A stretch of 64,000 nucleotides of DNA from Spirochaetia bacterium (GTDB lineage: Bacteria; Spirochaetota; Spirochaetia; UBA9216), in the NCBI GenBank assembly GCA_963675665.1, contig OY776510.1:1376001-1440000 (forward strand). Direction: 5' to 3'. Positions 1 to 64,000 of this stretch are shown here, one piece after another (position 1 is the first letter of the stretch; each line of letters starts with the position of its first letter). Both the position numbers and the translations under genes were made by a program. The notes beneath the pieces were generated by a model. It was not told where the DNA came from and ran no database searches. It saw only the letters and a list, made by a program, of their open reading frames with translations.

Positions 1-906
1 AAGGTAATGAAAATTGCCGGGGAATTAAACTATTTCCCGAACCGGAGCGGTCGTACTCTTATTACGGGAAAAGCCTCGACAATTATGCTCGTTGTAATAA
101 ATTCAACCGGATACGCTGATATAATACATGAAAGCACCTTTTTTTATCATATTATCCAGGGGATTCTCGAGATTGCGGAACAGCACCAGCATAGTTTTAT
201 GCTGGATGTGCGAAACTGGGAAGATGACGATCTGAATGCCTATTTTAAAAGAAAAGTAAACGACTGTTCTTCCGACGGGATAATAATAATTCCCCAGTAT
301 ATAAGACCGTACGGCTTTCTGGAGGCTTTGGGTAGTTTCCCGGTTGTGTTTCTCAACGCATACGATAATCGTGAAAAGCTGAATACTATTTATATGGATC
401 ATAAACTTGGCGCGTCATTGATGGCCGAACACATGATTAGCAAAGGTTATAAAAATATTGCAATAATCCATGGCCCAGTGGATCATTATGACGGGCTTCA
501 ACGCAAGCAGTCGTTTCTTGAGGTAATGGACAGCTCCGGTTTGAAAATACCGGACAACAGGCAGGTGTACGGCGATTACACCATCGAAAGCGGTTATCAG
601 GGGGCCAAACAGCTTCTGGACTGCTGTAAGCCTGATGCAATATTCTGTGCCAACGACTACATGGCCGCAGGTGCAATGAGGTATCTGAAAGAACAGGGTC
701 TGACTATACCCGGAGATGTGGCTATTGCGGGATATGACAATGTTGAACTTTCTTTGGCTGTCTATCCGAAAATGACTACTATTGACGGGCGCATGCATGA
801 TCTTGGAAAAGCACTGGCTGAAAATCTGTTCAACGTCATGAAATCCGGGCATTCTCCTCTGAATGTAAGATTGATTCCCAGGCTTCTGGATCGGGACAGC
901 GTTTAA
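1..906 (+). CDS. LacI-family transcriptional regulator (5' end outside window)
   Basis: Frame is open from base 1. It has the hinge region (ELNYFPNRSGRTL) and the sugar-binding domain (AIFCANDYMAAG, DVAIAGYDN). The HTH lies upstream of the window. Confidence 0.9.
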   Translation, partial: KVMKIAGELNYFPNRSGRTLITGKASTIMLVVINSTGYADIIHESTFFYHIIQGILEIAEQHQHSFMLDVRNWEDDDLNAYFKRKVNDCSSDGIIIIPQYIRPYGFLEALGSFPVVFLNAYDNREKLNTIYMDHKLGASLMAEHMISKGYKNIAIIHGPVDHYDGLQRKQSFLEVMDSSGLKIPDNRQVYGDYTIESGYQGAKQLLDCCKPDAIFCANDYMAAGAMRYLKEQGLTIPGDVAIAGYDNVELSLAVYPKMTTIDGRMHDLGKALAENLFNVMKSGHSPLNVRLIPRLLDRDSV

Positions 907-977
907 TCTTTCAAGGATTACAACCGCAGTTAAACGCTAACAAACACTAAAGAACAAGAATAAATGTTAACTTTCTC

Positions 978-1038
978 TTGACAGGCGTTATAGGTATGTT
1001 AAAATATTAAAACGTTTTAGATTAGTTAAAACGTTTCA
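978..1038 (+). promoter_or_regulatory. Sigma70 promoter with two tandem LacI-type operators
   Basis: TTGACA 978-983; extended -10 TGtTAAAAT 997-1005; perfect palindrome TAAAACGTTTTA 1008-1019; near-copy TAAAACGTTTCA 1027-1038. Confidence 0.75.
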
Positions 1039-1071
1039 GAAAATAATATAATCAAATTATGGAGGCTTATA

Positions 1072-1947
1072 ATGAAAGTAGGTATTGACAGCTATTGTTA
1101 CCATCGTCTTTTTGGAGAAGTATATGACGACCAGAAAGCGCCGTCTAAAAATATCAGTATGGAATGGTTCATAAAAAGAGCAGCAGAACTTGGCGTAGAC
1201 GGAGTATCCCTGGAATCCTGTTTTTTTCCAAGCTTCAGCTCCAGTTATCTGAGCGAAGTTAAGGGAATGCTGGATGAATATAAATTCGACAGGGTTTATG
1301 CCTGGGGACATCCTGACGGGCTTGAGGGCGGATATAATGAAGCTGCATTTGACGACATGATGAAGCATATGGAATATGCTGAAGCAATCGGCGCTGATGT
1401 TATGCGTGTTTGCGGAGCAAGTCTAATGTTCAGGTTCAGGGATCACGAATGGATGCTTGATACACTTACACGAATGTTCCAGAATGCCATGCCGACGGCA
1501 GAATCGAAAGGGCTTAAAATTGCCGATGAAAACCATATAGATTTCAGTTCATCAGAGATGCTGAGGCTTATACATCAGGTGAATAGTCCGAATTTCGGTA
1601 TTAATTTCGATACAGGAAACTTTATGCGGGTTCTTGATGATCCTATCGAAGGAATGAAAAAGCTTGCTCCTTACACATTTTCAACCCATGTTAAAGATCT
1701 CAAACCTCAGGCAAATTGCGGTGTAGGCAGCTGGCACTTTTTTGCATGCACGCCAACCGGCGAGGGGCTTGTTGATAACCTCAAACTTGCCCAGTTGTTA
1801 AAAGAAGCGGATTACCAGGGCTTCCTTGCCATGGAAATCGACTATCTTCATGAAGATTACCGGAACGACTGGAGCGATAGCGATGAAGACAACGCTGTTG
1901 AGGCAAGCGTCAAGGAATTGAAGAGAATCTCGGGTATTGTTGGTTAA
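1072..1947 (+). CDS. Sugar phosphate isomerase/epimerase (xylose isomerase-like TIM barrel)
   Basis: Metal ligands ENH, FDTGN, THVKD, MEID; SD GGAGG. Confidence 0.85.
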   Translation: MKVGIDSYCYHRLFGEVYDDQKAPSKNISMEWFIKRAAELGVDGVSLESCFFPSFSSSYLSEVKGMLDEYKFDRVYAWGHPDGLEGGYNEAAFDDMMKHMEYAEAIGADVMRVCGASLMFRFRDHEWMLDTLTRMFQNAMPTAESKGLKIADENHIDFSSSEMLRLIHQVNSPNFGINFDTGNFMRVLDDPIEGMKKLAPYTFSTHVKDLKPQANCGVGSWHFFACTPTGEGLVDNLKLAQLLKEADYQGFLAMEIDYLHEDYRNDWSDSDEDNAVEASVKELKRISGIVG

Positions 1948-2108
1948 CAATGATTCGACAATTTTGTCGAACCATTGTTTTGAAGTATCGAAGCTAAACA
2001 GCTTTGCTGTTTTCGCTTCAATACTTCATCACTGTTAATGTGGTAAGGACAGCCGTCCATGGCTGATATATAAGCCATCCATGGAAGGAAGTTTTTGTAG
2101 GAGGTAAA

Positions 2109-3266
2109 ATGAAAACATTAAATGTTGGTCTTATCGGATACAAGTTTATGGGTAAGGCCCATAGTAACGCATGGAGAAATGCCCCGCTTTTCTTTGATAT
2201 GAATATCAAGCCGGTTATGAAGGTAGTTTGCGGCCGTCATGAAGAAGCTGTAAAAGCTTTCGCAGATAAATGGGGCTGGGAAGAAATTGAAACTGACTGG
2301 CAGAAGGTTATCGGGCGTGACGATATTGACATTATAGATATATCCGTTCCGCAACATTTGCATCATACTATTGCAATGGCTGCGCTGAAGGCTGGAAAGC
2401 ATGTTTTTTGTGAGAAGCCGCTTGCATTGAATCTTGATCAGGCAAAGGAAATGGCAACGCTGGCAGCAAAGAGCGGCAAGGTAAATTATATCAATCATAA
2501 CTACCGCAGATGTCCTGCAGTCCAGCTGGCGAAACAGATGATTGATGAAGGTAAAATTGGACAGATTTTTCACTGGCGGGGAGCCTATCTTCAGGACTGG
2601 ATTGTTGATCCCGATTTTCCTTTAACCTGGCATTTACAGGCTGATAAAGCCGGTATGGGTCCGCAGGGAGATTTGAATTCGCACAGTCTTGATCTGGCAA
2701 GGTTTTTAGTGGGTGATGTAGCAAGCGTCAACTGCATGACTGCAAACTTTATTACGGAACGTGTGCTCCCCGATGAAGCAGCTTCCGGAACCTTCAGCGG
2801 TACTGCCGGCGATACAACAGAGAAGGGCAAGGTAACCGTTGAAGACGCCGCATTTATGACTGTTCGTTTTGAAAACGGCGCTCTCGGTTCATTTGAAACA
2901 ACCCGTTTTGCACCCGGACGAAAGAATTATAACTATTTTGAAATCTACGGTTCAAAGGGTTCGCTTGTTTTTAATCTTGAGAGAATGAACGAGCTCCAGT
3001 ATTTCAACCGTGAAGATCCCGACTATCAGCAGGGTTTCAAGACAATTCTTGCTACAGAGGGAGTACATAAATATATCCCGGCGTGGTGGCCTCCCGGACA
3101 TGTGATTGGCTATGAGCATGAGTTTCATCATGCGGTTGTGGATTTCATGGATGCAATCGACAGGGGTATTGAAATAAGGCCCAACTTTCAGGACGGCATG
3201 AAGGAAATTGAGATCCTTGAAGCAGGGCTCAGGTCTGCCGCAGAAGGAAGAGAGATTAAACTTTAA
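2109..3266 (+). CDS. Gfo/Idh/MocA oxidoreductase, levoglucosan/glycoside 3-dehydrogenase-like clade
   Basis: GLIGYKFMGKAHS, CEKP, NYRRCPAV, YLQDW, GDLNSH, WWPPGHVIGYEH. Confidence 0.85.
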   Translation: MKTLNVGLIGYKFMGKAHSNAWRNAPLFFDMNIKPVMKVVCGRHEEAVKAFADKWGWEEIETDWQKVIGRDDIDIIDISVPQHLHHTIAMAALKAGKHVFCEKPLALNLDQAKEMATLAAKSGKVNYINHNYRRCPAVQLAKQMIDEGKIGQIFHWRGAYLQDWIVDPDFPLTWHLQADKAGMGPQGDLNSHSLDLARFLVGDVASVNCMTANFITERVLPDEAASGTFSGTAGDTTEKGKVTVEDAAFMTVRFENGALGSFETTRFAPGRKNYNYFEIYGSKGSLVFNLERMNELQYFNREDPDYQQGFKTILATEGVHKYIPAWWPPGHVIGYEHEFHHAVVDFMDAIDRGIEIRPNFQDGMKEIEILEAGLRSAAEGREIKL

Positions 3267-3267
3267 T

Positions 3268-3705
3268 ATGAAGATTCTGCATACAGGTATTACAGTTAAG
3301 GACATAGACAAGGCTGTCCTGTTCTATAGAGACGTTATAGGACTCAAAGTAACTGTACCGCCGACAGAGCCGGCTGATGGTGAAGACTTGTCGAAAGGAG
3401 TAGGGGTGCCGCAGGCATGTCTGCGACAGGCAATTCTTGAGTCCGGAGATGTCAGCATCGAACTTTTCGAGTATATCAGTCCGCCGGCTGAGGTTGAAAA
3501 ACCCCAGTCGGTACACAATCCCGGACCTGGCCATATTGCTTTTGAAGTAGAGGATATTCAGAAGGAATATGAGAGGATGGTGGATTTGGGCGTTCGTTTT
3601 AATACGGCTCCGAATCTGATTGAATCAGGACCTCTTTCCGGATGGAAATGGGTATATTTCAGGGATCCCGACGGTATTGTACTCGAATTGGTTGAGAAGG
3701 GGTAA
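3268..3705 (+). CDS. VOC/glyoxalase family protein (methylmalonyl-CoA epimerase-like)
   Basis: HTGITVKD, IELFEY, HIAFEV, YFRDPDGIVLELVE. ATG at 3268 follows the upstream stop. Confidence 0.85.
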   Translation: MKILHTGITVKDIDKAVLFYRDVIGLKVTVPPTEPADGEDLSKGVGVPQACLRQAILESGDVSIELFEYISPPAEVEKPQSVHNPGPGHIAFEVEDIQKEYERMVDLGVRFNTAPNLIESGPLSGWKWVYFRDPDGIVLELVEKG

Positions 3706-3909
3706 CCGGCTGTTGTTGTGTTTTTACACACACAGAGTGCCTGTTTGTGAAAATATTATACATCTTTAGTTTTTCTGCGACAGGCGGTTTCCGTATTCAG
3801 GAAGGAATTGTTTTTTAAGTTGTTGCAGCATAGTAAATTATTTATGGCAGCTTATAGATGGCATGAATAATGCTTTTTTTAAAGCAATTGAGAAGGTAGG
3901 GAAGGTTTT

Positions 3910-5394
3910 ATGTCGAAACTGCTTGAAATGCAGGGAATAAGTAAAAGTTTCTTTGGAGTAGAGGTTCTGCACAGGGTAGATTTCAGCGTAGAAAAAGGCG
4001 AAATCCGGGCGTTGTGCGGCGAAAACGGGGCCGGCAAGTCCACGCTGATGAAGGTATTGTCGGGAATCCACGAACAGGAAGAAGGCGAGGTTTATTTCAA
4101 GGGTGAGCATATAAAGCGAACGGCCGATCCGCTTGAGGTGCAGGGGCACGGAATCTCGATGATCCACCAGGAACTGAACCTGTTTGATGATCTGAGCGTA
4201 GCGCAGAATATCTTTCTGTGCCGTGAACCGAAGACAAAGAGAGGTCTGATAGATTTCGGCGAGATGAACCGCGAGGCAAAAAAGCTTCTGGAGCGGCTGG
4301 GTCAGAATATAGACCCGCGGATGAATGTCCGCGAGCTGAAGATAGCGCAGAAGCAGATGGTTGAAATAGCGAAGGCAATCTCGTTCAACGTAGAGCTGTT
4401 GATAATGGACGAACCCACATCGGTGCTCACGGGAAAAGAAACCGGGATAATGTTCGGGCTGATGAGAAACCTGAGCGCGGAAGGGATAGCAATCATATAC
4501 ATCTCGCACAGGCTGAAGGAAATAACCGAGGTATGCCACACGGTAACGGTGCTTCGCGACGGCTCGTACATAGACACGAAGCAGGTTGCTGAAGTAACCG
4601 AGAAAGACATAGCGACGCTGATGGTAGGGCGCGAGGTCAAGGAATCGAGTGTAGGGGACTTCTGCGGAGAGGAAGAAGACCTTGTACTTGAGGTAAAGAA
4701 CGTAAGCGACGGGCTGTTGAAGGACGTAAGCTTTGACGTGAAACGCGGCGAGATAGTGTGTTTCAGCGGGTTAGTCGGAGCGGGACGCACCGAGCTTATG
4801 GAGGTAATCTTCGGCATACGACACCCGGAATCGGGTGAGGTGCTGCTTGAAGGAAAACCTGTAACGGTAAGAAGCGCGATAGATGCGATCAGGATGGACA
4901 TAGGACTGGTGACCGAGGACCGTAAGGATTCGGGACTGGTGCTGTGCCGTGATATAACCGAGAACTCGAACTATGTGTTCTGGCGCAAGAACAGCGGTTT
5001 CTTCAAAAACAGGGGAAAGACCCGGAAGAACACGGACAGAATGATAGAACGCCTCCGGATAAGATGCGCCGGCTCGGACCAGGCAGTGGCGAACCTGAGC
5101 GGCGGGAACCAGCAGAAGGTTGCGCTTGCGAAGTGGCTGTTAAGCGACGCGAAGGTGCTGATACTTGACGAGCCTACGCGTGGAGTAGACGTCGGAGCAA
5201 GGCAGGAGATCTATCAGATCATCCGGGAGCTTGCCGACGACGGGATAGCGATAGTGATAGTGTCGTCGGACATGCAGGAAGTAATGAGCATCAGCCAGCG
5301 GGTGGTAGTAATGCATGAAGGACGGAAGACCGGGGAGCTTAAGTGTTCCGAGCTTGAAGAAGAAAAAATAATGTACCTGGCAACAAACGTATAG
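3910..5394 (+). CDS. Sugar ABC transporter ATP-binding protein (RbsA/MglA type, two domains)
   Basis: GENGAGKST, MDEPT, LSGGNQQK, LDEPTRGVDVG. Confidence 0.95.
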   Translation: MSKLLEMQGISKSFFGVEVLHRVDFSVEKGEIRALCGENGAGKSTLMKVLSGIHEQEEGEVYFKGEHIKRTADPLEVQGHGISMIHQELNLFDDLSVAQNIFLCREPKTKRGLIDFGEMNREAKKLLERLGQNIDPRMNVRELKIAQKQMVEIAKAISFNVELLIMDEPTSVLTGKETGIMFGLMRNLSAEGIAIIYISHRLKEITEVCHTVTVLRDGSYIDTKQVAEVTEKDIATLMVGREVKESSVGDFCGEEEDLVLEVKNVSDGLLKDVSFDVKRGEIVCFSGLVGAGRTELMEVIFGIRHPESGEVLLEGKPVTVRSAIDAIRMDIGLVTEDRKDSGLVLCRDITENSNYVFWRKNSGFFKNRGKTRKNTDRMIERLRIRCAGSDQAVANLSGGNQQKVALAKWLLSDAKVLILDEPTRGVDVGARQEIYQIIRELADDGIAIVIVSSDMQEVMSISQRVVVMHEGRKTGELKCSELEEEKIMYLATNV

Positions 5395-5406
5395 CGGAGA
5401 GAGATA

Positions 5407-6390
5407 ATGGAAGAGTTGAAACAGGAAAACAGGTTTATTCAGCTGGCGTCGAGGGTATGGAAGAACTACAGCATAGTGGTAGTGTTTGTGGTAATCCTGA
5501 TAATCTGCGGGATAGCAGCGCCGCGGTTTCTGAGGCCGAACAACCTTTTAAACATCCTGAGAAATACCTCGATAGTAGGAATCATAGCGTTGGGAATGAC
5601 GTTTGTGATCATAGCCGGCGGAATTGATTTATCGAGCGGGCCTGTGCTTGCGACATCGGGAGCGGCGTTGATAGCGCTGCAGAAGATGGTGACCGAGAGC
5701 GGGGACCCCGCGATGCCGTTGATAGTACCGATACTGGTGTGTCTTGCAATATCTACGGGAATAGGTTTTGCGAACGGAATAATCATAACGAAGGCGAAAC
5801 TGCCTCCGTTTATAGTAACGCTGGCAGTGGGGATAATAGCGCGGTCGGTGGTAATGTACTTCTGCCGCGGAGCGACAATCATGGGGAACAAGATTCCCGA
5901 GTTCACGAATATTGGAAACGGGTCGGTATTCAAGATCCCGATACCGTTCATAATGGCGATAGTGCTGGCCTTGATACTGCATATAGCGCTGACGCGGTCG
6001 AAGTTCGGCACCTATGTGTTTGCCGTGGGCGGAAACGAGAACGCGGCGAAGTATTCGGGAATCAAGGTAGACCGGATAAAGATAGCGACGTACATGATAG
6101 TAGGGCTTTGTACGGGCCTTGCGGCGGTCATAGAGATGTCGCGTATGGCGGCTGTGGCGGCGACGTCGAGCGGAATGCAGTACGAGTTTGAGGCGATAAC
6201 GGCGGTAATAGTAGGCGGAACCTCGCTTAACGGTGGAAAGGGGCGTCTAATAGGAACGATAGTAGGATTTATCATCCTGGGAATAGTCAAGAACATGATG
6301 ATAATGCTGAACATCTCGCCGTACCTTGCCGGAGCTGTAAAGGGCGCGGTAATCCTGTTCGCGGTACTGATTCAACGTCGGGAAAAGTAA
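5407..6390 (+). CDS. Sugar ABC transporter permease (RbsC type)
   Basis: GGIDLS, AVGGNENAAKYSGI, AVIVGGTSLNGGKG; hydrophobic. Confidence 0.95.
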   Translation: MEELKQENRFIQLASRVWKNYSIVVVFVVILIICGIAAPRFLRPNNLLNILRNTSIVGIIALGMTFVIIAGGIDLSSGPVLATSGAALIALQKMVTESGDPAMPLIVPILVCLAISTGIGFANGIIITKAKLPPFIVTLAVGIIARSVVMYFCRGATIMGNKIPEFTNIGNGSVFKIPIPFIMAIVLALILHIALTRSKFGTYVFAVGGNENAAKYSGIKVDRIKIATYMIVGLCTGLAAVIEMSRMAAVAATSSGMQYEFEAITAVIVGGTSLNGGKGRLIGTIVGFIILGIVKNMMIMLNISPYLAGAVKGAVILFAVLIQRREK

Positions 6391-6625
6391 ACGGCAAAAC
6401 CGTTTACTTTTCTGAAGTTTCCAGGCTGCGCCTGAAAACATTCAGGAGAAATAATAAAAAAGCAAAGCTTTTTTATTTTGGAGTTGCTCTGCAGGCAGAG
6501 CAACGTCCACGAACGGCAATTCGAAATTGGTTGTTGAATCGTGGTTTTAAAAAGGTAGAATGCCGGTGCGGAGGTAGTCCGGTCCGGCAGAAAATAAAAA
6601 AGACCAGATTAAACGGAGGAAAAAA

Positions 6626-7582
6626 ATGAAAAGAACTGTAGTGTTAATTCTTACAGTGCTGATGCTTGCATCAGGAATGGTGTTTGCAGGTGGACAGCAG
6701 GAAGCAGCGGCAGGCAGCGATGTATTTCGCGTAGCCGTATCGTTTCCGCCGGCAAACAACGCATGGCAGGCAAAGATGCTTGATTCAGCATTGGACGAAG
6801 CAGCAAAAGACGTAGGCGAATTTCATTTCGTAATCAAGAACGCAGTAGACGATGCCGACCAGCTGAACATTCTGACTACATTCATGCAGGACGATTACGA
6901 CATGATAATCTGTCTGCCCGGAAACGGCACCCTGATGACCCCGATCTGTGAAGAGATCTATGACGCCGGAATACAGCTGATGATAGTAGACCGCCCGATC
7001 GAAAGCGACAAGTATACAGTACTTATCGGCGGCGACAACTACCTCTGCGGCTCAAATGCGGCGAAATATCTCGGCGACAGGCTTGGAGGCAAGGGCGACA
7101 TAGCGATACTGAGAAGTTATGTGGGAATACCTATCGACCTCGACAGATACAACGGTTTCATGGACGTAATCAAGAAAGACTATCCCGGAATCAAGGTAAT
7201 AGTAGAAGCTGACGGCGAGTTCAACCAGGATGCGGGCCTGAATGCGATGAGCAACATACTTCCTGCATACCCGAAAATTGATGCAGTATACTGCCAGGAC
7301 GACGAATCTGCAGTAGGAGCAATCACAGCTATAGAGAATGCCGGCAGAACTGATATCCAGTTTGTAACGGGATTCGGCGGTTCAAAGGCTGCATACAAGC
7401 TTCTTCAGGAAGGCAATCCGATTTTCGGCGCATCAATGTCATACTGGCCTACAATGGGCGGAAGAGCGCTTGCGCTGGCAAAATCAATACTTCGCGGCGA
7501 ATCGTATGAAAAGGTCAACTATGATCCTACATATGCCGTAACAAAAGACAATGTAGGAAAATTCCTGCAGCACTCATACTAG
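6626..7582 (+). CDS. Sugar ABC substrate-binding protein (RbsB type), copy 1
   Basis: Signal peptide ending FAGGQQE; VDRP, GDNY, IDAVYCQDDESAVGA. Confidence 0.9.
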   Translation: MKRTVVLILTVLMLASGMVFAGGQQEAAAGSDVFRVAVSFPPANNAWQAKMLDSALDEAAKDVGEFHFVIKNAVDDADQLNILTTFMQDDYDMIICLPGNGTLMTPICEEIYDAGIQLMIVDRPIESDKYTVLIGGDNYLCGSNAAKYLGDRLGGKGDIAILRSYVGIPIDLDRYNGFMDVIKKDYPGIKVIVEADGEFNQDAGLNAMSNILPAYPKIDAVYCQDDESAVGAITAIENAGRTDIQFVTGFGGSKAAYKLLQEGNPIFGASMSYWPTMGGRALALAKSILRGESYEKVNYDPTYAVTKDNVGKFLQHSY

Positions 7583-7602
7583 GATTTCCTGGATAAACAT
7601 CG

Positions 7603-7635
7603 ACAGCCGCTTATTGATAAGCGGCTGTTTTTTTT
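7603..7635 (+). terminator. Rho-independent terminator
   Basis: ACAGCCGCTTAT-TG-ATAAGCGGCTGT followed by a T run. Confidence 0.85.
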
Positions 7636-7694
7636 GGGAAAGGACTGCCGTCAGTTACGCAGTATTGAATCAGCGCTTATAATAATGCCCGGAT

Positions 7695-7725
7695 AAAAAA
7701 AGACTGCCCGCATTCACACGGGCAG
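7695..7725 (-). terminator. Rho-independent terminator for the Zn-dehydrogenase operon
   Basis: CTGCCCG/CGGGCAG stem preceded on + by an A run. Confidence 0.65.
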
Positions 7726-7748
7726 CCGGAAATGTAACAAGGAAAGAA

Positions 7749-8810
7749 TTAAAGATCCTGTTCTTTGGTTCCCTCAACCGGTGAAATGAAGATCTTGATA
7801 AGGTCACGGTCTTTCTGAAGCATCAGTAAAGCTTCCTCAAGTTTCTCAAGAGGCATTATTTTTGAGAATAACGGATCCGGTTTGATTCTGCCGTTGGATA
7901 GAAGTGTAATAGAATCGGTCCAGTCTTCGCCGTAACCCGCGCAGGAGCTTACTATTTTCTGTTCGCTGAGGACAAAATCAGCTGTTTTCAGGGGTAATAC
8001 ATCATCCGGAGCAGTTATTCCGAATGCAGCAAGCGTTCCTCCGGGACGGAGCATCTCTATTGCCTGGACGTATGTGGCGGGTTTGCCGACGGCTTCAATA
8101 ACACAGTCTGCCCCGCGGCCGCCTGTCAGTTCCTTTACTCTTGCTGCCGGGTCAGGATAATCCTCCAGGCAGATAGTGATGTCAGCGCCCATTTCTTTTG
8201 CAATCTTCAGACGCCGCCTGTTGTGCCCGATAACCATTACCGGGGCTGCTCCGCGTGTTTTCGCAACAGCTGCATGAAGACTTCCAAGGCCGGAGCCCAG
8301 AATGGCCACGCTGCTGCCTACAGGGAAGTCCATAGCCTTTAGAGAGTGAACAACACATGATGTCGGTTCGATAAAAGCTGCATGAACAAGATCCATATTA
8401 TCCGGGATATGATGGCATAGATTCCATGATGCGGCTACATATTCTGCAAAAGTACCGTCCATATGGATGCCGAGCTGGCGGAACTCCGGACAAATTAATG
8501 TCAGACCCTTTTTGCAGTAGAAACAGTGACCGCAGCCGATATTTATATCAGCCGTTACCTTGTCTCCGATATTAAACCCTATAGCATTGGCCCCTGTTTC
8601 CGCCACGGTACCGGAGAATTCGTGACCGGCTATCATAGGCAATTTGTCGGCAGAATATTTTCCTGTATATATGCTCCAGTCCGTTCCGCATATGCCTGTA
8701 TATTCAACTTTTATCAAAATCTGATCATCGGTAATCTGCGGAATTGGAACTTCCCTGATACTGATTTTTCTTACAGCCTCAAATACTGCGGCCCGCATGG
8801 TTCCTTTCAT
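7749..8810 (-). CDS. Zinc-dependent polyol/sugar dehydrogenase (MDR family)
   Basis: GICGTD, GHE, structural Zn motif CGHCFYC..C, GSGLG. Confidence 0.9.
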   Translation of the reverse strand: MKGTMRAAVFEAVRKISIREVPIPQITDDQILIKVEYTGICGTDWSIYTGKYSADKLPMIAGHEFSGTVAETGANAIGFNIGDKVTADINIGCGHCFYCKKGLTLICPEFRQLGIHMDGTFAEYVAASWNLCHHIPDNMDLVHAAFIEPTSCVVHSLKAMDFPVGSSVAILGSGLGSLHAAVAKTRGAAPVMVIGHNRRRLKIAKEMGADITICLEDYPDPAARVKELTGGRGADCVIEAVGKPATYVQAIEMLRPGGTLAAFGITAPDDVLPLKTADFVLSEQKIVSSCAGYGEDWTDSITLLSNGRIKPDPLFSKIMPLEKLEEALLMLQKDRDLIKIFISPVEGTKEQDL

Positions 8811-8831
8811 GTTATTTCCTCCATAGTGCCG

Positions 8832-9794
8832 TTAATTAAACAGCGCGTCGTTTCTGCCTTCATAAGGTTTGTTGATAATCAAAGGTTTAAGATAGGCAAT
8901 TGTTTTTGCAATGCCGTCTTCCCTGCTCATTGTAACATCTTCATGTTCGTAACTCATTACATAATCGTATCCTATCATGGATAATTCGGTAATAACCTTT
9001 TTCCATGGAACAGACCCCCAACCGGGAATCCGGAACCTGAATCCGCGGCCCAGTCGCTGCCAGTCCCCCTGGGGGATAACACCGGAGTTTTTAACATTGT
9101 GACTTACTACTTCGCCGTCTTTTGCATGTACGTGGTAAATCCGTCCTGCAAGTCTATTGATAAAGTTTTCTACATCAATTCCTAGATAAATCAGGTTTGC
9201 AGGATCAAAATTGAAACCCCAGGCAGGATGCCCGTCAACAAGTTCGACTGATCTGAGTGCTGTGTCGATATCGTAAACCAGCTGGTTCGGGTGTGGTTCA
9301 TGAGCGAATTTTACTCCGTATTCCTGGTATTTATCCAGAATCCGGCCCCACCGATCAGTAAACTCCTGCTCCATTTCCGCCCATCCCTTTGAATATGGAA
9401 ACGGGAAAAAACGTCCGAAGTTTTCGCATCCTATAAAACCGCAGACAACAGGCACTTCAAGAGCGTTTGCAGCTTCTGCAGTTTTTATTATGCGTTCGGT
9501 TCCGAACGCTATTCTTTCTTCTTTTGTTCCGGGACAAATCCATTCAGTGTCGCGTCCGTAAGGGCCGAGAACCAGCAGGGATTCAGTGTGGTTGCTTAGT
9601 GCCGAGATGGTAAGTCCGTATTTTAATACTGTTTTTTTGATGCTGTTTACGTTGAGATTGTCCGAATCCAGATGTGTATTTCCTTCTTTAAACGCAGGGA
9701 TTTCAACTGCTTCATATCCGTAATCCGCAGCTTTTTTGCAGACGTTTTCAAATGAATCATCCAAATAAGTGGCTGTGAACAAGCCTATCTTCAT
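8832..9794 (-). CDS. Sugar phosphate isomerase/epimerase TIM barrel (IolE/YcjR-like)
   Basis: HEPHP, FNFDPAN, HVHAKD, FRIPGWG, SYEHED. Confidence 0.85.
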   Translation of the reverse strand: MKIGLFTATYLDDSFENVCKKAADYGYEAVEIPAFKEGNTHLDSDNLNVNSIKKTVLKYGLTISALSNHTESLLVLGPYGRDTEWICPGTKEERIAFGTERIIKTAEAANALEVPVVCGFIGCENFGRFFPFPYSKGWAEMEQEFTDRWGRILDKYQEYGVKFAHEPHPNQLVYDIDTALRSVELVDGHPAWGFNFDPANLIYLGIDVENFINRLAGRIYHVHAKDGEVVSHNVKNSGVIPQGDWQRLGRGFRFRIPGWGSVPWKKVITELSMIGYDYVMSYEHEDVTMSREDGIAKTIAYLKPLIINKPYEGRNDALFN

Positions 9795-9825
9795 AGTCGC
9801 GCTCCTCTTTTACTGGTTTGTTAAA

Positions 9826-9985
9826 ATGATATAACAACAATAGTTTCGTGTCAATGAAAAATGATACAAATATAGAGACAATTCGAGTTAAATCGGGCTA
9901 AATATATCTAAAAATCATAATTTGTATTAAATAAAAGAAATAAATATTGACATAATTAGATTGTGGGGGGTAATATGTAGGTACA
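9826..9985. promoter_or_regulatory. Divergent sigma70 promoters with a candidate HutC/GntR operator
   Basis: Minus strand: TTGACA(9849-9854)-17-TATCAT(9826-9831). Plus strand: TTGACA(9947-9952)-18-TAATAT(9971-9976). TGTAGGTACA at 9976-9985 resembles HutC-subfamily boxes, and a UTRA-GntR lies at 14796. Confidence 0.55.
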
Positions 9986-10007
9986 AATAAAGCAAAGGGT
10001 TGGAATA

Positions 10008-10703
10008 ATGACAGACAATATGGCAGGGCTTTCCTCCGGAGCGCTTGCAAGAATGATTGATATAAGCGCAGTGCAGGCTTTTCATGGAAAAAAAGAGATC
10101 GATGAACTGATAGACTATGCTGTAAAATATAATTTTATTTCAGTTCATACGCTGCCGTCCTGGACAGCATACTTAAGTGAAAGGCTGGCTGCTTATCCGG
10201 ATATCCTTGTCGGAGCTCCGGTAGGATTTCCTTCCGGCGGGTCCCGTACTGAAATCAAGCTCAGGGAAGCCGAATATCTTCTTGAAGACGGTGTTCAGGA
10301 AATGGATATGGTTATAAATATCGGGAAGTTACGGTCTGAGGATTTTTCATATGTGAGATCTGAAATCAAAATGGTAAGGAAGCTTACCAGAGGCGTTCCT
10401 CTGAAAATAATCCTTGAGATTCATCACCTGACGGATACCCAGATAAAGAAAGCATGTGAAATATGTATAGAGGAAGAAGCCGATTTTGTTAAAACAGGAA
10501 CGGGATGGGCGCCCACCGGGGCGACAGTTGAAGCTGTCAGAAAGATTAAGGATATAGTGGGAGATGCTATTAAAATCAAAGCCTCCGGCGGTATCAGGGA
10601 CTTGGAATCGCTAATGGAAATGTATGAAATCGGAGTAGAACGTTTCGGAATTAACGTACAAACTTCAATTGAAATTATTAAAAAGGCAGGCGGTGCTCTG
10701 TGA
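10008..10703 (+). CDS. deoC: Deoxyribose-phosphate aldolase-like class I aldolase
   Basis: VGFPSG, EMDMVINIG, KIILE, FVKTGTG (Schiff-base Lys), KASGGIR. N- and C-terminal motifs are atypical. Confidence 0.75.
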   Translation: MTDNMAGLSSGALARMIDISAVQAFHGKKEIDELIDYAVKYNFISVHTLPSWTAYLSERLAAYPDILVGAPVGFPSGGSRTEIKLREAEYLLEDGVQEMDMVINIGKLRSEDFSYVRSEIKMVRKLTRGVPLKIILEIHHLTDTQIKKACEICIEEEADFVKTGTGWAPTGATVEAVRKIKDIVGDAIKIKASGGIRDLESLMEMYEIGVERFGINVQTSIEIIKKAGGAL

Positions 10704-12220
10704 TACTTTCATTTGACCTGGGAACAGGCGGCGCCAAGATCTGTGTTTACACTGAAAACGGTGAACTTCATTCAAAAACATTTAAAGCTTATGAAACGGC
10801 GTATCCTGCGGAGAGGTTTCATGTTCAGAATCCTGAAGACTGGTGGAAGGCTGTAGCGGAAGGTGTTTCGGAGTTGACCGTTAAAAATTCTTCCCTGAAG
10901 GTGAATATACGTTCCATAGCAATCTCGGGGCACAGTATGGCTGTAGTTCCGCTGGATGCGCAGGGAAATCTTGTATTTAATGATGTTCCAATTTGGTCTG
11001 ATACAAGAGCTGCGTCACAGGTAATGGAGTTTTTCAGTAAAACAGATAAAGAGGAATGGTATAAAAATACAGGCAACGGATTTTCACCCGAATGCTATTC
11101 CATCTTTAAAATAATGTGGTACAAGGAAAACCGCCCCGAGGCTTTTTCAAAAATCAGAACAATTCTTGGTTCAAAGGATTATATTAATTTTCTGCTTACG
11201 GGAAATATTGCAACCGATTATTCATATGCATCGGGTACCGGGACTTACAGTCTGAAGAAGAGACAGTATTTAACAGAATATTTCAGTACAGCCGGGGTTG
11301 AGCCGTCCATTGTTCCGAACCCGGGACCGTCCCATGAGTTGATAGGCAGGCTTCTTCCTTCGGTTGCAGAGCAGCTTGGCCTGCACCGGAAAGTGGAGGT
11401 ATATTGCGGCGGCGTGGATAATTCATGCATGGCGTTAGGAGCCCGAAACACCTCTGATGGAAGCGCCTATCTTTCTCTGGGGTCTTCAGCGTGGATAGCA
11501 GTATCTTCTGCCGAACCGGTTATTGACAATAAGATAAAGCCGTTTATTTTTGATCACGTAATACCGGATATGTACACATCTGCAACTTCCATTTTTTCTG
11601 CCGGCAGTTCTTTAAAGTGGTTCAGGCAGAATATTGCGTTCGGCCTGGAATCACTCGCAGAATCAGGAGATATGGATATATATGATCTGATTACGGAAAA
11701 GGCCGCCGAGAGCAGCCCCGGTGCAAACGGTTTGCTCTTTAACCCGACGCTGGCGGGTTCTCCTGAAGCAAGTGAGTATTCAGACATAACAGGGGCTTTT
11801 CTGAATATCCGGCTGGGCAGCCGTTTTGAGGACATGTGCCGTTCGGTTCTTGAAGGAATAACATATGAATTGAATGCAATGTGGATAAGATTGAATGAAT
11901 TATGCAGCCTGTCGAATGAAGTGGTAATAGTCGGTGGCGGCAGCAAAAGCGCATTCTGGCGCCGGATGTTTGCTGATGTTTTCAACTGCGATTTCAAAAG
12001 GATCAGTACCGACCAGGACGCTGCAGCTCTGGGTGCGGCGGCCATAGCCGCAGTAGGTTCCGGTGCATGGAGCAGTTATTCTGAAATTGAAAACGTAATA
12101 CATGATGTTGAATCAATGAGCCCTTCGGACGAAAAAGTCGGGTTATATAAGGATTATTATAAAAAATACAGCGCAACATGGAAAATGCTGTCTGAAATAG
12201 GGAAAGTTGTAAATGACTAA
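10700..12220 (+). CDS. FGGY-family carbohydrate kinase (xylulokinase-like)
   Basis: FDLGTGG, IWSDTR, GGVDN, SLGSS, VGGGSKS; overlaps the deoC stop (GTGA). Confidence 0.9.
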   Translation: MILSFDLGTGGAKICVYTENGELHSKTFKAYETAYPAERFHVQNPEDWWKAVAEGVSELTVKNSSLKVNIRSIAISGHSMAVVPLDAQGNLVFNDVPIWSDTRAASQVMEFFSKTDKEEWYKNTGNGFSPECYSIFKIMWYKENRPEAFSKIRTILGSKDYINFLLTGNIATDYSYASGTGTYSLKKRQYLTEYFSTAGVEPSIVPNPGPSHELIGRLLPSVAEQLGLHRKVEVYCGGVDNSCMALGARNTSDGSAYLSLGSSAWIAVSSAEPVIDNKIKPFIFDHVIPDMYTSATSIFSAGSSLKWFRQNIAFGLESLAESGDMDIYDLITEKAAESSPGANGLLFNPTLAGSPEASEYSDITGAFLNIRLGSRFEDMCRSVLEGITYELNAMWIRLNELCSLSNEVVIVGGGSKSAFWRRMFADVFNCDFKRISTDQDAAALGAAAIAAVGSGAWSSYSEIENVIHDVESMSPSDEKVGLYKDYYKKYSATWKMLSEIGKVVND

Positions 12221-12271
12221 TTTATTCAGAGACCTATTCGGTGTTGTCTGTGAACTGATGGAGGAAACATC

Positions 12272-13513
12272 ATGAGTTATAAAGATACTTTAATGGAACC
12301 TGTTAAAATCGGGAGCCGTGTTTGTAAAAACCGTTTTTTTATACAGGCAATGGAATGCAACGATGAGGATGAGAACGGAAATCCTTCCGAACTGACATAT
12401 AATCGGTATAAAAAGCTGATGGAAGGTCAGGCCGGGCTTGTTTCTCTTGAAGCAATAACAATAACAAGAGAAAGCCGAAGCCGTGATAATCAGCTTACGA
12501 TTATGGAATCAAACAGGGATGCTCTCGGAAAATTTGTCAATGAAGTTAAAAGTGTAAATCCCGATTCTCTGTTTATTTTTCAGCTCACCCATTCCGGTGA
12601 ATTGTCGAGCCCGGAATTCTCACGAAGGGTGACGGTGAATCCGCTGTACGGATACGGAGGCGACCTTCTTGAAGAAGCTGATATTGAGAGATTTATGGAT
12701 CAGTTTGTGCTTGCAGCAAAGATAACACATGATGCCGGGGCAGATGGAATTGATTTGAAACTCTGTCACGGGTACCTCGGCTCTCAGATTCTCAGGCCTT
12801 ATAATGATCGTAAATGGAAATACGGCGGCTCATGGGAGAACCGCAGCAGGTTCGCATTTGAATTGACCGAAAGAATATCAAGAGAAGTGAACGATAAAAA
12901 CTTCCTGATCGGTTCAAAAATCTCTGCCTGGGAAGGTTTTCCCGGCGGATTCGGAACAGACGGACCTGATTCTCCGATTATTGATCTCAGAGAACCGATA
13001 GCCTTACTGAAAGGTCTTGAGGAACGCGGAGCACAGTATTTTATCCAGTCGGCAGGAAGCCCGTCAATTACTATCAGCCTGACGCAGGCGGATAAATATC
13101 ATCCGTATTTTGCTTACCTTCATCAGTATTTCGCCAAAGAGATGAAAGCGCAGCTTAACCCCGGGACAGTTTTGATAGGATCGAATTTCTCGCTTTTCAG
13201 GGACGGAAAGAACGGCTTATGCGCTGTAAGTCCCGAAAAGAGTTCATTGCTGAATTACGGAGCACAATGTGTAGAGCGCGGAGTTGTAGATATGATAGGC
13301 CTTGGGCGCCAGTCACTTGCTGATCCGCTCCTGCCGTTGAAACTTGAGGAAGGTCGCGAGGATGAAATCAAGTATTGTGTCGGCTGCGACAATTGTCTTG
13401 AATTACTAATCCGGCAGAGCAAAGTAGGCTGCAGTACCTTCAACAGGTATTATACGGATATTCTCAGAAAAACCAGGGAAGAGAAAGGAAAGCTTGTAAT
13501 AAAGCATACCTAA
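12272..13513 (+). CDS. NADH:flavin oxidoreductase (Old Yellow Enzyme family) with a C-terminal Cys cluster
   Basis: KNRFF, QLTHSG, CHGYL, YGGSWENRSRF, GRQSLADP, CVGCDNC-x11-C. Confidence 0.85.
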   Translation: MSYKDTLMEPVKIGSRVCKNRFFIQAMECNDEDENGNPSELTYNRYKKLMEGQAGLVSLEAITITRESRSRDNQLTIMESNRDALGKFVNEVKSVNPDSLFIFQLTHSGELSSPEFSRRVTVNPLYGYGGDLLEEADIERFMDQFVLAAKITHDAGADGIDLKLCHGYLGSQILRPYNDRKWKYGGSWENRSRFAFELTERISREVNDKNFLIGSKISAWEGFPGGFGTDGPDSPIIDLREPIALLKGLEERGAQYFIQSAGSPSITISLTQADKYHPYFAYLHQYFAKEMKAQLNPGTVLIGSNFSLFRDGKNGLCAVSPEKSSLLNYGAQCVERGVVDMIGLGRQSLADPLLPLKLEEGREDEIKYCVGCDNCLELLIRQSKVGCSTFNRYYTDILRKTREEKGKLVIKHT

Positions 13514-13734
13514 CGAATGTGTCGGGAGACCGACACATTCGTTTTGGAGTTTTTCACTTTATGAAAAACTCCACAGACCAAAATGAAAAATAGGGCTTTT
13601 TGGTCTTGGAGTTTCAGCGCTTTGCGCTGAAACGTCCACAGATAGTCACCTTTTATATAAACATAGGGTGGAACGCCGATTGGGTAATGCCTGTCGGTAG
13701 AAAATAAAGAAACCAAATTATATGGAGGAAAAAA

Positions 13735-14691
13735 ATGAAAAGAACTGTAGTGCTAATTCTTACAGTGCTGATGCTTGCATCAGGAATGGTGTTTGCAGGT
13801 GGACAGCAGGAAGCAGCGGCAGGCAGCGATGTATTTCGCGTAGCCGTATCGTTTCCGCCGGCAAACAACGCATGGCAGGCAAAGATGCTTGATTCAGCAT
13901 TGGACGAAGCAGCAAAAGACGTAGGCGAATTTCATTTCGTAATCAAGAACGCAGTAGATGATGCCGACCAGCTGAACATTCTGACTACATTCATGCAGGA
14001 TGATTATGACATGATAATCTGTCTGCCCGGAAACGGCACCCTGATGACCCCGATCTGTGAAGAGATCTATGACGCCGGAATACAGCTGATGATAGTAGAC
14101 CGCCCGATTGAAAGCGACAAGTATACAGTACTTATCGGCGGCGACAACTACCTCTGCGGCTCAAATGCGGCGAAATATCTCGGCGACAGGCTTGGAGGCA
14201 AGGGCGACATAGCGATACTGAGAAGTTATGTGGGAATACCTATCGACCTCGACAGATACAACGGTTTCATGGACGTAATCAAGAAAGACTATCCCGGAAT
14301 CAAGGTAATAGTAGAAGCTGACGGCGAGTTCAACCAGGATGCGGGCCTGAATGCGATGAGCAACATACTTCCTGCATACCCGAAAATTGATGCAGTATAC
14401 TGCCAGGACGACGAATCTGCAGTAGGAGCAATCACAGCTATAGAGAATGCCGGCAGAACTGATATCCAGTTTGTAACGGGATTCGGCGGTTCAAAGGCTG
14501 CATACAAGCTTCTTCAGGAAGGCAATCCGATTTTCGGCGCATCAATGTCATACTGGCCTACAATGGGCGGAAGAGCACTTGCGCTGGCAAAATCAATACT
14601 TCGCGGCGAATCGTATGAAAAGGTCAACTATGATCCTACATATGCCGTAACAAAAGACAATGTAGGAAAATTCCTGCAGCACTCATACTAG
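13735..14691 (+). CDS. Sugar ABC substrate-binding protein (RbsB type), copy 2
   Basis: Protein identical to 6626-7582. Confidence 0.9.
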   Translation: MKRTVVLILTVLMLASGMVFAGGQQEAAAGSDVFRVAVSFPPANNAWQAKMLDSALDEAAKDVGEFHFVIKNAVDDADQLNILTTFMQDDYDMIICLPGNGTLMTPICEEIYDAGIQLMIVDRPIESDKYTVLIGGDNYLCGSNAAKYLGDRLGGKGDIAILRSYVGIPIDLDRYNGFMDVIKKDYPGIKVIVEADGEFNQDAGLNAMSNILPAYPKIDAVYCQDDESAVGAITAIENAGRTDIQFVTGFGGSKAAYKLLQEGNPIFGASMSYWPTMGGRALALAKSILRGESYEKVNYDPTYAVTKDNVGKFLQHSY

Positions 14692-14710
14692 GATCTGTTA
14701 TGAATTTTTA

Positions 14711-14750
14711 AAAATGGTAAATGGCGGTTGCGGCCGTCATTTACCATTTT
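14711..14750 (+). terminator. Terminator or stabilising hairpin
   Basis: AAAATGGTAAATGGCGG...CCGTCATTTACCATTTT inverted repeat. Confidence 0.65.
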
Positions 14751-14795
14751 GGAGAAAGAAAGTATATTATTGGCAGTTAAGTTAAAGGTAGTGTC

Positions 14796-15536
14796 ATGGC
14801 CGGTGAAAACAAACCATTGTATTCAAGAATAGAAGAAGCAGTTAAAGAACAGATAAAGAAAGGTGTTTATAAGCCCGGAGAATTGCTTCCGACAGAAGAA
14901 GAATTTACAAAACAATATAATGCCAGCAGGACTACTGTCCGTGCCGCCCTTTCAAATCTTGAAAAGCAGGGTTATGTCTGGAGAAAGCAGGGGAAGGGCT
15001 CTGTTGTAAAAGAGCTTAAATCCGCCCAGAATTTGAATTATCTCAGTTCATTGACAGAATCGCTTGAAGCCCGCGGAATGCGTGTTACAACGGGAATGCT
15101 GTCTATTGCGGAAGTTGTGCCTCCGCAGAAAGTCAGGGATGAAATAGATATAAACGAGGGCGACAAGGTTTTCTGTCTCCAGCGCACACGAATTGCAGAT
15201 GATATTCCCGTAGCTTATGTAAACAACTATATAATAAAATCAATAGCTCCCGACCTGAATACGAAGAAAGAGCTGCTTGAGGTTCACGGGTTATATAACG
15301 TTCTTGAAACAGAATACGGACTTGAAATAGAAAGCTGTATCGAGACAATAAATACATATATCAGCGGGCCCATGGAAATTGAACTTCTGCAGCTTGACAA
15401 GCAGCAGGCTCTTTTTCTCAGTAAACGGATAACGAAGCTTTCCGACGGCAGAATATTCGAATATGTAACCTCAATGATACGCGGGGACATGCACCAGTAT
15501 ACTGTTTTCCTGAAAGACAGGAGAAGTTTTGAGTAA
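14796..15536 (+). CDS. GntR-family regulator, HutC subfamily (UTRA domain)
   Basis: LPTEEE, SRTTVRAAL, QGKGS; ~245 aa with a UTRA-type C-terminus. Confidence 0.9.
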   Translation: MAGENKPLYSRIEEAVKEQIKKGVYKPGELLPTEEEFTKQYNASRTTVRAALSNLEKQGYVWRKQGKGSVVKELKSAQNLNYLSSLTESLEARGMRVTTGMLSIAEVVPPQKVRDEIDINEGDKVFCLQRTRIADDIPVAYVNNYIIKSIAPDLNTKKELLEVHGLYNVLETEYGLEIESCIETINTYISGPMEIELLQLDKQQALFLSKRITKLSDGRIFEYVTSMIRGDMHQYTVFLKDRRSFE

Positions 15537-15553
15537 AGACAGTTTCCTGTTGT

Positions 15554-16636
15554 TTATAGTTTAACAGGGCCTCCCGACTCGGCAGAACTATAGAGCCCGT
15601 CAACAATCTTCATAAGTATGCATGCCTGTTCCGGCGTATTAAACGGTTTTTCTTCACCCTTGGCGGCCATAATAAAATTGGCAGCGTTTCGTACTCTGCC
15701 CATCGTCGAATCCGGTTCGGTAACAATCTTTCGATTAACAGGCAGTCCGTTTTCATGGGTATATAATTCGCATATATCAATTGATGTATTATCAATACCG
15801 TCTTCCTGAAACTGCCGTTCAACAAGGCCTCCGGCTTTATCTCCCTGAAATGTAACATGGCATTTCTCATTTTTGTTCATTTCCGCCCACGAGCTTCTTA
15901 AAAAAAGAACCTGACCGCTTTTAAACTTAACAAAAGCATGGCTTGCGGTTTCCACATTATTTATACCTTTCTCATTGTCCGGAATTCCCCAGGGCCCTTT
16001 AAAGGTTTTATCTGATGAGAAATCAGAAAATGTAGCGGCAAGTATATATTCAGGTTCCGGAAAATCCATGAAGGAAAGGGCCAGATCCGCCATATGCAGA
16101 AGATCAATTACCGGCCCCCCGCCGGATAGTTCTTTATTTGTAAACCAGCTTCCGAATCCCGGAATCCCCGTCCTTCGTGTCCATTCAGCCTGCGCCGAGT
16201 TTATTCTGCCGACGGTGCCGTCCTTTATATATTTGGACATGGCAATTGAATCGGAACGTGCCCGGTTGTTGAAGTTGAACATAAGAATTTTGTCCGCTTT
16301 TTCCGCCGCGTTTTTCATTTGAACCGTCTCTTTATAGTTCAGGGCGGGAGGTTTCTCGCAGAAAACATGAAGTCCGGCGTTCAGGGCTTTTATGGCATAC
16401 TCTTTATGGTATTTATTCGGGGTTATGATTGTTACGGCATCAAGATCTTTTTCCCTGCTCAGCATTTCGTCGACATCTGTGTAGACTGAAGCAATTCCAT
16501 ATTTTTCAGCAAGGGTTTGTGCTGATGCTTTTGTTCTGGAGGTAACTGCAATAATCTTTGCGCCCGCCTGCAGAAATCCCCTGATATGAAAGTCGGCCAT
16601 GCCGCCGGCACCGATAATTCCTGTTTTAACTGACAT
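15554..16636 (-). CDS. Gfo/Idh/MocA oxidoreductase
   Basis: GIIGAGG, CEKPPA, GIPGFGSWFT, GGPVIDLLH. Start set at MSVKT after SD GGAGG. Confidence 0.88.
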   Translation of the reverse strand: MSVKTGIIGAGGMADFHIRGFLQAGAKIIAVTSRTKASAQTLAEKYGIASVYTDVDEMLSREKDLDAVTIITPNKYHKEYAIKALNAGLHVFCEKPPALNYKETVQMKNAAEKADKILMFNFNNRARSDSIAMSKYIKDGTVGRINSAQAEWTRRTGIPGFGSWFTNKELSGGGPVIDLLHMADLALSFMDFPEPEYILAATFSDFSSDKTFKGPWGIPDNEKGINNVETASHAFVKFKSGQVLFLRSSWAEMNKNEKCHVTFQGDKAGGLVERQFQEDGIDNTSIDICELYTHENGLPVNRKIVTEPDSTMGRVRNAANFIMAAKGEEKPFNTPEQACILMKIVDGLYSSAESGGPVKL

Positions 16637-16717
16637 CGAATCCTCCGGTTGATAAATTAAGATAACTATAAGATGAAAACGGGAAGATTGCAAATAATAA
16701 AAAACGATAATAAACGA

Positions 16718-16757
16718 TAGCAAACGCTTGCTAAATGAGAACAAACAGTTGTATAAT
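16718..16757 (+). promoter_or_regulatory. LacI-type operator overlapping the kinase promoter
   Basis: Near-perfect palindrome TAGCAAACGCTTGCTA 16718-16733 overlaps -35 TTGCTA; TATAAT at 16752-16757. Confidence 0.6.
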
Positions 16758-16805
16758 ACCTTATCCGGCTTTGTAAAAGCATTATTTTTTATTCAGGAGT
16801 TTGAT

Positions 16806-18335
16806 ATGGCGGTTAAGCTGATAGGAATTGATATAGGAACACAGGGGACAAAGGCTGCTCTTTTCAGTGAAGAAGGCGTAACTTTGGGCGAGGCTTTTCA
16901 GAAATCAAACCTTTTTCAGCCGGAACCCGGCGTGGTGGAGGAAGATCCCGAAGAACAGCTTGATGCCGTATGCAATACAATCAGAGAGCTGGTCAATAAA
17001 ACTTCAACCGATCCTTCCGAAATCGCCTGTATTGCAATAGACGGGCAGATGGCCGGGGTAATCGGCGTAGGTGAGGACGGCCTGAATGTAACTCCCTACG
17101 ATTCCTGGCTTGATACCCGTTGCGCCCCCTATATCAAGCAGCTGAAAGCTGAAGCCGCAGAAGATATACTTAATAAAACCGGCTGTGCTCCCAGCTTTAA
17201 CCACGGTCCGAAAAAGATCTGGTGGAAAAAAGAACGCCCCGAAATTTATAAAAAAATTAAAGCCTTTGTTCAGCCGGGAGGCTACGCAGCCATGCGGTTA
17301 TGCGGGCTTAGCGGAGATAAAGCTTTTATAGATGTTACCTATCTGCATTTCTCGGGTTTTGCGGATAACCGGAATTCAAAATGGGATGAAGATTTATGCA
17401 GACGTTTCGGGGTAGACATCGCAAAGCTTCCGAGAATTCTTCGTCCTGAAGAAATAGTAGGCAAGCTTGTCCCCGAAATGGCAACACGCACCGGACTTAA
17501 GGCAGGTACTCCGATTGCCGCAGGATGCGGTGATACTGCAGCAAGTTTTCTGTCCTGTGGAGCTGCAACCGAGGGTGTTTGTGTAGATGTTGCCGGAACT
17601 GCAAGCGTATATGCTTCAACAACCGCCGAATTCCAGGCTGACAGGAAACTCGTTCTCGGGTGCGGACAGTCGGCGGTTCCCGGAATGTGGCACCCGTATG
17701 CCTATATAAACGGCGGCGGAATGAACCTTGAATGGTTCAGAAAGGACATTGGAATGATGCTTCATCCTGATCAGGCTGCTGCGCACATCGAACTTGATTT
17801 CGGCAAACTGAATGAACTTGCCTCCGCTGTAGACCCCCGTGTAGACGACCCCCTGTTTGTTCCGCACCTGGCAGGACGGAACTCTCCTGCACAGCCGGAT
17901 CTTCGCGGGGCCTGGGCAGGACTTAACTGGAACCACAATGCCGGACACCTGTTTCGGGCCGTCTGTGAGGGCGTAGCGCTCGAATACCGGATATACCAGG
18001 AGACGACAATAGAGATGTACGACGACTTCACGCCGATGGAAATCCGGATAACCGGCGGCGGCGGCAAGAGTAGAATATGGAACCAGATTAAGGCTGATGT
18101 GCTGCAGATACCGGTTATCCCGGTTGATCGTCAGGAAGGCGCGCCGCTCGGTTCCGCTCTTGTCGCAGGCATGGCCGCCGGTGTTTTCAGCGATATAAAG
18201 ACAGCCGCTGATAAATGGATCAAAAAGGGCTCTTCAACCGAACCGTCCGCAGCTATGGCGGATCATTATAAAAACCGCGCAAAACGCTATGAATCGCTGA
18301 TGGAAGCTCTTAACGGGTGGGCCGAAGCCCTGTAG
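16806..18335 (+). CDS. FGGY-family carbohydrate kinase
   Basis: GIDIGTQG, WLDTR, GCGD, VAGT, TGGGGKS. Start at MAVK after SD AGGAG. Confidence 0.9.
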   Translation: MAVKLIGIDIGTQGTKAALFSEEGVTLGEAFQKSNLFQPEPGVVEEDPEEQLDAVCNTIRELVNKTSTDPSEIACIAIDGQMAGVIGVGEDGLNVTPYDSWLDTRCAPYIKQLKAEAAEDILNKTGCAPSFNHGPKKIWWKKERPEIYKKIKAFVQPGGYAAMRLCGLSGDKAFIDVTYLHFSGFADNRNSKWDEDLCRRFGVDIAKLPRILRPEEIVGKLVPEMATRTGLKAGTPIAAGCGDTAASFLSCGAATEGVCVDVAGTASVYASTTAEFQADRKLVLGCGQSAVPGMWHPYAYINGGGMNLEWFRKDIGMMLHPDQAAAHIELDFGKLNELASAVDPRVDDPLFVPHLAGRNSPAQPDLRGAWAGLNWNHNAGHLFRAVCEGVALEYRIYQETTIEMYDDFTPMEIRITGGGGKSRIWNQIKADVLQIPVIPVDRQEGAPLGSALVAGMAAGVFSDIKTAADKWIKKGSSTEPSAAMADHYKNRAKRYESLMEALNGWAEAL

Positions 18336-18644
18336 ACCAGGTTTTTACAAATAATCTGATTTTTTCCTGTTGTATTCTCTTTGTTCCATGAAAATATCAA
18401 CAGGCATTATTATTCTGCACAGTAATATCGTTCCCGACTCTTTATGACCTCAGAGACACTCTTTCCATATGCATCCGGATTCTTTCGAATTTCGCCTGCT
18501 TTAGTAAGTTACCGGATACAGGCAACTGTTATTTTTCTGTTCATTTTTAACATTCTGGTATTGATTGATATGTCTTCAATATAGCTGTAATATGGTTATG
18601 TTAACAGATTTCCCCGTGAAACAAATTGGGAGGGTTTGTCGCAG

Positions 18645-18932
18645 ATGAATAAAAGCGGCACAGGTTTGGAGATTTTCATTTCTTTTGTTGAATTGTTAAA
18701 CGGGAAAAGCAATAATGAGGTTTCAATTCAGAATATTGCGGATTATGCTGGAATTCACAGGGCAACGTGGTCTTTGCTGATCAGATAACTGCTGATATCG
18801 GTAATAAAAATGATATCGGCTTCCCTGACTGCCATGACGGAATATCTTCTGGAAAAGGATCTTTCAGTTGACAGGGCGGTTTCGGTTTATAAAAAGTTCA
18901 TTTTTAACGCAGCCGGACCTTTTCTGGATTAG
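18645..18932 (+). pseudogene. Decayed TetR-family regulator
   Basis: Reads MNKSGTGLEIFISFVELLNGKSNNEVSIQNIADYAGIHRATWSLLIR* (TetR-like HTH). After TAA at 18786-18788 the frame stays open to TAG at 18932. Confidence 0.55.
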
Positions 18933-18973
18933 GATCGGGGGAATTATTGGAGTACTTAATCAACAGCCGTAAT

Positions 18974-20122
18974 ATGAAGAGACTTGACTACATTCTTGTA
19001 AAACCGGCAGGGTCCGCCTGCAATCTGGCCTGCGCCTACTGTTTTTACCATGACAATAAAGAGAGCCGCGGTATAAAAAGAATGTCGTCGTCTGTGCTTC
19101 GTGAAATGATTAAACAGTGCCTTTCCGGAAGCGGTGAGGCTTCGGCTGATGAGAATTTTGTTTTCTGCTGGCAGGGCGGCGAGCCCACGCTTGCAGGCCT
19201 TGATTTCTATAAAGAGGTTATTGAACTTCAGAAAGAATACGGAAAAGGGAAAATTATCGGAAATGCTATCCAGACTAACGGACAGCTAATCAATGAAGAC
19301 TGGGTTGCGTTCTTTAAAAAATACCGTTTTATGGTAGGTTTGTCGCTGGACGGACCGGAAGATATTCATAATGAATACAGGACTGATCGAAAAGGCAGAG
19401 GCGCCTGGTTCCGGACGGAAGCGACAGCAAGGGAGCTTCTTTCACAGGGCATAGCTGTTAACTCAATGACTGTTGTTAATAACGTAACAGCGGAACATCC
19501 AGGGTTGATTTACGGTTATCTTAAAGACCTGGGTTTCAGGTGGATGCAGTTTATGCCGTGTCTTGAAGCCGGAAATGAAGGGATCGGAAAAGACCGGTCG
19601 GACGGGGCCTGTGTTCCTGCACACTTTTCGGTAAGCCCCGACGCCTACGGCAGTTTTCTCTGTACTTTATTCGACTGCTGGACAGCTGATTTTCACGGAA
19701 GCAGGGCTGCGGTTTCGATCAGGTTGTTTGATTCCGTTGCCGCAGTTTATGCCGGGCTGCCCGCAACTCAGTGTACCAACCGGTTTGAGTGCGGCGATTA
19801 TGTTGTTGTCGAGGCTGACGGCTCAGTTTACAGCTGTGATTTTTTTGTTGAAGAAAACTGGCGGCTTGGTAATCTGACGGAAACGCCGCTTCCGAAGCTG
19901 TTGAATTCCGAAACACAGAAGCGTTTCGGCAGGCAAAAAGCCGAACTTGTTCCCGGTTGCAGTGAATGCAGATGGCTGAAATTCTGCCGCGGCGGCTGTT
20001 TAAAAGACAGGATGCGTCTCAATGCCGGAAACGGGCAGAATTATTTCTGCCCGTCATACATGACGTTTTTTGAATATGCTGACAGGCGCTTCCGGGAAAT
20101 TGCCGAATGTATAAAAGCCTGA
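18974..20122 (+). CDS. Anaerobic sulfatase maturase (radical SAM/SPASM, anSME)
   Basis: KPAGSACNLACAYCFY, WQGGEPTL, QTNG, GSVYSCD, CSECRWLKFCRGGC..YFC. Confidence 0.92.
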   Translation: MKRLDYILVKPAGSACNLACAYCFYHDNKESRGIKRMSSSVLREMIKQCLSGSGEASADENFVFCWQGGEPTLAGLDFYKEVIELQKEYGKGKIIGNAIQTNGQLINEDWVAFFKKYRFMVGLSLDGPEDIHNEYRTDRKGRGAWFRTEATARELLSQGIAVNSMTVVNNVTAEHPGLIYGYLKDLGFRWMQFMPCLEAGNEGIGKDRSDGACVPAHFSVSPDAYGSFLCTLFDCWTADFHGSRAAVSIRLFDSVAAVYAGLPATQCTNRFECGDYVVVEADGSVYSCDFFVEENWRLGNLTETPLPKLLNSETQKRFGRQKAELVPGCSECRWLKFCRGGCLKDRMRLNAGNGQNYFCPSYMTFFEYADRRFREIAECIKA

Positions 20123-20141
20123 AACCACAGTAAAACGTCGG

Positions 20142-21530
20142 TTACCAGGTTTCAATATAGCCGGTTTCGTTTTTTACCCTTTCAAGTTCCGATTTCAGCA
20201 TGGGAAGCAGTTTTTTACCTTCGCCCGAACCGTACAGATCGTTATATTGCTTCGGATCGTTCAGTAAATCATAAATTTCCGGTTTTCTCCGGTTATTTTG
20301 ATAGGTGATGTATATGTAACGATCGGTTCTGACGGCAGCAATTCCAGGAATCGGTATCGGAAATACCGGGTAATGTTCATAAAGCCATGCAGTGCGTGTT
20401 TTTGCGGGTTTATTCTGCAATATCGGTAATACACTGACTCCCTGCATATTCTCCGGGACCGGAAGACCGGCAAGTTCAAGCAACGTCGGGGCCAGATCAA
20501 TGTTCAGCAGCATCTGTTCTTCCCGTCTTCCGGGGTTCTCGATGATTCCGGGCCCCCAGGCAAAGAACGGTATTTTTATGGATTCTTCGTATGCGGAACG
20601 TTTGTCGTAAAGACCGTGCTCTCCGAAATAATGACCATTGTCTCCGGCATAGACGACAAGGGTGTTCCGGTCGAGCCCGCTTTGTTTGAGGCTTTCAATA
20701 ATCCGGCCGACCTGTTCGTCAACCGAAAGAACCGTCTCGCAGTACCGCTGGTAGAGAAACGGAAGCGGGGCAGGGGCCCCGACAAAGAGATGGTCCCGGG
20801 TGATCGGTACGAAAGGGTCCGCTTCTTCAGGAAGCTGCAGATCAATTCCTTCGTAAGTATCGCGAAGATGTTCGGGCGGTAGAAATCCGAAATGAACGGC
20901 CTTATGAGACAGGTAGAGACAGAACGGTTTTGAACGGTCCTTTTCTATGAATTCAAGGGCGAAGTCGGTCAAGTCTTCGGTAATGTATTTGCCCGGTCTT
21001 TCCTGTTCTGTTCCGTCTATTATAAGGGGACAGTCTTCGTAAACTCCCTGGCCGCCCTGAACAGTGAATGTAATAAAATGGTCAACCCCATCGACTTCCG
21101 GCACTCCCTCGCCGGGCATGTGCCATTTGCCTATAAAGGCTGTTTCATAACCGTTATCATGAAGTATTTCCAGAAAACTTGTGTTCTGTTCCTCGTCCCA
21201 GACGGTATGATTTGTAGTTACCCCGTGTTTATGAGGATATTCTCCGGTCAGGAAACTGGCCCTTGAAGGGCTGCACAACGATGTTGTACAGAACGAATTG
21301 GAAAACATGACGCCGTCTTCAACCAGCGCATCGAGATTGGGCGTTTCAATAAACGGGTGGTCCATACAGCTGAAAGCGTCCCACCGGTGATCGTCGGTCA
21401 GAATAAAGATAATGTTCGGCCGGGGTTTAAGGTTGTCGGATTCGGCCTGCTTTTCAGACGATTGGGCAAATGATATTGATGCAGTCGAGAAAAAAATTAT
21501 GACGCCCGTAATCAATTGTTTTATATTCAT
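20142..21530 (-). CDS. Secreted Cys-type sulfatase (S1 family)
   Basis: Signal peptide; PNIIFILTDD, LCSPSRASFLTG, GKWH, GDNG, DLAPT. Confidence 0.92.
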   Translation of the reverse strand: MNIKQLITGVIIFFSTASISFAQSSEKQAESDNLKPRPNIIFILTDDHRWDAFSCMDHPFIETPNLDALVEDGVMFSNSFCTTSLCSPSRASFLTGEYPHKHGVTTNHTVWDEEQNTSFLEILHDNGYETAFIGKWHMPGEGVPEVDGVDHFITFTVQGGQGVYEDCPLIIDGTEQERPGKYITEDLTDFALEFIEKDRSKPFCLYLSHKAVHFGFLPPEHLRDTYEGIDLQLPEEADPFVPITRDHLFVGAPAPLPFLYQRYCETVLSVDEQVGRIIESLKQSGLDRNTLVVYAGDNGHYFGEHGLYDKRSAYEESIKIPFFAWGPGIIENPGRREEQMLLNIDLAPTLLELAGLPVPENMQGVSVLPILQNKPAKTRTAWLYEHYPVFPIPIPGIAAVRTDRYIYITYQNNRRKPEIYDLLNDPKQYNDLYGSGEGKKLLPMLKSELERVKNETGYIETW

Positions 21531-21542
21531 ATCTGGCTCCCG

Positions 21543-22109
21543 TTATCCGAATAATTTGAGGTATAGATTTAAAAATGTATAATAATAAAAGTGACCCAGC
21601 TCCCAGAAAAACAGCGTAAACAGCCCGCCCCCGATTACCAGCAGCACGGTTTCCTTTCTGAGAAGAACCTTTATGGCTTTGTCGCGGGTTTTTATTCTTT
21701 TTATTAATCTGCAGATTACCGATGCAATTCCGATCTCGAAAAATGCAAATACAACCGGCGCCAGCACGCAGTGATGAATCATGAGAAGAAGGACCTCCGG
21801 GATCGTGTAGATACCGAAAAAGGACGAAAGAATCATGAAAGATTTCAGAATCGGTGCGGCAGCCGCCAGCCAGAAAAGTCTTCTGAACAGGGTCTCTTTA
21901 TTGAAATTGAAGATGTAGATAATCAGCGGGGATATGTATGTGCAGATAATCATGCCGGCAAACCCGCCCCAGACAGCCAGATTGTTCAGAAAAGGATTCC
22001 TTATTTCAACAGAATTGTTATAAATCAGCGTGAATAATATCGTTCCTGTAACGGCGGCCGATGCCGGTATCCATAAATTTGCCGGAAATTTGTTTTTTGT
22101 TGTATTCAC
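21543..22109 (-). CDS. Hypothetical integral membrane protein
   Basis: About five hydrophobic segments; GTG start with SD; 10-12 bp gaps to neighbours. Confidence 0.7.
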   Translation of the reverse strand: MNTTKNKFPANLWIPASAAVTGTILFTLIYNNSVEIRNPFLNNLAVWGGFAGMIICTYISPLIIYIFNFNKETLFRRLFWLAAAAPILKSFMILSSFFGIYTIPEVLLLMIHHCVLAPVVFAFFEIGIASVICRLIKRIKTRDKAIKVLLRKETVLLVIGGGLFTLFFWELGHFYYYTFLNLYLKLFG

Positions 22110-22119
22110 ACGCTTTTCC

Positions 22120-22926
22120 TTACGGGTAAATATAACCGGGCTTCGGCGGAAGCGAATTATAAACCCGTTCTATTTTCAACCTGCCGGTTTTGCCGAAAGG
22201 AGTAAATCCAAAACCTCCGAAAGTTCCTTTAACAAGGGTGCCGACCATCTCAAGATTCAAACCGTTGACGGCAACAGCCGTATTTTTCTTAAGCCCGGCT
22301 GCACTTGAAGCGTAAGGTTTTGCAGGAATTACTATTGTCTCCGAGTCGGAAGCCTGAGCTTCGATTACAGGAAGAATATGCGGAAATTGATCGTCGCCTG
22401 TCCATGATATAAACTTGAGCGTCTGGAGCCCCTTCATGAGTTTTTCAGCCCAGGGTTTCATAACCTGGTTTCCAGTTTTTGGACCGTACAGGTTTCTGGC
22501 AAGTAAATTCAGAACCGCCCTAAAAACCACAGGTCCCATTCTGAGGTTTTCGCCTTCGGATATATCAATCAGATCGAAATAATGGACGGTATGCACCCCG
22601 AAATAGGTGTTGTAACGAAAAAGCGGTTTTTGATTGTACATATCGAATTCTTCGCCCTCATTCCGGCAGTGGGTCCAGCGGGCTGTTCCTGTCCAGAACA
22701 TCTTGTCGAGAGTCATAATCAGGAACCCGACATTTGGCCGGGTCTTCACATGTTCCTTGCTTAAACCTTCGGTAAACTGACCCATTACCAGCTGCTGCGG
22801 AGCAGAGGCCTGCAGGCTGGAAAGCATGGTTATATGCGGAGCGCCGTTGTCGTCGATTGTTGCCAGAAGCCCCACCTTGTATGTTGATTGAAACCGCTCA
22901 ATCATGTCGTCCGTCATTTTCTTCAT
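22120..22926 (-). CDS. Tandem pyridoxamine-5'-phosphate-oxidase-like (FMN-binding split barrel) protein
   Basis: LLATIDDNGAPHI..SKEHVKTRPNVG; the second half repeats the pattern (FISWTGDDQFPHI). Confidence 0.7.
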   Translation of the reverse strand: MKKMTDDMIERFQSTYKVGLLATIDDNGAPHITMLSSLQASAPQQLVMGQFTEGLSKEHVKTRPNVGFLIMTLDKMFWTGTARWTHCRNEGEEFDMYNQKPLFRYNTYFGVHTVHYFDLIDISEGENLRMGPVVFRAVLNLLARNLYGPKTGNQVMKPWAEKLMKGLQTLKFISWTGDDQFPHILPVIEAQASDSETIVIPAKPYASSAAGLKKNTAVAVNGLNLEMVGTLVKGTFGGFGFTPFGKTGRLKIERVYNSLPPKPGYIYP

Positions 22927-22946
22927 GTCGTTCCTCCTTTCTTTTT

Positions 22947-23924
22947 CTACGCAGTCATTCCGGTTGCATATACCCGGTTTTCCGGCAGACCCGCCGAGAG
23001 CGCAATCTTGCGCAGGATGTTCATTTTGCCGGCAGTCTGAAGTTCTGCATCTTTATATTTCCAGTCCTTTCCGAACCGGCTGTACTTGGCCGTGCACAGG
23101 TTGTTGAAAGCGCACATTTCCCATCGTTCAACCGCAGGGCCCAGTTCGGAACGTATAAATTCCGCAATTGCCCAGATGTTTTCATCGGAATCGGTCGCGC
23201 CGGGAATTACCGGGGTTCTTATCCACAGACGGTGCTGTTCAGGATATGTGCGGATGCAGGATGCCAGGCGCTTTATATTCTCAAGAATCAGGCTGTTGTC
23301 CGCCCCCGTATGCTTTTTATGCTCGGCCGGATCGATGATTTTAATGTCGTAAAGGAATAGGTCCGTGTAAGGCAGAACAGCTTCAAACGCCGTCCACGGG
23401 CACAGCCCGCAGGTATCGACTGCCGTGCCGATGCCTTCTTTTTTCAGCAGGCGAAGCACGGCGGCCGTGAACTCAGGCTGAAACAGCGCCTCACCGCCTG
23501 AAATCGTGACGCCCCCTTCCTTGCCGAAGAATGCCCTGTCTTTAATCAGTTCAGCCGTCAAAGTCTCGCTGGTATAACGATTGCCTTTAGTCTGCATTGC
23601 CAGGGCCGGGCAGTTGGTACAGCATTCAAGGCATCCATTGCATCGTTCCAGATTCCTGACAATCCCGTCCGGTCCCATACTTAAGGCGCCGGCGCCGCAG
23701 TTGTTAATGCACTCGCCGCAGCCCATACAGCGGTCCGGGAAATATTCGATCTCAATATCAGGCGATATGCTTTCGGGATTGTGACACCATTCGCAGCGCA
23801 GCGGGCAGCCCTTTAGAAAAGCGGTCGTGCGCAGCCCGGGTCCGTCTTCGGTCGACATCCGCTGGATATCCAGGACCAGACCTTCACCGGCCGATTTGCT
23901 GCTGTTTTCGAGGTTAATATTCAA
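22947..23924 (-). CDS. Glycyl-radical enzyme activating enzyme with a 2[4Fe-4S] insertion
   Basis: EDGPGLRT, KGCPLRCEWCHNPES, CMGCGEC..C and CNGCLEC..CP, GGVTISGGE. Confidence 0.95.
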   Translation of the reverse strand: MNINLENSSKSAGEGLVLDIQRMSTEDGPGLRTTAFLKGCPLRCEWCHNPESISPDIEIEYFPDRCMGCGECINNCGAGALSMGPDGIVRNLERCNGCLECCTNCPALAMQTKGNRYTSETLTAELIKDRAFFGKEGGVTISGGEALFQPEFTAAVLRLLKKEGIGTAVDTCGLCPWTAFEAVLPYTDLFLYDIKIIDPAEHKKHTGADNSLILENIKRLASCIRTYPEQHRLWIRTPVIPGATDSDENIWAIAEFIRSELGPAVERWEMCAFNNLCTAKYSRFGKDWKYKDAELQTAGKMNILRKIALSAGLPENRVYATGMTA

Positions 23925-23925
23925 G

Positions 23926-26439
23926 TTACATCTCCCTGTGGCTTTCGCGTGCTATTATCTCGTCCTGCAGTTCACGGCCGATTGAGCTGAAGTAGGCGTT
24001 GTAGCCGGTTACTCTTACAAGCAGGTTCGGAAAATCTTTCGGGTGCTTTTGGGCTTCCTTAAGCATTTCAGCGTCAAGCAGGTTGACCTGAAGGGCTGTT
24101 CCGCCGTTTTCGGTGTAGCCGCGCAAAAAGGCCTTGAATTTTTCCTTAGCCGCCGGGTTTCTCAGCAGCGAGGTATTGAAAGTTATAGTATGGCTTGCGC
24201 CGTTCGGAAGGCTGTTGAGGTATCCGGCAAAATCACCGCCTTCGCCGACGGCCTTCCCTCCCAGCGCCTTGCCGACCGAGTTGCTGTTTGCAGTAGGCCC
24301 GTTGATGTCGGCGCCGTTGCTCGGGCAGATTGCGTTGGAAAGGAACTGTCCCTTTTTCCGGCCGTCGGGGCTGGCAGGCAGAATAAACCCGTCGCCCACC
24401 CAGTAGTTCCAGCTGAGCATGCCGGGGCGGTAGATTGCGTTTGTAGCGGTGGTCCGGTATTTCCATACCTCAGACGTCCAGTTGTCCATTACGGCAAGCG
24501 CAAGCGCGTCGGCATCGTCATCGTCGCGCCCGTATTTCGGGGCCTGGTTTTTCGCGCGGGCCTGCAGCACTTCATGACCTTCCCAGTTGTCCCTGAGCGC
24601 TTCGGCAAGCTGCTCAAGAGAGCAGATTTTTTGATCATAAACAAGATATTTCACTGCAAGCAGGGAATCGACTGTTGTCGCATAGGTTACTGCTTCAATT
24701 GTAACGAAATTAAGTTCAGCGCCGCCCCGTGTTACATCGGTCGCCTTGTCCGCGCAGCCTTTCACCAGCAGCGACAGGTAAGGCGTCGGGCTGAAATCGG
24801 CCCTCAGGGTCTCACTTTTTTCATAGACATCGACCATTTTCTTTATTATATAGCGGGTCTGGACAACATACGCGTTCCAGAACTTGTCCCAGCTGTCAAG
24901 ATCGGAAAGCGCTCCGGTTTCAGGCCCGTCCTGTTTAATCTTTTCTGATTTGCCAGTCATTTCATCTGTATGCGGAAGCAGATCGCGCCCGTTGCCGAAG
25001 ACCAGCTCAACAGCTTTTAAAAGATTAAGATTGCAGTTTACGGTATTTGACCGGTCGTTGCCGACCATGGTGTTCTCAAGACATCCTACTGACGCATAGT
25101 CAAAAACGTTGTCTTCGTTAATAAAATTCTGAACGCCCGCCTCTTCCGCTTCGCGCAACATTCCCGCCATGGAACGTTCGTCGAAATTAAGCAGAAACGG
25201 GGCCCCCTGGCTGCTTAATATCATGTCCGTGACCCTGTCCAGCAGTTCTTCCGGGGAATTCCGGTGCAGCCTGACGTTCGGTTTAGGTTCGAGAATGGGG
25301 CTCATTTCGTCTATAACTTCTAGAAGCAGCCATGTTGTATCGTTAGTCATGTCTACCCCGTTCTTTCCCATTCCCGACAGGTTAAAAAGCTGTCCGAACC
25401 CCGCGGTGATTCCCTGGTTTGCGCCGACCCTGATTTGAGCGTCGTAAACTGTATTGCAGTGGAACCAGAAACAGCCGAGGATCTCTTTCATGAAATCACG
25501 ATCAACACCCGCGCTGATGGAATTCCGGTAATAGGGATCAAGAATCTGATCAAGACGGCCGAACGACAGCCCCGGACCGGGATAGTTTTCATCCGACATT
25601 ATCAGCATATGGGTCATCCAAAGCGACTGAACCGCCTCATGAAATGTTTCGGCGCCCTGCCACGGTACCTTTTCCGAGATCCTTGCCATCTCAAGCAGTT
25701 CCGCCCGTCGGGTTTCGTCCTTTTCAAGCGCAGCTTCTTTCCTGCAGAGCCATGAATACCTCGCCGCCACTTCCTTCGGAATAGTGCATGCTGTTTTCAT
25801 TGCGTTAAGCTGGGCCCCCTTTTCTCCGTCGCGGTCCTTTCGGCTCAGTTTCATAATTTTATTTTCAAGTTCGGCATAAAGCGAGCTGAATCCGTTCTTG
25901 AGGATGGGTGCGTAATCAGGTATCAGGTGTCCGCTGGTTGCCCCTGCATTGCCGTACCCGTGATTGTGAAACCAGATGAGGGCGGACCTTGCGCCGTTTT
26001 TGCCGTACATTTGTTTATCCCGCTGTTTAGCCTCGGATTTTGTCCAGCAGCCGGAAGTAAACAGGTTGAAATTCGAGCCGCATAAAAGGTCCCCGGGAAG
26101 AATGATCTTTTGCATGTGTTTGACCATTACTTCTTTAAGAAAGAATGAGCGACGTTCGGCTATGGACATTTTATAAAAGCCTTTATCCATCGGTATATCC
26201 TTTGCGGCCTGGTAGACAGATGCCCGGAATGTTCCGTGAAAAGCATATGTTTCGGGGACAATAAGAAAACTGTTCTCATCGTAAACAATATCCCAGGGGG
26301 TGCCGGTTGAATAACAGGCGGATTCATTATTCCAGTTTCGTTTAACTCCCTGAAAATAATAGTCCCTGAGAAATTTTACCCTCGGCGACAGTTCTCCCGG
26401 TTCCTTGATATTGAATTTTTGCTGAGCTGATTCCGACAT
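23926..26439 (-). CDS. Glycyl radical enzyme of unknown class (not pyruvate formate-lyase)
   Basis: Cys loop SVGCLEN, Gly loop VRVTGYNAYF, GRLDQ, PKYGRD, SPDGRK. Start at MSES after SD GGAGG; 837 aa. Confidence 0.93.
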   Translation of the reverse strand: MSESAQQKFNIKEPGELSPRVKFLRDYYFQGVKRNWNNESACYSTGTPWDIVYDENSFLIVPETYAFHGTFRASVYQAAKDIPMDKGFYKMSIAERRSFFLKEVMVKHMQKIILPGDLLCGSNFNLFTSGCWTKSEAKQRDKQMYGKNGARSALIWFHNHGYGNAGATSGHLIPDYAPILKNGFSSLYAELENKIMKLSRKDRDGEKGAQLNAMKTACTIPKEVAARYSWLCRKEAALEKDETRRAELLEMARISEKVPWQGAETFHEAVQSLWMTHMLIMSDENYPGPGLSFGRLDQILDPYYRNSISAGVDRDFMKEILGCFWFHCNTVYDAQIRVGANQGITAGFGQLFNLSGMGKNGVDMTNDTTWLLLEVIDEMSPILEPKPNVRLHRNSPEELLDRVTDMILSSQGAPFLLNFDERSMAGMLREAEEAGVQNFINEDNVFDYASVGCLENTMVGNDRSNTVNCNLNLLKAVELVFGNGRDLLPHTDEMTGKSEKIKQDGPETGALSDLDSWDKFWNAYVVQTRYIIKKMVDVYEKSETLRADFSPTPYLSLLVKGCADKATDVTRGGAELNFVTIEAVTYATTVDSLLAVKYLVYDQKICSLEQLAEALRDNWEGHEVLQARAKNQAPKYGRDDDDADALALAVMDNWTSEVWKYRTTATNAIYRPGMLSWNYWVGDGFILPASPDGRKKGQFLSNAICPSNGADINGPTANSNSVGKALGGKAVGEGGDFAGYLNSLPNGASHTITFNTSLLRNPAAKEKFKAFLRGYTENGGTALQVNLLDAEMLKEAQKHPKDFPNLLVRVTGYNAYFSSIGRELQDEIIARESHREM

Positions 26440-26505
26440 ATCGTATCCTCCTGTAAATACTTTTTTAAGCAAGGGTTCGCTTTTTTATTAGCTTCACCGC
26501 AGTAA

Positions 26506-27198
26506 TTATTTCATTTTGTCCTTAATAATTTTTTCTCCGTTATCAAGCAACATTTCCATGACAGCCGAACTTTCTTCTGCATTGCCGTCGATGATGGCAT
26601 TAATCAATTTTTCATGCTGGGTGTAGATCTCTGAGGGGTTTTTGATGACTGAATAAAAAGTTTCAATGAACTGCATTTGGAGGGGTTCGAATGATTTTAG
26701 AATAAGCGGGTAAAACGGATTGCCGGATGCTACTGCAACTCTGTGATGTAAGGCAAAATCGTTTGCCGCGCGTTCCGGGTCCGAGACTGTGCTTTTTTCA
26801 GTTTCGAGGATATCCTTCAATATAGAGATGTCCGATTCCTTGCGCTTTTTTGCCGCAAGGGCGGCTGTTTCCATTTCAACAAGCCTGCGGCAGTCGATCA
26901 GTCCTTCAAGCAGCCCGGTAGCCAGGCGTCCTCCGTTGTAATGCATGATTGATTCGAGGACTGCAATTGTACCTTCTGTAAGGTAATCTGTAACCACGTA
27001 GCCTTTTCGCGGACGCGTGCGTATGAATCCCATTGAAGCAAGCTGGCCGAGGCCGGAATGAATAACAGTGCGGCTCATTCCAAGTTCTTTTACAAGTTCG
27101 CGTTCAGGCGGCAGCAGTTCTCCGCATTGCAGTTCGCCGGAGATGATCCGGCGTTCAATTTCACGCATAAACTTTTCTTTCTGGCTTGGTTCGCTCAT
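26506..27198 (-). CDS. GntR/FadR-family regulator (FCD domain)
   Basis: LPPEREL, MSRTVI, DFALH, ASGNP, QHEKLI. Confidence 0.9.
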   Translation of the reverse strand: MSEPSQKEKFMREIERRIISGELQCGELLPPERELVKELGMSRTVIHSGLGQLASMGFIRTRPRKGYVVTDYLTEGTIAVLESIMHYNGGRLATGLLEGLIDCRRLVEMETAALAAKKRKESDISILKDILETEKSTVSDPERAANDFALHHRVAVASGNPFYPLILKSFEPLQMQFIETFYSVIKNPSEIYTQHEKLINAIIDGNAEESSAVMEMLLDNGEKIIKDKMK

Positions 27199-27207
27199 AA
27201 TTGCTCC

Positions 27208-27256
27208 TGTGGTACGACCACAGATCTATTGTATTGCCGAATTCCGGATAATGCAA
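27208..27256 (-). promoter_or_regulatory. Sigma70 promoter and FadR-type operator of the GRE operon
   Basis: TTGCAT(27251-27256)-17-TACAAT(27228-27233). Inverted repeat TGTGGT-ACG-ACCACA at 27208-27222 lies between the -10 and the SD. Confidence 0.75.
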
Positions 27257-27391
27257 GGTTTTTGTATATAATTTTGTCGGGATAATTTTGTCGAGGAGTT
27301 GTTTTAATTGTGTGCGATTAAAAAATAAAGCCCTCTAAAATGAAGGATTTTAAAGGGCCTGCTGTATGGTGTTGTTACGTCCGGCGGGGGT

Positions 27392-27829
27392 TTATGACTC
27401 CAGCGCCATTATCTTGTCGACGCGGATCTGGTGCCTGCCGCCTTCAAAAACGTTGTCAAAGAATGCATCAAGCATGTCTTCAACGCTGTCTTTATACTCA
27501 ATTCTTCCGCCGAACGCTATAAAATTGGGATTATTGTGGTTTCGGGTGGCTTTGGCTGCAAAACAGTCCTGGGGAAGCGCGCATCTGATGCCGTGAAATT
27601 TATTGGCCGAGATTGAGATTCCTATACCGGTCCCGCAGCAGAGAATTCCGTAATCGTATCCGCCGGCAAGAAATTTCGTACAGGCGTCCTTTGCAATGTC
27701 CGGGTAATCAACGGAATCTCCCGTATCTACGCCGATATTCTCACATTCGAATCCCTTTGATTCAAGGTGTTTAATAATATGTTGTTTGAGTTCCACTGCT
27801 CCGTGGTCGTTTCCAATAATGATTTTCAT
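27392..27829 (-). CDS. rpiB: Ribose-5-phosphate isomerase B
   Basis: GNDHGA, SVDYPD, CGTGIG, HNNPN, FEGGRH. Confidence 0.92.
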   Translation of the reverse strand: MKIIIGNDHGAVELKQHIIKHLESKGFECENIGVDTGDSVDYPDIAKDACTKFLAGGYDYGILCCGTGIGISISANKFHGIRCALPQDCFAAKATRNHNNPNFIAFGGRIEYKDSVEDMLDAFFDNVFEGGRHQIRVDKIMALES

Positions 27830-27917
27830 CTTAACTCCTGTGCTGGTTGTAACTTACCGGGTATAATTTAAAGAATTTTGCCTTTTTTGTCCATTGAAGC
27901 AGGTATATTGTTACGGT

Positions 27918-28421
27918 TTACCATTTCTCCGAATGAATACGATCCTCTCTGAAATTATTGTTGGGTTTTTTGCTTTCGGCAGGGTGTCCCAGCGCAATCA
28001 GTGAGTGGGGAATAATATGTTCAGGCAGATCAAACAGCTTTTTAAGTCCTTCTATCCGGGGTTGGCGCGGATAGACTCCTATCCAGCATGTTCCAAGGCT
28101 TTCTTCATGGGCGGCAAGAAGAATGTTCTGGACTGCGGCGGAGCAGTCGATAACAAAGTAATCGTCGGTATCGTTGAGATCGCCCATAACGAATATTACG
28201 GTATCGGCGCCTTTCATCAGCGCGCCGTTGGGACAGCATTCAATCATTTTATCAATTGTCGATTTGTCTTTTATTACCATGAAATGCCACGGCTGGGTGT
28301 TTCTTGCCGATGGCGCGTTCATCCCGGCAGTGAGAAGGGTTCTGATTGTTTCGTCGGAAACCCGGTCGTTGGTGAATTTTCGGATTGAACGTCTGGCAGC
28401 TATTGTTTCAATTGTATTCAT
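27918..28421 (-). CDS. Nitroreductase family protein
   Basis: RRSIRKF, APSARNTQPW, QNILLAA, LGTCWIG. Confidence 0.92.
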   Translation of the reverse strand: MNTIETIAARRSIRKFTNDRVSDETIRTLLTAGMNAPSARNTQPWHFMVIKDKSTIDKMIECCPNGALMKGADTVIFVMGDLNDTDDYFVIDCSAAVQNILLAAHEESLGTCWIGVYPRQPRIEGLKKLFDLPEHIIPHSLIALGHPAESKKPNNNFREDRIHSEKW

Positions 28422-28522
28422 GAGCTTATTATATCATAATGTCTGTAGCGAGTGAATCCGCATAATATGACGACTTGTCTATATATTATAAAAACGGTAA
28501 GGTATAAAAAAGCGGAGGAATT

Positions 28523-29830
28523 ATGAAAAATATTTACGGGTTTGAGACAATAAGTATTCACGGAGGTTTCCAGGGGGATGCTGCAACCGGTTCAAGGGCC
28601 GTACCGGTTTACAGATCCGCTGCGTACCTGTTTCGTGATACGGATCATGCAGCCAGGCTTTTCAATCTCGAGGAAAGCGGCAATATCTACACACGTCTTG
28701 GTAATCCTACACAGGCGGTGCTAGAAGAGCGTGTTGCTGCGCTTGAGGGGGGCTCTGCGGCTGTAGCTCTCGCTTCCGGTACAAACGCCATTTTTTATGC
28801 CGTGATTAATATCTGCCGCCAGGGTGATGAAATTGCAGCTTCGAAGAACCTGTACGGCGGAACATATACAATGTTTAATGATATCCTTCCTTCATATGGA
28901 ATTAAAACCAACTTTTTTGATCTGAACGATAAAGAAAACCTGCAGGAAGCTGTTACAGACAAAACAAAGCTTGTATTCACTGAAACAATCGGAAATCCGG
29001 GACTCGATGTCGCAGACCTGAAAATGCTTACTGATACTGCGCATTCTTTCGGGATACCGCTGGTTGTCGATAATACGTTTGCAACTCCCTACCTTTGCCG
29101 GCCAATAGAGCACGGCGCCGATATAGTTGTTCATTCATTGACGAAATGGATTTGCGGTCACGGTACCGGAATCGGCGGCATTGTCGTTGATTCCGGCAGG
29201 TTTGACTGGAGCAGCGGAAAATTCCCTCTGATGACGGAGCCCGACAGCAGTTATCACGGGCTTCGTTACGCATTGGATCTCGGAGATTTAAACCCGGTCG
29301 GCTATGCCGTTCGTCTGAGACTTGTACCGTTAAGGAACCTGGGCGGGTGTATTGCTCCGGATAATGTATGGATGTTCCTGCAGGGCCTTGAAACCCTCTC
29401 ACTGCGAATGGACAGGCACAGCAGTAACGCTCTTAAAGCGGCTGAGTTTCTTCAAACGCATCCGGCTGTTTCCTGGGTAAGATATCCCGGGCTTGCTTCC
29501 GATAAATCCTTCCCGGTCGCGCAGCAGCTTCTTAAATCCCCTGCCGGGAAACCCGGTTTCGGCGGGATGGTTGTTTTCGGGATAAATGGGGGAAGAACCG
29601 CCGGCGGGAAATTTGTAAATTCGCTCAAACTTTTCAGTCATCTGGCAAATGTGGGCGATGCAAAATCGCTTGCAATCCATCCTGCCTCCACAACGCATTC
29701 ACAGCTGGACGCCGCTGCCCTGGAAGCTGCCGGGGTCGGTGAAGATCTTATAAGGCTGTCGGTCGGGATTGAATCCGAAGAGGATATTCTTGCGGATCTG
29801 GATCAGGCCCTGGCAGCCGCATCGAAATAA
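28523..29830 (+). CDS. metY: O-acetylhomoserine aminocarboxypropyltransferase (sulfhydrylase)
   Basis: [42 protein letters not shown]. Confidence 0.92.
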
Positions 29831-29842
29831 AGGAGGAATGTA

Positions 29843-30772
29843 ATGCCGATAACAATACCTGAAAATCTTCCGGCTACCGGAATCCTTCAGAATGAAAATA
29901 TTTTCGTCATGAATGAAGAACGCGCGCATACGCAGGACATCAGGCCGCTCAGTATAGGAATTTTGAACCTTATGCCCACAAAGGTGGAAACCGAAACTCA
30001 GCTGTTGCGTCTGCTCGGGAATTCGCCGCTTCAGGTTGAGATAGATCTTTTAAAAACGGAAAGCTATTCTTCAAAAAACACCTCGGAGGAGCATCTGCTT
30101 GAATTTTACAAGCCGGTATCCGAGGCGTTCGGCAAATGTTACGACGGTTTTATAATTACAGGAGCCCCTGTTGAACTGATGGAATTCACTGAGGTTGATT
30201 ACTGGGACGAGCTTGCACAGGTCTTTGACTGGGCCGACGAGCATGTTTATTCGCTTCTGACGATCTGCTGGGGGGCTCAGGCCGCGTTATATCATTATTA
30301 CGGTATTCCCAAGGTGCTTATGGAACAGAAGCTTTCCGGGGTTTATGAACACAGGGTACTGGAAAGAAATAATAAACTGGTACGCGGTTTTGACGACAGG
30401 TTTTTTGTGCCGCACTCAAGACACACCACGGTAAACCGGGAAGAAATACTTCGCCGTCCGGCTCTTCGCCTCCTGGCTGAATCCAATCTTGCCGGTGTTT
30501 ATCTTACTGCAAGCGAGGATTTGAGACGGGTGTTTGTTACCGGCCACAGTGAATATGACCCGGGCACCCTTCGTTATGAATACGAACGTGACCTGTCCCG
30601 GGGTCTTGACCCGTCGGTTCCGGCGAATTATTTTCAGGGCGACAACCCGGATAACGAACCAATGGTGAGATGGCGCAGCCATGCCAACCTGCTTTTTGTG
30701 AACTGGCTCAATTATGCCGTCTACCAGGAAACGCCCTACGAAATTGATAATATCGGCTGCCGGAAACAGTAA
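29843..30772 (+). CDS. metA: Homoserine O-acyltransferase, MetA family (probably acetyl-CoA-specific)
   Basis: QDIRPL, LNLMP, ITGAPVE, ICWGAQA, PHSRH, GHSEY. Glu in GAPVE marks the acetyltransferase type. Confidence 0.92.
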
Positions 30773-30840
30773 CCTGCCTGCGGCCGCCGGCTAACCATTA
30801 AACTGTAAAAAAGCGTTTGCAACTGTCCGATACTTTAACT

Positions 30841-31953
30841 ATGAAGAAGCAGTGTTTCTTTCTGTTGGTGTTAGTTCTGTTTTTTCCTGTACTATCTGTA
30901 GCACAGGACCTCTCGATCGGGGCTGAAGATCTGGTAATTGAGCAGAGCCTTGAAGGCGGTTACAATCTGTGGATAAGGCAAAAACCCGGAATGGAATCGG
31001 TTTTACTGACCGAATCAACGGAAGATCCGGAACGCAAAGCTGCTTCATACGCATTACGGGCGACAAAATACAATCCTTATAACGGTGATGAAAAACGCAT
31101 GCTCAACGGAGAGTTTCTTGATCCCGAATCCGGAATTTACTCCCTGATTGATTCGACGCCTGAGCCCTATAAAGAGTTCGGTTCCGCTTTCAGAATATTT
31201 ATTCCGTATATTGTTGTTTACGGTTACAGCTGGAGCCGTCAGGGCGAGATACTTGTTGTCGACGGCACATATCTGAGCGTCAGGGCTTTCGGGGCGAAAT
31301 ATGCAGATTATTCCGGCGGGTTTCAGGATAATCCTTTTATACTGAAGGTGGTCCAGAAACCTATGGAAGGGCCGCCTGAAGGCAACTATATGGAAGATAC
31401 CGTTAAAACGTATACCGAGATAGCCGAGGAGGGCGGAGGTCGTGCAATCTACTGCAAGGGCGAAGAGGATCTTTTAAATGCCCTGAATGATGTGCTTGAA
31501 GAGGTCGACAGCGGAAGCCTTGACCTTGTTCTTGCGCTTGATACGACGGCAAGTATGGAAAACGACATTCCGTGGCTAAAACGCGAGCTTGTCCCGCTGC
31601 TTCATGATCAGACTGAAGGTTACGCTCATTTCCGGTTCGGTATGGTTCTTTACCGCGATTATCATGAGGATTACCTGACCCGTGTGAGACCGTTTCAGAA
31701 CGATCTGGACGGGGTTCAGGGCATAATAAACCGCACCACAGTTTTCGGCGGTCGTGATATCCCCGAAGCTGTTTATGAGGCTTTGTATGAAGGGATTCAC
31801 GCTTTCGCCTGGACGGCTGACGACCGTAAACTTATCCTGATTGGAGACGCGCCTCCGCACGAGCGGCCGCGCGGCAAGGTGACCAAGGAAATGGTTTATG
31901 ATGATGCCGCAGCTGTTAATATTGAAATAACAACGATTATACTGCCGCAGTAA
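30841..31953 (+). CDS. Secreted protein with a C-terminal von Willebrand factor A domain
   Basis: Signal peptide; MIDAS DTTAS, GGRDIPE, IGDAPPH. Confidence 0.8.
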   Translation: MKKQCFFLLVLVLFFPVLSVAQDLSIGAEDLVIEQSLEGGYNLWIRQKPGMESVLLTESTEDPERKAASYALRATKYNPYNGDEKRMLNGEFLDPESGIYSLIDSTPEPYKEFGSAFRIFIPYIVVYGYSWSRQGEILVVDGTYLSVRAFGAKYADYSGGFQDNPFILKVVQKPMEGPPEGNYMEDTVKTYTEIAEEGGGRAIYCKGEEDLLNALNDVLEEVDSGSLDLVLALDTTASMENDIPWLKRELVPLLHDQTEGYAHFRFGMVLYRDYHEDYLTRVRPFQNDLDGVQGIINRTTVFGGRDIPEAVYEALYEGIHAFAWTADDRKLILIGDAPPHERPRGKVTKEMVYDDAAAVNIEITTIILPQ

Positions 31954-32037
31954 GTAAAAATACCTATAATAAAACCATTGCGATCAGCTGTTTTTCAGGC
32001 AATAATAACAGATACTATTTTATTGATGGAGAAAAGT

Positions 32038-32910
32038 ATGAAAAGAAAAACATTTATTATTTTAACGGCGTTGGTTCTGCTTCTATTACTGACTTCCTGT
32101 CCGTCGCCCCCTTCGATTATGGGCGGAAGGGTATTGATGATGGGAGATCATTTTATGTTTGATCAATTCTATGATTACGGGTATCAAGCCTGGTATCTGA
32201 ATTCCGACGGGACCTATGAGCGGATAGGCAAGGACTGGGACGCTGCTGCTGACGAGTATGTGCAGCAATGGGGCACCAAAGGCACCTACACCTACGATAA
32301 ACAAACCTGTCTTCTGACCATATCGCCTGCAGAAGGATGGGGCTGGGGAGGCGACGAAGAATACGCGGTTATTGCCGATCTGTATGAGGAACAGGCTCCG
32401 GAGATCGATTCATGGACCATGACACGTTCCTTTTCATATTATTTTACCGACAACGGAATGTATGAAGCGTACATGGCGCAGCCGGACGGAAGCTGGACCT
32501 ATACGGAATTTTATTCATCGAAAGAAACCGAGGACGGGACCGAAACCGAGTATAATGACTGGTATACAAGAACCTATGACATCAGCAGTACGGAACTGAA
32601 GTATACTGAACTCAATACCTATAAGGACCGGGACGACACAACTGTAACGAACGAAGAGCGCTACCGCGAAGAAGGCATGGTGCGCAGAATGGCTCCGACC
32701 GATATAGAGTGGAAAGCAGGTGAAGTTGTGACTTTCTATTATGGGCCTGAAACAAGAGTAGAAGAAGTCTGGAATTCAACAACTGATGCATGGGATATTA
32801 CCTGGGACGGTTCCGACAGTACTTCCAATTGGGACAGAACGTTTGTCCATCTCGGTGATTTTGTTCTCAGGGTTGAGTCCGCGTCTTCAAAAGACCTGAT
32901 TATCGAGTAG
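32038..32910 (+). CDS. Hypothetical lipoprotein (acidic, W/Y/T-rich)
   Basis: Lipobox LLTS-C after a hydrophobic leader. Confidence 0.7.
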   Translation: MKRKTFIILTALVLLLLLTSCPSPPSIMGGRVLMMGDHFMFDQFYDYGYQAWYLNSDGTYERIGKDWDAAADEYVQQWGTKGTYTYDKQTCLLTISPAEGWGWGGDEEYAVIADLYEEQAPEIDSWTMTRSFSYYFTDNGMYEAYMAQPDGSWTYTEFYSSKETEDGTETEYNDWYTRTYDISSTELKYTELNTYKDRDDTTVTNEERYREEGMVRRMAPTDIEWKAGEVVTFYYGPETRVEEVWNSTTDAWDITWDGSDSTSNWDRTFVHLGDFVLRVESASSKDLIIE

Positions 32911-32934
32911 TCAACAGAAAGAAGATATTATATG

Positions 32935-32974
32935 GTCGGGAGTCGGGTTCCAAACCCTGTTCCCGGCTTTTTTT
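32935..32974 (+). terminator. Rho-independent terminator
   Basis: GTCGGGA..GGGTT/AACCC..TCCCGGC followed by a T run, between convergent genes. Confidence 0.6.
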
Positions 32975-32989
32975 GGGTTAAGGTTCAGC

Positions 32990-33403
32990 TTATTCGGAGG
33001 GTTTTTCCGGGAGCTGCTCGACAGCATTTCCTTCTATGATATCAATAAGTTTTTTCGCCAGAACTTCCGGCCACGCAGGCAGAATTTCGGCTTCGGGTCG
33101 GCTGTATTTTTCCAGAATACCGTTAAACAGTCTGAGTGCAGTTTCATGATCATCCATTTTGTAGTAAAGCAATGCTATTTCGTATTCTGCTTCAATGATT
33201 AAAAGCGGTTTGTCGGGATACCGTTCAATAAACGTATTGTAATACAGCAAGGCTCTCTCGTAATTTTTATAGTCTGTTGCTTCAGATTGTGCTTCCTGAA
33301 AAAACTCTCCCGGGGTCAAATTGTCGGGGATTTCGGTATCAGTGGTCTGGCAGGCTGAATATAACAATACAGCCAAAATTATAACTGCGAAAATTCTTTT
33401 CAT
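32990..33403 (-). CDS. TPR-repeat lipoprotein (BamD/YbgF-like)
   Basis: Lipobox YSA-C; TPR pattern YERALLYY..IERYP..AEYEIALLYY. Confidence 0.75.
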   Translation of the reverse strand: MKRIFAVIILAVLLYSACQTTDTEIPDNLTPGEFFQEAQSEATDYKNYERALLYYNTFIERYPDKPLLIIEAEYEIALLYYKMDDHETALRLFNGILEKYSRPEAEILPAWPEVLAKKLIDIIEGNAVEQLPEKPSE

Positions 33404-33418
33404 GCGGGTATTCTAAGA

Positions 33419-33751
33419 TTAATTGGAGCCTGTGTAAACCTCATCCTTTATCGGCAGGGTTTTTTTAAGTTCCTTAATAAACTCGCGAGGATCTCCCATT
33501 GGTTCATAATAAGGACATGACTCAGGACTTCTGCGGGCAACAGTGAAGTATTTATAGATCTTTTCCTCACCGAGTTTCTTTTTCCACATGCCTGCATCGC
33601 ATCTTACTCTGAGAGTATACTGGCTTCCCGAACCGGTTTTTGATCTGATAAGTTTGCAGTGGACACAGTTGGCACAGTAGATTTTGTGGCTTGATAACTC
33701 AGCTATTGAGTCATTGGTGCTGAATACTTCTGCTGTCTGAGCGGTACTCAT
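33419..33751 (-). CDS. Small Cys-rich hypothetical protein
   Basis: CANCVHC..C..C; SD GGAGG before MSTAQ. Confidence 0.7.
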   Translation of the reverse strand: MSTAQTAEVFSTNDSIAELSSHKIYCANCVHCKLIRSKTGSGSQYTLRVRCDAGMWKKKLGEEKIYKYFTVARRSPESCPYYEPMGDPREFIKELKKTLPIKDEVYTGSN

Positions 33752-33874
33752 GGAATTCCTCCATTTTTTATTAATTATCATTTATTAATCGACGCTTTTA
33801 CGCATATTATTTAGGGTTCACTACACTAAATATCGATATTAACATTATAACACAAAAAATATATAATTGATCAT

Positions 33875-34582
33875 ATGATTGCAACTATTGTTAATTGTAT
33901 CACAGTCTTCATCGGATCGCTCCTTGGTGTTAAACTCACGGCCCGAATTAACGAAAAACTAAAGGATGTTCTGTTTATTTGTATCGGAATAATTTCGCTG
34001 GTTATAGGAATAAGGATGTGTTTTGAATTTACCAAAACGCTCTATGTTGTTATTTCGCTGACCATAGGCGGATTAATTGGATATCTTTTTGATATTGATT
34101 CAGCCATTCTGCGTTTCGGGAGTTTTCTTGAGAGGCATACAAGCAGAAAGGACAAAGACGACGAAAGCAGTTTTGCTCACGGGTTTTTAAACGCTTCCGT
34201 ATTGTTTTGCGTTGGAGCAATGACCATAGTCGGTTCAATCCGGGCCGGAGCAGCCCGGGATTATGAGCTGCTGCTGACAAAATCCGTAATGGACGGAATA
34301 TCTTCGGTAATCTTTGCCGCAGGCATGGGTATAGGCGTTGCTTTTTCAATTATTTCCATTCTGGTAATACAGGGCGGACTGACGCTGCTTGCCATGGCAG
34401 TCGGCGATTTTATTCCGGCCCTCGTTATATCCGAGATTTCCGGGCTTGGCGGTATTCTGATTATCATGATCGGGCTGAATCTGCTGAAACTGAAAGAGAT
34501 TAAGACTGCCAATTTCCTTCCGTCGCTGTTAATTGTCGGAATTCTGGCCGCAATCGATCCCTGGCTGCCGTTCAACATATAA
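33875..34582 (+). CDS. DUF554 (YdfK/YqgA-like) membrane protein
   Basis: TIVN, LFCVGAM, KSVMDG, KTANFLP. Confidence 0.88.
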   Translation: MIATIVNCITVFIGSLLGVKLTARINEKLKDVLFICIGIISLVIGIRMCFEFTKTLYVVISLTIGGLIGYLFDIDSAILRFGSFLERHTSRKDKDDESSFAHGFLNASVLFCVGAMTIVGSIRAGAARDYELLLTKSVMDGISSVIFAAGMGIGVAFSIISILVIQGGLTLLAMAVGDFIPALVISEISGLGGILIIMIGLNLLKLKEIKTANFLPSLLIVGILAAIDPWLPFNI

Positions 34583-34616
34583 AAAAAAGGGCGGATCTGA
34601 ACGATCGGCCCTTTTT
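34581..34616. terminator. Bidirectional terminator
   Basis: A-run, GGGCGGATC/GATCGGCCC stem, T-run, between convergent genes. Confidence 0.75.
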
Positions 34617-34633
34617 AATCTTAATAATGTCGA

Positions 34634-35959
34634 TTAATCAGCGAATTCTTCATGTTCGTCGACAATGGCTATGTGTACGGGCTTGCCGTTGACGCCCTCA
34701 AGTTGTTCAATTCGGGCTACGGCATCCCTGATATTACCTTCTTTTGTGCAATAAGTAGTAATTACTATGGGAACAGCTGAATGGCTGCCCGATGTAGGTT
34801 CTTTCTGAAGAGCGGATGCAATGCTGATATTTCGTTCAGCAAGAATGGCGGAAAGTTTACTGAGCATTCCCGGCTCGTCTTTCACCATTGCGCGCATATA
34901 GTATTTGCTCTCGTATTCTTCTACGGGAAGCTGAACGACATTCCCGGTTTTGTCCGGCCATATGTTCATCGTGTCGAACTGGATTTTTGTAATTCCCATG
35001 GCGGCCGAAATAATATCAGCAACAACCGCTGATGCTGTAGGCGAACCGCCCGCGCCGCGACCGTAATACATGGTATGACCGACGCTGCTGCCGTAAACAC
35101 TGACAGCGTTAAAAGGTCCGCTTACCCATGCAAGCGGGTGCTCTTTTGATATAAACGCCGGCGCAACCCTCAGGCTGATGCCGTTTTCCTTTCGCTGTGC
35201 TATTGCAAGCAGTTTTACAATATACCCAAGTTCTGCACCGTATTTTACATCCGTCAGATCCAGAGAGTCGATACCCTGGATTGAAAGTTTGTCGTATTCA
35301 ATATGCCTGCCGAATGAAAGCGCGGCCATGATTGCAAGCTTGTGAGATGAATCTCCGCCTGTTACGTCAAGGGTCGGATCTGCTTCAGCGAGGCCGTCTC
35401 TCTGGGCTTCGGAAAGAGCATCGGCGTAACTCTGGCCTTTCTGTGTCATTTCGGTAAGGATGTAATTGCAGGTTCCGTTTACTATACCGTAGAACGCGTC
35501 AATACGGTTTGCGGAAAGGCCGTCGCAGAGCGCTCTGATAATCGGAATGCCGCCACCGCATGAAGCTTCAAATCCTATTGCTGTATTATTCGAGCGGGCT
35601 GTTGCCATAAGCGACGGACCGTGAATAGCCAGAAGCGCCTTGTTGGCTGTAACCACCTGCCTTCCGGATTTCAGGATTTTTTCCGTTATGTCTTTTGCAA
35701 TTGTAGTGCCGCCTATTGTTTCCACGCATATTGTGATTTCCGGATCGGCAAGGACTTTATCCAGATCTGTTTCGAAAAATGACGAATCTATTCCCATCTG
35801 CTGAGCCTTGCTGAAGTTGACATCAACGATATACTTGAGATTAAGCTCAAGCCCGGTTCTGCTTTTCAGCAGTTCCTTATCGTTGATCAATAACCTGGCA
35901 GTTGCGCCGCCGACGATGCCGCAGCCTACTACCGCAACGCCGATTTTCTTTGTTGACAT
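34634..35959 (-). CDS. hom: Homoserine dehydrogenase with C-terminal ACT domain
   Basis: GCGIVGG, VTANKA, EASCGGGIP, NGTCNYIL, AEADPTLD, GRGAG, DEPGML. Confidence 0.93.
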   Translation of the reverse strand: MSTKKIGVAVVGCGIVGGATARLLINDKELLKSRTGLELNLKYIVDVNFSKAQQMGIDSSFFETDLDKVLADPEITICVETIGGTTIAKDITEKILKSGRQVVTANKALLAIHGPSLMATARSNNTAIGFEASCGGGIPIIRALCDGLSANRIDAFYGIVNGTCNYILTEMTQKGQSYADALSEAQRDGLAEADPTLDVTGGDSSHKLAIMAALSFGRHIEYDKLSIQGIDSLDLTDVKYGAELGYIVKLLAIAQRKENGISLRVAPAFISKEHPLAWVSGPFNAVSVYGSSVGHTMYYGRGAGGSPTASAVVADIISAAMGITKIQFDTMNIWPDKTGNVVQLPVEEYESKYYMRAMVKDEPGMLSKLSAILAERNISIASALQKEPTSGSHSAVPIVITTYCTKEGNIRDAVARIEQLEGVNGKPVHIAIVDEHEEFAD

Positions 35960-36072
35960 TGAATTCTCCTGAATTATTAAAGAGGTATAACTCTCATATT
36001 TTGTCAAATCCTAGCCGGATGATTCTTTTTAGTCAAGAGAAGCAACTCATAAAGTGATAAGTCAGTGAATCA

Positions 36073-37569
36073 TTATTTTATAAATTCCAGAAATTTTCGT
36101 ACCAGTTCTTCATTCTGGTTCGGCACGACAACCGTTGAACCCTTCACCAGCGAATGGAGAGTTTTCGTATTCATAATAACATCAGCAAGATGGTTGAAGG
36201 ATTCGGATAATGCCGTGGGCGGAATCTTTTTATCAAGAGATTTTAATAAATTTGAAAGCCTGGCAAGTCTGAAAGAGGTTATCATTTGGGAGGTTGTAAG
36301 GCTTCTGTTCCAGGGCCATGCGGCGCTTCCCGCACAAAGTCCGGGATGAAAATTATTCATGACCTCCGGTTTAAAACCCGGAAGCCCCGGGACCGGGTAG
36401 AACAGTGAGATGCCCGTAAGCGTTGGAAGCCGGTGAAGTGTAAGCAGGTTATCCAGAACGGTTTCCGGTGATTCTCCTTCAAGGCCGCAGATGAAATATG
36501 TTGTTGATGTCGCTCCTCCCGCGGTTACTGCTTCCACAACGGTGTTCAGTCTGTCGGGAGAGTTTTTACGGTTTTCTTTATCAAGCAGCCCCTGGCTGCT
36601 TGATGCCATGGACAGGTTGAATGATCCGAAACCGTAATTAATCAGCCTGTCGACAAGCTTTACGTCAAGCAGCGTATAATCAAGCCCGTTCTCGGCGGAA
36701 AATTCGGCATTGGGAAACCTTTCTTTTATAATATCAAGAACCTCAAAAAAATATTCCGCTGCAAACAGAAGGTTGTCATCTTCAAAATTGACATGAACAT
36801 TTAAATCGCCGGGAATATTTTCGATACCGCGCCTGATATCATCAAGCCGGCATTTCCGAAATACACGTCCGTGAACAAGATGGTTCGAACAGAACCGGCA
36901 TGATTTTGGACAGCCTCGGGTCAGCATCGTTGAGATGTATCTTATGCCTTTACGCCGGGAAATGCCGGTCTCGTTCCAGCTGAAAACAGGTTCATCTGAA
37001 ACAGGGGGGTCTGCAGCCGCAAAGAAGCCGGGAATAACAGTCTCGGCCTCTCCCGGCAGAACATAATCAATGAAGGCTGCATTAGAGCTGTTCCTGAAAA
37101 AGTCCGGGTTGACTGTCACGCCGGCGCCGCCGGCGATTACAGGTGTTCGGGGCATAAGCTGTTTAACTGCTGCAGCCAGGCTGATTGTCCCGGCTGCGTA
37201 GGCCCATGCGAAGCAGGATATGAATACGTATTCGGGGGGAAACGATGCTATTATTTCAGCGCATTCGGCGTACGACGGGCCGTAGCGGTGCCAGCCGGTG
37301 AAAAACGCCAGGGGGCTGCTTTCGCCGGGAATGATGTGCGGTCTCAGATGCTCAAGTTCGTGCGGCAGCTGCAGATTAGCAGGTTTTCTTTTCATTCCGG
37401 GAAAATTGAGCACCAGCGAATTTATTCCCAGCCTGTCGAGAACAATCTGTAGCGACGACGCGCCAAGCGCCGATGCGCGCGAGGGGGTGAAGTAAAAGTC
37501 CTCGACCGGCGGAACAGCAATCAGGGCTTTATATTTGCGGTTTATTTTTTCTGTTCCTGAAGTGTCCAT
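36073..37569 (-). CDS. B12-binding radical SAM protein
   Basis: IAGG..GEAE cobalamin-domain signature, TRGCPKSCRFC, FEDDNL. Start uncertain; it overlaps the upstream gene. Confidence 0.8.
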   Translation of the reverse strand: MDTSGTEKINRKYKALIAVPPVEDFYFTPSRASALGASSLQIVLDRLGINSLVLNFPGMKRKPANLQLPHELEHLRPHIIPGESSPLAFFTGWHRYGPSYAECAEIIASFPPEYVFISCFAWAYAAGTISLAAAVKQLMPRTPVIAGGAGVTVNPDFFRNSSNAAFIDYVLPGEAETVIPGFFAAADPPVSDEPVFSWNETGISRRKGIRYISTMLTRGCPKSCRFCSNHLVHGRVFRKCRLDDIRRGIENIPGDLNVHVNFEDDNLLFAAEYFFEVLDIIKERFPNAEFSAENGLDYTLLDVKLVDRLINYGFGSFNLSMASSSQGLLDKENRKNSPDRLNTVVEAVTAGGATSTTYFICGLEGESPETVLDNLLTLHRLPTLTGISLFYPVPGLPGFKPEVMNNFHPGLCAGSAAWPWNRSLTTSQMITSFRLARLSNLLKSLDKKIPPTALSESFNHLADVIMNTKTLHSLVKGSTVVVPNQNEELVRKFLEFIK

Positions 37570-38780
37570 GTTTTTAACAGGTCCGGCAGATTCATGGATT
37601 CGGGGTCTTCTGCGCACTGATTGGCAAGCCAGGGAATTATTACGTCATTTCTGATTGACATCCAGTCGGCAGGAAGATTTTCAGGAAACGCCAGATAATC
37701 ATTCGGGGGAATATTCCCTATCAGGACCGGATAAAACTCAGGCATAACAAGCTCGTTCACACTTTGAACTGAAGAAAGTCCGTTGCAAATGCCGAAGCTG
37801 CGGGTCCGCTTAAACTGGGATGCCTCAAGCAGCGATTTCTGGGTTTTTTCATTAAACAGCCATATGATGAATTCCAGAGCCGCTTTTTTTTTGTCCGACT
37901 TTTCAGGTATTCCAATATAGACTATGTCTTCACATACGGGAATTGAAGACTCGCTTCCAAGCCATTTAAACTCGAGTGTAGAGCGATCGTTGGCCGGAAT
38001 TGTGAAGAACTCTCTCAGGGTAGTATAATAATAGCCGATTCTTCCGGCATTGAGCAGTTTGTAACCCGGATCATAACAGTATGTAAGGGTAAAATCCTGT
38101 TCTTCCTGAAGACCGGAATTTATGTTTTCAGTCCAGTCCCTGCAGAATTCAACCGAAGCTGCGAGCTGCGTATCATTCCAGATCAGGCTTCCGTCTGCCG
38201 CTTCGGAAAAATCGCTTCCGTTGATAAAAGCGTTATACAGCATGAAGTCAGGCGTCCAGGATGGGGCAAAACCTTTTACCCTGAAACTGTCGGTGCTGGA
38301 TTCGTTAAAAAGTTCTGCTTCCGCTTTCAGTTTTTCGGGAGAAATCGTCAATCCCGGGTTTTCTTCAGACAAACTGCCTCTTTTGTACATTATAGCCGGA
38401 ATGTTGAATGAAACCGGAAGAACCAGGGTCTCTGTTCTTTTACCGAGATCACAGAGATCGGAATACAGGATCTCTGTATTAATCAGCCCGTCTTCCATTG
38501 CTTTGTCGAAAGGATGGAACGCTGTGATGACAGAATTTGACGCCAGAGCTTCCGCAAGTACGATGTCGGGAGCCCCGTCGGATACAAGCTTCTGGTAATC
38601 GCCCGGATTTTCAGCATAAACCAATTCGATACGGTAATCCGATTGGGACGCATTATACAGTTCTATATATGCCGCTGCTTCAGGAATATCCGTCCAGAGA
38701 ATAACTGTTTTCTGTTCAATCAGGAAACATCCGGTAAGAAGCGGCAGAACAAACATGGCCGCAAAAATTATCTTCCTCAT
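37542..38780 (-). CDS. Extracellular solute-binding lipoprotein (family 1-like)
   Basis: Lipobox LTG-C; ELYNASQ, LPVSFNIP, AALEFIIWL. Confidence 0.75.
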   Translation of the reverse strand: MRKIIFAAMFVLPLLTGCFLIEQKTVILWTDIPEAAAYIELYNASQSDYRIELVYAENPGDYQKLVSDGAPDIVLAEALASNSVITAFHPFDKAMEDGLINTEILYSDLCDLGKRTETLVLPVSFNIPAIMYKRGSLSEENPGLTISPEKLKAEAELFNESSTDSFRVKGFAPSWTPDFMLYNAFINGSDFSEAADGSLIWNDTQLAASVEFCRDWTENINSGLQEEQDFTLTYCYDPGYKLLNAGRIGYYYTTLREFFTIPANDRSTLEFKWLGSESSIPVCEDIVYIGIPEKSDKKKAALEFIIWLFNEKTQKSLLEASQFKRTRSFGICNGLSSVQSVNELVMPEFYPVLIGNIPPNDYLAFPENLPADWMSIRNDVIIPWLANQCAEDPESMNLPDLLKTWTLQEQKK

Positions 38781-38845
38781 ATAAAATGAATTTAAGGGTA
38801 TGGCTGCGGGTTGTCAATCCCGCAGGTTATCAGGATAATAATGCT

Positions 38846-39811
38846 GTGGAAAGAAATCCTTTTATTTCATACGGTAATTATCTCAGAGAGCTCTATGGGT
38901 CCCCGGCCTTCAGAGTCGGAATTGATGCCGGTTTTTCCTGTCCGAACCGGGAAAACGGCCGCAACAGTCCGGGCTGCTCATACTGTGATGCTTTCGGGGC
39001 CCGTGCCATGTATCAGCGAACCGAAGGAGCTTTTTCCGATTGTGTTGATGATGATTTGAAACATGATATAGCTCTTCAGACGGAAAAGGCGGTAAGGTTT
39101 TTAAAAAAACGATACAGGGCCGAAATATTTCTCCTTTACCTTCAGGCTTTTTCCGGAACACATGACAGTTCTTCACGACTGAAAGCTGTGTATGATTATG
39201 CGCTTTCACTTCATCAGTACCGGGAACTGATAGTGTCCACCAGACCGGACTGCATTGACCATGAACGGGCTGAACTGCTGGCTTCTTACCGTGAAAGGGG
39301 GCTTGATGTCTGGGTAGAACTGGGGTTGCAGTCGGCGCACGACAAAACTCTTGAAAGCGTCAACAGGGGGCATACGGTAAAGGATTTTGACACGGCATAT
39401 AAATTACTGAAGGAATACGGGGTAAAAACAGCGGTTCATCTGATTTTCGGACTTCCGGGAGAAGGAGCGGAAGAAATTGCTGAAACATGCCGTTATGTAG
39501 CATCGATAAAACCCGACGGCGTAAAGTTTCATAACCTGCATATACCAACCAATTCGCCGATGTATGAAGAATACAGAAAAGGACTTGTCGGGGCTCCTTC
39601 AACCGAAGAGCATCTTGAATATGTAATATCCGCAATCGAAATGATGCCTGAATCTACAGTGATAATGCGGCTTACCTGTGACAGCCGGAAAGAAGACATA
39701 GCAGCCCCGGCTGATTTTATAAAAAAAACGGAATTCTACAATCTGGTAAGAACGGAGATGATAAAAAGAGGTACATTTCAGGGGCGACTTTATAATGAAA
39801 TTCTGTTATAA
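38846..39811 (+). CDS. TIGR01212/YhcC-family radical SAM protein
   Basis: DAGFSCPNR..GCSYC, TRPDC, ELGLQS, HLIFGLPGE, KFHNLH. GTG start inferred from promoter spacing. Confidence 0.88.
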   Translation: MERNPFISYGNYLRELYGSPAFRVGIDAGFSCPNRENGRNSPGCSYCDAFGARAMYQRTEGAFSDCVDDDLKHDIALQTEKAVRFLKKRYRAEIFLLYLQAFSGTHDSSSRLKAVYDYALSLHQYRELIVSTRPDCIDHERAELLASYRERGLDVWVELGLQSAHDKTLESVNRGHTVKDFDTAYKLLKEYGVKTAVHLIFGLPGEGAEEIAETCRYVASIKPDGVKFHNLHIPTNSPMYEEYRKGLVGAPSTEEHLEYVISAIEMMPESTVIMRLTCDSRKEDIAAPADFIKKTEFYNLVRTEMIKRGTFQGRLYNEILL

Positions 39812-39854
39812 TTAGTGGAATTCTGGCCCTTGTGTAGATTAAAACGGAGATGTC

Positions 39855-40337
39855 ATGTCAGTAAAGAATACACAAATTTTCAGCATAATAGATCGAATAA
39901 GTGAACATTATCATCAAAACATTGCAAACAGATATATTCGAAAGGCGTTCACTGAACTAACGATTGAGAAGGGTGCATGGGAGAAAATAGAACGCCTGAC
40001 TGATTCTTCCGAGTATACCCGGCTTCAGGGATATAGTTTTAATGAGTTGTACGACAGTATTTACGCACTGGCGGTTTTTATCAGGAAGCTCAGAAATGAT
40101 GTGGCGCCCAATCTCAGGTTTATGCTGGGGCATGCCCGCCCGACCGGGAATGAAAAGCTGCTGATGGATATGGCAATTATTAATTTCAACGACAATCTGG
40201 GACTTTTTGCTGATATGGTCAATGAGCTTTATCTGAAAACGATTGAACTTGATCGGAATGAAGCCCGGGGACGGGCCCCGATTTATACAAAGCTGCCTGA
40301 ACTAAACGAAGTAGGAAAGATGCTTGTAGGGATGTAA
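39855..40337 (+). CDS. Hypothetical protein
   Basis: 160-aa ORF with SD GGAG and a terminator downstream. Confidence 0.7.
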   Translation: MSVKNTQIFSIIDRISEHYHQNIANRYIRKAFTELTIEKGAWEKIERLTDSSEYTRLQGYSFNELYDSIYALAVFIRKLRNDVAPNLRFMLGHARPTGNEKLLMDMAIINFNDNLGLFADMVNELYLKTIELDRNEARGRAPIYTKLPELNEVGKMLVGM

Positions 40338-40349
40338 CAGGATTGATAT

Positions 40350-40389
40350 AAAAAAAGCCCGTAAACCGTCAGATTTACGGGCTTTTTTT
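40350..40389. terminator. Bidirectional terminator
   Basis: A-run, GCCCGTAAA/TTTACGGGC stem, T-run. Confidence 0.85.
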
Positions 40390-40413
40390 ATTACGGTTAT
40401 ATTTCAGCTTCTT

Positions 40414-41709
40414 TTAATACTTGATTTCAGCTGCTGCCTTGTATATCCTGTCGTACAGATCTTCAAGGTTCTCAATATCTACTGAAGAAAATGCAACCCT
40501 GAGATATTTATCCTGGATAGAGATTGTTCCTATGCCGTCCTCTTCAAGGAGTTTCTTCCTAAGTTCTTCCGCCGAACCTTTTTTGAGAATATAACTCATG
40601 AAATAACCTGAGTTAAATGTCAGCGGAAGCAGAACCGGATCGTCGCTATGCTTTGCAAGGATCTCCCTTATTTTTATATAACGTTCCTTCAGCTCAGCTT
40701 CATAGGCGGCCTTCTGACTGTTGTATTCCGGGTTCTGCATGGCCTTAAGAAGAAGGCTCTGTGCAGGGCGCGAACAATTTGAGATTGAGCATCTGATTGA
40801 AGCGCCTGTCTTGGTTTCAAGAACCTTGTACTGTTCTGCAGTCATCCCCTTCGATCCGAAAGTGAGAAATCCGACTCTGAATCCCCAGGCAAAATGCTCT
40901 TTTGTTGCCCCGTCGGCTTTTACTGCCAGAATGTTTTCATGTGCTGAACAGAGTTCGTTGAAAAGCGAATGTTTATAAGTATTTTCTTCGTAGAACAGAC
41001 CGAAATATGCATCGTCGGTTATAACCAGCAGTTTATATCCTTCATCAGCAACTGAAACAAGAGCATTTCTCAGGGCAGACGCTTCATCTTTGGTTGGAGA
41101 ATAACCTGTAGGGTTGTTGGGAAAATTTACAATTACAACGGCTTTTTTATTTACAGCCGATTCTTTTATTGTTTTTACAAAACCCTCGATGTTAAGACCC
41201 ATACTCTGAGTATAAAACGGAAAAGAAGCAATAGAAGCTTTTACTCTTTCTTCAATCATAAGCCGATAGTTTCCCCAGAACATATCCGGTACTATCACTG
41301 ACTCTCCTTCATTAACGAATAATTCGATTAGAAGAAAGATTCCATGAGTAAGTCCCGATGTTACAACCGGATTTGAAATTTTGTCTGGATCAACATCGGG
41401 ATTTTTTCGGACAATATCATTCTTCCAGAGTTTGACAAGTGCAGGGTCGCCTCCTGTCGGAGCGTAGGTTACAGCCTCGGAAGGTTTGAGTTCCGGAATA
41501 AGATCTCTCAGTGAAGCAAGCTCTACAGCCTGTCCCCGGCTCATAGCCATGCCTACTGTGGCGTTGTAGGTTGTGGCCTTTTCTTTTGCTTCTGCAGATT
41601 GTGATACAATCCCCTTTGGGAAATATATCCTTTTTCCATAATCAGAGAGCAGCTCGTAAGCTGTGGTTCCTGAAATTATATTGTTCAAATCAACGGCTAA
41701 TTTGTTCAT
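40414..41709 (-). CDS. PLP-dependent aminotransferase class I/II
   Basis: NATVG, NFPNNPTGYSP, DDAYFG, DGATKE..WGFRVG. Confidence 0.9.
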   Translation of the reverse strand: MNKLAVDLNNIISGTTAYELLSDYGKRIYFPKGIVSQSAEAKEKATTYNATVGMAMSRGQAVELASLRDLIPELKPSEAVTYAPTGGDPALVKLWKNDIVRKNPDVDPDKISNPVVTSGLTHGIFLLIELFVNEGESVIVPDMFWGNYRLMIEERVKASIASFPFYTQSMGLNIEGFVKTIKESAVNKKAVVIVNFPNNPTGYSPTKDEASALRNALVSVADEGYKLLVITDDAYFGLFYEENTYKHSLFNELCSAHENILAVKADGATKEHFAWGFRVGFLTFGSKGMTAEQYKVLETKTGASIRCSISNCSRPAQSLLLKAMQNPEYNSQKAAYEAELKERYIKIREILAKHSDDPVLLPLTFNSGYFMSYILKKGSAEELRKKLLEEDGIGTISIQDKYLRVAFSSVDIENLEDLYDRIYKAAAEIKY

Positions 41710-41794
41710 GTGCTGAGAATAACTTTCCTAATTTAATTTGTCAAGATTTGGAGCCATTGACCCCGTTGCACATATACATTATTTTTCATATAAA

Positions 41795-42145
41795 ATGGAA
41801 AAAAGAAAAATTTCACTTATAGCCTTTTTTGTTCTTCTTGTTACGCTCACCGTTTTTATGCTTATACCTTCTCCCCCGACCGTTTTCCCGAAGATCCGTT
41901 TCCTTGACAAGGTTGAACATTTCAGTGCGTTTTTTATTCTGACTTCATTGCTGCTGGTTTATTCCGGAGGTATAAGTCTGAAAAAAAGGCGATTCAATCT
42001 GATATTCCCTTCAATGCTGATATGTTACGGGATTTTAATTGAATTTCTTCAGGGATTAACGGGTCGAAGCATAGAGGTTTCAGATGTTATTGCCGATGTT
42101 ATTGGTATAGCATTCGGATGCATTCTTTCGCTTTTTTTTCTGTGA
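41795..42145 (+). CDS. VanZ-family membrane protein
   Basis: DKVEHF, IEFLQ..GRS, DVIAD. Confidence 0.85.
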   Translation: MEKRKISLIAFFVLLVTLTVFMLIPSPPTVFPKIRFLDKVEHFSAFFILTSLLLVYSGGISLKKRRFNLIFPSMLICYGILIEFLQGLTGRSIEVSDVIADVIGIAFGCILSLFFL

Positions 42146-42193
42146 TTGACATGAGTCTGTTTTTAAAATAACATTATATCCGAGGGTAATTTA

Positions 42194-43735
42194 GTGAGCA
42201 ATCCTGAAGTAAAGGCCGGTTTTCTAACCAGAATTCTGTCAATTCTGTCAAGAGCATCGGATCCTGAAAGGGAAAAAAAGCGTCAGCTTAAAGATGTATA
42301 CAAACAGCTAAAGAATCATAAATACAAGTTTTACAAGCCAAAAACCGATGAAGCGCTCGCTGCTCTCGCCAAATTATTTTATGATATATATATAATTGCA
42401 GGTCCCGCAAAAATACTTCTCGATCATGCTGAAGCTTCTGTTGTTTTAAAAACAATTATCATTGAAAATTCATTTTCCGAAAATCAGAAAAATATCAGAG
42501 CGTCATTCGATGATACCGAAATCAGGGAAGCGGTTAAGGCCTCCGGAGGCAACGTAAAAAATGTTACCGAAGAGCTTAAATCAAATCTTGTAAATTTTTT
42601 CTCTATATTTGACACTGAAAAAGTTCGTGAAATAAACGCAACCTATAATCTGATGACAATCTTTCTGGAATTTATATCTTTCGATTATTACTTCTTTCTG
42701 AGGAAGTTTGATTCCAGGTTTCCGGAAAATGATTTTACCTATAATTCCAAATTTGAAGATATAAACGGTGAATATATTGTTGAAGATCTGAAAGATTTTC
42801 TTGTACTGATACCTTTTCTTGAACTTGATGCTTCCTGGGACTCCCTGTTCGACGTCCTCTCTTCCTATAAAGGCGCCGAACTGATGAACCGCAAGGACTG
42901 GCAGAAAATCCTTCGAAGAATCCGGGATGTTCGTCAATCCAAAATTCTTGAGCTCATGATCAAGGCAATTGATCAGGATCCTGCATACGCATACAGGGTG
43001 CAGAGGCCCAACAAGCATATTGTAGAAGATTATCTGAACAAGTTGAAAAGCCAGGTTGAACTCTCAATACAGAAGATCCTCAAGGAGCAGAGAACCAACA
43101 AAATTGACAGTCTTGCCGACAGAATTTTCGGAACGCATGCAATCTCAAGAATGAAATATTATACCGAAAAAGCCAACCTGGCTTTCGCCAAAAAAATGCT
43201 CGGAGGATATATATATATCGCGCCGATGAATTATCTGAAGGCGTTTCTGGTTGATTTCTGCAAAAAGGATATAAGAGAAATCAGCGATGTTCTTCTTATC
43301 AGGGGCAAGTGGACTACAAATATCAGTTCACAGCAGCTTTCCGAAGCCTTCTACGGACTGATGTCGACAGCAGAAGAGTTAATTACTTTTGATGAAAAAC
43401 TGTCTGAAGAAGGTGTGCGGGGCAGCGAGATAACAAAACTTCTGAAACGCCGTGACTCCGATAAAGCAAATATAACGCTGCTTCGAAAGCAATTAAAAGA
43501 GATTAATGATGATGCGCTCAGATTGATTAATACTACCGGGGTCCATCTTGTATCTATTGCAAAGAGTTTCAAGCTTGTTATTGAAGATTATCAGAAAAAA
43601 CCTCATGAATTGCTTACAAACTGGAAAGAGATAGAATCAATAATTGAAGGCGGAGTAGTGCCAAGGATGTCCGACATTTACAGGAAATGCTATTATTTTA
43701 TCCAGCTGCTTCAGTTTTACAACAAGAGCAAATAG
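42194..43735 (+). CDS. Spirochaete-type conserved protein (DUF5312-like)
   Basis: DPEREKKRQLK, FDYYFFLRKFD; helical; recognised by recall only. Confidence 0.65.
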   Translation: MSNPEVKAGFLTRILSILSRASDPEREKKRQLKDVYKQLKNHKYKFYKPKTDEALAALAKLFYDIYIIAGPAKILLDHAEASVVLKTIIIENSFSENQKNIRASFDDTEIREAVKASGGNVKNVTEELKSNLVNFFSIFDTEKVREINATYNLMTIFLEFISFDYYFFLRKFDSRFPENDFTYNSKFEDINGEYIVEDLKDFLVLIPFLELDASWDSLFDVLSSYKGAELMNRKDWQKILRRIRDVRQSKILELMIKAIDQDPAYAYRVQRPNKHIVEDYLNKLKSQVELSIQKILKEQRTNKIDSLADRIFGTHAISRMKYYTEKANLAFAKKMLGGYIYIAPMNYLKAFLVDFCKKDIREISDVLLIRGKWTTNISSQQLSEAFYGLMSTAEELITFDEKLSEEGVRGSEITKLLKRRDSDKANITLLRKQLKEINDDALRLINTTGVHLVSIAKSFKLVIEDYQKKPHELLTNWKEIESIIEGGVVPRMSDIYRKCYYFIQLLQFYNKSK

Positions 43736-43736
43736 C

Positions 43737-45743
43737 TTATTCAGTAAAATCGCCGAGGCTTGTATCGCCGACCGGTTTTTTAAATCCGGAAAAAACGACC
43801 GCAATTATCACGCAGTTAACTACCGAAGCGGCTGCGAAAATATTCCACTCCGGAGCTCCGGATGCAATGCTTCCGACGAATGAATAAAGTTTCAGGCTGA
43901 TAGTGTAGAGTTTTTCATCGTTCAGAAATAAAAGCGGCGCCATAAAACTGTTCCAGGCACTTATAACCGCCGTCATTACCGCGGTAGTTATAACCGGCCT
44001 GGACAGCGGCAGAATTATCCTGAAAAGGTATGCACCGGCCGGTTGTCCCTCAAGCAGGGCGATGTCGCGAAATGCCCGGGGCATTCGGCCCAGCCAGGCT
44101 GTTATTGTAAACATCGAAAAAGGAATACTGTGATATATCGAAATTATTATCAGTGGAACGTATGAATTGACCAGTCCGATTCGCTCAAATGAAGAATAAA
44201 GCGGTATCAATGAATGCATGCCGCCTGTTATGCTTAAAATCTGAATAAAGGTAAGCGCGGCTATTGTGGTTCCCCTGCCCCGACTGTTGAGCCATACTGC
44301 CGCCGGAAAGCATACGATTGGAACCAGTAAGCCTGTCAGTCCGGAAAGGATAATTGTGTTTCTGAAGTACAGCATAATGTTTTCTTCCAGAAACACAGTT
44401 TTAAAGCTGTTTAACCCGGCATGTGGAGGCAACAGACCGTCGATGTAGCAGGCGCTTACACCGGAAAAGCTCATCCAGATCAGAAAATAAAGAAGGGCGG
44501 CAGAGCTGATAATAAGAAAGAGAGATGAAAAGGTTGAAAAGCCGAGATTGAGGCTGCCGAGCAACGGAGAATTTATGCTCCGGGCAGTTCCAAAAGAGCT
44601 GTTTCTGCCTTTTTTCCGACAGCAGTACATGAGCGTAAAGACTGCAGGGAAAATCCCCGGATTGAAACCGGCGAGGAAACTGGTTTTAGCAATACAGAAA
44701 ACAATCCAGAGGCCGTGAATTATAACCGCCGCTCGGAAAAAGCGCTTGTTTATGAATCCTGTAAGATACAGTGCGGCCGGAACCAATCCTGCCTTCCGGG
44801 AGAATATTATCTGCAGAGCAGCTGTAATTATAATCAGGAATTTGAATTTTCTGTCGGCGCTGAAATTCCTGTTTTTGGTTACGTACCAGATCAGCATAAG
44901 CAGTATAACGATGCCTGCCATAATAACGGAGTAGGCGGACGATATCCCGTAATCGTCGGTGTTGTTGAAAACATCGAAGAGGAATGTATCCATTGTTGTT
45001 GTGGCTCCGATAACATATCTTTCGGTTATGCCTGAAAGAAGTGGCGGACCGCCTGATGTCATAAGAAAAATAAGGGTGAATTCCTTGAACCCTTTGATAA
45101 AGTTCAGCACTGCCATGACAATCAGCGAAGTTTTAATTTGGGGCAGATATATATGGTAGGCAATAATTCCCGTACCCGCTCCGTCAAGAACGGCCGCTTC
45201 AATACAGCTTTTTGATATTTTTTTAAGCGCGCCGTGAAGCACAAAAGCGGTAAGAGGAACTGTCATCCAGATGTTGACAACCATACAGCTGAAGAATCCG
45301 GCAATCGGGTCTGTCATCAGGTTGGCTTCTATTCCGAAGAGGGTTGTCAGAACGGAGATTCCACCGTTTCCGTGGATTATTGCCCGCCACAGCGGAACAG
45401 CTATATAAACCGGTATCCCCCACGGAACAAGAAGCGCTGCGTAAATAATATTTGAAAATCTTTTTCTGCCCGATAATGCAAGGGCAATTATAAAACCGAA
45501 AAAGATGCTCAGAAATGTGCTTAGTACCGCCCATAAGGAGGTTATATTAAGGCTGTAACCGAACCCGGCATCGGCTCCGAGATAACGGAAATTATCCAGC
45601 CCGGCAAATGTCCGAATGCCGTATGTGTCGTGAAAAAAGGAAGTTGTAAGCGCTTCAAAAAAAGGAGAAATTCCCGCCGCTGTTATGACCAGCAGGGCGG
45701 GAATGATAAAGTATATTTTTACATTGAATTTATATTTACTCAA
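43737..45743 (-). CDS. Fused CUT1 ABC permease (MalF-like plus MalG-like domains)
   Basis: GLDNF, EAAVLDGAG, TSGGP in the first half; IALLEG, AWNSFMAP in the second half. Confidence 0.88.
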   Translation of the reverse strand: MSKYKFNVKIYFIIPALLVITAAGISPFFEALTTSFFHDTYGIRTFAGLDNFRYLGADAGFGYSLNITSLWAVLSTFLSIFFGFIIALALSGRKRFSNIIYAALLVPWGIPVYIAVPLWRAIIHGNGGISVLTTLFGIEANLMTDPIAGFFSCMVVNIWMTVPLTAFVLHGALKKISKSCIEAAVLDGAGTGIIAYHIYLPQIKTSLIVMAVLNFIKGFKEFTLIFLMTSGGPPLLSGITERYVIGATTTMDTFLFDVFNNTDDYGISSAYSVIMAGIVILLMLIWYVTKNRNFSADRKFKFLIIITAALQIIFSRKAGLVPAALYLTGFINKRFFRAAVIIHGLWIVFCIAKTSFLAGFNPGIFPAVFTLMYCCRKKGRNSSFGTARSINSPLLGSLNLGFSTFSSLFLIISSAALLYFLIWMSFSGVSACYIDGLLPPHAGLNSFKTVFLEENIMLYFRNTIILSGLTGLLVPIVCFPAAVWLNSRGRGTTIAALTFIQILSITGGMHSLIPLYSSFERIGLVNSYVPLIIISIYHSIPFSMFTITAWLGRMPRAFRDIALLEGQPAGAYLFRIILPLSRPVITTAVMTAVISAWNSFMAPLLFLNDEKLYTISLKLYSFVGSIASGAPEWNIFAAASVVNCVIIAVVFSGFKKPVGDTSLGDFTE

Positions 45744-47166
45744 GAATTATCTTGACAACATTTCTGACGGCTTTTATTCCGTCCGGAATAAGCGCAGCAT
45801 CATTATCCCAGGCTACAACAAGCGGGAATTCATCTTCATCAAGATCTGATCCGTCGCCCTTGAACATCCCGATGATGACATCATTATTGCCGTCGAGCTC
45901 GGATGCGGCAAGAGCGATTGTATAACCGTCCGAAGCTTCAATTTTTACAGTTTCATATCCGCTGTATCTTTCCAGAAGCATATAAATCGGCATGCCCATG
46001 TAATCTTTAAGTTTTGTTTTCTTTTTATTCCACATTTCGACTACTGTGCGTGAGTTTGTAACCCCGGACATCAGTGTCTGGGCGTCCATTACCTCTGTGC
46101 CGGAGGTGCTTACAAGCGAGAGATTAAAATTCTTAAATGGAATATCCTTAATGATAATCTTTTTAACCATCCGGGCCGATACGTGTCCGGTGAAATTGGG
46201 ATTCTCCGGTCCTACTTTTACAAGTCGTATATATCCCGGATCTTCAGGCATATATTCGCCGTTTTCCCTGAATGCCAGGATCCAGTCGCCGTTTGAGTTA
46301 TCCAGAAGCTGTTCGCCGCTGTAGTTCATTGCATAGCCGTCCATGGCTTCGATGGTTATGCTCATGTCGGCCGAAAGATTTGTATATTCGTTTATCAGGT
46401 CGACTATCTTTACGCCGGCCCAGGTAGACTCAAATGTATTACCGTAGCTGTTTGTATAATTACCCTTGTCTTCAATATAATAATTCAGTTTTTCCAGCTC
46501 GCTGATTTTATATGATCCGGACTGTTCTCCAATCTCCAGTATCAGTTCAAAATCGTTGTTTTCAAGCGATACAGCTTCTATCGAAGCGGTAATTTCTGAA
46601 AGTTCTTTTACCCACAGCTGTCCGGAGACATTTCCGCAGGACATGGGTTTGATCTTCTCGCCGTTAACAGAGTCTGCTATGTAAATTTCATCGGCGGCGT
46701 GGTCAGCAGTGTTTATTGTAGCTGAATATCCGTCTGCTGCGGTCAGCGTAAGATCATAACCTGAATTCCAGAGGTCTTCCTTGAAAGAATAAGGCATTGT
46801 CGCATCGGCATCATCCACCATTGCTACAATTTTTACCAGAGGCATTGCCGTAACAGTCAGCATTTCGCCTTTTCTTTCGAACTGAAATTCTCCGTAACCG
46901 GAGGCCGGATCTTCTTTCCACTTTTCAAAGTTGGATTCCCATACTTCATCAGCTCTTGCGCCGCTGACATTTATAAGCCAGCCTTCGCCCTTGGGTGTTG
47001 CGTGTGAAGTATCGTCAATTTCCGAAATCTCGGCAGTTTTTGCCTCCTCCGATGAGACCGTTTTTGATGTAGTTGAGTTTTGGTCGGTTGCTGTTGCACA
47101 GCCGCTGCTGAGCAGAACAGCCGTAACAAGCAGAAGCATCAGTACTGATAAAATTTTTTTCTTCAT
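45736..47166 (-). CDS. Lipoprotein with three molybdopterin-oxidoreductase (sulfite oxidase/MsrP fold)-like repeats
   Basis: Lipobox SSG-C. Repeats carry AADGY, AMDGY and ASDGY, WAGVKIVDL/YMGMPIYML, ILAFRENGE..GYIRLV, and end in WVKELSEI, ARMVKKI and VRNVVKI. Confidence 0.7.
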   Translation of the reverse strand: MKKKILSVLMLLLVTAVLLSSGCATATDQNSTTSKTVSSEEAKTAEISEIDDTSHATPKGEGWLINVSGARADEVWESNFEKWKEDPASGYGEFQFERKGEMLTVTAMPLVKIVAMVDDADATMPYSFKEDLWNSGYDLTLTAADGYSATINTADHAADEIYIADSVNGEKIKPMSCGNVSGQLWVKELSEITASIEAVSLENNDFELILEIGEQSGSYKISELEKLNYYIEDKGNYTNSYGNTFESTWAGVKIVDLINEYTNLSADMSITIEAMDGYAMNYSGEQLLDNSNGDWILAFRENGEYMPEDPGYIRLVKVGPENPNFTGHVSARMVKKIIIKDIPFKNFNLSLVSTSGTEVMDAQTLMSGVTNSRTVVEMWNKKKTKLKDYMGMPIYMLLERYSGYETVKIEASDGYTIALAASELDGNNDVIIGMFKGDGSDLDEDEFPLVVAWDNDAALIPDGIKAVRNVVKIILE

Positions 47167-47196
47167 AATATCTCCTACAAATATTTCCAGGGGTTT

Positions 47197-48687
47197 TCAG
47201 AAGTCCCGTTCTTCCATGTTTTTATCTACCAGGGTTTGAGTCTGTTTTAATACCTGGTCCGCCGGCAGTTTTCCGGAAATTGCAAATCTCAACATTTTCC
47301 ACATGATGTTTTTATAAACTGAATAAGCTTTGTCGGTCGGAATAATGACCCCGTCGGACGCGCTTATGCTGAGTGTTTCATAAAACGGATTTGTCTCTTC
47401 TGCAGTCAGCCATGCTTTCTCAAGGGCCGGCAATTTGGCTGTTTCGGATGTAAAACGCTGTTGAACCCCAATTCCCGTCAGGTATTCGATTAACCGGCGC
47501 GCTCCTGTTGTATTGTGTGAACGTTTTGAGATCGCAAAAGCTTTGAAATCAAGCAGCGGAGAAACCCTGATGCCTGTTTTATCGTTTACAGGAAGAGGCG
47601 CTGTTTCAAAAGGTATGCCCAGCTGTGTAAAATGGGGAATGCTGTATGATGCACTGATAATCATTGCCGTCTCTCCGGAAACAAAAAGAGAAGTCATTGC
47701 ATCTCTTTCCATCGGCTGCATAAGCTTGTTGTCCTGAAGCTCAAGGATGTATTCGAGCGCATCAAGCGTCGGTTTGTCGTCGATCAGTATCGAACCGTCG
47801 GATTCGACAAGAGTCTTTTTGCCGAATGCGAATTGAAACGGAATAAGAAATGACGCCGAGTATGAATTCCAGGCGGAAGGTATTTTTCCGTTTTGCTTAA
47901 CATTTTCACATGATCGTTCAAAATCGGAAAGCCGCCAGTTATTGTCAGGACGCGGGACAAGCTCGGGATTGTAGAAGATCATCTGTGCGTCATAATAGAA
48001 AGGAATTCCCCACAGTTTTTTATCAAGAGAGAATGCATCTATTCCCTGTTTAAATAATCCTTCTGTCGCCATGAAATCAAGATTCTGGATGCTTCCCGAG
48101 CGTGCCAATCTGTCGATGTAGCTTGACTGAACCATTATCACATCAGGAACACTGCCGTTAGCCTGTGTTGTCGATATAAGCTTTGAATCAGGTTTTGATA
48201 CTTCTACAATTTTAATATCGATAGAATGCAGATCCCCATAGCGCCCGATCTCGTCTCTGAGCAGTGAAATGCCCTCCCAGTTTACCCATATTTCAAGAGG
48301 ACTATATTCAAGTGTTTCGCAGTCAAGGTTGACGGATTTTATATTTGTATAAAGCCTGTTTTTGTAAAGAACAGACCAGCTGCCGTCTGTAGAAACCAGA
48401 TAGTGTTTTGACAGATTGTCGCCAAGGTCAGGATCGACAAGTTTTATGCGGCTGTCCGGGTTGTCCGAACCGAGAGAAAGGGTCCATGCTTCGTATACTG
48501 CCGGAAAAAGTTCGTCAAGGGAAATTCCGGTCATAACAGTTCCGAGAAAGGGGATAGGATATGATAACGACTGCAACTCGGTATTGCTGAATTCTTTCCA
48601 AATGGAATTGTTTACCGAGAACGATACTGCGTAGATATTAAGTGTAATAAATACAGCCGTGACAACAAGAACGGCCCTTTTAATCAC
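47197..48687 (-). CDS. MalE-like solute-binding protein with an N-terminal extension
   Basis: VPDVI, GIPFYY..FYNPELV, FVSGETAMII. GTG start (VIKRAV) follows SD GGAAAGGAAG. Confidence 0.8.
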   Translation of the reverse strand: MIKRAVLVVTAVFITLNIYAVSFSVNNSIWKEFSNTELQSLSYPIPFLGTVMTGISLDELFPAVYEAWTLSLGSDNPDSRIKLVDPDLGDNLSKHYLVSTDGSWSVLYKNRLYTNIKSVNLDCETLEYSPLEIWVNWEGISLLRDEIGRYGDLHSIDIKIVEVSKPDSKLISTTQANGSVPDVIMVQSSYIDRLARSGSIQNLDFMATEGLFKQGIDAFSLDKKLWGIPFYYDAQMIFYNPELVPRPDNNWRLSDFERSCENVKQNGKIPSAWNSYSASFLIPFQFAFGKKTLVESDGSILIDDKPTLDALEYILELQDNKLMQPMERDAMTSLFVSGETAMIISASYSIPHFTQLGIPFETAPLPVNDKTGIRVSPLLDFKAFAISKRSHNTTGARRLIEYLTGIGVQQRFTSETAKLPALEKAWLTAEETNPFYETLSISASDGVIIPTDKAYSVYKNIMWKMLRFAISGKLPADQVLKQTQTLVDKNMEERDF

Positions 48688-48689
48688 CT

Positions 48690-48815
48690 GCACTTCCTTT
48701 CCAAACACGGGAGGCCCTGCTGTTTCCGGCAGAACCCTTCGATCTCCGTCCATCGAATAGCTGATATTTTTAAAAATAAAGCGAATTCTACAGGAATGAA
48801 GATTCGGAAGATATA
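48690..48815 (-). ncRNA. Moco/Wco (molybdenum/tungsten cofactor) riboswitch, P3-less form
   Basis: Minus strand reads CTTCCGAATCTTCATTCCT...ATGGACGGAGATCGAAGGGTTCTGCCGGAAACAGCAGGGCCTCCCGTGTTTGGAAAGGAAG. It shows the AGGG-stem-GAAA-stem-GCCTCCCGTRTTTGGAAAGG hallmark of the moaA-type RNA, with P1 covering the SD. Confidence 0.8.
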
Positions 48816-48827
48816 ATTATCGAATAA

Positions 48828-48856
48828 AGTTTAGCCTCTCACTATTAAAAGGTCAA
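48828..48856 (-). promoter_or_regulatory. Sigma70 promoter upstream of the riboswitch
   Basis: TTGACC(48851-48856)-17-TAAACT(48828-48833). Confidence 0.65.
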
Positions 48857-48920
48857 GCTTTTATATGAGGTTTTATTTACTGCGGCCGGAAGCGGTTAGC
48901 TCGCCGGCCGCAAGTGTTTT

Positions 48921-50555
48921 TTATTTATATTTGTATCTCTTGATTTTTGATGTAGGGGTTTTTTCAAACTCTTCTGTTCTGATTTCAGTGCTGATTATTT
49001 TTGAGTAGGCCGGGAGCTCCCGGTTAACGGTTTTAACCGCCTTTGCTATTTCTTCTTCAATGCCCTCATTTGTAAGTGCAAAGCTCTTTATATAATCAGG
49101 ATCGGGATAAATCAATGCTGTTACATCACCGTCGCGGTCTATTACAAGGGCGTCCGCAACTATATCATGGTTGTTAAGCCTTGCTTCAAGTTCTTCAGGG
49201 TAAATATTCTGCCCCGACGGACCCAGCAGCATATTTTTGCACCTGCCCTTTATAGTGACAACCTGGTCCTGATCCATTACCACCATATCGCCTGTATGAA
49301 GCCATCCGTCCTTATCAATAGCTTCTTTTGTTGCTTCTTCGTTTTTATAATACCCGATCATTACATTTTCTCCGCGTACGCAGAGTTCTCCCTGGCCTGT
49401 GTCAGGATCCTCGTTGTCAACACGGGCTTCGAGATGATAAATGATTTTTCCGGCAGAACCGCTTTTGTAAACATCCCACGGCATATAGCTTATAAGCGGT
49501 CCGCATTCGGTCATTCCGTAACCAACTGTGAATCTGAATCCTATTTTTGTCAGAAATGCTTCTACCTCGGGATTGAATGCGGCAGCTCCGATTACTATTT
49601 CAATGAACCTGCCGCCGAAAGTTTTATTCAGCTTGCCGGAAATGATCCGTTCAAGAAGCTGCTTTATTACCGGAAGTCTGGCATAACTTTTATCAAGAAT
49701 CGGTTTAAGCTGTTTAAAATAAATTTTCTCAATAAGCAGCGGAATGGACAGAATCAGGTTGGGCTGAACGTCCGCAAGGGCTTTTATTATCAGCTGCGGT
49801 GAAATCCTGGGCAGAAACGTAATGTGACAGCCTGTAGCAAAAGGAAAAAGAAAATCAAAAGTACATCCAAAGCTGTGGGCCAGCGGCAGAAAATTCAATA
49901 TCGAATTTCCCGGTTTAAGCTCAATGCTCTTCTGTGCATAGTCTACATTGGCCATAAGGCAGTTATGATTCAGCATAACACCCTTGGAGAACCCGGTAGT
50001 TCCGGATGTATACAGGATTCCGGCCAGCTCTTCATTGTGAATTTCTTCAAATTCAAGATCTTCCTTATTGAATCCGCTTTTATACTTTTCATCGATTATT
50101 GTCCGCGATTCGGTTATTACCGAATCATTTATTGCGTTTTTTGTCATGAATATATGAAAATCGTCAAGGTTTCCCCCTACTTCGAGGTTTGCCAGGTTGT
50201 GAATATCAATATCTTTCCAGATAGCCTCATCTGCAAAGAATATCCTGGATTCCGAATGATTAATAATATTTGTTATATCTCCGCCGGAGAAATCAGGCAG
50301 AATAGGGACTATAACTGCACCGTAGGTCACAGTGGCCAGATAGCATTTTGCCCAGTTAACCGAGTTTTTTCCGCATACTGCGAGTTTGTCCCCTTTTTTT
50401 ATCCCGCATTTTTTGAATACTTCATGAAAAACAAGCATGCTTTTCGCAATATCGCCGAATGTGTGACTGTCGGCATCATAATTAGTGAAACACGGCTGAT
50501 CCCAGTTGTCTTTGAAACTGTTTTCCAGTGTTTTAACAAAATTTCTTTCCAGCAT
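48921..50555 (-). CDS. Long-chain fatty acid-CoA ligase (AMP-binding)
   Basis: YTSGTTGFSKG, GYGMTE, WLHTGD, GQNIYPEE. Confidence 0.92.
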   Translation of the reverse strand: MLERNFVKTLENSFKDNWDQPCFTNYDADSHTFGDIAKSMLVFHEVFKKCGIKKGDKLAVCGKNSVNWAKCYLATVTYGAVIVPILPDFSGGDITNIINHSESRIFFADEAIWKDIDIHNLANLEVGGNLDDFHIFMTKNAINDSVITESRTIIDEKYKSGFNKEDLEFEEIHNEELAGILYTSGTTGFSKGVMLNHNCLMANVDYAQKSIELKPGNSILNFLPLAHSFGCTFDFLFPFATGCHITFLPRISPQLIIKALADVQPNLILSIPLLIEKIYFKQLKPILDKSYARLPVIKQLLERIISGKLNKTFGGRFIEIVIGAAAFNPEVEAFLTKIGFRFTVGYGMTECGPLISYMPWDVYKSGSAGKIIYHLEARVDNEDPDTGQGELCVRGENVMIGYYKNEEATKEAIDKDGWLHTGDMVVMDQDQVVTIKGRCKNMLLGPSGQNIYPEELEARLNNHDIVADALVIDRDGDVTALIYPDPDYIKSFALTNEGIEEEIAKAVKTVNRELPAYSKIISTEIRTEEFEKTPTSKIKRYKYK

Positions 50556-50687
50556 TATTTTCTGCCCCCTGAGTTTTACCGCTTTGCAGCGGTGCATTCA
50601 TTCATTATTATCCATATATTGTCAAAAAACAAGCATTTTCGGGTGAGGGCTGATATTGTCAGGTTGTCGGTTAGAAGTGAGCTTTTT

Positions 50688-51197
50688 CTATTTTCCGTGA
50701 GAGTCAATATCCATGGCGTCCCAGGGGTAACAAATCCATTTGTCTTCGAGTTCTTCGCCGGCGAAATATAGTTTGATTTTATCGGGAATAATTCCGCGCT
50801 TTTCCTTGTTTTTGTTGTGAAGAACAGCAACAGCAATTTCCGAAGGTTCGTCACTCATTAATTCGCGGAGACAATATTCAAGGGTTACCCGCGAATCGTC
50901 GACTTCGTCAACCAGGAGGACTTTTTTCCCTTTCAGTTTTTTCTCAACTTCATCTATCCATTGAATTTTCTCAGGGGCTTCTTTTGGTTTGTTGTTTTCA
51001 TCATAAAGTTTCAGGCCGACTGTAAGAATTGGTTTGTCGAGATATGTTTTAATTATTCTTGCGGGAATGAATCCGCCGGTTCCTATTGCCACGATCAAAT
51101 CAGGATTATACCCTGAGCGCTTGATCTGTTCCGAAAGTTTCCGGATAGTATTGTGAATATCGTTATATGTGAAAAAAATTTTCTCTTCCGATGCCAT
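50688..51197 (-). CDS. Purine (hypoxanthine/guanine/xanthine) phosphoribosyltransferase
   Basis: PRPP motif VLLVDEVDDSRVT, AIGTGGFIPAR, WICYPW. Confidence 0.85.
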   Translation of the reverse strand: MASEEKIFFTYNDIHNTIRKLSEQIKRSGYNPDLIVAIGTGGFIPARIIKTYLDKPILTVGLKLYDENNKPKEAPEKIQWIDEVEKKLKGKKVLLVDEVDDSRVTLEYCLRELMSDEPSEIAVAVLHNKNKEKRGIIPDKIKLYFAGEELEDKWICYPWDAMDIDSHGK

Positions 51198-51354
51198 AAT
51201 TACTCCTGTAAATAATTTCCGCATGGATGCGGGATATAAAAGGCAAAATGAAAAAGTACATGGATGGGCTTTCATCATTACTCAGTATCTGCCGATAATT
51301 ATAAAACGTAGGATATAAGAGTGATATTATCTTTTCAAGAGGTTATAATTGTAA

Positions 51355-54300
51355 TTGAGTATGTTTAAAAGCGAGAGAATATTTTTTTCAACAGCAGCGA
51401 TTTTTTTGGTTCTTTTATTGGTCGCATTCGGCTATTTCTTTGTGACGGACGCTGTCTCGATGAAATCTGCCGATGAACAAACCGTTTACAGCCCGACTCC
51501 GGGAACAACACTGAGCCTGAACAGAGGCTGGAAAAGCTTTTCAGGTGCCGGTTTACAGGACGAACAGGATCTTTCGCCCGATACTTTCCGAACCGGATAC
51601 TATATATACAAGCTTACCCTGAAGACGGAAGGCATGAAGGGCCAGAATGCCTTTCTGATCAATCCCCTGTATTCGGCTTACATTTTGAGTGTTAACGGTG
51701 AGATTGTCTGTGAAACCGGAACTCCCGGTGAAGGTTCCGAGAAATTGTCATTGCTGAAGAGTCACTCTGTTCCATATCTTCAGAGTGAAGATCTTCTTGA
51801 AATTGAAATACAGGTTTCAAACAGCAGCAATTTGTACGGCGGAAGCATGAGCAACTGGATTTCCTACGGTCGTTATAATGATGTTGTCGTGCGGGAACAG
51901 CAGGGAAAGATCCTGGATTCTCTTATTATATTTATCTTTTTAACGATAGCATTTATTCATGTTTTTAATTACTTTTTTCAGCGTAAATACTCTCACAGCC
52001 TGTTTTTCTTTCTTTACCTTTTTGTATATGCGCTTTACGGAATGTTTTCAGGCCGTGTTATTGCTGCATATTTCCTGCCGGTAATGAGCGGAGAGTTTTT
52101 CATCAGGATGCAGTACCTTTTCATGATAATTGCATTTCCGATAATGCTGAATTATGTCCGCTCCATCTATCCGGCAGAGATTCATGGTTTTTCTGTAAAA
52201 TCAGTCCAGATAATCGCATTAGCTGTTTCCGTTTCCATCTTTATTTTTCCCCTGCATATTGCAAGATATATAATTCACGGGTATTCCGTATTGAGAGTGA
52301 CCGGGGCGGTTTATATTCTGTTCGGACTGGTAAAGGCTGCAAGGAGAAATGCGGACGGGGCATTATGGACAGCCGTAAGCTTCAGTATTCTTTTTATATG
52401 TCTGTTTAATGATTTTCTGTATTCCCTGGCAGTCATTTCGACAGTTCGTTTGACTTTTTTGGGCATGTTTGTTTTTTCGTTACATCAGACACATAAATTG
52501 GTTGAAAAAAACCTGGCTGATTACGATTCGGCGGAATCAGCCCATCGCCGGCTTGCCGTATTGGTAAGCCAGAACGAAAGTTTTCTGGAGCGTAATTCAA
52601 TAGAACTGGACAAACCTATCCGGAATGTTATTGAGCTTGGTGAAAGCCTTCTTAAGGGATCCATCGGGCCGCTTAATTCCGAACAGATAGCAACTTCGTC
52701 TCTTATTGTTTCAAACGGTGTCAGATTGTCCAATATGGTTAATGATATCCTGTATTTTTCGAGTATCAAGGAAAAGGCGATTGATCTGAACTATGGGCCG
52801 GTTAATCTTTTCAAAATATCCCGAAAAGTTATTAACAGCTGCGAGGCCCTGGTTGCGGTAAAGCATGTGGATCTTTCAATCAGGATTTCAAGGGATGTTA
52901 AGCCGGTTTATGCGGATGAAAGACGGCTTGAGCAGATTCTTTATAACATAACAAGCAACTCGATTCGTCATACAGCAAAAGGGCAGATTGAAATAGACTG
53001 TAATGAAAGTCCCGATAGTATTGAGATCAGGATCAGTGTTGAAGGTTCTGATTTTGATAAGGATGTTGTCGAAAAGCTGTTTGATGCCTATGAAAGGGGA
53101 ATTGACGAGGGGATAAACGAGCAGGATGCTTCGGATCTCAGCCTGGCAATAGCCTATAAGCTGATAGAGCTGCATGGAAAAGAGATAAGGGTAGAAACAG
53201 ACGGAAACAGGCTGGACTATTTATTCGAACTGGACTTGTGGACAGGCGGAGAAGGCCTTTCTGATGAAGAAGCCCTTGAAATGGACGCTTTGATAAATCT
53301 GCAGCCGGTTTTTGATGAAATAACTTCCGATCGTAATATTGAGGTATTGATTACCGGCAAAGATGTAGAGGAGCTGCAGATTTTAAAGAGTCAGTTATCA
53401 TCTTTAAATTATTCAGTACTCCCGATGATGTCGGGCGAAGAATTACTCGGAAGGGTTCGGGAGAATGCACCTCATCTGGTTGTAATGGACGTGAAACTTC
53501 CCGACATGAGCGGGTATGAAGTCTGCGGTGAAATTCGAAAAATATACTCCAAGGACGAGCTTCCCGTTATTCTTATCATAAACAAGGAAGATATCTCAGA
53601 CATGATGGAAGGTCTTACCTCCGGGGCGAATGATTTTCTTACCAGGCCGTATCTGCAGGAGGAATTCCTGACCAGGGTAAATACTCACCTGCAGTTGTCC
53701 AGAATAAGCAATATATACAGCAGGTTTGTGCCTACAGAATTTCTGCGTTCGCTGGGACAGGAAAATATTCTTGATGTCGAGCTTGGCGATCAGGTATCAC
53801 GGGAGATGACTATCCTGTTTGTTGATATACGTGCGTTTACAAATCTGTCTGAAAACATGACTCCGGAAGAGAATTTTAAATTCATAAATTCATATCTGAG
53901 CCGGTTCAGCCCGATGATTACCAATAACGGCGGATTCGTAGACAAGTATATAGGCGATGCGATAATGGCGCTGTTTCCGGATAAACCTGAAAACGCGCTT
54001 GCTGCCGCCAAAGAGATGATTGAGCATGTTAATGTGTATAACGGTCACCGGGCCAATTGCGGTTACCGGGCAATAAACATCGGAATCGGTATTCATACTG
54101 GAAATATGATTCTCGGTATTATTGGGGATCAGAAACGAATGCAGGGAACCGTTATTTCCGATGCAGTTAACCTGGCCTCCCGAATTCAGGACGTAACCAA
54201 GCTTTACAAGGCTAATATCGTGATTAGTCAGGAAACCTTTGTGAAGCTGGAAAACCCGATGGATTACAACTTCAGATTTCTCGGCAGGGTCAAGGTAAAG

Positions 54301-54555
54301 GGGAAGGACAAGGCTGTTGCCCTGTTCGAAATCTTTGACGCGGATGATGATGTCAAGCTTGACAAAAAGAACCGTACGAAAGCCGATTTTGAAGAAGCTA
54401 TAATGAACTTCTCAAGAAGGGAATTTGAAGAAGCGCAAAACCTGCTTATGAAAGTATCTGCCGTTGATCCCGACGACAAGACAGCGAAAATATTCATGGA
54501 ACGGATAGAGAAGATACGGCTTGCCGAAAAGAAGGATTTTCTTACGTCGCTGTAG
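51355..54555 (+). CDS. Membrane hybrid sensor: 7TM-DISM-like region, degenerate kinase, receiver and class III adenylate cyclase
   Basis: Multiple TM helices; ADERRLEQILYN; VMDVKLPDMSG; LFVDIRAFT, DKYIGDAIMA, GIHTG, TVISDAVNLASR. Confidence 0.88.
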   Translation: MSMFKSERIFFSTAAIFLVLLLVAFGYFFVTDAVSMKSADEQTVYSPTPGTTLSLNRGWKSFSGAGLQDEQDLSPDTFRTGYYIYKLTLKTEGMKGQNAFLINPLYSAYILSVNGEIVCETGTPGEGSEKLSLLKSHSVPYLQSEDLLEIEIQVSNSSNLYGGSMSNWISYGRYNDVVVREQQGKILDSLIIFIFLTIAFIHVFNYFFQRKYSHSLFFFLYLFVYALYGMFSGRVIAAYFLPVMSGEFFIRMQYLFMIIAFPIMLNYVRSIYPAEIHGFSVKSVQIIALAVSVSIFIFPLHIARYIIHGYSVLRVTGAVYILFGLVKAARRNADGALWTAVSFSILFICLFNDFLYSLAVISTVRLTFLGMFVFSLHQTHKLVEKNLADYDSAESAHRRLAVLVSQNESFLERNSIELDKPIRNVIELGESLLKGSIGPLNSEQIATSSLIVSNGVRLSNMVNDILYFSSIKEKAIDLNYGPVNLFKISRKVINSCEALVAVKHVDLSIRISRDVKPVYADERRLEQILYNITSNSIRHTAKGQIEIDCNESPDSIEIRISVEGSDFDKDVVEKLFDAYERGIDEGINEQDASDLSLAIAYKLIELHGKEIRVETDGNRLDYLFELDLWTGGEGLSDEEALEMDALINLQPVFDEITSDRNIEVLITGKDVEELQILKSQLSSLNYSVLPMMSGEELLGRVRENAPHLVVMDVKLPDMSGYEVCGEIRKIYSKDELPVILIINKEDISDMMEGLTSGANDFLTRPYLQEEFLTRVNTHLQLSRISNIYSRFVPTEFLRSLGQENILDVELGDQVSREMTILFVDIRAFTNLSENMTPEENFKFINSYLSRFSPMITNNGGFVDKYIGDAIMALFPDKPENALAAAKEMIEHVNVYNGHRANCGYRAINIGIGIHTGNMILGIIGDQKRMQGTVISDAVNLASRIQDVTKLYKANIVISQETFVKLENPMDYNFRFLGRVKVKGKDKAVALFEIFDADDDVKLDKKNRTKADFEEAIMNFSRREFEEAQNLLMKVSAVDPDDKTAKIFMERIEKIRLAEKKDFLTSL

Positions 54556-54568
54556 ATTAGTTTTGATG

Positions 54569-55786
54569 TTAATCGAGTTTAAGCGGTGATGTTTCAAAAG
54601 TTTCAAGCGACAGAAACAATTGGTCCTGTGAATACAGGGCTGCGCCGATTGCCCCGGAATATCTTGTCAGTTTGGAGATTGCAAAACGTGTTTCTCCGGC
54701 AAAACCATGTTCATGATATCTTTTAATATAATCAAGAATGATTTCGGGTATTTCTCTGACTACGCCTCCGGTCAGGATCAATATTTTGGGATTTACAAGT
54801 TGTGTTATTATGCTTGTTACCTGTGCTATTTTTTTTGATACTTCCTGTACAACGGTATTGGCATAACGGTCTCCGTTGCTGCAGGCATGAAAAATAGGAG
54901 AAGCATCAACAACTTTTCTGGCCAGTTCGTCTTCCTGAAACTTTATCGACGTTATTACTCCCTTTTTTATTTCATTTTCCGCCTGCCTGCGAAGGGCCCA
55001 GCTTGAAGCATAGGTTTCAAGGCATCCCTGCTTTCCGCAGATGCAGATTCTGTCATCCTGTGAAACTCTTATATGACCGACTTCTGTGGCGAATCCGTTT
55101 TCTCCCCAGAAGACCTGGTTGTTGAGAACCAGCCCTCCGCCGATTCCCGCGCCGAGATTAAGAAGAAAAAAAGAATCGGTTTCCTGCCCCAGGCCTTTCC
55201 TCTGTTCTGCCAGGGTCATGGTTCTGGCGCTGTCTTTAAGGAAAATCGGAAGGTGGGCCCATTCGGGAAAAATGGAATCGAATTGTTGTTTTATGTTTAT
55301 GTTGTCCCATTCTGTAAAGAAAGGGACTTTTCTGCAGAGCATTTTATCTGTTTCCAGGAAGGCGGACATTGAAAGACCGATGCTGATAATTTTCTTTTCC
55401 GACAGCCCGTTTTCTTCCATGAGCTTGTTTATTACAACGCCAATATTCTGAAAAGTTTTTTCAGGACCAGTATCGAGTTTGCTGGGGTAGAAGGTTTCAG
55501 CCAGAGTTTCTCCGTTCAGATCGAGAATTATAATCTTGGTCTCCCAGCCGCCGATATCAATCCCTATGCTGTAAGCAATATATGATCTTATACGAATAAC
55601 ATTCAGTTTTCTTCCTACCTGGCCGGCGCTCTTTGCCTGAAAGTCCAGGTACTTTTTATTCTGTGCTGAATTCAGGTAGTTGTTTAAGGAGGAAGATGAT
55701 ACTCCGGTGAGATTAAGCAGTTCGGATTTTGTTAATCCGTCGTTTCTTCTCAGTGCGTCAAAGACGGAAAACTCGGTTCGATTCAT
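54569..55786 (-). CDS. ROK-family transcriptional regulator
   Basis: N-terminal HTH; GIDIGG, GAGIGGG, EVGH, CICGKQGCLE. Confidence 0.92.
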   Translation of the reverse strand: MNRTEFSVFDALRRNDGLTKSELLNLTGVSSSSLNNYLNSAQNKKYLDFQAKSAGQVGRKLNVIRIRSYIAYSIGIDIGGWETKIIILDLNGETLAETFYPSKLDTGPEKTFQNIGVVINKLMEENGLSEKKIISIGLSMSAFLETDKMLCRKVPFFTEWDNINIKQQFDSIFPEWAHLPIFLKDSARTMTLAEQRKGLGQETDSFFLLNLGAGIGGGLVLNNQVFWGENGFATEVGHIRVSQDDRICICGKQGCLETYASSWALRRQAENEIKKGVITSIKFQEDELARKVVDASPIFHACSNGDRYANTVVQEVSKKIAQVTSIITQLVNPKILILTGGVVREIPEIILDYIKRYHEHGFAGETRFAISKLTRYSGAIGAALYSQDQLFLSLETFETSPLKLD

Positions 55787-55859
55787 GCGACAATTCTATT
55801 CTGTTTGGAAGAAATAATCAATCATCTTTTCGTGTTATAAGTTCTAAAAGTGTTAAAAT

Positions 55860-55967
55860 TAATATTAAAATTATATGATACACCATAAAAACCGTTAAAT
55901 AATATTAAAATTAATATAAATAAGGCTTGACAGCTGATGATAATTGCTGTATTAGTACAAATATAAT
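55860..55967 (+). promoter_or_regulatory. Promoter region with AT-rich direct repeats (candidate ROK sites)
   Basis: TAATATTAAAATTA at 55860-55873 and 55900-55913; TTGACA at 55927-55932. Confidence 0.4.
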
Positions 55968-55986
55968 CTTTAATTAGGGGCGAATA

Positions 55987-57348
55987 ATGAACAATACCGA
56001 AAGTTCACCTGTCTATGATGATCGAATGGGAGGGCAGATAAGCCGGAAAGAAATTGATGATATTATGAATAATCATTATATGCATGCCGATGTTCCCAAA
56101 GGTCCTTTTCTTGTAGAAGGAAAAGGCTGTGAAATAACCGATATAAACGGGAAAACTATAATTGACTGTCAGGCTCAGGCCTGGGCCCTCAATGCAGGGC
56201 ATTGTGTTGAAGAAATTATGGATGCGGCATTCAGGCAGGGTAAGATACTTGCGCATTGCAGGCCCGTCCACGATACCTTTCCCAGAACACGATTAATACA
56301 GAAACTTGCGGAAATAGCTCCGCATAATCTGAAAAAAGTAGGGCTGGCACTGGGCGGTTCTTCCGCTTCGGAGTCGGCTTTAAAGCTGGCAATGGTCAAC
56401 CGTCCGGAAGCGACAAATTTTATTACTCTTTATAATGCCTGGCATGGAAATTCATTAGCAACGATAGGTGCATCATGGACGCCGACGCTCACAAAAAAGC
56501 AAAAGTTCGGATTTGGAATTAAATTTAAACCGTTTATGCAGAATTTCCTTCGGGCACCCAATCCTTATTGTTACAGATGCTATTTTGGTGAGTCTCCGGA
56601 AAACTGTAAACTTACCTGTGCAAAAGTGCTGGAGCTGACAATAGAAAAAGCTGCGAGCGGTCCCGTGGCAGCGGTTTATCTTGAACCTTTACAGGGTGTA
56701 GGCGGCCAGATTCCGCTTCCCAAAAAATATCTGCAGGAAGTTAGAAGAATTTGTGATAAATACAATGTCCTGATGATGTTTGATGAAGTTCAAACCGCTT
56801 TCGGCAGAATGGGGACGATGTTTGCCGCCGATTATTACGGAGTATATCCCGATGTAATAGCCCTGGCAAAGGGAATGGGCAACGGCTGGCCCGTAGGAGG
56901 AATTCTGGCCAGCACGGATTTAAAATCGTTCGATTCCGATGGCGAAGATGCGTATACCTGTATGAATAATGCCATGATTCATGCCGCGGTTGTGGCTAAT
57001 ATAAAATATATACAGGATAAAAAGCTGTGCGAAAATGCCCGGATTATGGGTAATTATATTACTGAAAAAATAAAAGAGATACAGAAAAGAATACCGCAGA
57101 TTGGAGATGTCCGGGGTCCCGGTCTTCATATAGGTGTTGAATTTGTTGAAGACCCGGAAAGTAAAGTGCCTGCGGATGAGAAGACCCTGGAGGTTTATAA
57201 AAAGGGAATAGAAAAAGGCGTTTTCTTCGGTCTGAGCGGGGCAATAGATAATGTCTTGAAAATCAAGCCGCCGTTAAATATTGACAGGAAAACGGCAGAC
57301 AAAGTCCTGACGGTTTTTGAAGAATGCGTCACGGAAGTTTTTGGATAA
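55987..57348 (+). CDS. Class III PLP aminotransferase
   Basis: NAGH, AWHG, EPLQGVGG, FDEVQTAFGR, AKGMGNG, DVRGPG. Confidence 0.92.
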   Translation: MNNTESSPVYDDRMGGQISRKEIDDIMNNHYMHADVPKGPFLVEGKGCEITDINGKTIIDCQAQAWALNAGHCVEEIMDAAFRQGKILAHCRPVHDTFPRTRLIQKLAEIAPHNLKKVGLALGGSSASESALKLAMVNRPEATNFITLYNAWHGNSLATIGASWTPTLTKKQKFGFGIKFKPFMQNFLRAPNPYCYRCYFGESPENCKLTCAKVLELTIEKAASGPVAAVYLEPLQGVGGQIPLPKKYLQEVRRICDKYNVLMMFDEVQTAFGRMGTMFAADYYGVYPDVIALAKGMGNGWPVGGILASTDLKSFDSDGEDAYTCMNNAMIHAAVVANIKYIQDKKLCENARIMGNYITEKIKEIQKRIPQIGDVRGPGLHIGVEFVEDPESKVPADEKTLEVYKKGIEKGVFFGLSGAIDNVLKIKPPLNIDRKTADKVLTVFEECVTEVFG

Positions 57349-57426
57349 TTATTGCCGAATAACCTGGAGTTTCATGATAGTATCTGACTGGAACCTCAGG
57401 TTAAAAATATATTTGGAGGTTTTTAA

Positions 57427-58791
57427 ATGAAAGGGTTTTTTAAGAAATTGATTCTGGCGTCTGTTCTTATGTTCCTGTTTCTCCTGCCCTGTTTCGGCGG
57501 AGGAGCCCAGGAAAGCGATCAGGTTGTTTTAAAGGTGATTGCCGAAATGCATAATCCTACATTGGCACTTGAAAAGCAGCTGCCGGAATTCGAAAAGCTT
57601 ACCGGAATCAAGGTTGAACTGGAATACGGTCCCATGGATTCCGTCGTGCAGAAAGAGTTGCTTGCTCTTCAGGCGGGAACAGCGGAGTATGATGTGATTT
57701 CTGCTCCGTTTCAGTTTATCGGAAGTTTCGTGGAAAATGACTACATTCTGGATATTGATGACATGATGGCTGATCCGCAGAATGCAATTGCCGGATTCAA
57801 TGCTGACAACATGGTTAAAGGCATGTGGGATGTAGCTGCAAACTGGAAAGGAAGCTATTACGGTGTGCCTTCGAACACCTGTATACAGATCCTTGCCTAT
57901 CGTAAAGATCTTTTTAAGGACCCGGCCGAAGCTTCCGCTTTCAAGGCAAAGTACGGATATGAGCTTGAAGTGCCCGACAACTGGAAAGCATACAAAGATA
58001 TCGCTGAGTTTTTTACACGGAGTAAGGGTGAAAAGCTTGCCGGTGAAGTTTTAAGCCAGGATTTCTACGGAATCACTTTTTCCGGGAAAAGACATGACGC
58101 GGCAGTCTGCGACTGGCAGAGCATTGCATGGTCTTTCGGCGGCGGTACTTTTAACGATTCAGGCGATCTTGTAATAGACAGTCCTGAAAATGTAAAAGCC
58201 CTAAGTTATATCAAAAGCCTGATACCATTTGCTCCTCCCGGAATAAGCATTAATACATGGGATGAGAAAACCACACAGTTTCAGCAGGGGCTGGTGGCAA
58301 TGACGATTATTTTCAATGATTGCGCGCCGGCAATTGAGGACATTGAGAATTCGCGGTCAGCAGGTAAAATGGGATATGCTGTTGTTCCGGTTGAGCAGAA
58401 AAGCATCGGTGGAAATTACGGCGCATGGGCATTCTATATTCCAAAGGATGCCAAAAACCCGGAAGCTTCATGGAAATTTTTGCAATGGGTAAGTACTCCC
58501 GAAGTGCAGAGAAATATTGTAACCGAAGGCGGAGGATTTCCAACTTTACAGTCCCTGTATAAAGATGAGGAGTTCAAATCTAGCATTCCTTACTGGGAAG
58601 GGTCTTATGAAGCCTACCAGATTTGCTCTTCCAAACCAAGGATTCCCGAATGGAATGAAATTAATAATGTTATTATGCTTCATCTTTCCAGAGTGTATAA
58701 TGACGAAGTTGCTCCTGAAGAAGCGCTTTCCAGCATGCGGAAAGAAATTAATGTCATAATGGAAGGAAAGCTGCCAATATCATATAAATAA
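57427..58791 (+). CDS. CUT1 sugar ABC substrate-binding protein
   Basis: Signal peptide FGGGAQE; FEKLTGIKV, YRKDLF, AWSFGG, PRIPEW. Confidence 0.9.
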   Translation: MKGFFKKLILASVLMFLFLLPCFGGGAQESDQVVLKVIAEMHNPTLALEKQLPEFEKLTGIKVELEYGPMDSVVQKELLALQAGTAEYDVISAPFQFIGSFVENDYILDIDDMMADPQNAIAGFNADNMVKGMWDVAANWKGSYYGVPSNTCIQILAYRKDLFKDPAEASAFKAKYGYELEVPDNWKAYKDIAEFFTRSKGEKLAGEVLSQDFYGITFSGKRHDAAVCDWQSIAWSFGGGTFNDSGDLVIDSPENVKALSYIKSLIPFAPPGISINTWDEKTTQFQQGLVAMTIIFNDCAPAIEDIENSRSAGKMGYAVVPVEQKSIGGNYGAWAFYIPKDAKNPEASWKFLQWVSTPEVQRNIVTEGGGFPTLQSLYKDEEFKSSIPYWEGSYEAYQICSSKPRIPEWNEINNVIMLHLSRVYNDEVAPEEALSSMRKEINVIMEGKLPISYK

Positions 58792-58859
58792 TGTATTCAC
58801 ACCCGCGGCAGGATATTGTCGCGGGGATTTATCCTTATCTGTCACCAGGAGATTCATAT

Positions 58860-59750
58860 ATGTATAAAAAGCTGAAAAGGGAGAGAACTGTTGCTCTGTC
58901 CTTTCATCTTCCTGCGATGATTATTCTTTTAATCATTACATTTATTCCGCTTTTGCTGAATATTAAGCAGAGTTTGTTTGATTTTAAACTTGCTTCTCCG
59001 GGAAGCGTTGATGATTTTATCGGATTTAAAAATTATGTAACAATATTTCATGATGTCAGGTTTTACAAATCCCTGGGCATTACCTTTATTTTTGTTCTTG
59101 CAGCAACCATTTTTGAGTTTCTGCTCGGAGCTGTTATTGCAGGTCTTTTGGATCAGGTTACAGTCGGAAGAAAAATATTATCGGCCCTGTGGATTGTTCC
59201 CATGACAATTGCGCCCCTTGTAGTGGGGTTGATGTTCAGTTTTATACTAAATCCGCAATTCGGGCTTTATGGATTTTTTCTTGATGTTACGGGTTCTTCA
59301 TTATCCAGGGCTCCTTTAAGCTCTTCCGTTTCAGCAATGATTGCCCTGATAATAACTGATATCTGGCAATGGACGCCCTATATGATTCTTATGCTTTTTG
59401 CCGGGCTTAAAACCCTTCCTTCCGAGCCTTATGAAGCGGCTGATATCGACGGCGTAAGCGGGTTCCAGAAGCTGAGGTATATAACCTTTCCCATGATGAA
59501 ACCGGTGATAACCGTTTCACTTATTCTCAGGGGTGTAGAGGCGTTTAAGGTTTTTGACAAACCGTATCTTCTTACGGGAGGAGGCCCCGGTTCCGCTACC
59601 GAGGTAATAGACCTTTATACTTATCGAAAGGCTTTCGTTGATTTTCATTTCAGTTACGCGTCGGCCCTTTGTCTGATTCTCTTTGTTCTTTTGCTCTGCT
59701 TTGGAATTCTTTACTGGTTCTTTTTTATGAGGAGGCAGTATGAAATATAG
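58860..59750 (+). CDS. CUT1 ABC permease (MalF-like)
   Basis: FIGFKNY, DIWQWTP, YEAADIDG, TGGGPG. Confidence 0.92.
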   Translation: MYKKLKRERTVALSFHLPAMIILLIITFIPLLLNIKQSLFDFKLASPGSVDDFIGFKNYVTIFHDVRFYKSLGITFIFVLAATIFEFLLGAVIAGLLDQVTVGRKILSALWIVPMTIAPLVVGLMFSFILNPQFGLYGFFLDVTGSSLSRAPLSSSVSAMIALIITDIWQWTPYMILMLFAGLKTLPSEPYEAADIDGVSGFQKLRYITFPMMKPVITVSLILRGVEAFKVFDKPYLLTGGGPGSATEVIDLYTYRKAFVDFHFSYASALCLILFVLLLCFGILYWFFFMRRQYEI

Positions 59751-60570
59751 ACTGGTAAGAAAACAGAGGATAAGGATAATCACGGCAATATTAGTTGTTC
59801 TGCTTCTTGTTTATCTGGTGCCCTATATCTGGATGATTTTAACATCGTTCAAATCAAGGCTGGATATTTTTGCAATGCCACCCAAAATTGTTTTTAAGCC
59901 TACATTTGACAATTACAGGATTGCTTTTGTAGATAAACACTTTCTTGAAAATGTTAAAAACAGTTTTATAGTGACATCATTAACGGTGATGTTTTCCCTT
60001 CTGATAGGGCTTCCTTCGGCATACGGATTTTCGAGGTTCAGGCTGAAAGGAGATAAAGTGTTATTTTTTTATCTTCTGGGAACACGGTTTACTCCTACCA
60101 TTGTTCTTGCCCTGCCTCTTTATTTCATAATGACCAGGCTGAGACTGCTGAATACTTTTGTCGGAATTATTGCGGCCCACACAGCTTTTAATATTCCTTT
60201 TGTTGTATGGATGATGAAAAGTTTCTTTGATTCGGTTCCGCGGCAGGTTGACGAGGCTGCCATTGTAGACGGCTGCGGCTGGTTTTCCGTCTTTGTAAAG
60301 ATGGCTCTTCCTCTTACCAAAAGCGGAATAGCTGCAACCGCTGTTTTCTGTGCTATAAATTCATGGAATGAATTTCTGATGGCCCTGATTCTTACCGGCG
60401 GCAAGACGGCCACACTTCCGGTCGCAATTCCCAGGCTTTTGACCCCGCAGGGTACAGCCTGGGGACAATTGACGGCAGTCGGTTCGGTCGTAACAGTTCC
60501 GGTAATAATCTTTGCGTTTCTGGTGCAGAAACACATGGTCCGCGGATTGTCGAGCGGTGCGATAAAATAG
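59740..60570 (+). CDS. CUT1 ABC permease (MalG-like)
   Basis: TSFK, DEAAIVDGC, SWNEF, QKHMVRGL. Confidence 0.92.
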   Translation: MKYRLVRKQRIRIITAILVVLLLVYLVPYIWMILTSFKSRLDIFAMPPKIVFKPTFDNYRIAFVDKHFLENVKNSFIVTSLTVMFSLLIGLPSAYGFSRFRLKGDKVLFFYLLGTRFTPTIVLALPLYFIMTRLRLLNTFVGIIAAHTAFNIPFVVWMMKSFFDSVPRQVDEAAIVDGCGWFSVFVKMALPLTKSGIAATAVFCAINSWNEFLMALILTGGKTATLPVAIPRLLTPQGTAWGQLTAVGSVVTVPVIIFAFLVQKHMVRGLSSGAIK

Positions 60571-60573
60571 ATA

Positions 60574-60597
60574 AGGGGGGTCCCGACTCCCTTTTTA
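60574..60597 (+). terminator. Possible terminator
   Basis: AAGGGGGTC-CC-GACTCCCTTTTT. Confidence 0.55.
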
Positions 60598-60814
60598 ACC
60601 TTTCCGGGTATGTTTGTTTTCTCATGATATCAGATTCAGAGACATATCCTGAAAGGTCTGCAGATTACAATTCGGCTGAATCTGCCCGCAGCCGGCACGC
60701 CGAAAAGAAAGATTTTCTTGCGTCGCTGTAGATTTTTTATGATAGTTTGGCCTAATAATTGTAACAACACCTATTTTATGCTAAAATCATGATAATTTAT
60801 CACATGGGGGCAAC

Positions 60815-61447
60815 ATGGATCATTCTTACTGGGCATTTTTTATAATCACGGCAGTTGTTTTGAATATTACACCCGGTCCGGATATGATATACCTGATTAC
60901 CCAGTCGATGTCTTCCGGCAAGAGGGTCGGCTTTGCGTCCGTGCTTGGATTGGGGACCGGCGCCCTGATCCATACTCTTTTTGTTTCACTCGGTATTTCC
61001 GCAGTTATTTCAACATCTGTAGTTGTTTTCAGAGTCATGAAAATTATAGGCGCAGGGTATCTGTTTTATCTGGGGGCCCGGGCGCTTTTATGGGGAGGTC
61101 TGGATCTTTCCGGAGTTGGAAATAAAAAAGAAGACGGGTCTTTCTTTAAATCATTTATTAATGCGGTAGTTATAGACGTTACGAATCCCAAGGTCGCCGT
61201 ATTTTTTATGGCGTTTCTGCCCCAGTTCTATCGTGATAACGGTTCCTCGAGAATATCGCAATTTATGTTTCTCGGTATAGTGATAGTCCTGATCGGTTTT
61301 ATCGTTGAAAGCCTTATTGTCCTGCTCTCGGAACGGATTGCTGTTGTTCTTCGCAGGAAACCGATTGTTTCCGGAATTATCGACAAGCTGTTTGGTTCGG
61401 TTTTAATTGGTCTTGGTGTCAAACTGGTCCTGGAAGAACGGAGTTAA
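60815..61447 (+). CDS. LysE/RhtB-family translocator
   Basis: TPGPD, GAGYLFYLG, NPKVAVFF..FLPQF. Confidence 0.92.
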   Translation: MDHSYWAFFIITAVVLNITPGPDMIYLITQSMSSGKRVGFASVLGLGTGALIHTLFVSLGISAVISTSVVVFRVMKIIGAGYLFYLGARALLWGGLDLSGVGNKKEDGSFFKSFINAVVIDVTNPKVAVFFMAFLPQFYRDNGSSRISQFMFLGIVIVLIGFIVESLIVLLSERIAVVLRRKPIVSGIIDKLFGSVLIGLGVKLVLEERS

Positions 61448-61481
61448 ATATCCGCTTTGATTAACTCGGTGGTAATCCTTC

Positions 61482-62294
61482 TTATTCCATCTTTATCTCA
61501 ACCGGTTTAAGCTCCGTATTTTCTACTATCAGCCTGTAAATTTCAGCGGCGTTCTGTACAGCTTTGCCTTTATGATGGTTGTTGAACGCAATCAGCAGGC
61601 GTTTTACTTTTCCCGCGATATCGTCGATTCTGCAGAGCCAGGAATGAAGCTCGTGTTCGTTATACAGGTAATCATAACGGCTGGTGTTGTCGCCGTCCCA
61701 CCAGTTGTCGCGGTTGCGGCCGTGGAACCTGATGTAGCCGACATCTGATGTTGTCGTAGCCGTCGGCAGCGGAAGGTTGTCAAGCTCGGGGTTGTCGGTC
61801 TGGACAAAGCAGACCTGCCGTTCAGCAAATCCGTCATAGACCTTTTCAAGCATCCATTCGCGGTTGCGGAATTCCACGCAGAGCGGAAAGCCTTCAAGCG
61901 GTTTCAGTATTTCGGCGAGGTATTTCCGGTTTTCCGGGTTATAATGAAAGCTGTATGGAAACTGCAGCAGAACTGCGGCAAGCCTTTTTTCATCAAGCAT
62001 TGGCCTGACGGCGTGAAAAAACTCCTCCGCCTGATCAATCGAACCCGGTCCTCGTTCATGCGTAATGCTTTTATGCGCCTTGATAGCGAACTGGAACCCG
62101 GCCGGAGTCTCCTGAATCATTGAAAGCAGTCTTCCGCGCATCGGCATCTGGTAGTAACTAAAATTAAGTTCGCAGAACGGAAAGTGCCTGCTGTAAAAGT
62201 TTAAAAAGTGTTCTTTTCCGATGCCCGGCGGATACAGGGGGCCGACCCAGTCCTGATAATAGTATCCCGATGTACCGATAAGAATCTCCGTCAT
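61482..62294 (-). CDS. DUF72 (YecE-like) protein
   Basis: IGTSG, ELNFSYY, LLQFP, VEFR, YIRFHGRN, FNNH. Confidence 0.92.
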   Translation of the reverse strand: MTEILIGTSGYYYQDWVGPLYPPGIGKEHFLNFYSRHFPFCELNFSYYQMPMRGRLLSMIQETPAGFQFAIKAHKSITHERGPGSIDQAEEFFHAVRPMLDEKRLAAVLLQFPYSFHYNPENRKYLAEILKPLEGFPLCVEFRNREWMLEKVYDGFAERQVCFVQTDNPELDNLPLPTATTTSDVGYIRFHGRNRDNWWDGDNTSRYDYLYNEHELHSWLCRIDDIAGKVKRLLIAFNNHHKGKAVQNAAEIYRLIVENTELKPVEIKME

Positions 62295-62395
62295 ACTTAC
62301 ATTATATTAAAACGGGCACAATCAGGCAAATTGATTTTTCCTGAGGGGTCTTTAAACCGTAGCCGGATTAATAATATATTTGATTAAGAGGATTT

Positions 62396-63262
62396 ATGGA
62401 AACCAGTTTTTTAACGGAAGAACAGATACTGAAGGCCTCAGGGGGCAGCCTGGATAAGCTTGTAAAGATATGGCATCGGGAAGTTAATTCCCCGGGAAAG
62501 GGACGGGTTGAAATTGTATTGAGGAACCGGCGTGATGGCAAAGATCCGGTTAACGGCGGGATACTGACCGAAGCCTCAATTCAGATCAAGGGAAACAGTG
62601 CCCGCCTGGTTATCTGGTATGATTCTCTTGAACTCTATTATGACGCCCGCATCGCTGAAACCGGCTACAGCAGGACCGTTATTGATGAAATTTCGAAGAT
62701 GCTGAAAGAAGAAAGGGGGCCGGGGCCGGATTATGACCCGGTGAGTAATCCGGAAAGGATCGACTGGGACAAGGTTTCCAGGCAGATAGGCCGCTGGCTT
62801 CTGAAATTCAGGGGATATAAAAAAATTCACAATGAAAACCGGAAATTTTATGAGCTGGAAACCTTTCTGAATCTTGAATGTGCTGTTCCGCCTCTTTATT
62901 CATTGTTTGATGAAGCAGACTACGACTGGAGCCGCGGAGAGTATAAACGGCTGGTAGATGTGCTTGAAGGGCTTGAAAATATGGAGGAACCGTCGAGACG
63001 GATAGACCGGGCGTTGAACGCGATGAGAATTGCCAACATTATGGATTTCAGCGCCGACTCCGGTAAAAAGATAGAGCTGGAATCGCTTCTGGAAAAACGT
63101 TTTAAATTGATCCTTGAATCCAGAGATAAGATAGATATGATAAAGAAAACAGTCGATATGACGTCTCCGGACGGAAATTTTGAGTTTAAAAGAAAACTGG
63201 TGCTCGGTTTCAGGATGCCCGGTACATGGACGTCATTTAATGAAGTTGCCGGTATTATATGA
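62396..63262 (+). CDS. Hypothetical protein
   Basis: 288-aa ORF with SD GAGG; no recognised motif. Confidence 0.6.
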   Translation: METSFLTEEQILKASGGSLDKLVKIWHREVNSPGKGRVEIVLRNRRDGKDPVNGGILTEASIQIKGNSARLVIWYDSLELYYDARIAETGYSRTVIDEISKMLKEERGPGPDYDPVSNPERIDWDKVSRQIGRWLLKFRGYKKIHNENRKFYELETFLNLECAVPPLYSLFDEADYDWSRGEYKRLVDVLEGLENMEEPSRRIDRALNAMRIANIMDFSADSGKKIELESLLEKRFKLILESRDKIDMIKKTVDMTSPDGNFEFKRKLVLGFRMPGTWTSFNEVAGII

Positions 63263-63403
63263 AAATACTATCGGCAACGGATGGAATACGGGGCCCGGCT
63301 GCAGTTTCAAATATTAAGATAAGTCCCTGTATATCTCAATGACTGCAGTTCTCCGGGCCCTCTGTATTCCCTTTATTTATGCAATTCAGGGGGAGCGACT
63401 TTT

Positions 63404-64000
63404 TCAGCCGAAAACTTTTTTAAGGGCCTTTTCAAATCTATCGAGACCCTCGTCTATCTCTTCCGGGGTTACAACCAGAGGAGGTATCCATCTTATTGTA
63501 TTTCCGTAAGTTCCGCATCCCAGAAGAAGCAGGTTTTCTTCTTTCGCGGCGTTAATCACTGCTTTGGCGGATGCAGCATCAGGCTTGCCGTTTGATGAAA
63601 ACTCCGTGGCCAGCATGCATCCACGGCCCCGCACGTCTCCGATTGCAGGGTATTCTTTCTGAAGATCTCTAAGTCTTTTTACTAATTGAATTCCTCTTGC
63701 TGCTGCGTTTTCATCAAGCTTCTCTTCTTTCATTACCTGAACTGTGGCGGTGGCTCCTGCACAGGCTATGGTGTTGGCTGAATATGTTCCGCCGTGGCTG
63801 CCGGGCACCCACTTTTCCTGAAGCTCTCTCCTGTATGCAACCCCGGATATGGGTATCCCTGAACCCAACCCCTTTGCCATAGTCATTATATCGGGAGAAA
63901 TTCCTTCGTACTGGACAGCAAAAAACTTCCCGGTCCGGCAGAATCCGGACTGTACTTCATCAGCTATCATTAATATGTTGTTTTCATCACAAATCTCACG
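63404..64000 (-). CDS. 4-aminobutyrate aminotransferase-like class III aminotransferase (5' end outside window)
   Basis: IADEVQSGFCRTG, MAKGLGSG, HGGTY, DVRGRG, IRWIPPL. Confidence 0.85.
   Translation of the reverse strand, partial: REICDENNILMIADEVQSGFCRTGKFFAVQYEGISPDIMTMAKGLGSGIPISGVAYRRELQEKWVPGSHGGTYSANTIACAGATATVQVMKEEKLDENAAARGIQLVKRLRDLQKEYPAIGDVRGRGCMLATEFSSNGKPDAASAKAVINAAKEENLLLLGCGTYGNTIRWIPPLVVTPEEIDEGLDRFEKALKKVFG

Follow-up and report, generated by a model that had tools for sequence, protein, structure and literature searches.

A glycyl radical enzyme cassette with a tandem split-barrel partner, next to a secreted sulfatase, in a Spirochaetia genome

Introduction

Several characterized systems resemble the glycyl radical enzyme (GRE) locus described here. 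Glycerol dehydratase (1R8W/1R9D) and 1,2-propanediol dehydratase (5I2A/5I2G) share with it a PFL-like barrel, a glycyl motif, a Cys-X-Glu loop, a His at the His164 position and a dedicated activase with extra Fe-S clusters, and some relatives of the cassette have aldehyde-handling neighbours. A GRE accompanied by an extra small protein is also known from the multisubunit enzymes benzylsuccinate synthase (beta/gamma) and HPAD (gamma), whose additional subunits, found in the hydroalkylase and decarboxylase classes, are small Fe-S proteins; in contrast, the partner described here is a 268-aa double split-barrel protein of the PNPOx/FMN-binding fold that stands alongside a Cys-X-Glu enzyme. S1 sulfatases served by an anaerobic sulfatase-maturating enzyme (anSME), such as the Bacteroides GlcNAc-6-sulfatase (5G2V) and a mucin-desulfating sulfatase (7P24), share the CSPSR motif, SGSH_C domain, secretion signal and adjacent anSME gene found at this locus.

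The trans-4-hydroxy-L-proline dehydratase HypD (6VXC) is a Cys-X-Glu eliminase, as this GRE may be, and the isomerases YbiW/PflD (1,5-anhydrohexitol-6-phosphate ring opening) and HplG also have the Cys-X-Glu loop. This loop is described as the signature of GRE 1,2-eliminases and isomerases; YbiW/PflD and HplG cleave C-O or C-N beside a carbinol without net elimination, and C-S cleaving GREs hold the sulfonate by an Arg/Gln/Arg triad (PMC13450708).

Results

Gene organization and transcription signals

The window (the whole stretch of DNA that was analysed, 64,000 nt in length) carries genes for a regulator, the GRE, its activase, a split-barrel protein, a membrane protein and a sulfatase in that order on the minus strand, with an anSME gene convergent on the plus strand (Table 1). 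The gaps from regulator to sulfatase are 66, 1, 20, 10 and 12 bp, the activase gene starting 1 bp past the GRE stop; gene order and spacing, as claimed in an earlier note on this DNA, were reproduced from the ORF coordinates. The TGTGGT-N3-ACCACA operator proposed in that note is also present. Its sequence, TGTGGTCGTACCACA, lies 5 nt downstream of the -10 hexamer of a candidate promoter and has no other exact copy in the 5.15 Mb genome. The candidate promoter is under the promoter scan threshold, with a -35 hexamer matching at 3 of 6 positions.

A strong terminator-like hairpin ends the upstream RpiB-like gene and forms the 5' border of the operon. The terminator scan found no terminator-like site on the minus strand in any of the operon's short intergenic gaps. 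Because the gaps are short and free of such sites, and a strong one closes the upstream gene, the sequence suggests that the operon genes are likely co-transcribed. The G+C content of the window is 0.50-0.53 over positions 22001-26000 versus 0.44-0.47 on both flanks.

Table 1. Features of the locus (window positions)
Feature	Position	Strand	Basis
anSME, radical SAM/SPASM	18974..20122	+	TIGR03942; convergent on sulfatase
Secreted sulfatase, Cys-type (CSPSR), SGSH_C domain	20142..21530	-	PF00884; LCSPSR in sequence
Polytopic membrane protein, 188 aa	21543..22109	-	Family alignment; no described family
Tandem split-barrel (PNPOx-like) protein, 268 aa	22120..22926	-	AF2 fold, Foldseek, profiles
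GRE activase, radical SAM	22947..23924	-	TIGR02494, Pfam Radical_SAM and Fer4
GRE, 837 aa	23926..26439	-	ATG behind AGGAGG; Pfam, NCBIfam
FCD-domain GntR regulator, FadR subfamily, 230 aa	26506..27198	-	Pfam
Palindromic operator TGTGGT-CGT-ACCACA	27208..27222		Sequence and genome-wide search
Promoter-like TTGCAT-17 nt-TACAAT	27228..27256	-	Read by eye
Intrinsic-terminator-like hairpin	27328..27360	-	14-pair stem and T run; terminator scan

The GRE and its activase

The GRE matches the Pfam models PFL-like (PF02901, 398 bits) and Gly_radical (PF01228, 66.8 bits; cut-off 22.2). It has the marks of the superfamily, namely an RVxG[FWY] motif, a PFL-like barrel with a catalytic Cys and a dedicated activase gene. 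Its landmarks are the Cys loop GC453LE455, the glycyl motif RVTG812Y and His171; each of the segments singled out earlier (GCLE, RVTGY, TSGHLIPDY, ENYPGPGLS, AGFGQ, MLSWNYW and DRSNTVNCN) was found in the translation. G812 and GC453LE are invariant in an alignment of 29 family members, and the Cys loop aligns with those of HypD, CutC and glycerol dehydratase. The C453-L-E455 sequence is the Cys-X-Glu hallmark of eliminases and isomerases. The counterpart of His171, in TSGHLIPDY, is His164 in glycerol dehydratase and an Asp in CutC, bearing out the contrast between these two enzymes drawn in the earlier note.

None of the NCBIfam equivalog cut-offs is reached by the GRE (score/cut-off in bits: HypD 367/1100, HpfG 337/1000, HpsG 335/1000, CutC 311/1050, indoleacetate decarboxylase 218/1100, HPA decarboxylase 155/1150, PFL 78/994), nor is that of TIGR01774, the PFL2/glycerol dehydratase subfamily (411 bits; cut-off 678.2). 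The best-scoring solved structure is HypD, at 287 bits; C-S cleaving GREs (IslA, IseG, HpsG) give whole-protein scores of 230-244 bits. The original proposal of a Cys-X-Glu-type GRE outside the characterized classes is thus upheld, and the enzyme is best read, by analogy, as a putative new eliminase or isomerase of this type.

Differences from the individual relatives are substantial. Against glycerol and 1,2-propanediol dehydratases the GRE scores 277 and 216 bits and misses the subfamily cut-off; other pocket stretches differ, and the cassette lacks a microcompartment and has a tandem split-barrel partner and an FCD-GntR regulator. The HypD model (NF043068) is missed by a wide margin, and no link to P5C reductase was seen save for one unrelated neighbour family. 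Scores against the isomerases are 227-229 bits for YbiW/PflD and 182 bits for HplG, and their PTS/aldolase context is not conserved; with chemistry of the isomerase kind, the substrate could equally be an ether or sugar-type compound. The GRE family is large, with approximately 65% identity across phyla.

The activase scores 300 bits against TIGR02494 (cut-off 174.35) and has a CX3CX2C motif and a ferredoxin-like insert with two clusters.

The split-barrel partner

The window copy of the partner matches Pfam PNPOx (PF01243) at 25.1 bits, under the cut-off of 28.1; many of its homologues carry a precomputed PF01243 annotation, and profile matches span both halves of the protein. For each half of the AF2 model (pLDDT 85.7), Foldseek gave matches to FMN-binding, HupZ and F420 split-barrel proteins at a probability of 1.0; TM scores (target) were 0.67-0.75 against HupZ, the FMN-binding proteins 3IN6 and 1WLK and the putative PNPOx 2HTD. 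The predicted fold therefore sustains the tandem PNPOx-like assignment that the Pfam match alone made weakly. Conservation of the partner was likewise borne out: its gene is present in 66 of 67 loci judged to have sufficient downstream sequence (L021 is the sole exception), and in most loci the activase stop codon overlaps the partner start codon or is within a few bases of it. On this modelled fold, we read the partner as a family-specific, flavoprotein-like companion of the GRE.

The regulator and its operator

Members of the FadR/FCD subfamily of GntR regulators combine an N-terminal wHTH with an all-helical FCD domain and recognize inverted-repeat operators of the type TNGT-N3-ACNA. The regulator encoded here scores 53.2 bits for GntR, 58.7 for FCD and 42.5 for FadR_C, and all three models are matched by each of 55 cassette regulators. 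In other genomes, 34 of 35 cassettes that start with the regulator gene are preceded by a TGGT-N3-ACCA site. The regulator is presumed to be an autoregulated repressor.

Conservation and spread of the cassette

The conserved unit consists of the operator and the genes for the FCD-GntR regulator, GRE, activase and tandem split-barrel protein. Among 80 genome loci, the activase gene was found in 70, the partner in 66 and the regulator in 47, with most of the misses at contig ends; among 164 loci, the counts were 149 (partner), 129 (GRE), 129 (activase) and 64 (regulator). The cassette is present in 4 of 60 relatives and in none of 5 genomes of the same genus; elsewhere in the phylum, 56 of 400 genomes carry it. 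So patchy a distribution is expected of a mobile unit, and horizontal mobility of a self-contained cassette is the best explanation.

This conserved unit is smaller than the six-gene set described in the earlier note: regulator, GRE, activase and partner stand, while the membrane protein, sulfatase and anSME fall outside the core, since the membrane and sulfatase genes lie beside 11 of 107 informative cassettes and are absent from the other 96.

The membrane protein, sulfatase and anSME

The membrane protein has no Pfam or NCBIfam match. The sulfatase scores 211.5 bits against PF00884 and has the S1 formylglycine motif C/S-x-P-x-R; its signal peptide was read by eye. Its nearest solved relatives are 7P24 and 5G2V, from which it differs in scoring 255-268 bits in two stretches only, in being paired with a membrane protein (186-230 aa in the family) of no described family, and in lying in an operon with a GRE. 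It is the only PF00884 gene in the 5.15 Mb genome. The anSME scores 392.2 bits against TIGR03942 (cut-off 349.45).

In 20 of 20 genomes the membrane gene adjoins an orthologous sulfatase gene; the two form a separate two-gene unit outside the conserved core. Where it accompanies a cassette, the pair lies downstream of the partner gene (L004, L119, L155, L166, L168; in L043 the membrane gene stands alone at a contig end) or upstream of the regulator (L142, G255, G303, G356; approximately 4 kb away in L131). On the partner's tree this trait requires 9 changes for 11 positives, which are scattered, and the juxtaposition occurs in at least 5 tree-separated cassette lineages and in two gene orders. 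In a third spirochaete lineage (G049), decayed sulfatase and anSME remnants lie at the same place beside the cassette. The partner gene is also present in 18 of 20 membrane-protein genomes, a figure inflated by kinship. Of the 19 other genomes in the phylum sample that have the membrane gene, 14 carry the pair at a distance from the partner gene (289 kb in G353, a separate contig in 13); the partner gene was not found in G245 and G437 of this sample. Elsewhere the pair is accompanied by a second sulfatase and anSME, or by an MFS sugar transporter.

With the genome's sole PF00884 gene at this site, the pair recurring in two arrangements and remnants in G049, the association of sulfatase and cassette is more than chance. 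The suggestion that the GRE substrate comes from desulfation therefore keeps a recurrent sulfatase link in its favour and fails as a general rule: with 96 of 107 cassettes lacking the sulfatase, desulfation cannot be the general source.

Neighbouring genes in relatives

The absence of aldehyde and alcohol dehydrogenase genes reported in the earlier note holds for the 64,000-nt window and not for one clade of relatives, in which AOR (aldehyde:ferredoxin oxidoreductase), SCP2 and Fe-ADH genes follow the partner gene. L119, L138, L155 and L156 have the order AOR-SCP2-FeADH-SCP2 behind the partner gene or behind the sulfatase, and AOR also occupies this place in L148 and L168; this extension is confined to the one clade (3 changes on the partner's tree). 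In G182 and G235, AOR lies beside membrane-sulfatase pairs away from any cassette. These AOR, SCP2 and Fe-ADH neighbours suggest that the GRE product is probably an aldehyde.

Other additions point elsewhere: some cassettes have glycosidase genes, some a GlpK/GlpA-like set, and some genes resembling geranylgeranyl reductase or CrtI. A GlpA-like/DUF1667 trio lies near the cassette in L022, L063, L074 and L079 (three phyla), with a glycerol kinase gene in L022 and L079. Some relatives carry genes for CoA ligases or for geranylgeranyl-reductase-like proteins; the latter, and CrtI-like genes, stand immediately behind the partner gene in various lineages, among them rumen Clostridia and a Myxococcota MAG. 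SCP2 lipid-carrier genes, a linalool-dehydratase-like gene and a tocopherol-cyclase-like gene also occur beside cassettes.

Discussion

Our main reading, which we hold at slightly better than even odds (approximately 0.55), is of a mobile, repressor-run cassette with a Cys-X-Glu eliminase or isomerase GRE, an alcohol substrate that desulfation can also supply and a product that is probably an aldehyde. We infer the reaction type, the formation of an aldehyde, the supply of substrate by the sulfatase and the function of the partner as follows. The FCD-GntR repressor would bind the TGGT-N3-ACCA operator at its own promoter and control the GRE, the activase and the split-barrel protein. The GRE thiyl radical would abstract hydrogen from the carbinol carbon and Glu455 would deprotonate the substrate hydroxyl, with the adjacent C-O (or C-N) group leaving or shifting to give a carbonyl product, probably an aldehyde. 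In the source lineage, the membrane/sulfatase pair would have joined the cassette on its downstream side, facing a convergent gene for the maturase anSME, and the secreted sulfatase would strip sulfate from an ester form of the substrate, making the free alcohol available to the GRE. The partner may be a flavin-dependent enzyme or a carrier for the GRE product or substrate.

It is somewhat unlikely that the membrane protein, sulfatase and anSME are instead an unrelated unit that landed beside the cassette, serving general sulfate-ester scavenging with no tie to the GRE substrate. The pair is autonomous (always adjacent in the 20 genomes), mostly not next to a cassette and found elsewhere with other sulfatase or sugar-transport genes, and most cassettes do without it; moreover, the Clostridia MAG of L020 holds 10 sulfatases in 2.2 Mb, so that finding one beside the cassette there means little. 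Against this, the sulfatase of the present locus has no second copy in 5.15 Mb and follows operon genes at 10-12 bp, the juxtaposition recurs in tree-separated lineages in both gene orders, and most membrane-protein genomes also have the partner gene, even if kinship inflates that count. We consider it very unlikely that the GRE is a divergent B12-independent glycerol/1,2-diol dehydratase working in a standard module for glycerol or diol fermentation. The alignment of His171 with the catalytic His164, the retained Cys-X-Glu loop, the glycerol kinase and GlpA-like/DUF1667 genes near some cassettes in three phyla, and AOR and Fe-ADH neighbours fitting an aldehyde product would agree with it. However, the score for TIGR01774 is 411 bits against a cut-off of 678 and that for 1R8W only 277 bits, and the GHS and WHD stretches of the dehydratase, which we take to be functionally important, read GPG and NTV in the GRE. 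No dehydratase is known to require a split-barrel partner, and with approximately 65% identity kept across phyla the family would seem to have a settled specificity of its own.

We consider it doubtful that the split-barrel protein, instead of being a pathway enzyme, is a dedicated reductant that passes electrons from a low-potential flavin to the activase, or that it assists the GRE without catalysis, as an accessory subunit or as a substrate carrier. The activase and partner genes overlap or nearly so in most loci, the structural neighbours include a Desulfovibrio FMN-binding electron-transfer protein and haem-binding HupZ, and other GRE classes have small subunits. However, no other GRE operon is known to encode its own reductant, and close spacing is shared by the GRE, activase and partner genes and so does not single out the activase.

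A more specific and quite tentative proposal is that the cassette is an undescribed anaerobic route for water-insoluble (lipid/isoprenoid-type) alcohols, diols and glyceryl ethers and their sulfate esters, as suggested by the SCP2, geranylgeranyl-reductase-like, CrtI-like, linalool-dehydratase-like and tocopherol-cyclase-like neighbours. The GRE would then make a fatty aldehyde from the alcohol by radical elimination or allylic isomerisation; AOR would oxidise or Fe-ADH reduce the aldehyde, a CoA ligase would activate the acid, and the FCD regulator would sense it. The role of the double split-barrel protein would be that of a flavin ene-reductase or of a carrier for the hydrophobic substrate.

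Returning to the main reading, this GRE system is widespread yet unstudied and is oxygen-sensitive, and the presence of the genome's only sulfatase beside the cassette provides a first clue to the GRE substrate.

Classification of the glycyl radical enzyme

The glycyl radical enzyme (GRE) of the window has RVTGY as its glycyl motif and GCLE as its Cys loop, and it represents a new family of the Cys-X-Glu (CXE) type. As the earlier note had proposed, this protein lies outside the characterised classes, scoring far under the cut-off of every NCBIfam equivalog: 367 bits for the HypD model (cut-off 1100), 337 bits for HpfG (1000), 335 bits for HpsG (1000) and 311 bits for CutC (1050). Its score against the PFL2/glycerol dehydratase subfamily model is 411 bits (cut-off 678). 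The top matches with solved structures are HypD (287 bits), CutC (286 bits) and glycerol dehydratase (277 bits); IslA, IseG, HpsG, PflD, YbiW, 8ID1, 8IOF, PD, HplG, HPAD, BSS, MasD and PFL score lower. Chains 8ID1 and 8IOF are HpyG and HpzG according to the accessible part of a 2026 review, which catalogues the known GRE eliminases and isomerases and names Cys-X-Glu as the motif that they share (PMC13450708). His171 of the GRE aligns with His164 of glycerol dehydratase at a position where CutC has Asp, again as noted earlier, and the segments past the Cys loop and around ENYPGPG are unlike those of all three relatives aligned.

Layout of the probable operon and its control region

Six consecutive minus-strand open reading frames (ORFs) encode an FCD/FadR-type GntR regulator, the GRE, its activase, a 268-residue protein with a weak PNPOx_N match (the split-barrel partner), a 188-residue membrane protein and a sulfatase, and an anSME gene is convergent on the sulfatase gene. 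All ORF family assignments were confirmed by Pfam and NCBIfam. The most likely start codon of the GRE is the ATG at 26439, which is preceded by AGGAGG; with this start, the gaps between the genes are 66, 1, 20, 10 and 12 bp, reproducing the values first reported for this operon. No minus-strand terminator-like site is present in any of its short intergenic gaps, and co-transcription is likely, judging from this arrangement. The promoter hexamers, identified by eye, fall under the threshold of the scan tool. The 5.15 Mb genome contains the exact operator palindrome only once, and a genome search for sites with one mismatch found 4 places (versus 2 for the reversed control), with no regulon evident.

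Coordinates of features in the window and in related loci
Feature	Sequence	Position	Strand	Remarks
Sugar/polyol block	window	7749-18335		just upstream of anSME; two FGGY kinases, GFO/IDH/MocA oxidoreductase, periplasmic sugar-binding protein, GntR/UTRA regulator, xylose-isomerase-like TIM barrel, DeoC-type aldolase, Zn-ADH, OYE-type flavoprotein
anSME	window	18974-20122	+	
Six-ORF probable operon	window	20142-27198	-	
Sulfatase	window	20142-21530	-	
Membrane protein	window	21543-22109	-	188 aa
Split-barrel partner	window	22120-22926	-	268 aa
GRE	window	23926-26439	-	837 aa
Operator palindrome	window	27208-27222		TGTGGT-CGT-ACCACA; 5 nt past TACAAT hexamer
Terminator-like hairpin	window	27328-27360		strong; closes upstream RpiB-like gene
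B12-binding radical SAM protein	window	36073-37617		
Radical SAM protein with Radical_SAM_C	window	38786-39811		solute-binding protein gene between the two radical SAM genes
Sulfatase and anSME remnants	L093 (genome G049), as fetched	9201-9553		directly past partner gene
GH20 hexosaminidase	L091 (genome G029)	1642-3261		upstream of cassette
GH31 glycosidase	L091 (genome G029)	7763-9782		overlaps partner gene end
Second GRE, canonical PFL2-type	L116	9935-12313		PFL-like, 591 bits; directly past partner gene, as also in L149 and L153

Spread and conservation of the cassette

A protein search with the GRE returned thousands of relatives at approximately 65% identity, in records labelled Clostridia, Spirochaetes, Desulfobacterales, Syntrophales and Anaerolineae; the cassette family (regulator, operator, GRE, activase and partner) is present in records from rumen, sediment and sludge. 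The activase is present at 70 of 80 genome loci, the split-barrel partner at 66 and the regulator at 47. Of the 14 partner-less loci, 13 are, on inspection of their borders, cut off by a contig end, and the partner is truly absent in one locus only (L021). A further 80 metagenome loci were fetched with the partner as query. The combined 164 loci, many of them on short contigs, contain 149 partners, 129 GREs, 129 activases and 64 regulators. A TGGT-N3-ACCA site lies upstream of 34/35 regulator-first cassettes. In the five loci where the regulator gene is last (labelled Izemoplasmatales or Mycoplasmatota), the site is upstream of the GRE in four.

The distribution of the cassette is patchy: it is carried by 4/60 relatives, by 0/5 genomes of the same genus and by 56/400 other genomes of a phylum sample. 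The G+C content of the window is 0.50-0.53 over 22001-26000, as against 0.44-0.47 on both sides.

The split-barrel partner

An alignment of 34 partner sequences has 16 invariant positions. The AF2 model of the window protein consists of two beta-barrels (pLDDT 85.7), each of which is matched by Foldseek with probability 1.0 to HupZ, a putative PNPOx, F420 reductases and the prFMN maturase PhdC, as well as to FMN-binding proteins of Syntrophomonas and Desulfovibrio; a profile search gave weak matches to both halves. The partner family comprises more than 2,800 clusters, in which the sole names are "hypothetical" and "PNPOx family protein". Joint folding of truncated chains (GRE residues 94-837 and partner residues 6-261) did not support a complex and is uninformative either way.

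A partner of PNPOx-like type is unmentioned for any GRE in the accessible part of the 2026 review (PMC13450708). Likewise, neither a GRE with such a partner nor a GRE-sulfatase operon is described in the accessible part of that review or in the main-text literature searched. LssP, the PNPOx-like protein of the limonene succinate synthase operon, belongs to a system distinct from the window cassette as far as its description was available, and the available parts of PMC12583861, PMC3543383 and PMC9888536 deal with GREs other than the cassette GRE.

The sulfatase and membrane protein pair

The membrane protein and the sulfatase are outside the cassette core, being found beside 11 of 107 informative cassettes (those with at least 1.5 kb of downstream sequence or with the trait present; 41 more rows with too little flank were left out). 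The pair lies downstream of the partner gene in four loci (L119, L155, L166 and L168), upstream of the regulator in another four (L142, G255, G303 and G356) and approximately 4 kb from the cassette in L131; in L043 the membrane gene alone is downstream of the partner gene, where the contig ends. The GREs of pair-bearing cassettes are approximately 63% identical to that of the window, and the partners 42-46%.

The pairing of the membrane protein with one sulfatase subfamily is fixed. Of 401 genomes sampled from the phylum, 20 have the membrane protein, and its best place adjoins an orthologous sulfatase (43-69% identical) in 20/20. The membrane protein (loci L174-L193) defines an undescribed family, in which Pro, Glu, His-His, Cys and Gly-Asp positions are conserved. 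As many as four copies occur in some genomes, and in some cases a second sulfatase and an anSME come next to it. The window sulfatase has a CSPSR motif and, as read by eye, a signal peptide, and its closest relatives are a mucin-desulfating sulfatase and a GlcNAc-6-sulfatase (255-268 bits).

Several observations argue that the link between sulfatase and cassette goes beyond chance: the window sulfatase is the sole PF00884 gene of its genome, the pair is fixed, and it recurs by divergent cassettes. In addition, G049, a spirochaete of another family, retains remnants of a sulfatase (61 residues, 56% identical) and an anSME (53 residues, 45% identical) beside its cassette. No intact ORF covers these remnants and the genome has no intact PF00884 gene; they look like a decayed sulfatase/anSME pair by a divergent cassette. 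On a quick FastTree tree of partner proteins, the trait requires 9 changes for 11 positives, compared with 9 to 11 changes when labels are shuffled (9 changes in 20/500 shuffles); the associations are thus scattered and do not reflect a single inherited event.

Against a tight link, the pair and the partner gene are apart in 14 of the 19 other membrane-positive genomes (on different contigs in 13, and by 289 kb in G353), and no partner gene was found in two more of them, G245 and G437. The partner gene is present in 18/20 membrane-positive genomes versus 39/381 others, a contrast inflated by kinship within the same few families. Furthermore, the sulfatase at L020 is a different, signal-less one in a genome with 10 sulfatases. 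Taken together, the sulfatase module is recurrent but optional, an add-on with its own fixed membrane partner. The earlier suggestion that the GRE acts on a compound released by desulfation fits the lineage of the window but does not hold for the family at large, as the pair is absent from 96/107 cassettes.

Other neighbours of the cassette

In one clade, the order past the partner gene is (membrane-sulfatase)-AOR-SCP2-Fe-ADH-SCP2, where AOR is an aldehyde:ferredoxin oxidoreductase (L119, L138, L148, L155, L156 and L168); SCP2 is beside the cassette in L119, L138, L155 and L156. A convergent acyl-CoA ligase gene is present in one locus of this clade and a TauE-like gene in another. AOR is also found behind non-cassette membrane-sulfatase pairs in genomes G182 and G235. 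CoA ligases occur near the cassette in 12 loci by the AMP-binding model and in 5, overlapping, loci by the PaaK-type model.

In nine rumen Clostridia loci and a Myxococcota MAG, a gene for a geranylgeranyl-reductase-like FAD enzyme starts at most approximately 60 bases from the end of the partner gene, on the cassette strand (L001, L023, L037, L038, L046, L051, L052, L067, L072 and L015), and a metagenome contig has a partial copy in the same place. Often the next genes encode a CrtI/carotenoid-isomerase-like protein and one of ferredoxin-reductase type that carries a 2Fe-2S domain. A trio of GlpA-like dehydrogenase, Pyr_redox_2 protein and DUF1667 protein is near the cassette in L022, L063, L074 and L079 (labelled Anaerolineae, Clostridia and Izemoplasmatales/Mycoplasmatota), with a glycerol kinase gene alongside in L022 and L079. 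Linalool-dehydratase-like, tocopherol-cyclase-like, GH31, GH20, BNR and PTS EIIA proteins are each neighbours in single loci; the GH31 and GH20 genes of L091 are a lineage-specific, glycoside-cleaving add-on.

In the window, sugar/polyol genes border the gene set at one end, and RpiB, nitroreductase and methionine genes border it at the opposite end; none of these flank genes recurs by other cassettes. The sugar/polyol block appears unrelated to the cassette.

Proposed reaction, substrate and effector

From CXE chemistry (PMC13450708, accessible part) and the aldehyde-handling and CoA-ligase neighbours, we infer that the GRE would attack a carbinol carbon, giving an aldehyde or a ketone. In those lineages that carry the sulfatase, the latter may free the alcohol from a sulfate ester.

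All 55 cassette regulators tested match GntR, FCD and FadR_C. A FadR_C match might be read as evidence for an acyl-CoA effector; we set this argument aside. His151, His195 and Asp147 are conserved in the cassette regulators, and together with the FCD match they fit the FCD type that binds carboxylates in a metal-dependent manner; the FadR_C match is therefore not decisive. A carboxylic acid formed later in the pathway could plausibly act as the effector.

With regard to the substrate, SCP2 and the isoprenoid-type reductases would suit a hydrophobic compound; they are found in few lineages, and we consider such a substrate improbable. A sugar acid or sialic acid was considered because the regulator weakly resembles NanR (80.7 bits versus a cut-off of 260 bits) and because of single BNR, GH20 and GH31 neighbours, and an amino acid on the basis of one racemase neighbour; both were dropped because the evidence comes from single loci.

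Significance

To our knowledge, GREs give anaerobes access to chemistry otherwise beyond them. Newly assigned classes have each opened a pathway, as for choline, hydroxyproline, isethionate and anhydro-sugars, and the family described here is one of the larger unassigned ones. The recurrent sulfatase pair suggests that the GRE substrate may also occur as a sulfate ester, and the aldehyde-handling genes of relatives indicate what sort of product is likely. The two clues combined yield a short, testable list of substrates, with the product of the sulfatase first.

Follow-up and report, generated by a model that had tools for sequence, protein, structure and literature searches.

The locus analysed here raises the question of what a maltose-type importer takes up when its genes lie behind a riboswitch for the molybdenum/tungsten pterin cofactor (Moco/Wco) and include a lipoprotein resembling PruR, a pterin-binding protein. 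In the window, a 64-kb stretch of spirochaete DNA, all elements of this module lie on the minus strand (Table 1). Their order (promoter, riboswitch, binding protein, lipoprotein and permease) and position were confirmed as given in the original prediction, which had been made from the DNA sequence alone, as were the 30-bp gap between the binding-protein and lipoprotein genes and the overlap of the lipoprotein and permease genes, which measures 8 bp. The ATPase had been expected to be encoded elsewhere, and no ABC ATPase gene was found within or beside the operon. Position alone speaks for the promoter-like site; the region contains 12 such sites compared with 9.5 +/- 2.7 in shuffles, which is not above the shuffled level.

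Table 1. Features of the module, in the direction of transcription, with the evidence for each.
Feature	Coordinates	Strand	Evidence
Promoter-like site TTGACC-17 nt-TAAACT	48828..48856	-	9/12 consensus positions; 7 nt upstream of riboswitch
Moco/Wco riboswitch aptamer (RF01055), P3-lacking type	48678..48821	-	60.8 bits, E 3.8e-12, model 1-135
Solute-binding protein: Sec signal peptide, extra beta-rich N-terminal domain, MalE-like core	47197..48687	-	Pfam, AF2 model
Lipoprotein, three tandem PruR-like (Cys-less sulfite-oxidase-fold) domains, 476 aa	45736..47166	-	Pfam, AF2 model, structure matches
Lipoprotein domain 1, residues 57-196, motif AADGY	46579..46998	-	hhalign to domain 2: probability 84%, E 7.6e-6
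Lipoprotein domain 2, residues 197-345, motif AMDGY, DPGYIRLVKVGP	46132..46578	-	PF00174 1.7e-9; PruR 7kom
Lipoprotein domain 3, residues 346-476, motif ASDGY	45739..46131	-	hhalign to domain 2: probability 96%, E 6.7e-9
Fused MalF-like + MalG-like ABC permease, 668 aa, two BPD_transp_1 domains	43737..45743	-	Pfam/NCBIfam

The riboswitch recognised in the original prediction was recovered by Rfam: RF01055 is the sole Rfam match of the window, with 60.8 bits where the gathering score is 36, over the full model (1-135 of 135). The 3' strand of P1, GGAAAGGAAG, includes the Shine-Dalgarno sequence, 6 nt before the GTG at 48687. The model's P3 hairpin is missing from this RNA, with 11 nt at its site; within the window's own genome the copies linked to tupABC and AOR also have 11 nt there, and the modABC-linked copy has 31 nt. 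Under the class assignment of Regulski 2008, the P3-lacking riboswitch is of the proposed Tuco type. Passages of that paper link the P3-lacking class to the tungsten cofactor, describe a ribosome-binding site inside P1 as the OFF arrangement and show that the riboswitch signal requires MoeA, i.e. the metal-bearing cofactor. The original prediction had proposed checking whether homologous operons keep the riboswitch and occur in genomes with W/Mo enzymes and incomplete moa/moe pathways. Analysis of related loci with a covariance model made from the 11 riboswitches of the window's own genome revealed a riboswitch ending at the start of the binding-protein gene in 59 of the 65 loci whose upstream DNA could be read, and only 11-13 nt at the P3 site in 53 of 58 module-linked riboswitches. 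The module thus shares with the Moco/Tuco regulon (moaABCDE, modABC, tupABC and Mo/W enzymes) the RNA family, the P3-lacking tungsten-linked type and the ribosome-binding site in P1. The downstream genes named in passages of Regulski 2008, however, are those for biosynthesis, oxyanion transport and enzymes, and they do not include a MalE-type importer carrying pterin-fold domains.

Analysis of the lipoprotein revealed three A-x-D-G-Y motifs (residues 143-147, 274-278 and 411-415), one in each of three domains that are homologous to one another by hhalign. These motifs had been assigned to a pterin-binding fold of the sulfite-oxidase type, and this is borne out by matches to PruR and to the sulfite-oxidase Moco domain. 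At the sequence level significance for PF00174 is confined to domain 2 (38 bits against a gathering score of 24; residues 241-347, profile positions 63-168 of 169), and sequence profiles of the other two domains had no meaningful match in the PDB. In the AF2 model (pLDDT 81.9), domain 2 (model residues 206-340) matches PruR 7kom with Z 15.8 and rmsd 2.5 over 126 of 134 residues, and domain 3 (model residues 326-476) matches PruR 7kos_B with Z 15.1. Foldseek returned sulfite oxidases and PruR at probability 1.0, sulfate- and phosphate-bound structures being among those listed. The sequence-profile match of domain 2 to 7kom is weak (E 0.053), and in it D-G-Y aligns with N-D-Y (N-x-Y) of 7kom; according to passages of PMC11194511, the Asn and Tyr of PruR contact the pterin, the contact residues being numbered N102, Y104 and W160 in the A. 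tumefaciens protein. The lipoprotein domains are thus predicted to fold like PruR, and we infer that they may bind a pterin. The same passages describe PruR as binding small pterins in a pocket too short for Moco, so a PruR-like fold does not show that the whole cofactor fits.

Comparison with the PruR proteins of Agrobacterium, Vibrio and Klebsiella (PDB 7kom, 7kos/7kou, 7kp2 and 7rkb) revealed a common sulfite-oxidase-type fold of about 130-150 residues (Z 15-16, rmsd 2.5-2.8), exported and without a Mo-ligating cysteine. In passages of PMC11194511 PruR is a single-domain protein of Proteobacteria that acts in signalling with DcpA, a diguanylate cyclase-phosphodiesterase, whereas the lipoprotein has three tandem domains and belongs to an ABC importer operon under a Moco/Wco riboswitch in Spirochaetota. 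A DcpA-type GGDEF-EAL partner is not conserved in the flanks of 24 loci (93 ORFs); a single GGDEF-EAL gene was found, in locus L035, 1.5 kb beyond the permease gene. The fold also matches that of the sulfite oxidase family (SorA, chicken SO and YedY/MsrP; PF00174) at Z 12-15. However, the first 62 profile positions are absent from the lipoprotein, and among 23 aligned family members the lipobox residue C23 is the only conserved cysteine, none being conserved as a Mo ligand. The signal is lysine-rich and ends in LLSSGC (lipobox); an RR pair occurs in the signal of one of the 23 members, in a context that is not Tat-like. Twin-arginine (Tat) export is required for folded, cofactor-loaded periplasmic proteins. 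With no Mo-ligand cysteine and with a Sec/lipoprotein signal, the lipoprotein is barred from the usual route to a cofactor-loaded enzyme. Standard annotation calls it an oxidoreductase; without the metal cysteine, a dimerisation or haem domain, or a twin-arginine signal, it is not an enzyme of the sulfite oxidase family.

The binding-protein gene is likely to start at GTG 48687, an in-frame GTG at 48693 (498-aa reading) also being possible. Its Pfam matches, SBP_bac_8 (1.9e-22) and SBP_bac_1 (9.3e-19), both begin only at residue 159, and the AF2 model (pLDDT 92.6) superposes the core on maltose-binding proteins with TM 0.80-0.85 at about 20% identity. The extra beta-rich N-terminal domain occupies approximately residues 23-127 of the 498-aa reading. 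The original prediction had described this domain as molybdopterin-oxidoreductase-like, a description that failed to find support: hhalign gave probabilities of 0.5% and 0.25%. Of the 64 related loci that show both permease halves, 62 have them fused. As in CUT1-type importers, a cluster-B MalE-like binding protein occurs with two BPD_transp_1 permease domains; in Pfam the binding protein matches SBP_bac_8/1 only, not the ModA (SBP_bac_11) or TupA (PBP_like_2) types of ModABC and TupABC systems. NCBIfam matches of binding protein and permease are nearest to maltose, maltodextrin and glucose systems, all far below their cut-offs (MalE 71.6 against 291). The window's own genome has one clear OB_MalK gene elsewhere (G000:2,073,5xx), which is a candidate partner only, and a MalK-type ATPase gene adjoins the module in two relatives (L072 and L094). 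The module shares with MalEFGK2 and other CUT1 importers the MalE-like binding protein, the MalF- and MalG-like permease halves and an ATPase that would be encoded elsewhere; it differs from them in the extra N-terminal domain, the fused permease, the three-domain pterin-fold lipoprotein and the cofactor riboswitch.

The three genes stay together in 79 loci, nearly all from Spirochaetota, whereas their neighbours differ between loci; the flanks of 24 loci (93 ORFs) contain no conserved glycoside hydrolase or sugar kinase gene. Analysis of 50 module-bearing genomes revealed AFOR_C in 49, MoaC in 24, MoaA in 23, MoeA in 20 and a TupA-like protein in 18. The module thus occurs with tungsten enzymes and, in about half of the genomes, with an apparently incomplete moa/moe pathway, as the prediction had asked: no MoeA was found in 30 of the 50 genomes, and none of MoaA, MoaC and MoeA in 26. 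All 26 have AOR matches (only weak in G437), and 25 also lack a TupA-like match. They include G412, a complete single 3.29-Mb chromosome, and G408 from the window's own family, which is apparently identical to assembly G454 (97% complete). Completeness is known for two of the 50 module-bearing genomes, and where present tupA, moeA, moaA and moaC form one cluster of about 7 kb (e.g. G403:C6:700133-706981), so that one missing contig would mimic the loss of all four. No modA above the cut-off was found in five pathway-lacking genomes (G412, G423, G425, G408 and G446); of these, G412 alone has a MoCF_biosynth match. PF00384-family proteins occur in four of five pathway-lacking genomes checked. 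MoaE, matched in 7 of the 50 genomes, is a poor marker, and MPT synthase is therefore not judgeable from it. Among the 26 pathway-lacking genomes, 24 have the riboswitch ahead of the module, and in 11 it is the only RF01055 match; the other riboswitches fetched from seven such genomes precede ferredoxin and AOR genes or an aldehyde dehydrogenase gene. In 70 AOR-positive control genomes without the module (at least 91% complete, sampled across the phylum) MoaC was found in 67 and the module in none, a contrast to which shared ancestry could contribute since these genomes come from other families; the module query recovered 10 of 10 known positives. An importer in genomes with an incomplete pathway is in keeping with the 26 genomes; the window's own genome has moaA, moaC, moaE and two moeA genes together with riboswitch-controlled tupABC and modABC.

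Taken together, we consider it fairly probable that the module takes up a pyranopterin cofactor from outside the cell, most likely Wco, or else Moco or a very close derivative, and is repressed by the cofactor. The computational results support the original reading of a CUT1-class importer of a pterin cofactor or precursor that is repressed when the cofactor is plentiful. No description of such an importer was found in print, and if the reading is true this is perhaps the first known bacterial importer of the tungsten/molybdenum pterin cofactor.

Three other substrates have to be weighed. It is very improbable that the module imports tungstate or molybdate as an unusual oxyanion system, the fourth after ModABC, TupABC and WtpABC, with the SUOX-like domains binding the oxyanion. 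In favour of this, oxyanion transporters often follow Moco riboswitches, as tupABC and modABC do in the window's own genome; the active sites of sulfite oxidases bind oxyanions, examples being the sulfate- and phosphate-bound structures; and modB (TIGR02141) matches the C-terminal permease half weakly, with 48.6 bits. This match is, however, far short of the 182.6 cut-off, the binding protein resembles MalE rather than ModA or TupA, and the window's own genome already has both oxyanion systems under riboswitch control; moreover, module and riboswitch are kept in the 26 genomes where, without MoaA, MoaC and MoeA, tungstate could not enter the cofactor. An ordinary CUT1 importer of a carbohydrate or other carbon substrate is also quite improbable. 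Such an importer would belong with the cofactor users of the regulon and supply a substrate to the AOR or aldehyde-dehydrogenase route, and the lipoprotein would have an accessory role in redox or sensing. This reading would agree with the nearest relatives of binding protein and permease, with the annotation of the lipoprotein and with the AOR and aldehyde dehydrogenase genes among the other riboswitch-controlled genes of pathway-lacking genomes, which place cofactor users in the regulon. Against it stand the uniformly sub-threshold NCBIfam scores, the absence of conserved sugar-metabolism neighbours noted above, and the lipoprotein itself, whose fold partner is a pterin binder and which has a Sec/lipoprotein signal and no Mo-ligand cysteine; it would also leave the cofactor supply of the 26 AOR-bearing, pathway-lacking genomes unexplained.

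Import of a simpler pterin (cPMP, metal-free molybdopterin, neopterin or monapterin), which the cell completes or uses, is unlikely. In its favour, PruR, the nearest structural match, binds small pterins in its shortened pocket according to passages of PMC11194511. cPMP is the most stable intermediate in passages of Regulski 2008, a precursor would be usable in genomes with the full pathway, and G430 keeps a MoaE match without MoaA or MoaC. What tells against a precursor is genome content: there is no known route for inserting W or Mo into it in the genomes without MoeA or without all three pathway proteins, nearly all of the latter also being without the TupA-like tungstate-binding protein. 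A pterin unrelated to Moco would leave the riboswitch control of 59 of the 65 loci unexplained.

Uptake of the finished cofactor could proceed as follows. With cofactor bound, P1 would form and hide the Shine-Dalgarno sequence of the first gene, and the operon would be made only at low intracellular cofactor; the RNA match and its geometry are observed, and E. coli moaA provides the precedent from which the switching is inferred. The lipoprotein, exported unfolded by the Sec/lipoprotein route, would capture and shield the labile pterin outside the cytoplasm and presumably pass it to the MalE-like binding protein. The latter may use its extra N-terminal domain to dock on lipoprotein or permease. 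The binding protein would then deliver the pterin to the fused MalFG-like permease, probably powered by a shared MalK-type ATPase encoded elsewhere. Free Moco and Wco are very labile, so an extracellular pool is uncertain. In genomes without moaA, moaC, moeA and tupA the module would be the only cofactor supply for AOR-family enzymes. The window's own genome has its biosynthetic genes and hence does not need the module for survival; there it would spare synthesis, as salvage beside synthesis. A simple logic of repressing supply does not fit the AOR genes that also lie behind this riboswitch class with the Shine-Dalgarno sequence in P1.

A wider reading, possible though short of probable, is that a substantial group of free-living spirochaetes is naturally auxotrophic for the tungsten or molybdenum pyranopterin cofactor and takes the finished, metal-bearing form from neighbours through the module. 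If true, this would be the first dedicated prokaryotic Moco/Wco importer, the three-domain PruR-like lipoprotein would be an extracellular chaperone for an extremely labile cofactor, the module's riboswitch would report imported rather than home-made cofactor, and Moco/Wco would be a traded 'vitamin' of anoxic microbial communities, like B12. B12 auxotrophs depend on producers, and B12-independent isozymes under riboswitch control exist. The proteins and ligand of B12 salvage are unrelated to those of the module, and B12 transport is proven whereas transport by the module is a proposal. In the proposed reading the two are alike in that a cofactor riboswitch represses an importer (BtuCD-F for B12) and in an extracytoplasmic lipoprotein (the surface lipoprotein BtuG for B12) that captures the scarce cofactor. 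The likeness extends to a cofactor-independent stand-in enzyme, since an aldehyde dehydrogenase gene also lies behind the same riboswitch class.

A total of 50 genomes, behind 50 of the 79 loci of the module (genes for a MalE-like binding protein, a three-domain lipoprotein and a fused MalF+MalG-like permease), were searched for genes that make or use the molybdenum/tungsten pyranopterin cofactor (Moco/Wco). The choice of genomes, made for their long contigs, preceded all results, and the remaining 29 loci were left out. Tungsten-pterin enzymes of the AOR family (AFOR_C) were found in 49 of the 50 and the Moco/Tuco riboswitch RF01055 in 46. MoaC was found in 24 genomes, the MoaA C-terminal domain in 23 (13 over the curated cut-off), MoeA in 20 and a TupA-like protein in 18 (query, TupA of the window's genome). 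MoaE, found in seven, was judged a poor marker and dropped, since it reaches only 31.7 bits even in the window's genome. None of MoaA, MoaC and MoeA was detected in 26 of the 50 carriers (the pathway-lacking genomes), all of which have AOR matches, one to nine each (weak in the genome G437). This is the setting, tungsten enzymes beside an incomplete pathway, that the original prediction had asked to be tested for the module. A TupA-like match is missing from 25 of the 26, the exception (G430) being a fragment at a contig end, and is present in 17 of the 20 genomes with both MoaC and MoeA. Among the larger pathway-lacking genomes G412, G423, G425, G408 and G446, no modA scored over its cut-off, MoCF_biosynth was found only in G412 (in a 425-aa frame), and four contain PF00384 proteins.

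The main weakness is that the genomes having tupA, moeA, moaA and moaC keep all four within a single cluster of some 7 kb, so that one missing contig would mimic loss of all four; carriers reached through loci come without completeness values. The missing-contig objection is countered by G412, a single 3.29-Mb chromosome. Two sampled contigs of G423 make up 3.73 of 4.2 Mb, and G408 appears, by contig number and coordinates, to be the same assembly as G454, which is 97% complete and belongs to the window's own family. As a control we used a phylum sample of 400 genomes, 102 of them with AOR, and kept the 70 at 91% completeness or above, which left out six at exactly 90% and 26 below 90%. The whole-protein profile found the module in none of the 400, and the profile of lipoprotein domain 2 in none of the 70 AOR-positive controls, yet the same query recovered 10 of 10 known positives; the module is thus truly rare in the phylum sample. 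Of the 70 controls, 67 have MoaC, and two of the three misses have only weak AOR matches. Hence AOR without the pathway appears in 26 of 50 module carriers versus at most three of 70 non-carriers, which is a strong pattern and no statistical proof, the controls coming from other families and relatives being non-independent. Within the window's own order the module was found in nine of 11 genomes, the two without it being 81% and 86% complete.

With 164 clusters at E <= 0.001 out of 8000 scored candidates, the lipoprotein family is a small one, and its sources are spirochaetes wherever an organism name is given. The NCBI titles of the 79 module loci, obtained from a scan of species-representative genomes, name spirochaetes, some of them labelled Oceanispirochaeta, Marispirochaeta and Sediminispirochaeta, together with one Bacteroidales-labelled and one Thermotoga-labelled MAG. 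The binding-protein gene lies upstream in 72 of 79 loci, the contig ending first in six of the other seven, and the permease gene lies downstream in 75. Both permease halves can be seen in 64 loci, and in 62 of these they are fused. Flanks vary by lineage, and among 93 ORFs from 24 loci no conserved neighbour was found outside the three module genes. A MalK-type ATPase is a divergent neighbour at loci L072 and L094, as is an AOR gene at L069.

A covariance model built from the 11 riboswitches of the window's genome was run on the 65 loci whose upstream DNA could be read. In 59 of them a riboswitch ends where the binding-protein gene begins, and homologous operons thus keep it. Four of the six loci without it come from genomes with no RF01055 match at all (G411, G412, G413 and G432); at L036, also an exception, the binding-protein N-terminus agrees with its L065 counterpart at all 60 residues compared. 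Those four genomes (loci L031, L032, L034 and L065) are Sphaerochaetaceae-labelled and have a shortened N-terminal domain in the binding protein, and three of the four genomes show MoaA and MoaC but no MoeA match. Among the pathway-lacking genomes the riboswitch precedes the module in 24 of 26 (one lacks it, one contig is cut), and by coordinates it is the genome's sole RF01055 match in 11. The P3 hairpin of the Rfam model is absent from the module's riboswitch in the window, and the P3 site measures only 11-13 nt in 53 of 58 module-linked riboswitches. As described by Regulski et al. (2008, PMC2408646), P3-lacking representatives associate with tungsten-cofactor metabolism, a ribosome-binding site within P1 implies ligand-driven repression, and the E. 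coli riboswitch signal needs MoeA, that is, the metal-bearing cofactor. Retention of a riboswitch with a MoeA-dependent ligand before the module, often as the sole copy, in genomes without MoeA suggests that the ligand comes from outside.

Analysis of 15 RF01055-bearing stretches from seven pathway-lacking genomes revealed one (L104) to be the module's own riboswitch, while the other 14 precede ferredoxin+AOR genes (five), aldehyde dehydrogenases (eight) and a MobA-like fragment (one). In the ferredoxin+AOR riboswitches (L098, L102, L105, L107 and L109) an insert of 17-35 nt occupies the P3 site, versus 11-13 nt in the module- and aldehyde-dehydrogenase-linked ones of the same genomes. The two are separate riboswitch types that may differ in ligand or logic. 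P3-lacking riboswitches before NAD(P)-type aldehyde dehydrogenases occur in the window's genome (L015) and in pathway-lacking relatives (L099, L100, L101, L103, L106, L108, L111 and L112).

Positions of features in the window and at loci of its genome (G000) and of other genomes
Feature	Sequence	Position or length	Strand	Match or content
Moco/Tuco riboswitch RF01055	window	48678-48821	-	Rfam, 60.8 bits (gathering score 36), E 3.8e-12, whole model
Promoter-like TTGACC-17-TAAACT	window	7 nt upstream of riboswitch	-	position alone speaks for it
Binding protein	window	~496 aa	-	SBP_bac_8 and SBP_bac_1, only from residue 159 on
Lipoprotein	window	476 aa	-	one PF00174 (Oxidored_molyb) match, 1.7e-9, residues 241-347
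Permease	window	668 aa	-	two BPD_transp_1; half 1 closest to MalF, half 2 to MalG/GlcU
DUF5312 gene	window	42194-43735	+	
Second CUT1 set	window	57427-60570	+	454-aa SBP_bac_1, two separate BPD_transp_1 permeases
Type-II ABC importer operon behind RF01055	G000, L009	1-5544		
Type-II ABC importer operon behind RF01055	G000, L011	1-6350		
Type-II ABC importer operon behind RF01055	G000, L013	4802-9000	-	
Type-II ABC importer operon behind RF01055	G000, L016	1-5675		
Type-II ABC importer operon behind RF01055	G000, L017	4954-9000	-	
Riboswitch and purine genes	G000, L010	1-6004		
P3-lacking riboswitch and aldehyde dehydrogenase	G000, L015	7468-9000	-	
Weak riboswitch and ORF	L096	3050-4407		riboswitch 28.7 bits
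Module of Thermotoga-labelled MAG	L078	3-5758		riboswitch 85.9 bits

The description of riboswitch, promoter and genes in the original prediction was right in every testable element, including the Rfam match, which lies well over the gathering score; no other Rfam match was found in the 64-kb window. The Shine-Dalgarno sequence lies inside the 3' P1 strand GGAAAGGAAG, 6 nt before the GTG at 48687. Promoter-like sites are no commoner in the region than in shuffles. The binding-protein and lipoprotein genes are 30 bp apart, the lipoprotein and permease genes overlap by 8 bp, and the similarities of the permease halves are far under the NCBIfam equivalog cut-offs. No ATPase gene lies within or beside the operon; one clear MalK-type copy is present elsewhere in the genome.

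Analysis of the lipoprotein revealed an A-x-D-G-Y motif in each of three segments of about 135-150 residues, and hhalign to the segment-2 profile gave probabilities of 84% for segment 1 and 96% for segment 3. At Foldseek probability 1.0, the AlphaFold2 model (pLDDT 81.9) matched sulfite oxidases/dehydrogenases as well as small structures named 'putative pterin binding protein PruR'. In a second-look structure alignment, PruR 7kom was placed on domain 2 (Z 15.8, rmsd 2.5 Å, 126 of 134 residues) and 7kos_B on domain 3 (Z 15.1). A weak profile match (E 0.053) aligns the D-G-Y of the family with N-D-Y of 7kom. For domains 1 and 3, profile searches of the PDB by sequence gave chance-level rows only, and their sulfite-oxidase (SUOX)/PruR nature is therefore drawn from hhalign to domain 2 and from the fold. 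PruR is described as a periplasmic SUOX-fold protein without the Mo-ligating cysteine, which holds pterin between Tyr and Trp with an additional Asn hydrogen bond, in a pocket shorter than the Moco site (Fuqua and colleagues 2024, PMC11194511). Judged by hhalign and modelled fold, the lipoprotein is a set of three PruR-like domains. Among 23 full-length-aligned members the lipobox Cys is the only conserved cysteine, and the signal peptides are Lys-rich, with an RR pair in one. A cofactor-loaded periplasmic enzyme does not fit such a Sec lipoprotein; a periplasmic Mo/W enzyme was ruled out, as both the Cys ligand and a Tat-type signal are missing, and the lipoprotein is not an enzyme of sulfite-oxidase type.

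The binding-protein model (pLDDT 92.6) has a maltose-binding-protein-like core (TM 0.80-0.85, about 20% identity) and a beta-rich domain at residues 23-127 with the same order of secondary-structure elements as the lipoprotein domains. Compared by profile with the lipoprotein, this N-terminal domain reached a probability of 0.5% against domain 2 and 0.25% against domain 1, and with element order alone alike we do not claim homology. The predicted construction from molybdopterin-oxidoreductase-like domains is thus borne out for the lipoprotein and not for the N-terminal domain of the binding protein, where the comparison is not significant. For the binding protein (residues 22-498) and the lipoprotein (residues 57-476), complex prediction scored 0.60 against 0.47 for the control, which gives no verdict either way.

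The 11 RF01055 matches in the window's genome precede tupABC, modABC, ferredoxin+AOR, an aldehyde dehydrogenase, purine/GTP genes, five type-II ABC importer operons and the module. The genome also contains moaA, moaC, moaE and two moeA and is therefore no auxotroph; auxotrophy is ruled out as an explanation of its own module copy, which would serve salvage beside synthesis. The five type-II operons, which may be a further Mo/W-related uptake route, contain Peripla_BP_2 and ABC_tran in all five cases and FecCD in three; three include a radical-SAM protein (750, 748 and 307 aa), and the leading protein is SBP_bac_11-like at L009 and of the Big_5 kind at L017. At L010 the riboswitch is followed by adenylosuccinate-lyase-like and IMP dehydrogenase genes and, after a gap, by GMP synthase. 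These genes make up the path to GTP, the cofactor precursor.

Overall, the most economical reading is that the module imports a pyranopterin cofactor that is complete or almost so, with the tungsten form the likeliest, because the other readings fit badly. A tungstate importer would be useless to genomes without moaA, moaC and moeA, and an importer of a precursor would be useless without moeA. Sugar import would leave both the pterin fold and the riboswitch unexplained, and the enzyme reading does not fit the lipoprotein. Under cofactor import, ample cellular cofactor would repress the module through the riboswitch, and the aldehyde dehydrogenase behind a P3-lacking riboswitch would be a cofactor-independent (tungsten-independent) stand-in for AOR, switched off with cofactor. 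This regulatory logic would parallel B12 salvage, where metE is the comparable case. Three points stand against cofactor import: the PruR pocket, said to be too short for Moco, does not fit it; nor does the presence of AOR genes, too, behind riboswitches with the Shine-Dalgarno sequence in P1; and free Moco/Wco is very labile.

Moco and Wco are considered too unstable to travel, and bacteria using them are assumed to make them themselves. In the open full-text literature on Moco or molybdopterin uptake, salvage and auxotrophy, no description of a bacterial importer was found. Besides the riboswitch paper, this literature includes work on dietary Moco in nematodes that eat bacteria, the sole documented case of uptake and one in which the transporter is not named; one preprint speculates in a single sentence on molybdopterin uptake by type 11 secretion systems. 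A term search of a 2026 pterin-signalling review returned no mention of ABC transporters, riboswitches or spirochaetes. Both a riboswitch-controlled ABC importer and the PruR fold are of known kinds; read more boldly, the module would be a first bacterial Moco/Wco importer, together with natural cofactor auxotrophy. An importer under riboswitch control with pterin-binding domains, retained by genomes with up to nine AOR matches and no moaA, moaC, moeA or tupA, would offer a concrete, testable machine for cell-to-cell cofactor movement. If this is true, Moco/Wco would become one more cofactor shared by cross-feeding in anoxic sediments and guts. Metabolic reconstructions would change, since a MAG with AOR but no moa genes would not have to be an incomplete one. 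The PruR fold, newly recognised in signalling, would extend to transport, and such a protein could be a practical handle to stabilise or deliver the cofactor.

Some further observations concern layout. In the window, the convergent DUF5312 gene stops 1 nt away from the stop codon of the permease. The closest relatives, L019 and L021, keep this neighbour along with VanZ and an aminotransferase. The second CUT1 set, 9 kb off, is ordinary-looking, has no ATPase gene and adjoins a ROK regulator and an aminotransferase. At L096, a 4.5-kb contig, the weak riboswitch match lies directly before an ORF matching only lipoprotein domains 2-3, with no binding-protein gene between, a possible shortened variant of the module. 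At L078 the permease gene is not downstream of the lipoprotein gene but upstream and on the other strand, and the riboswitch still precedes the binding-protein gene.
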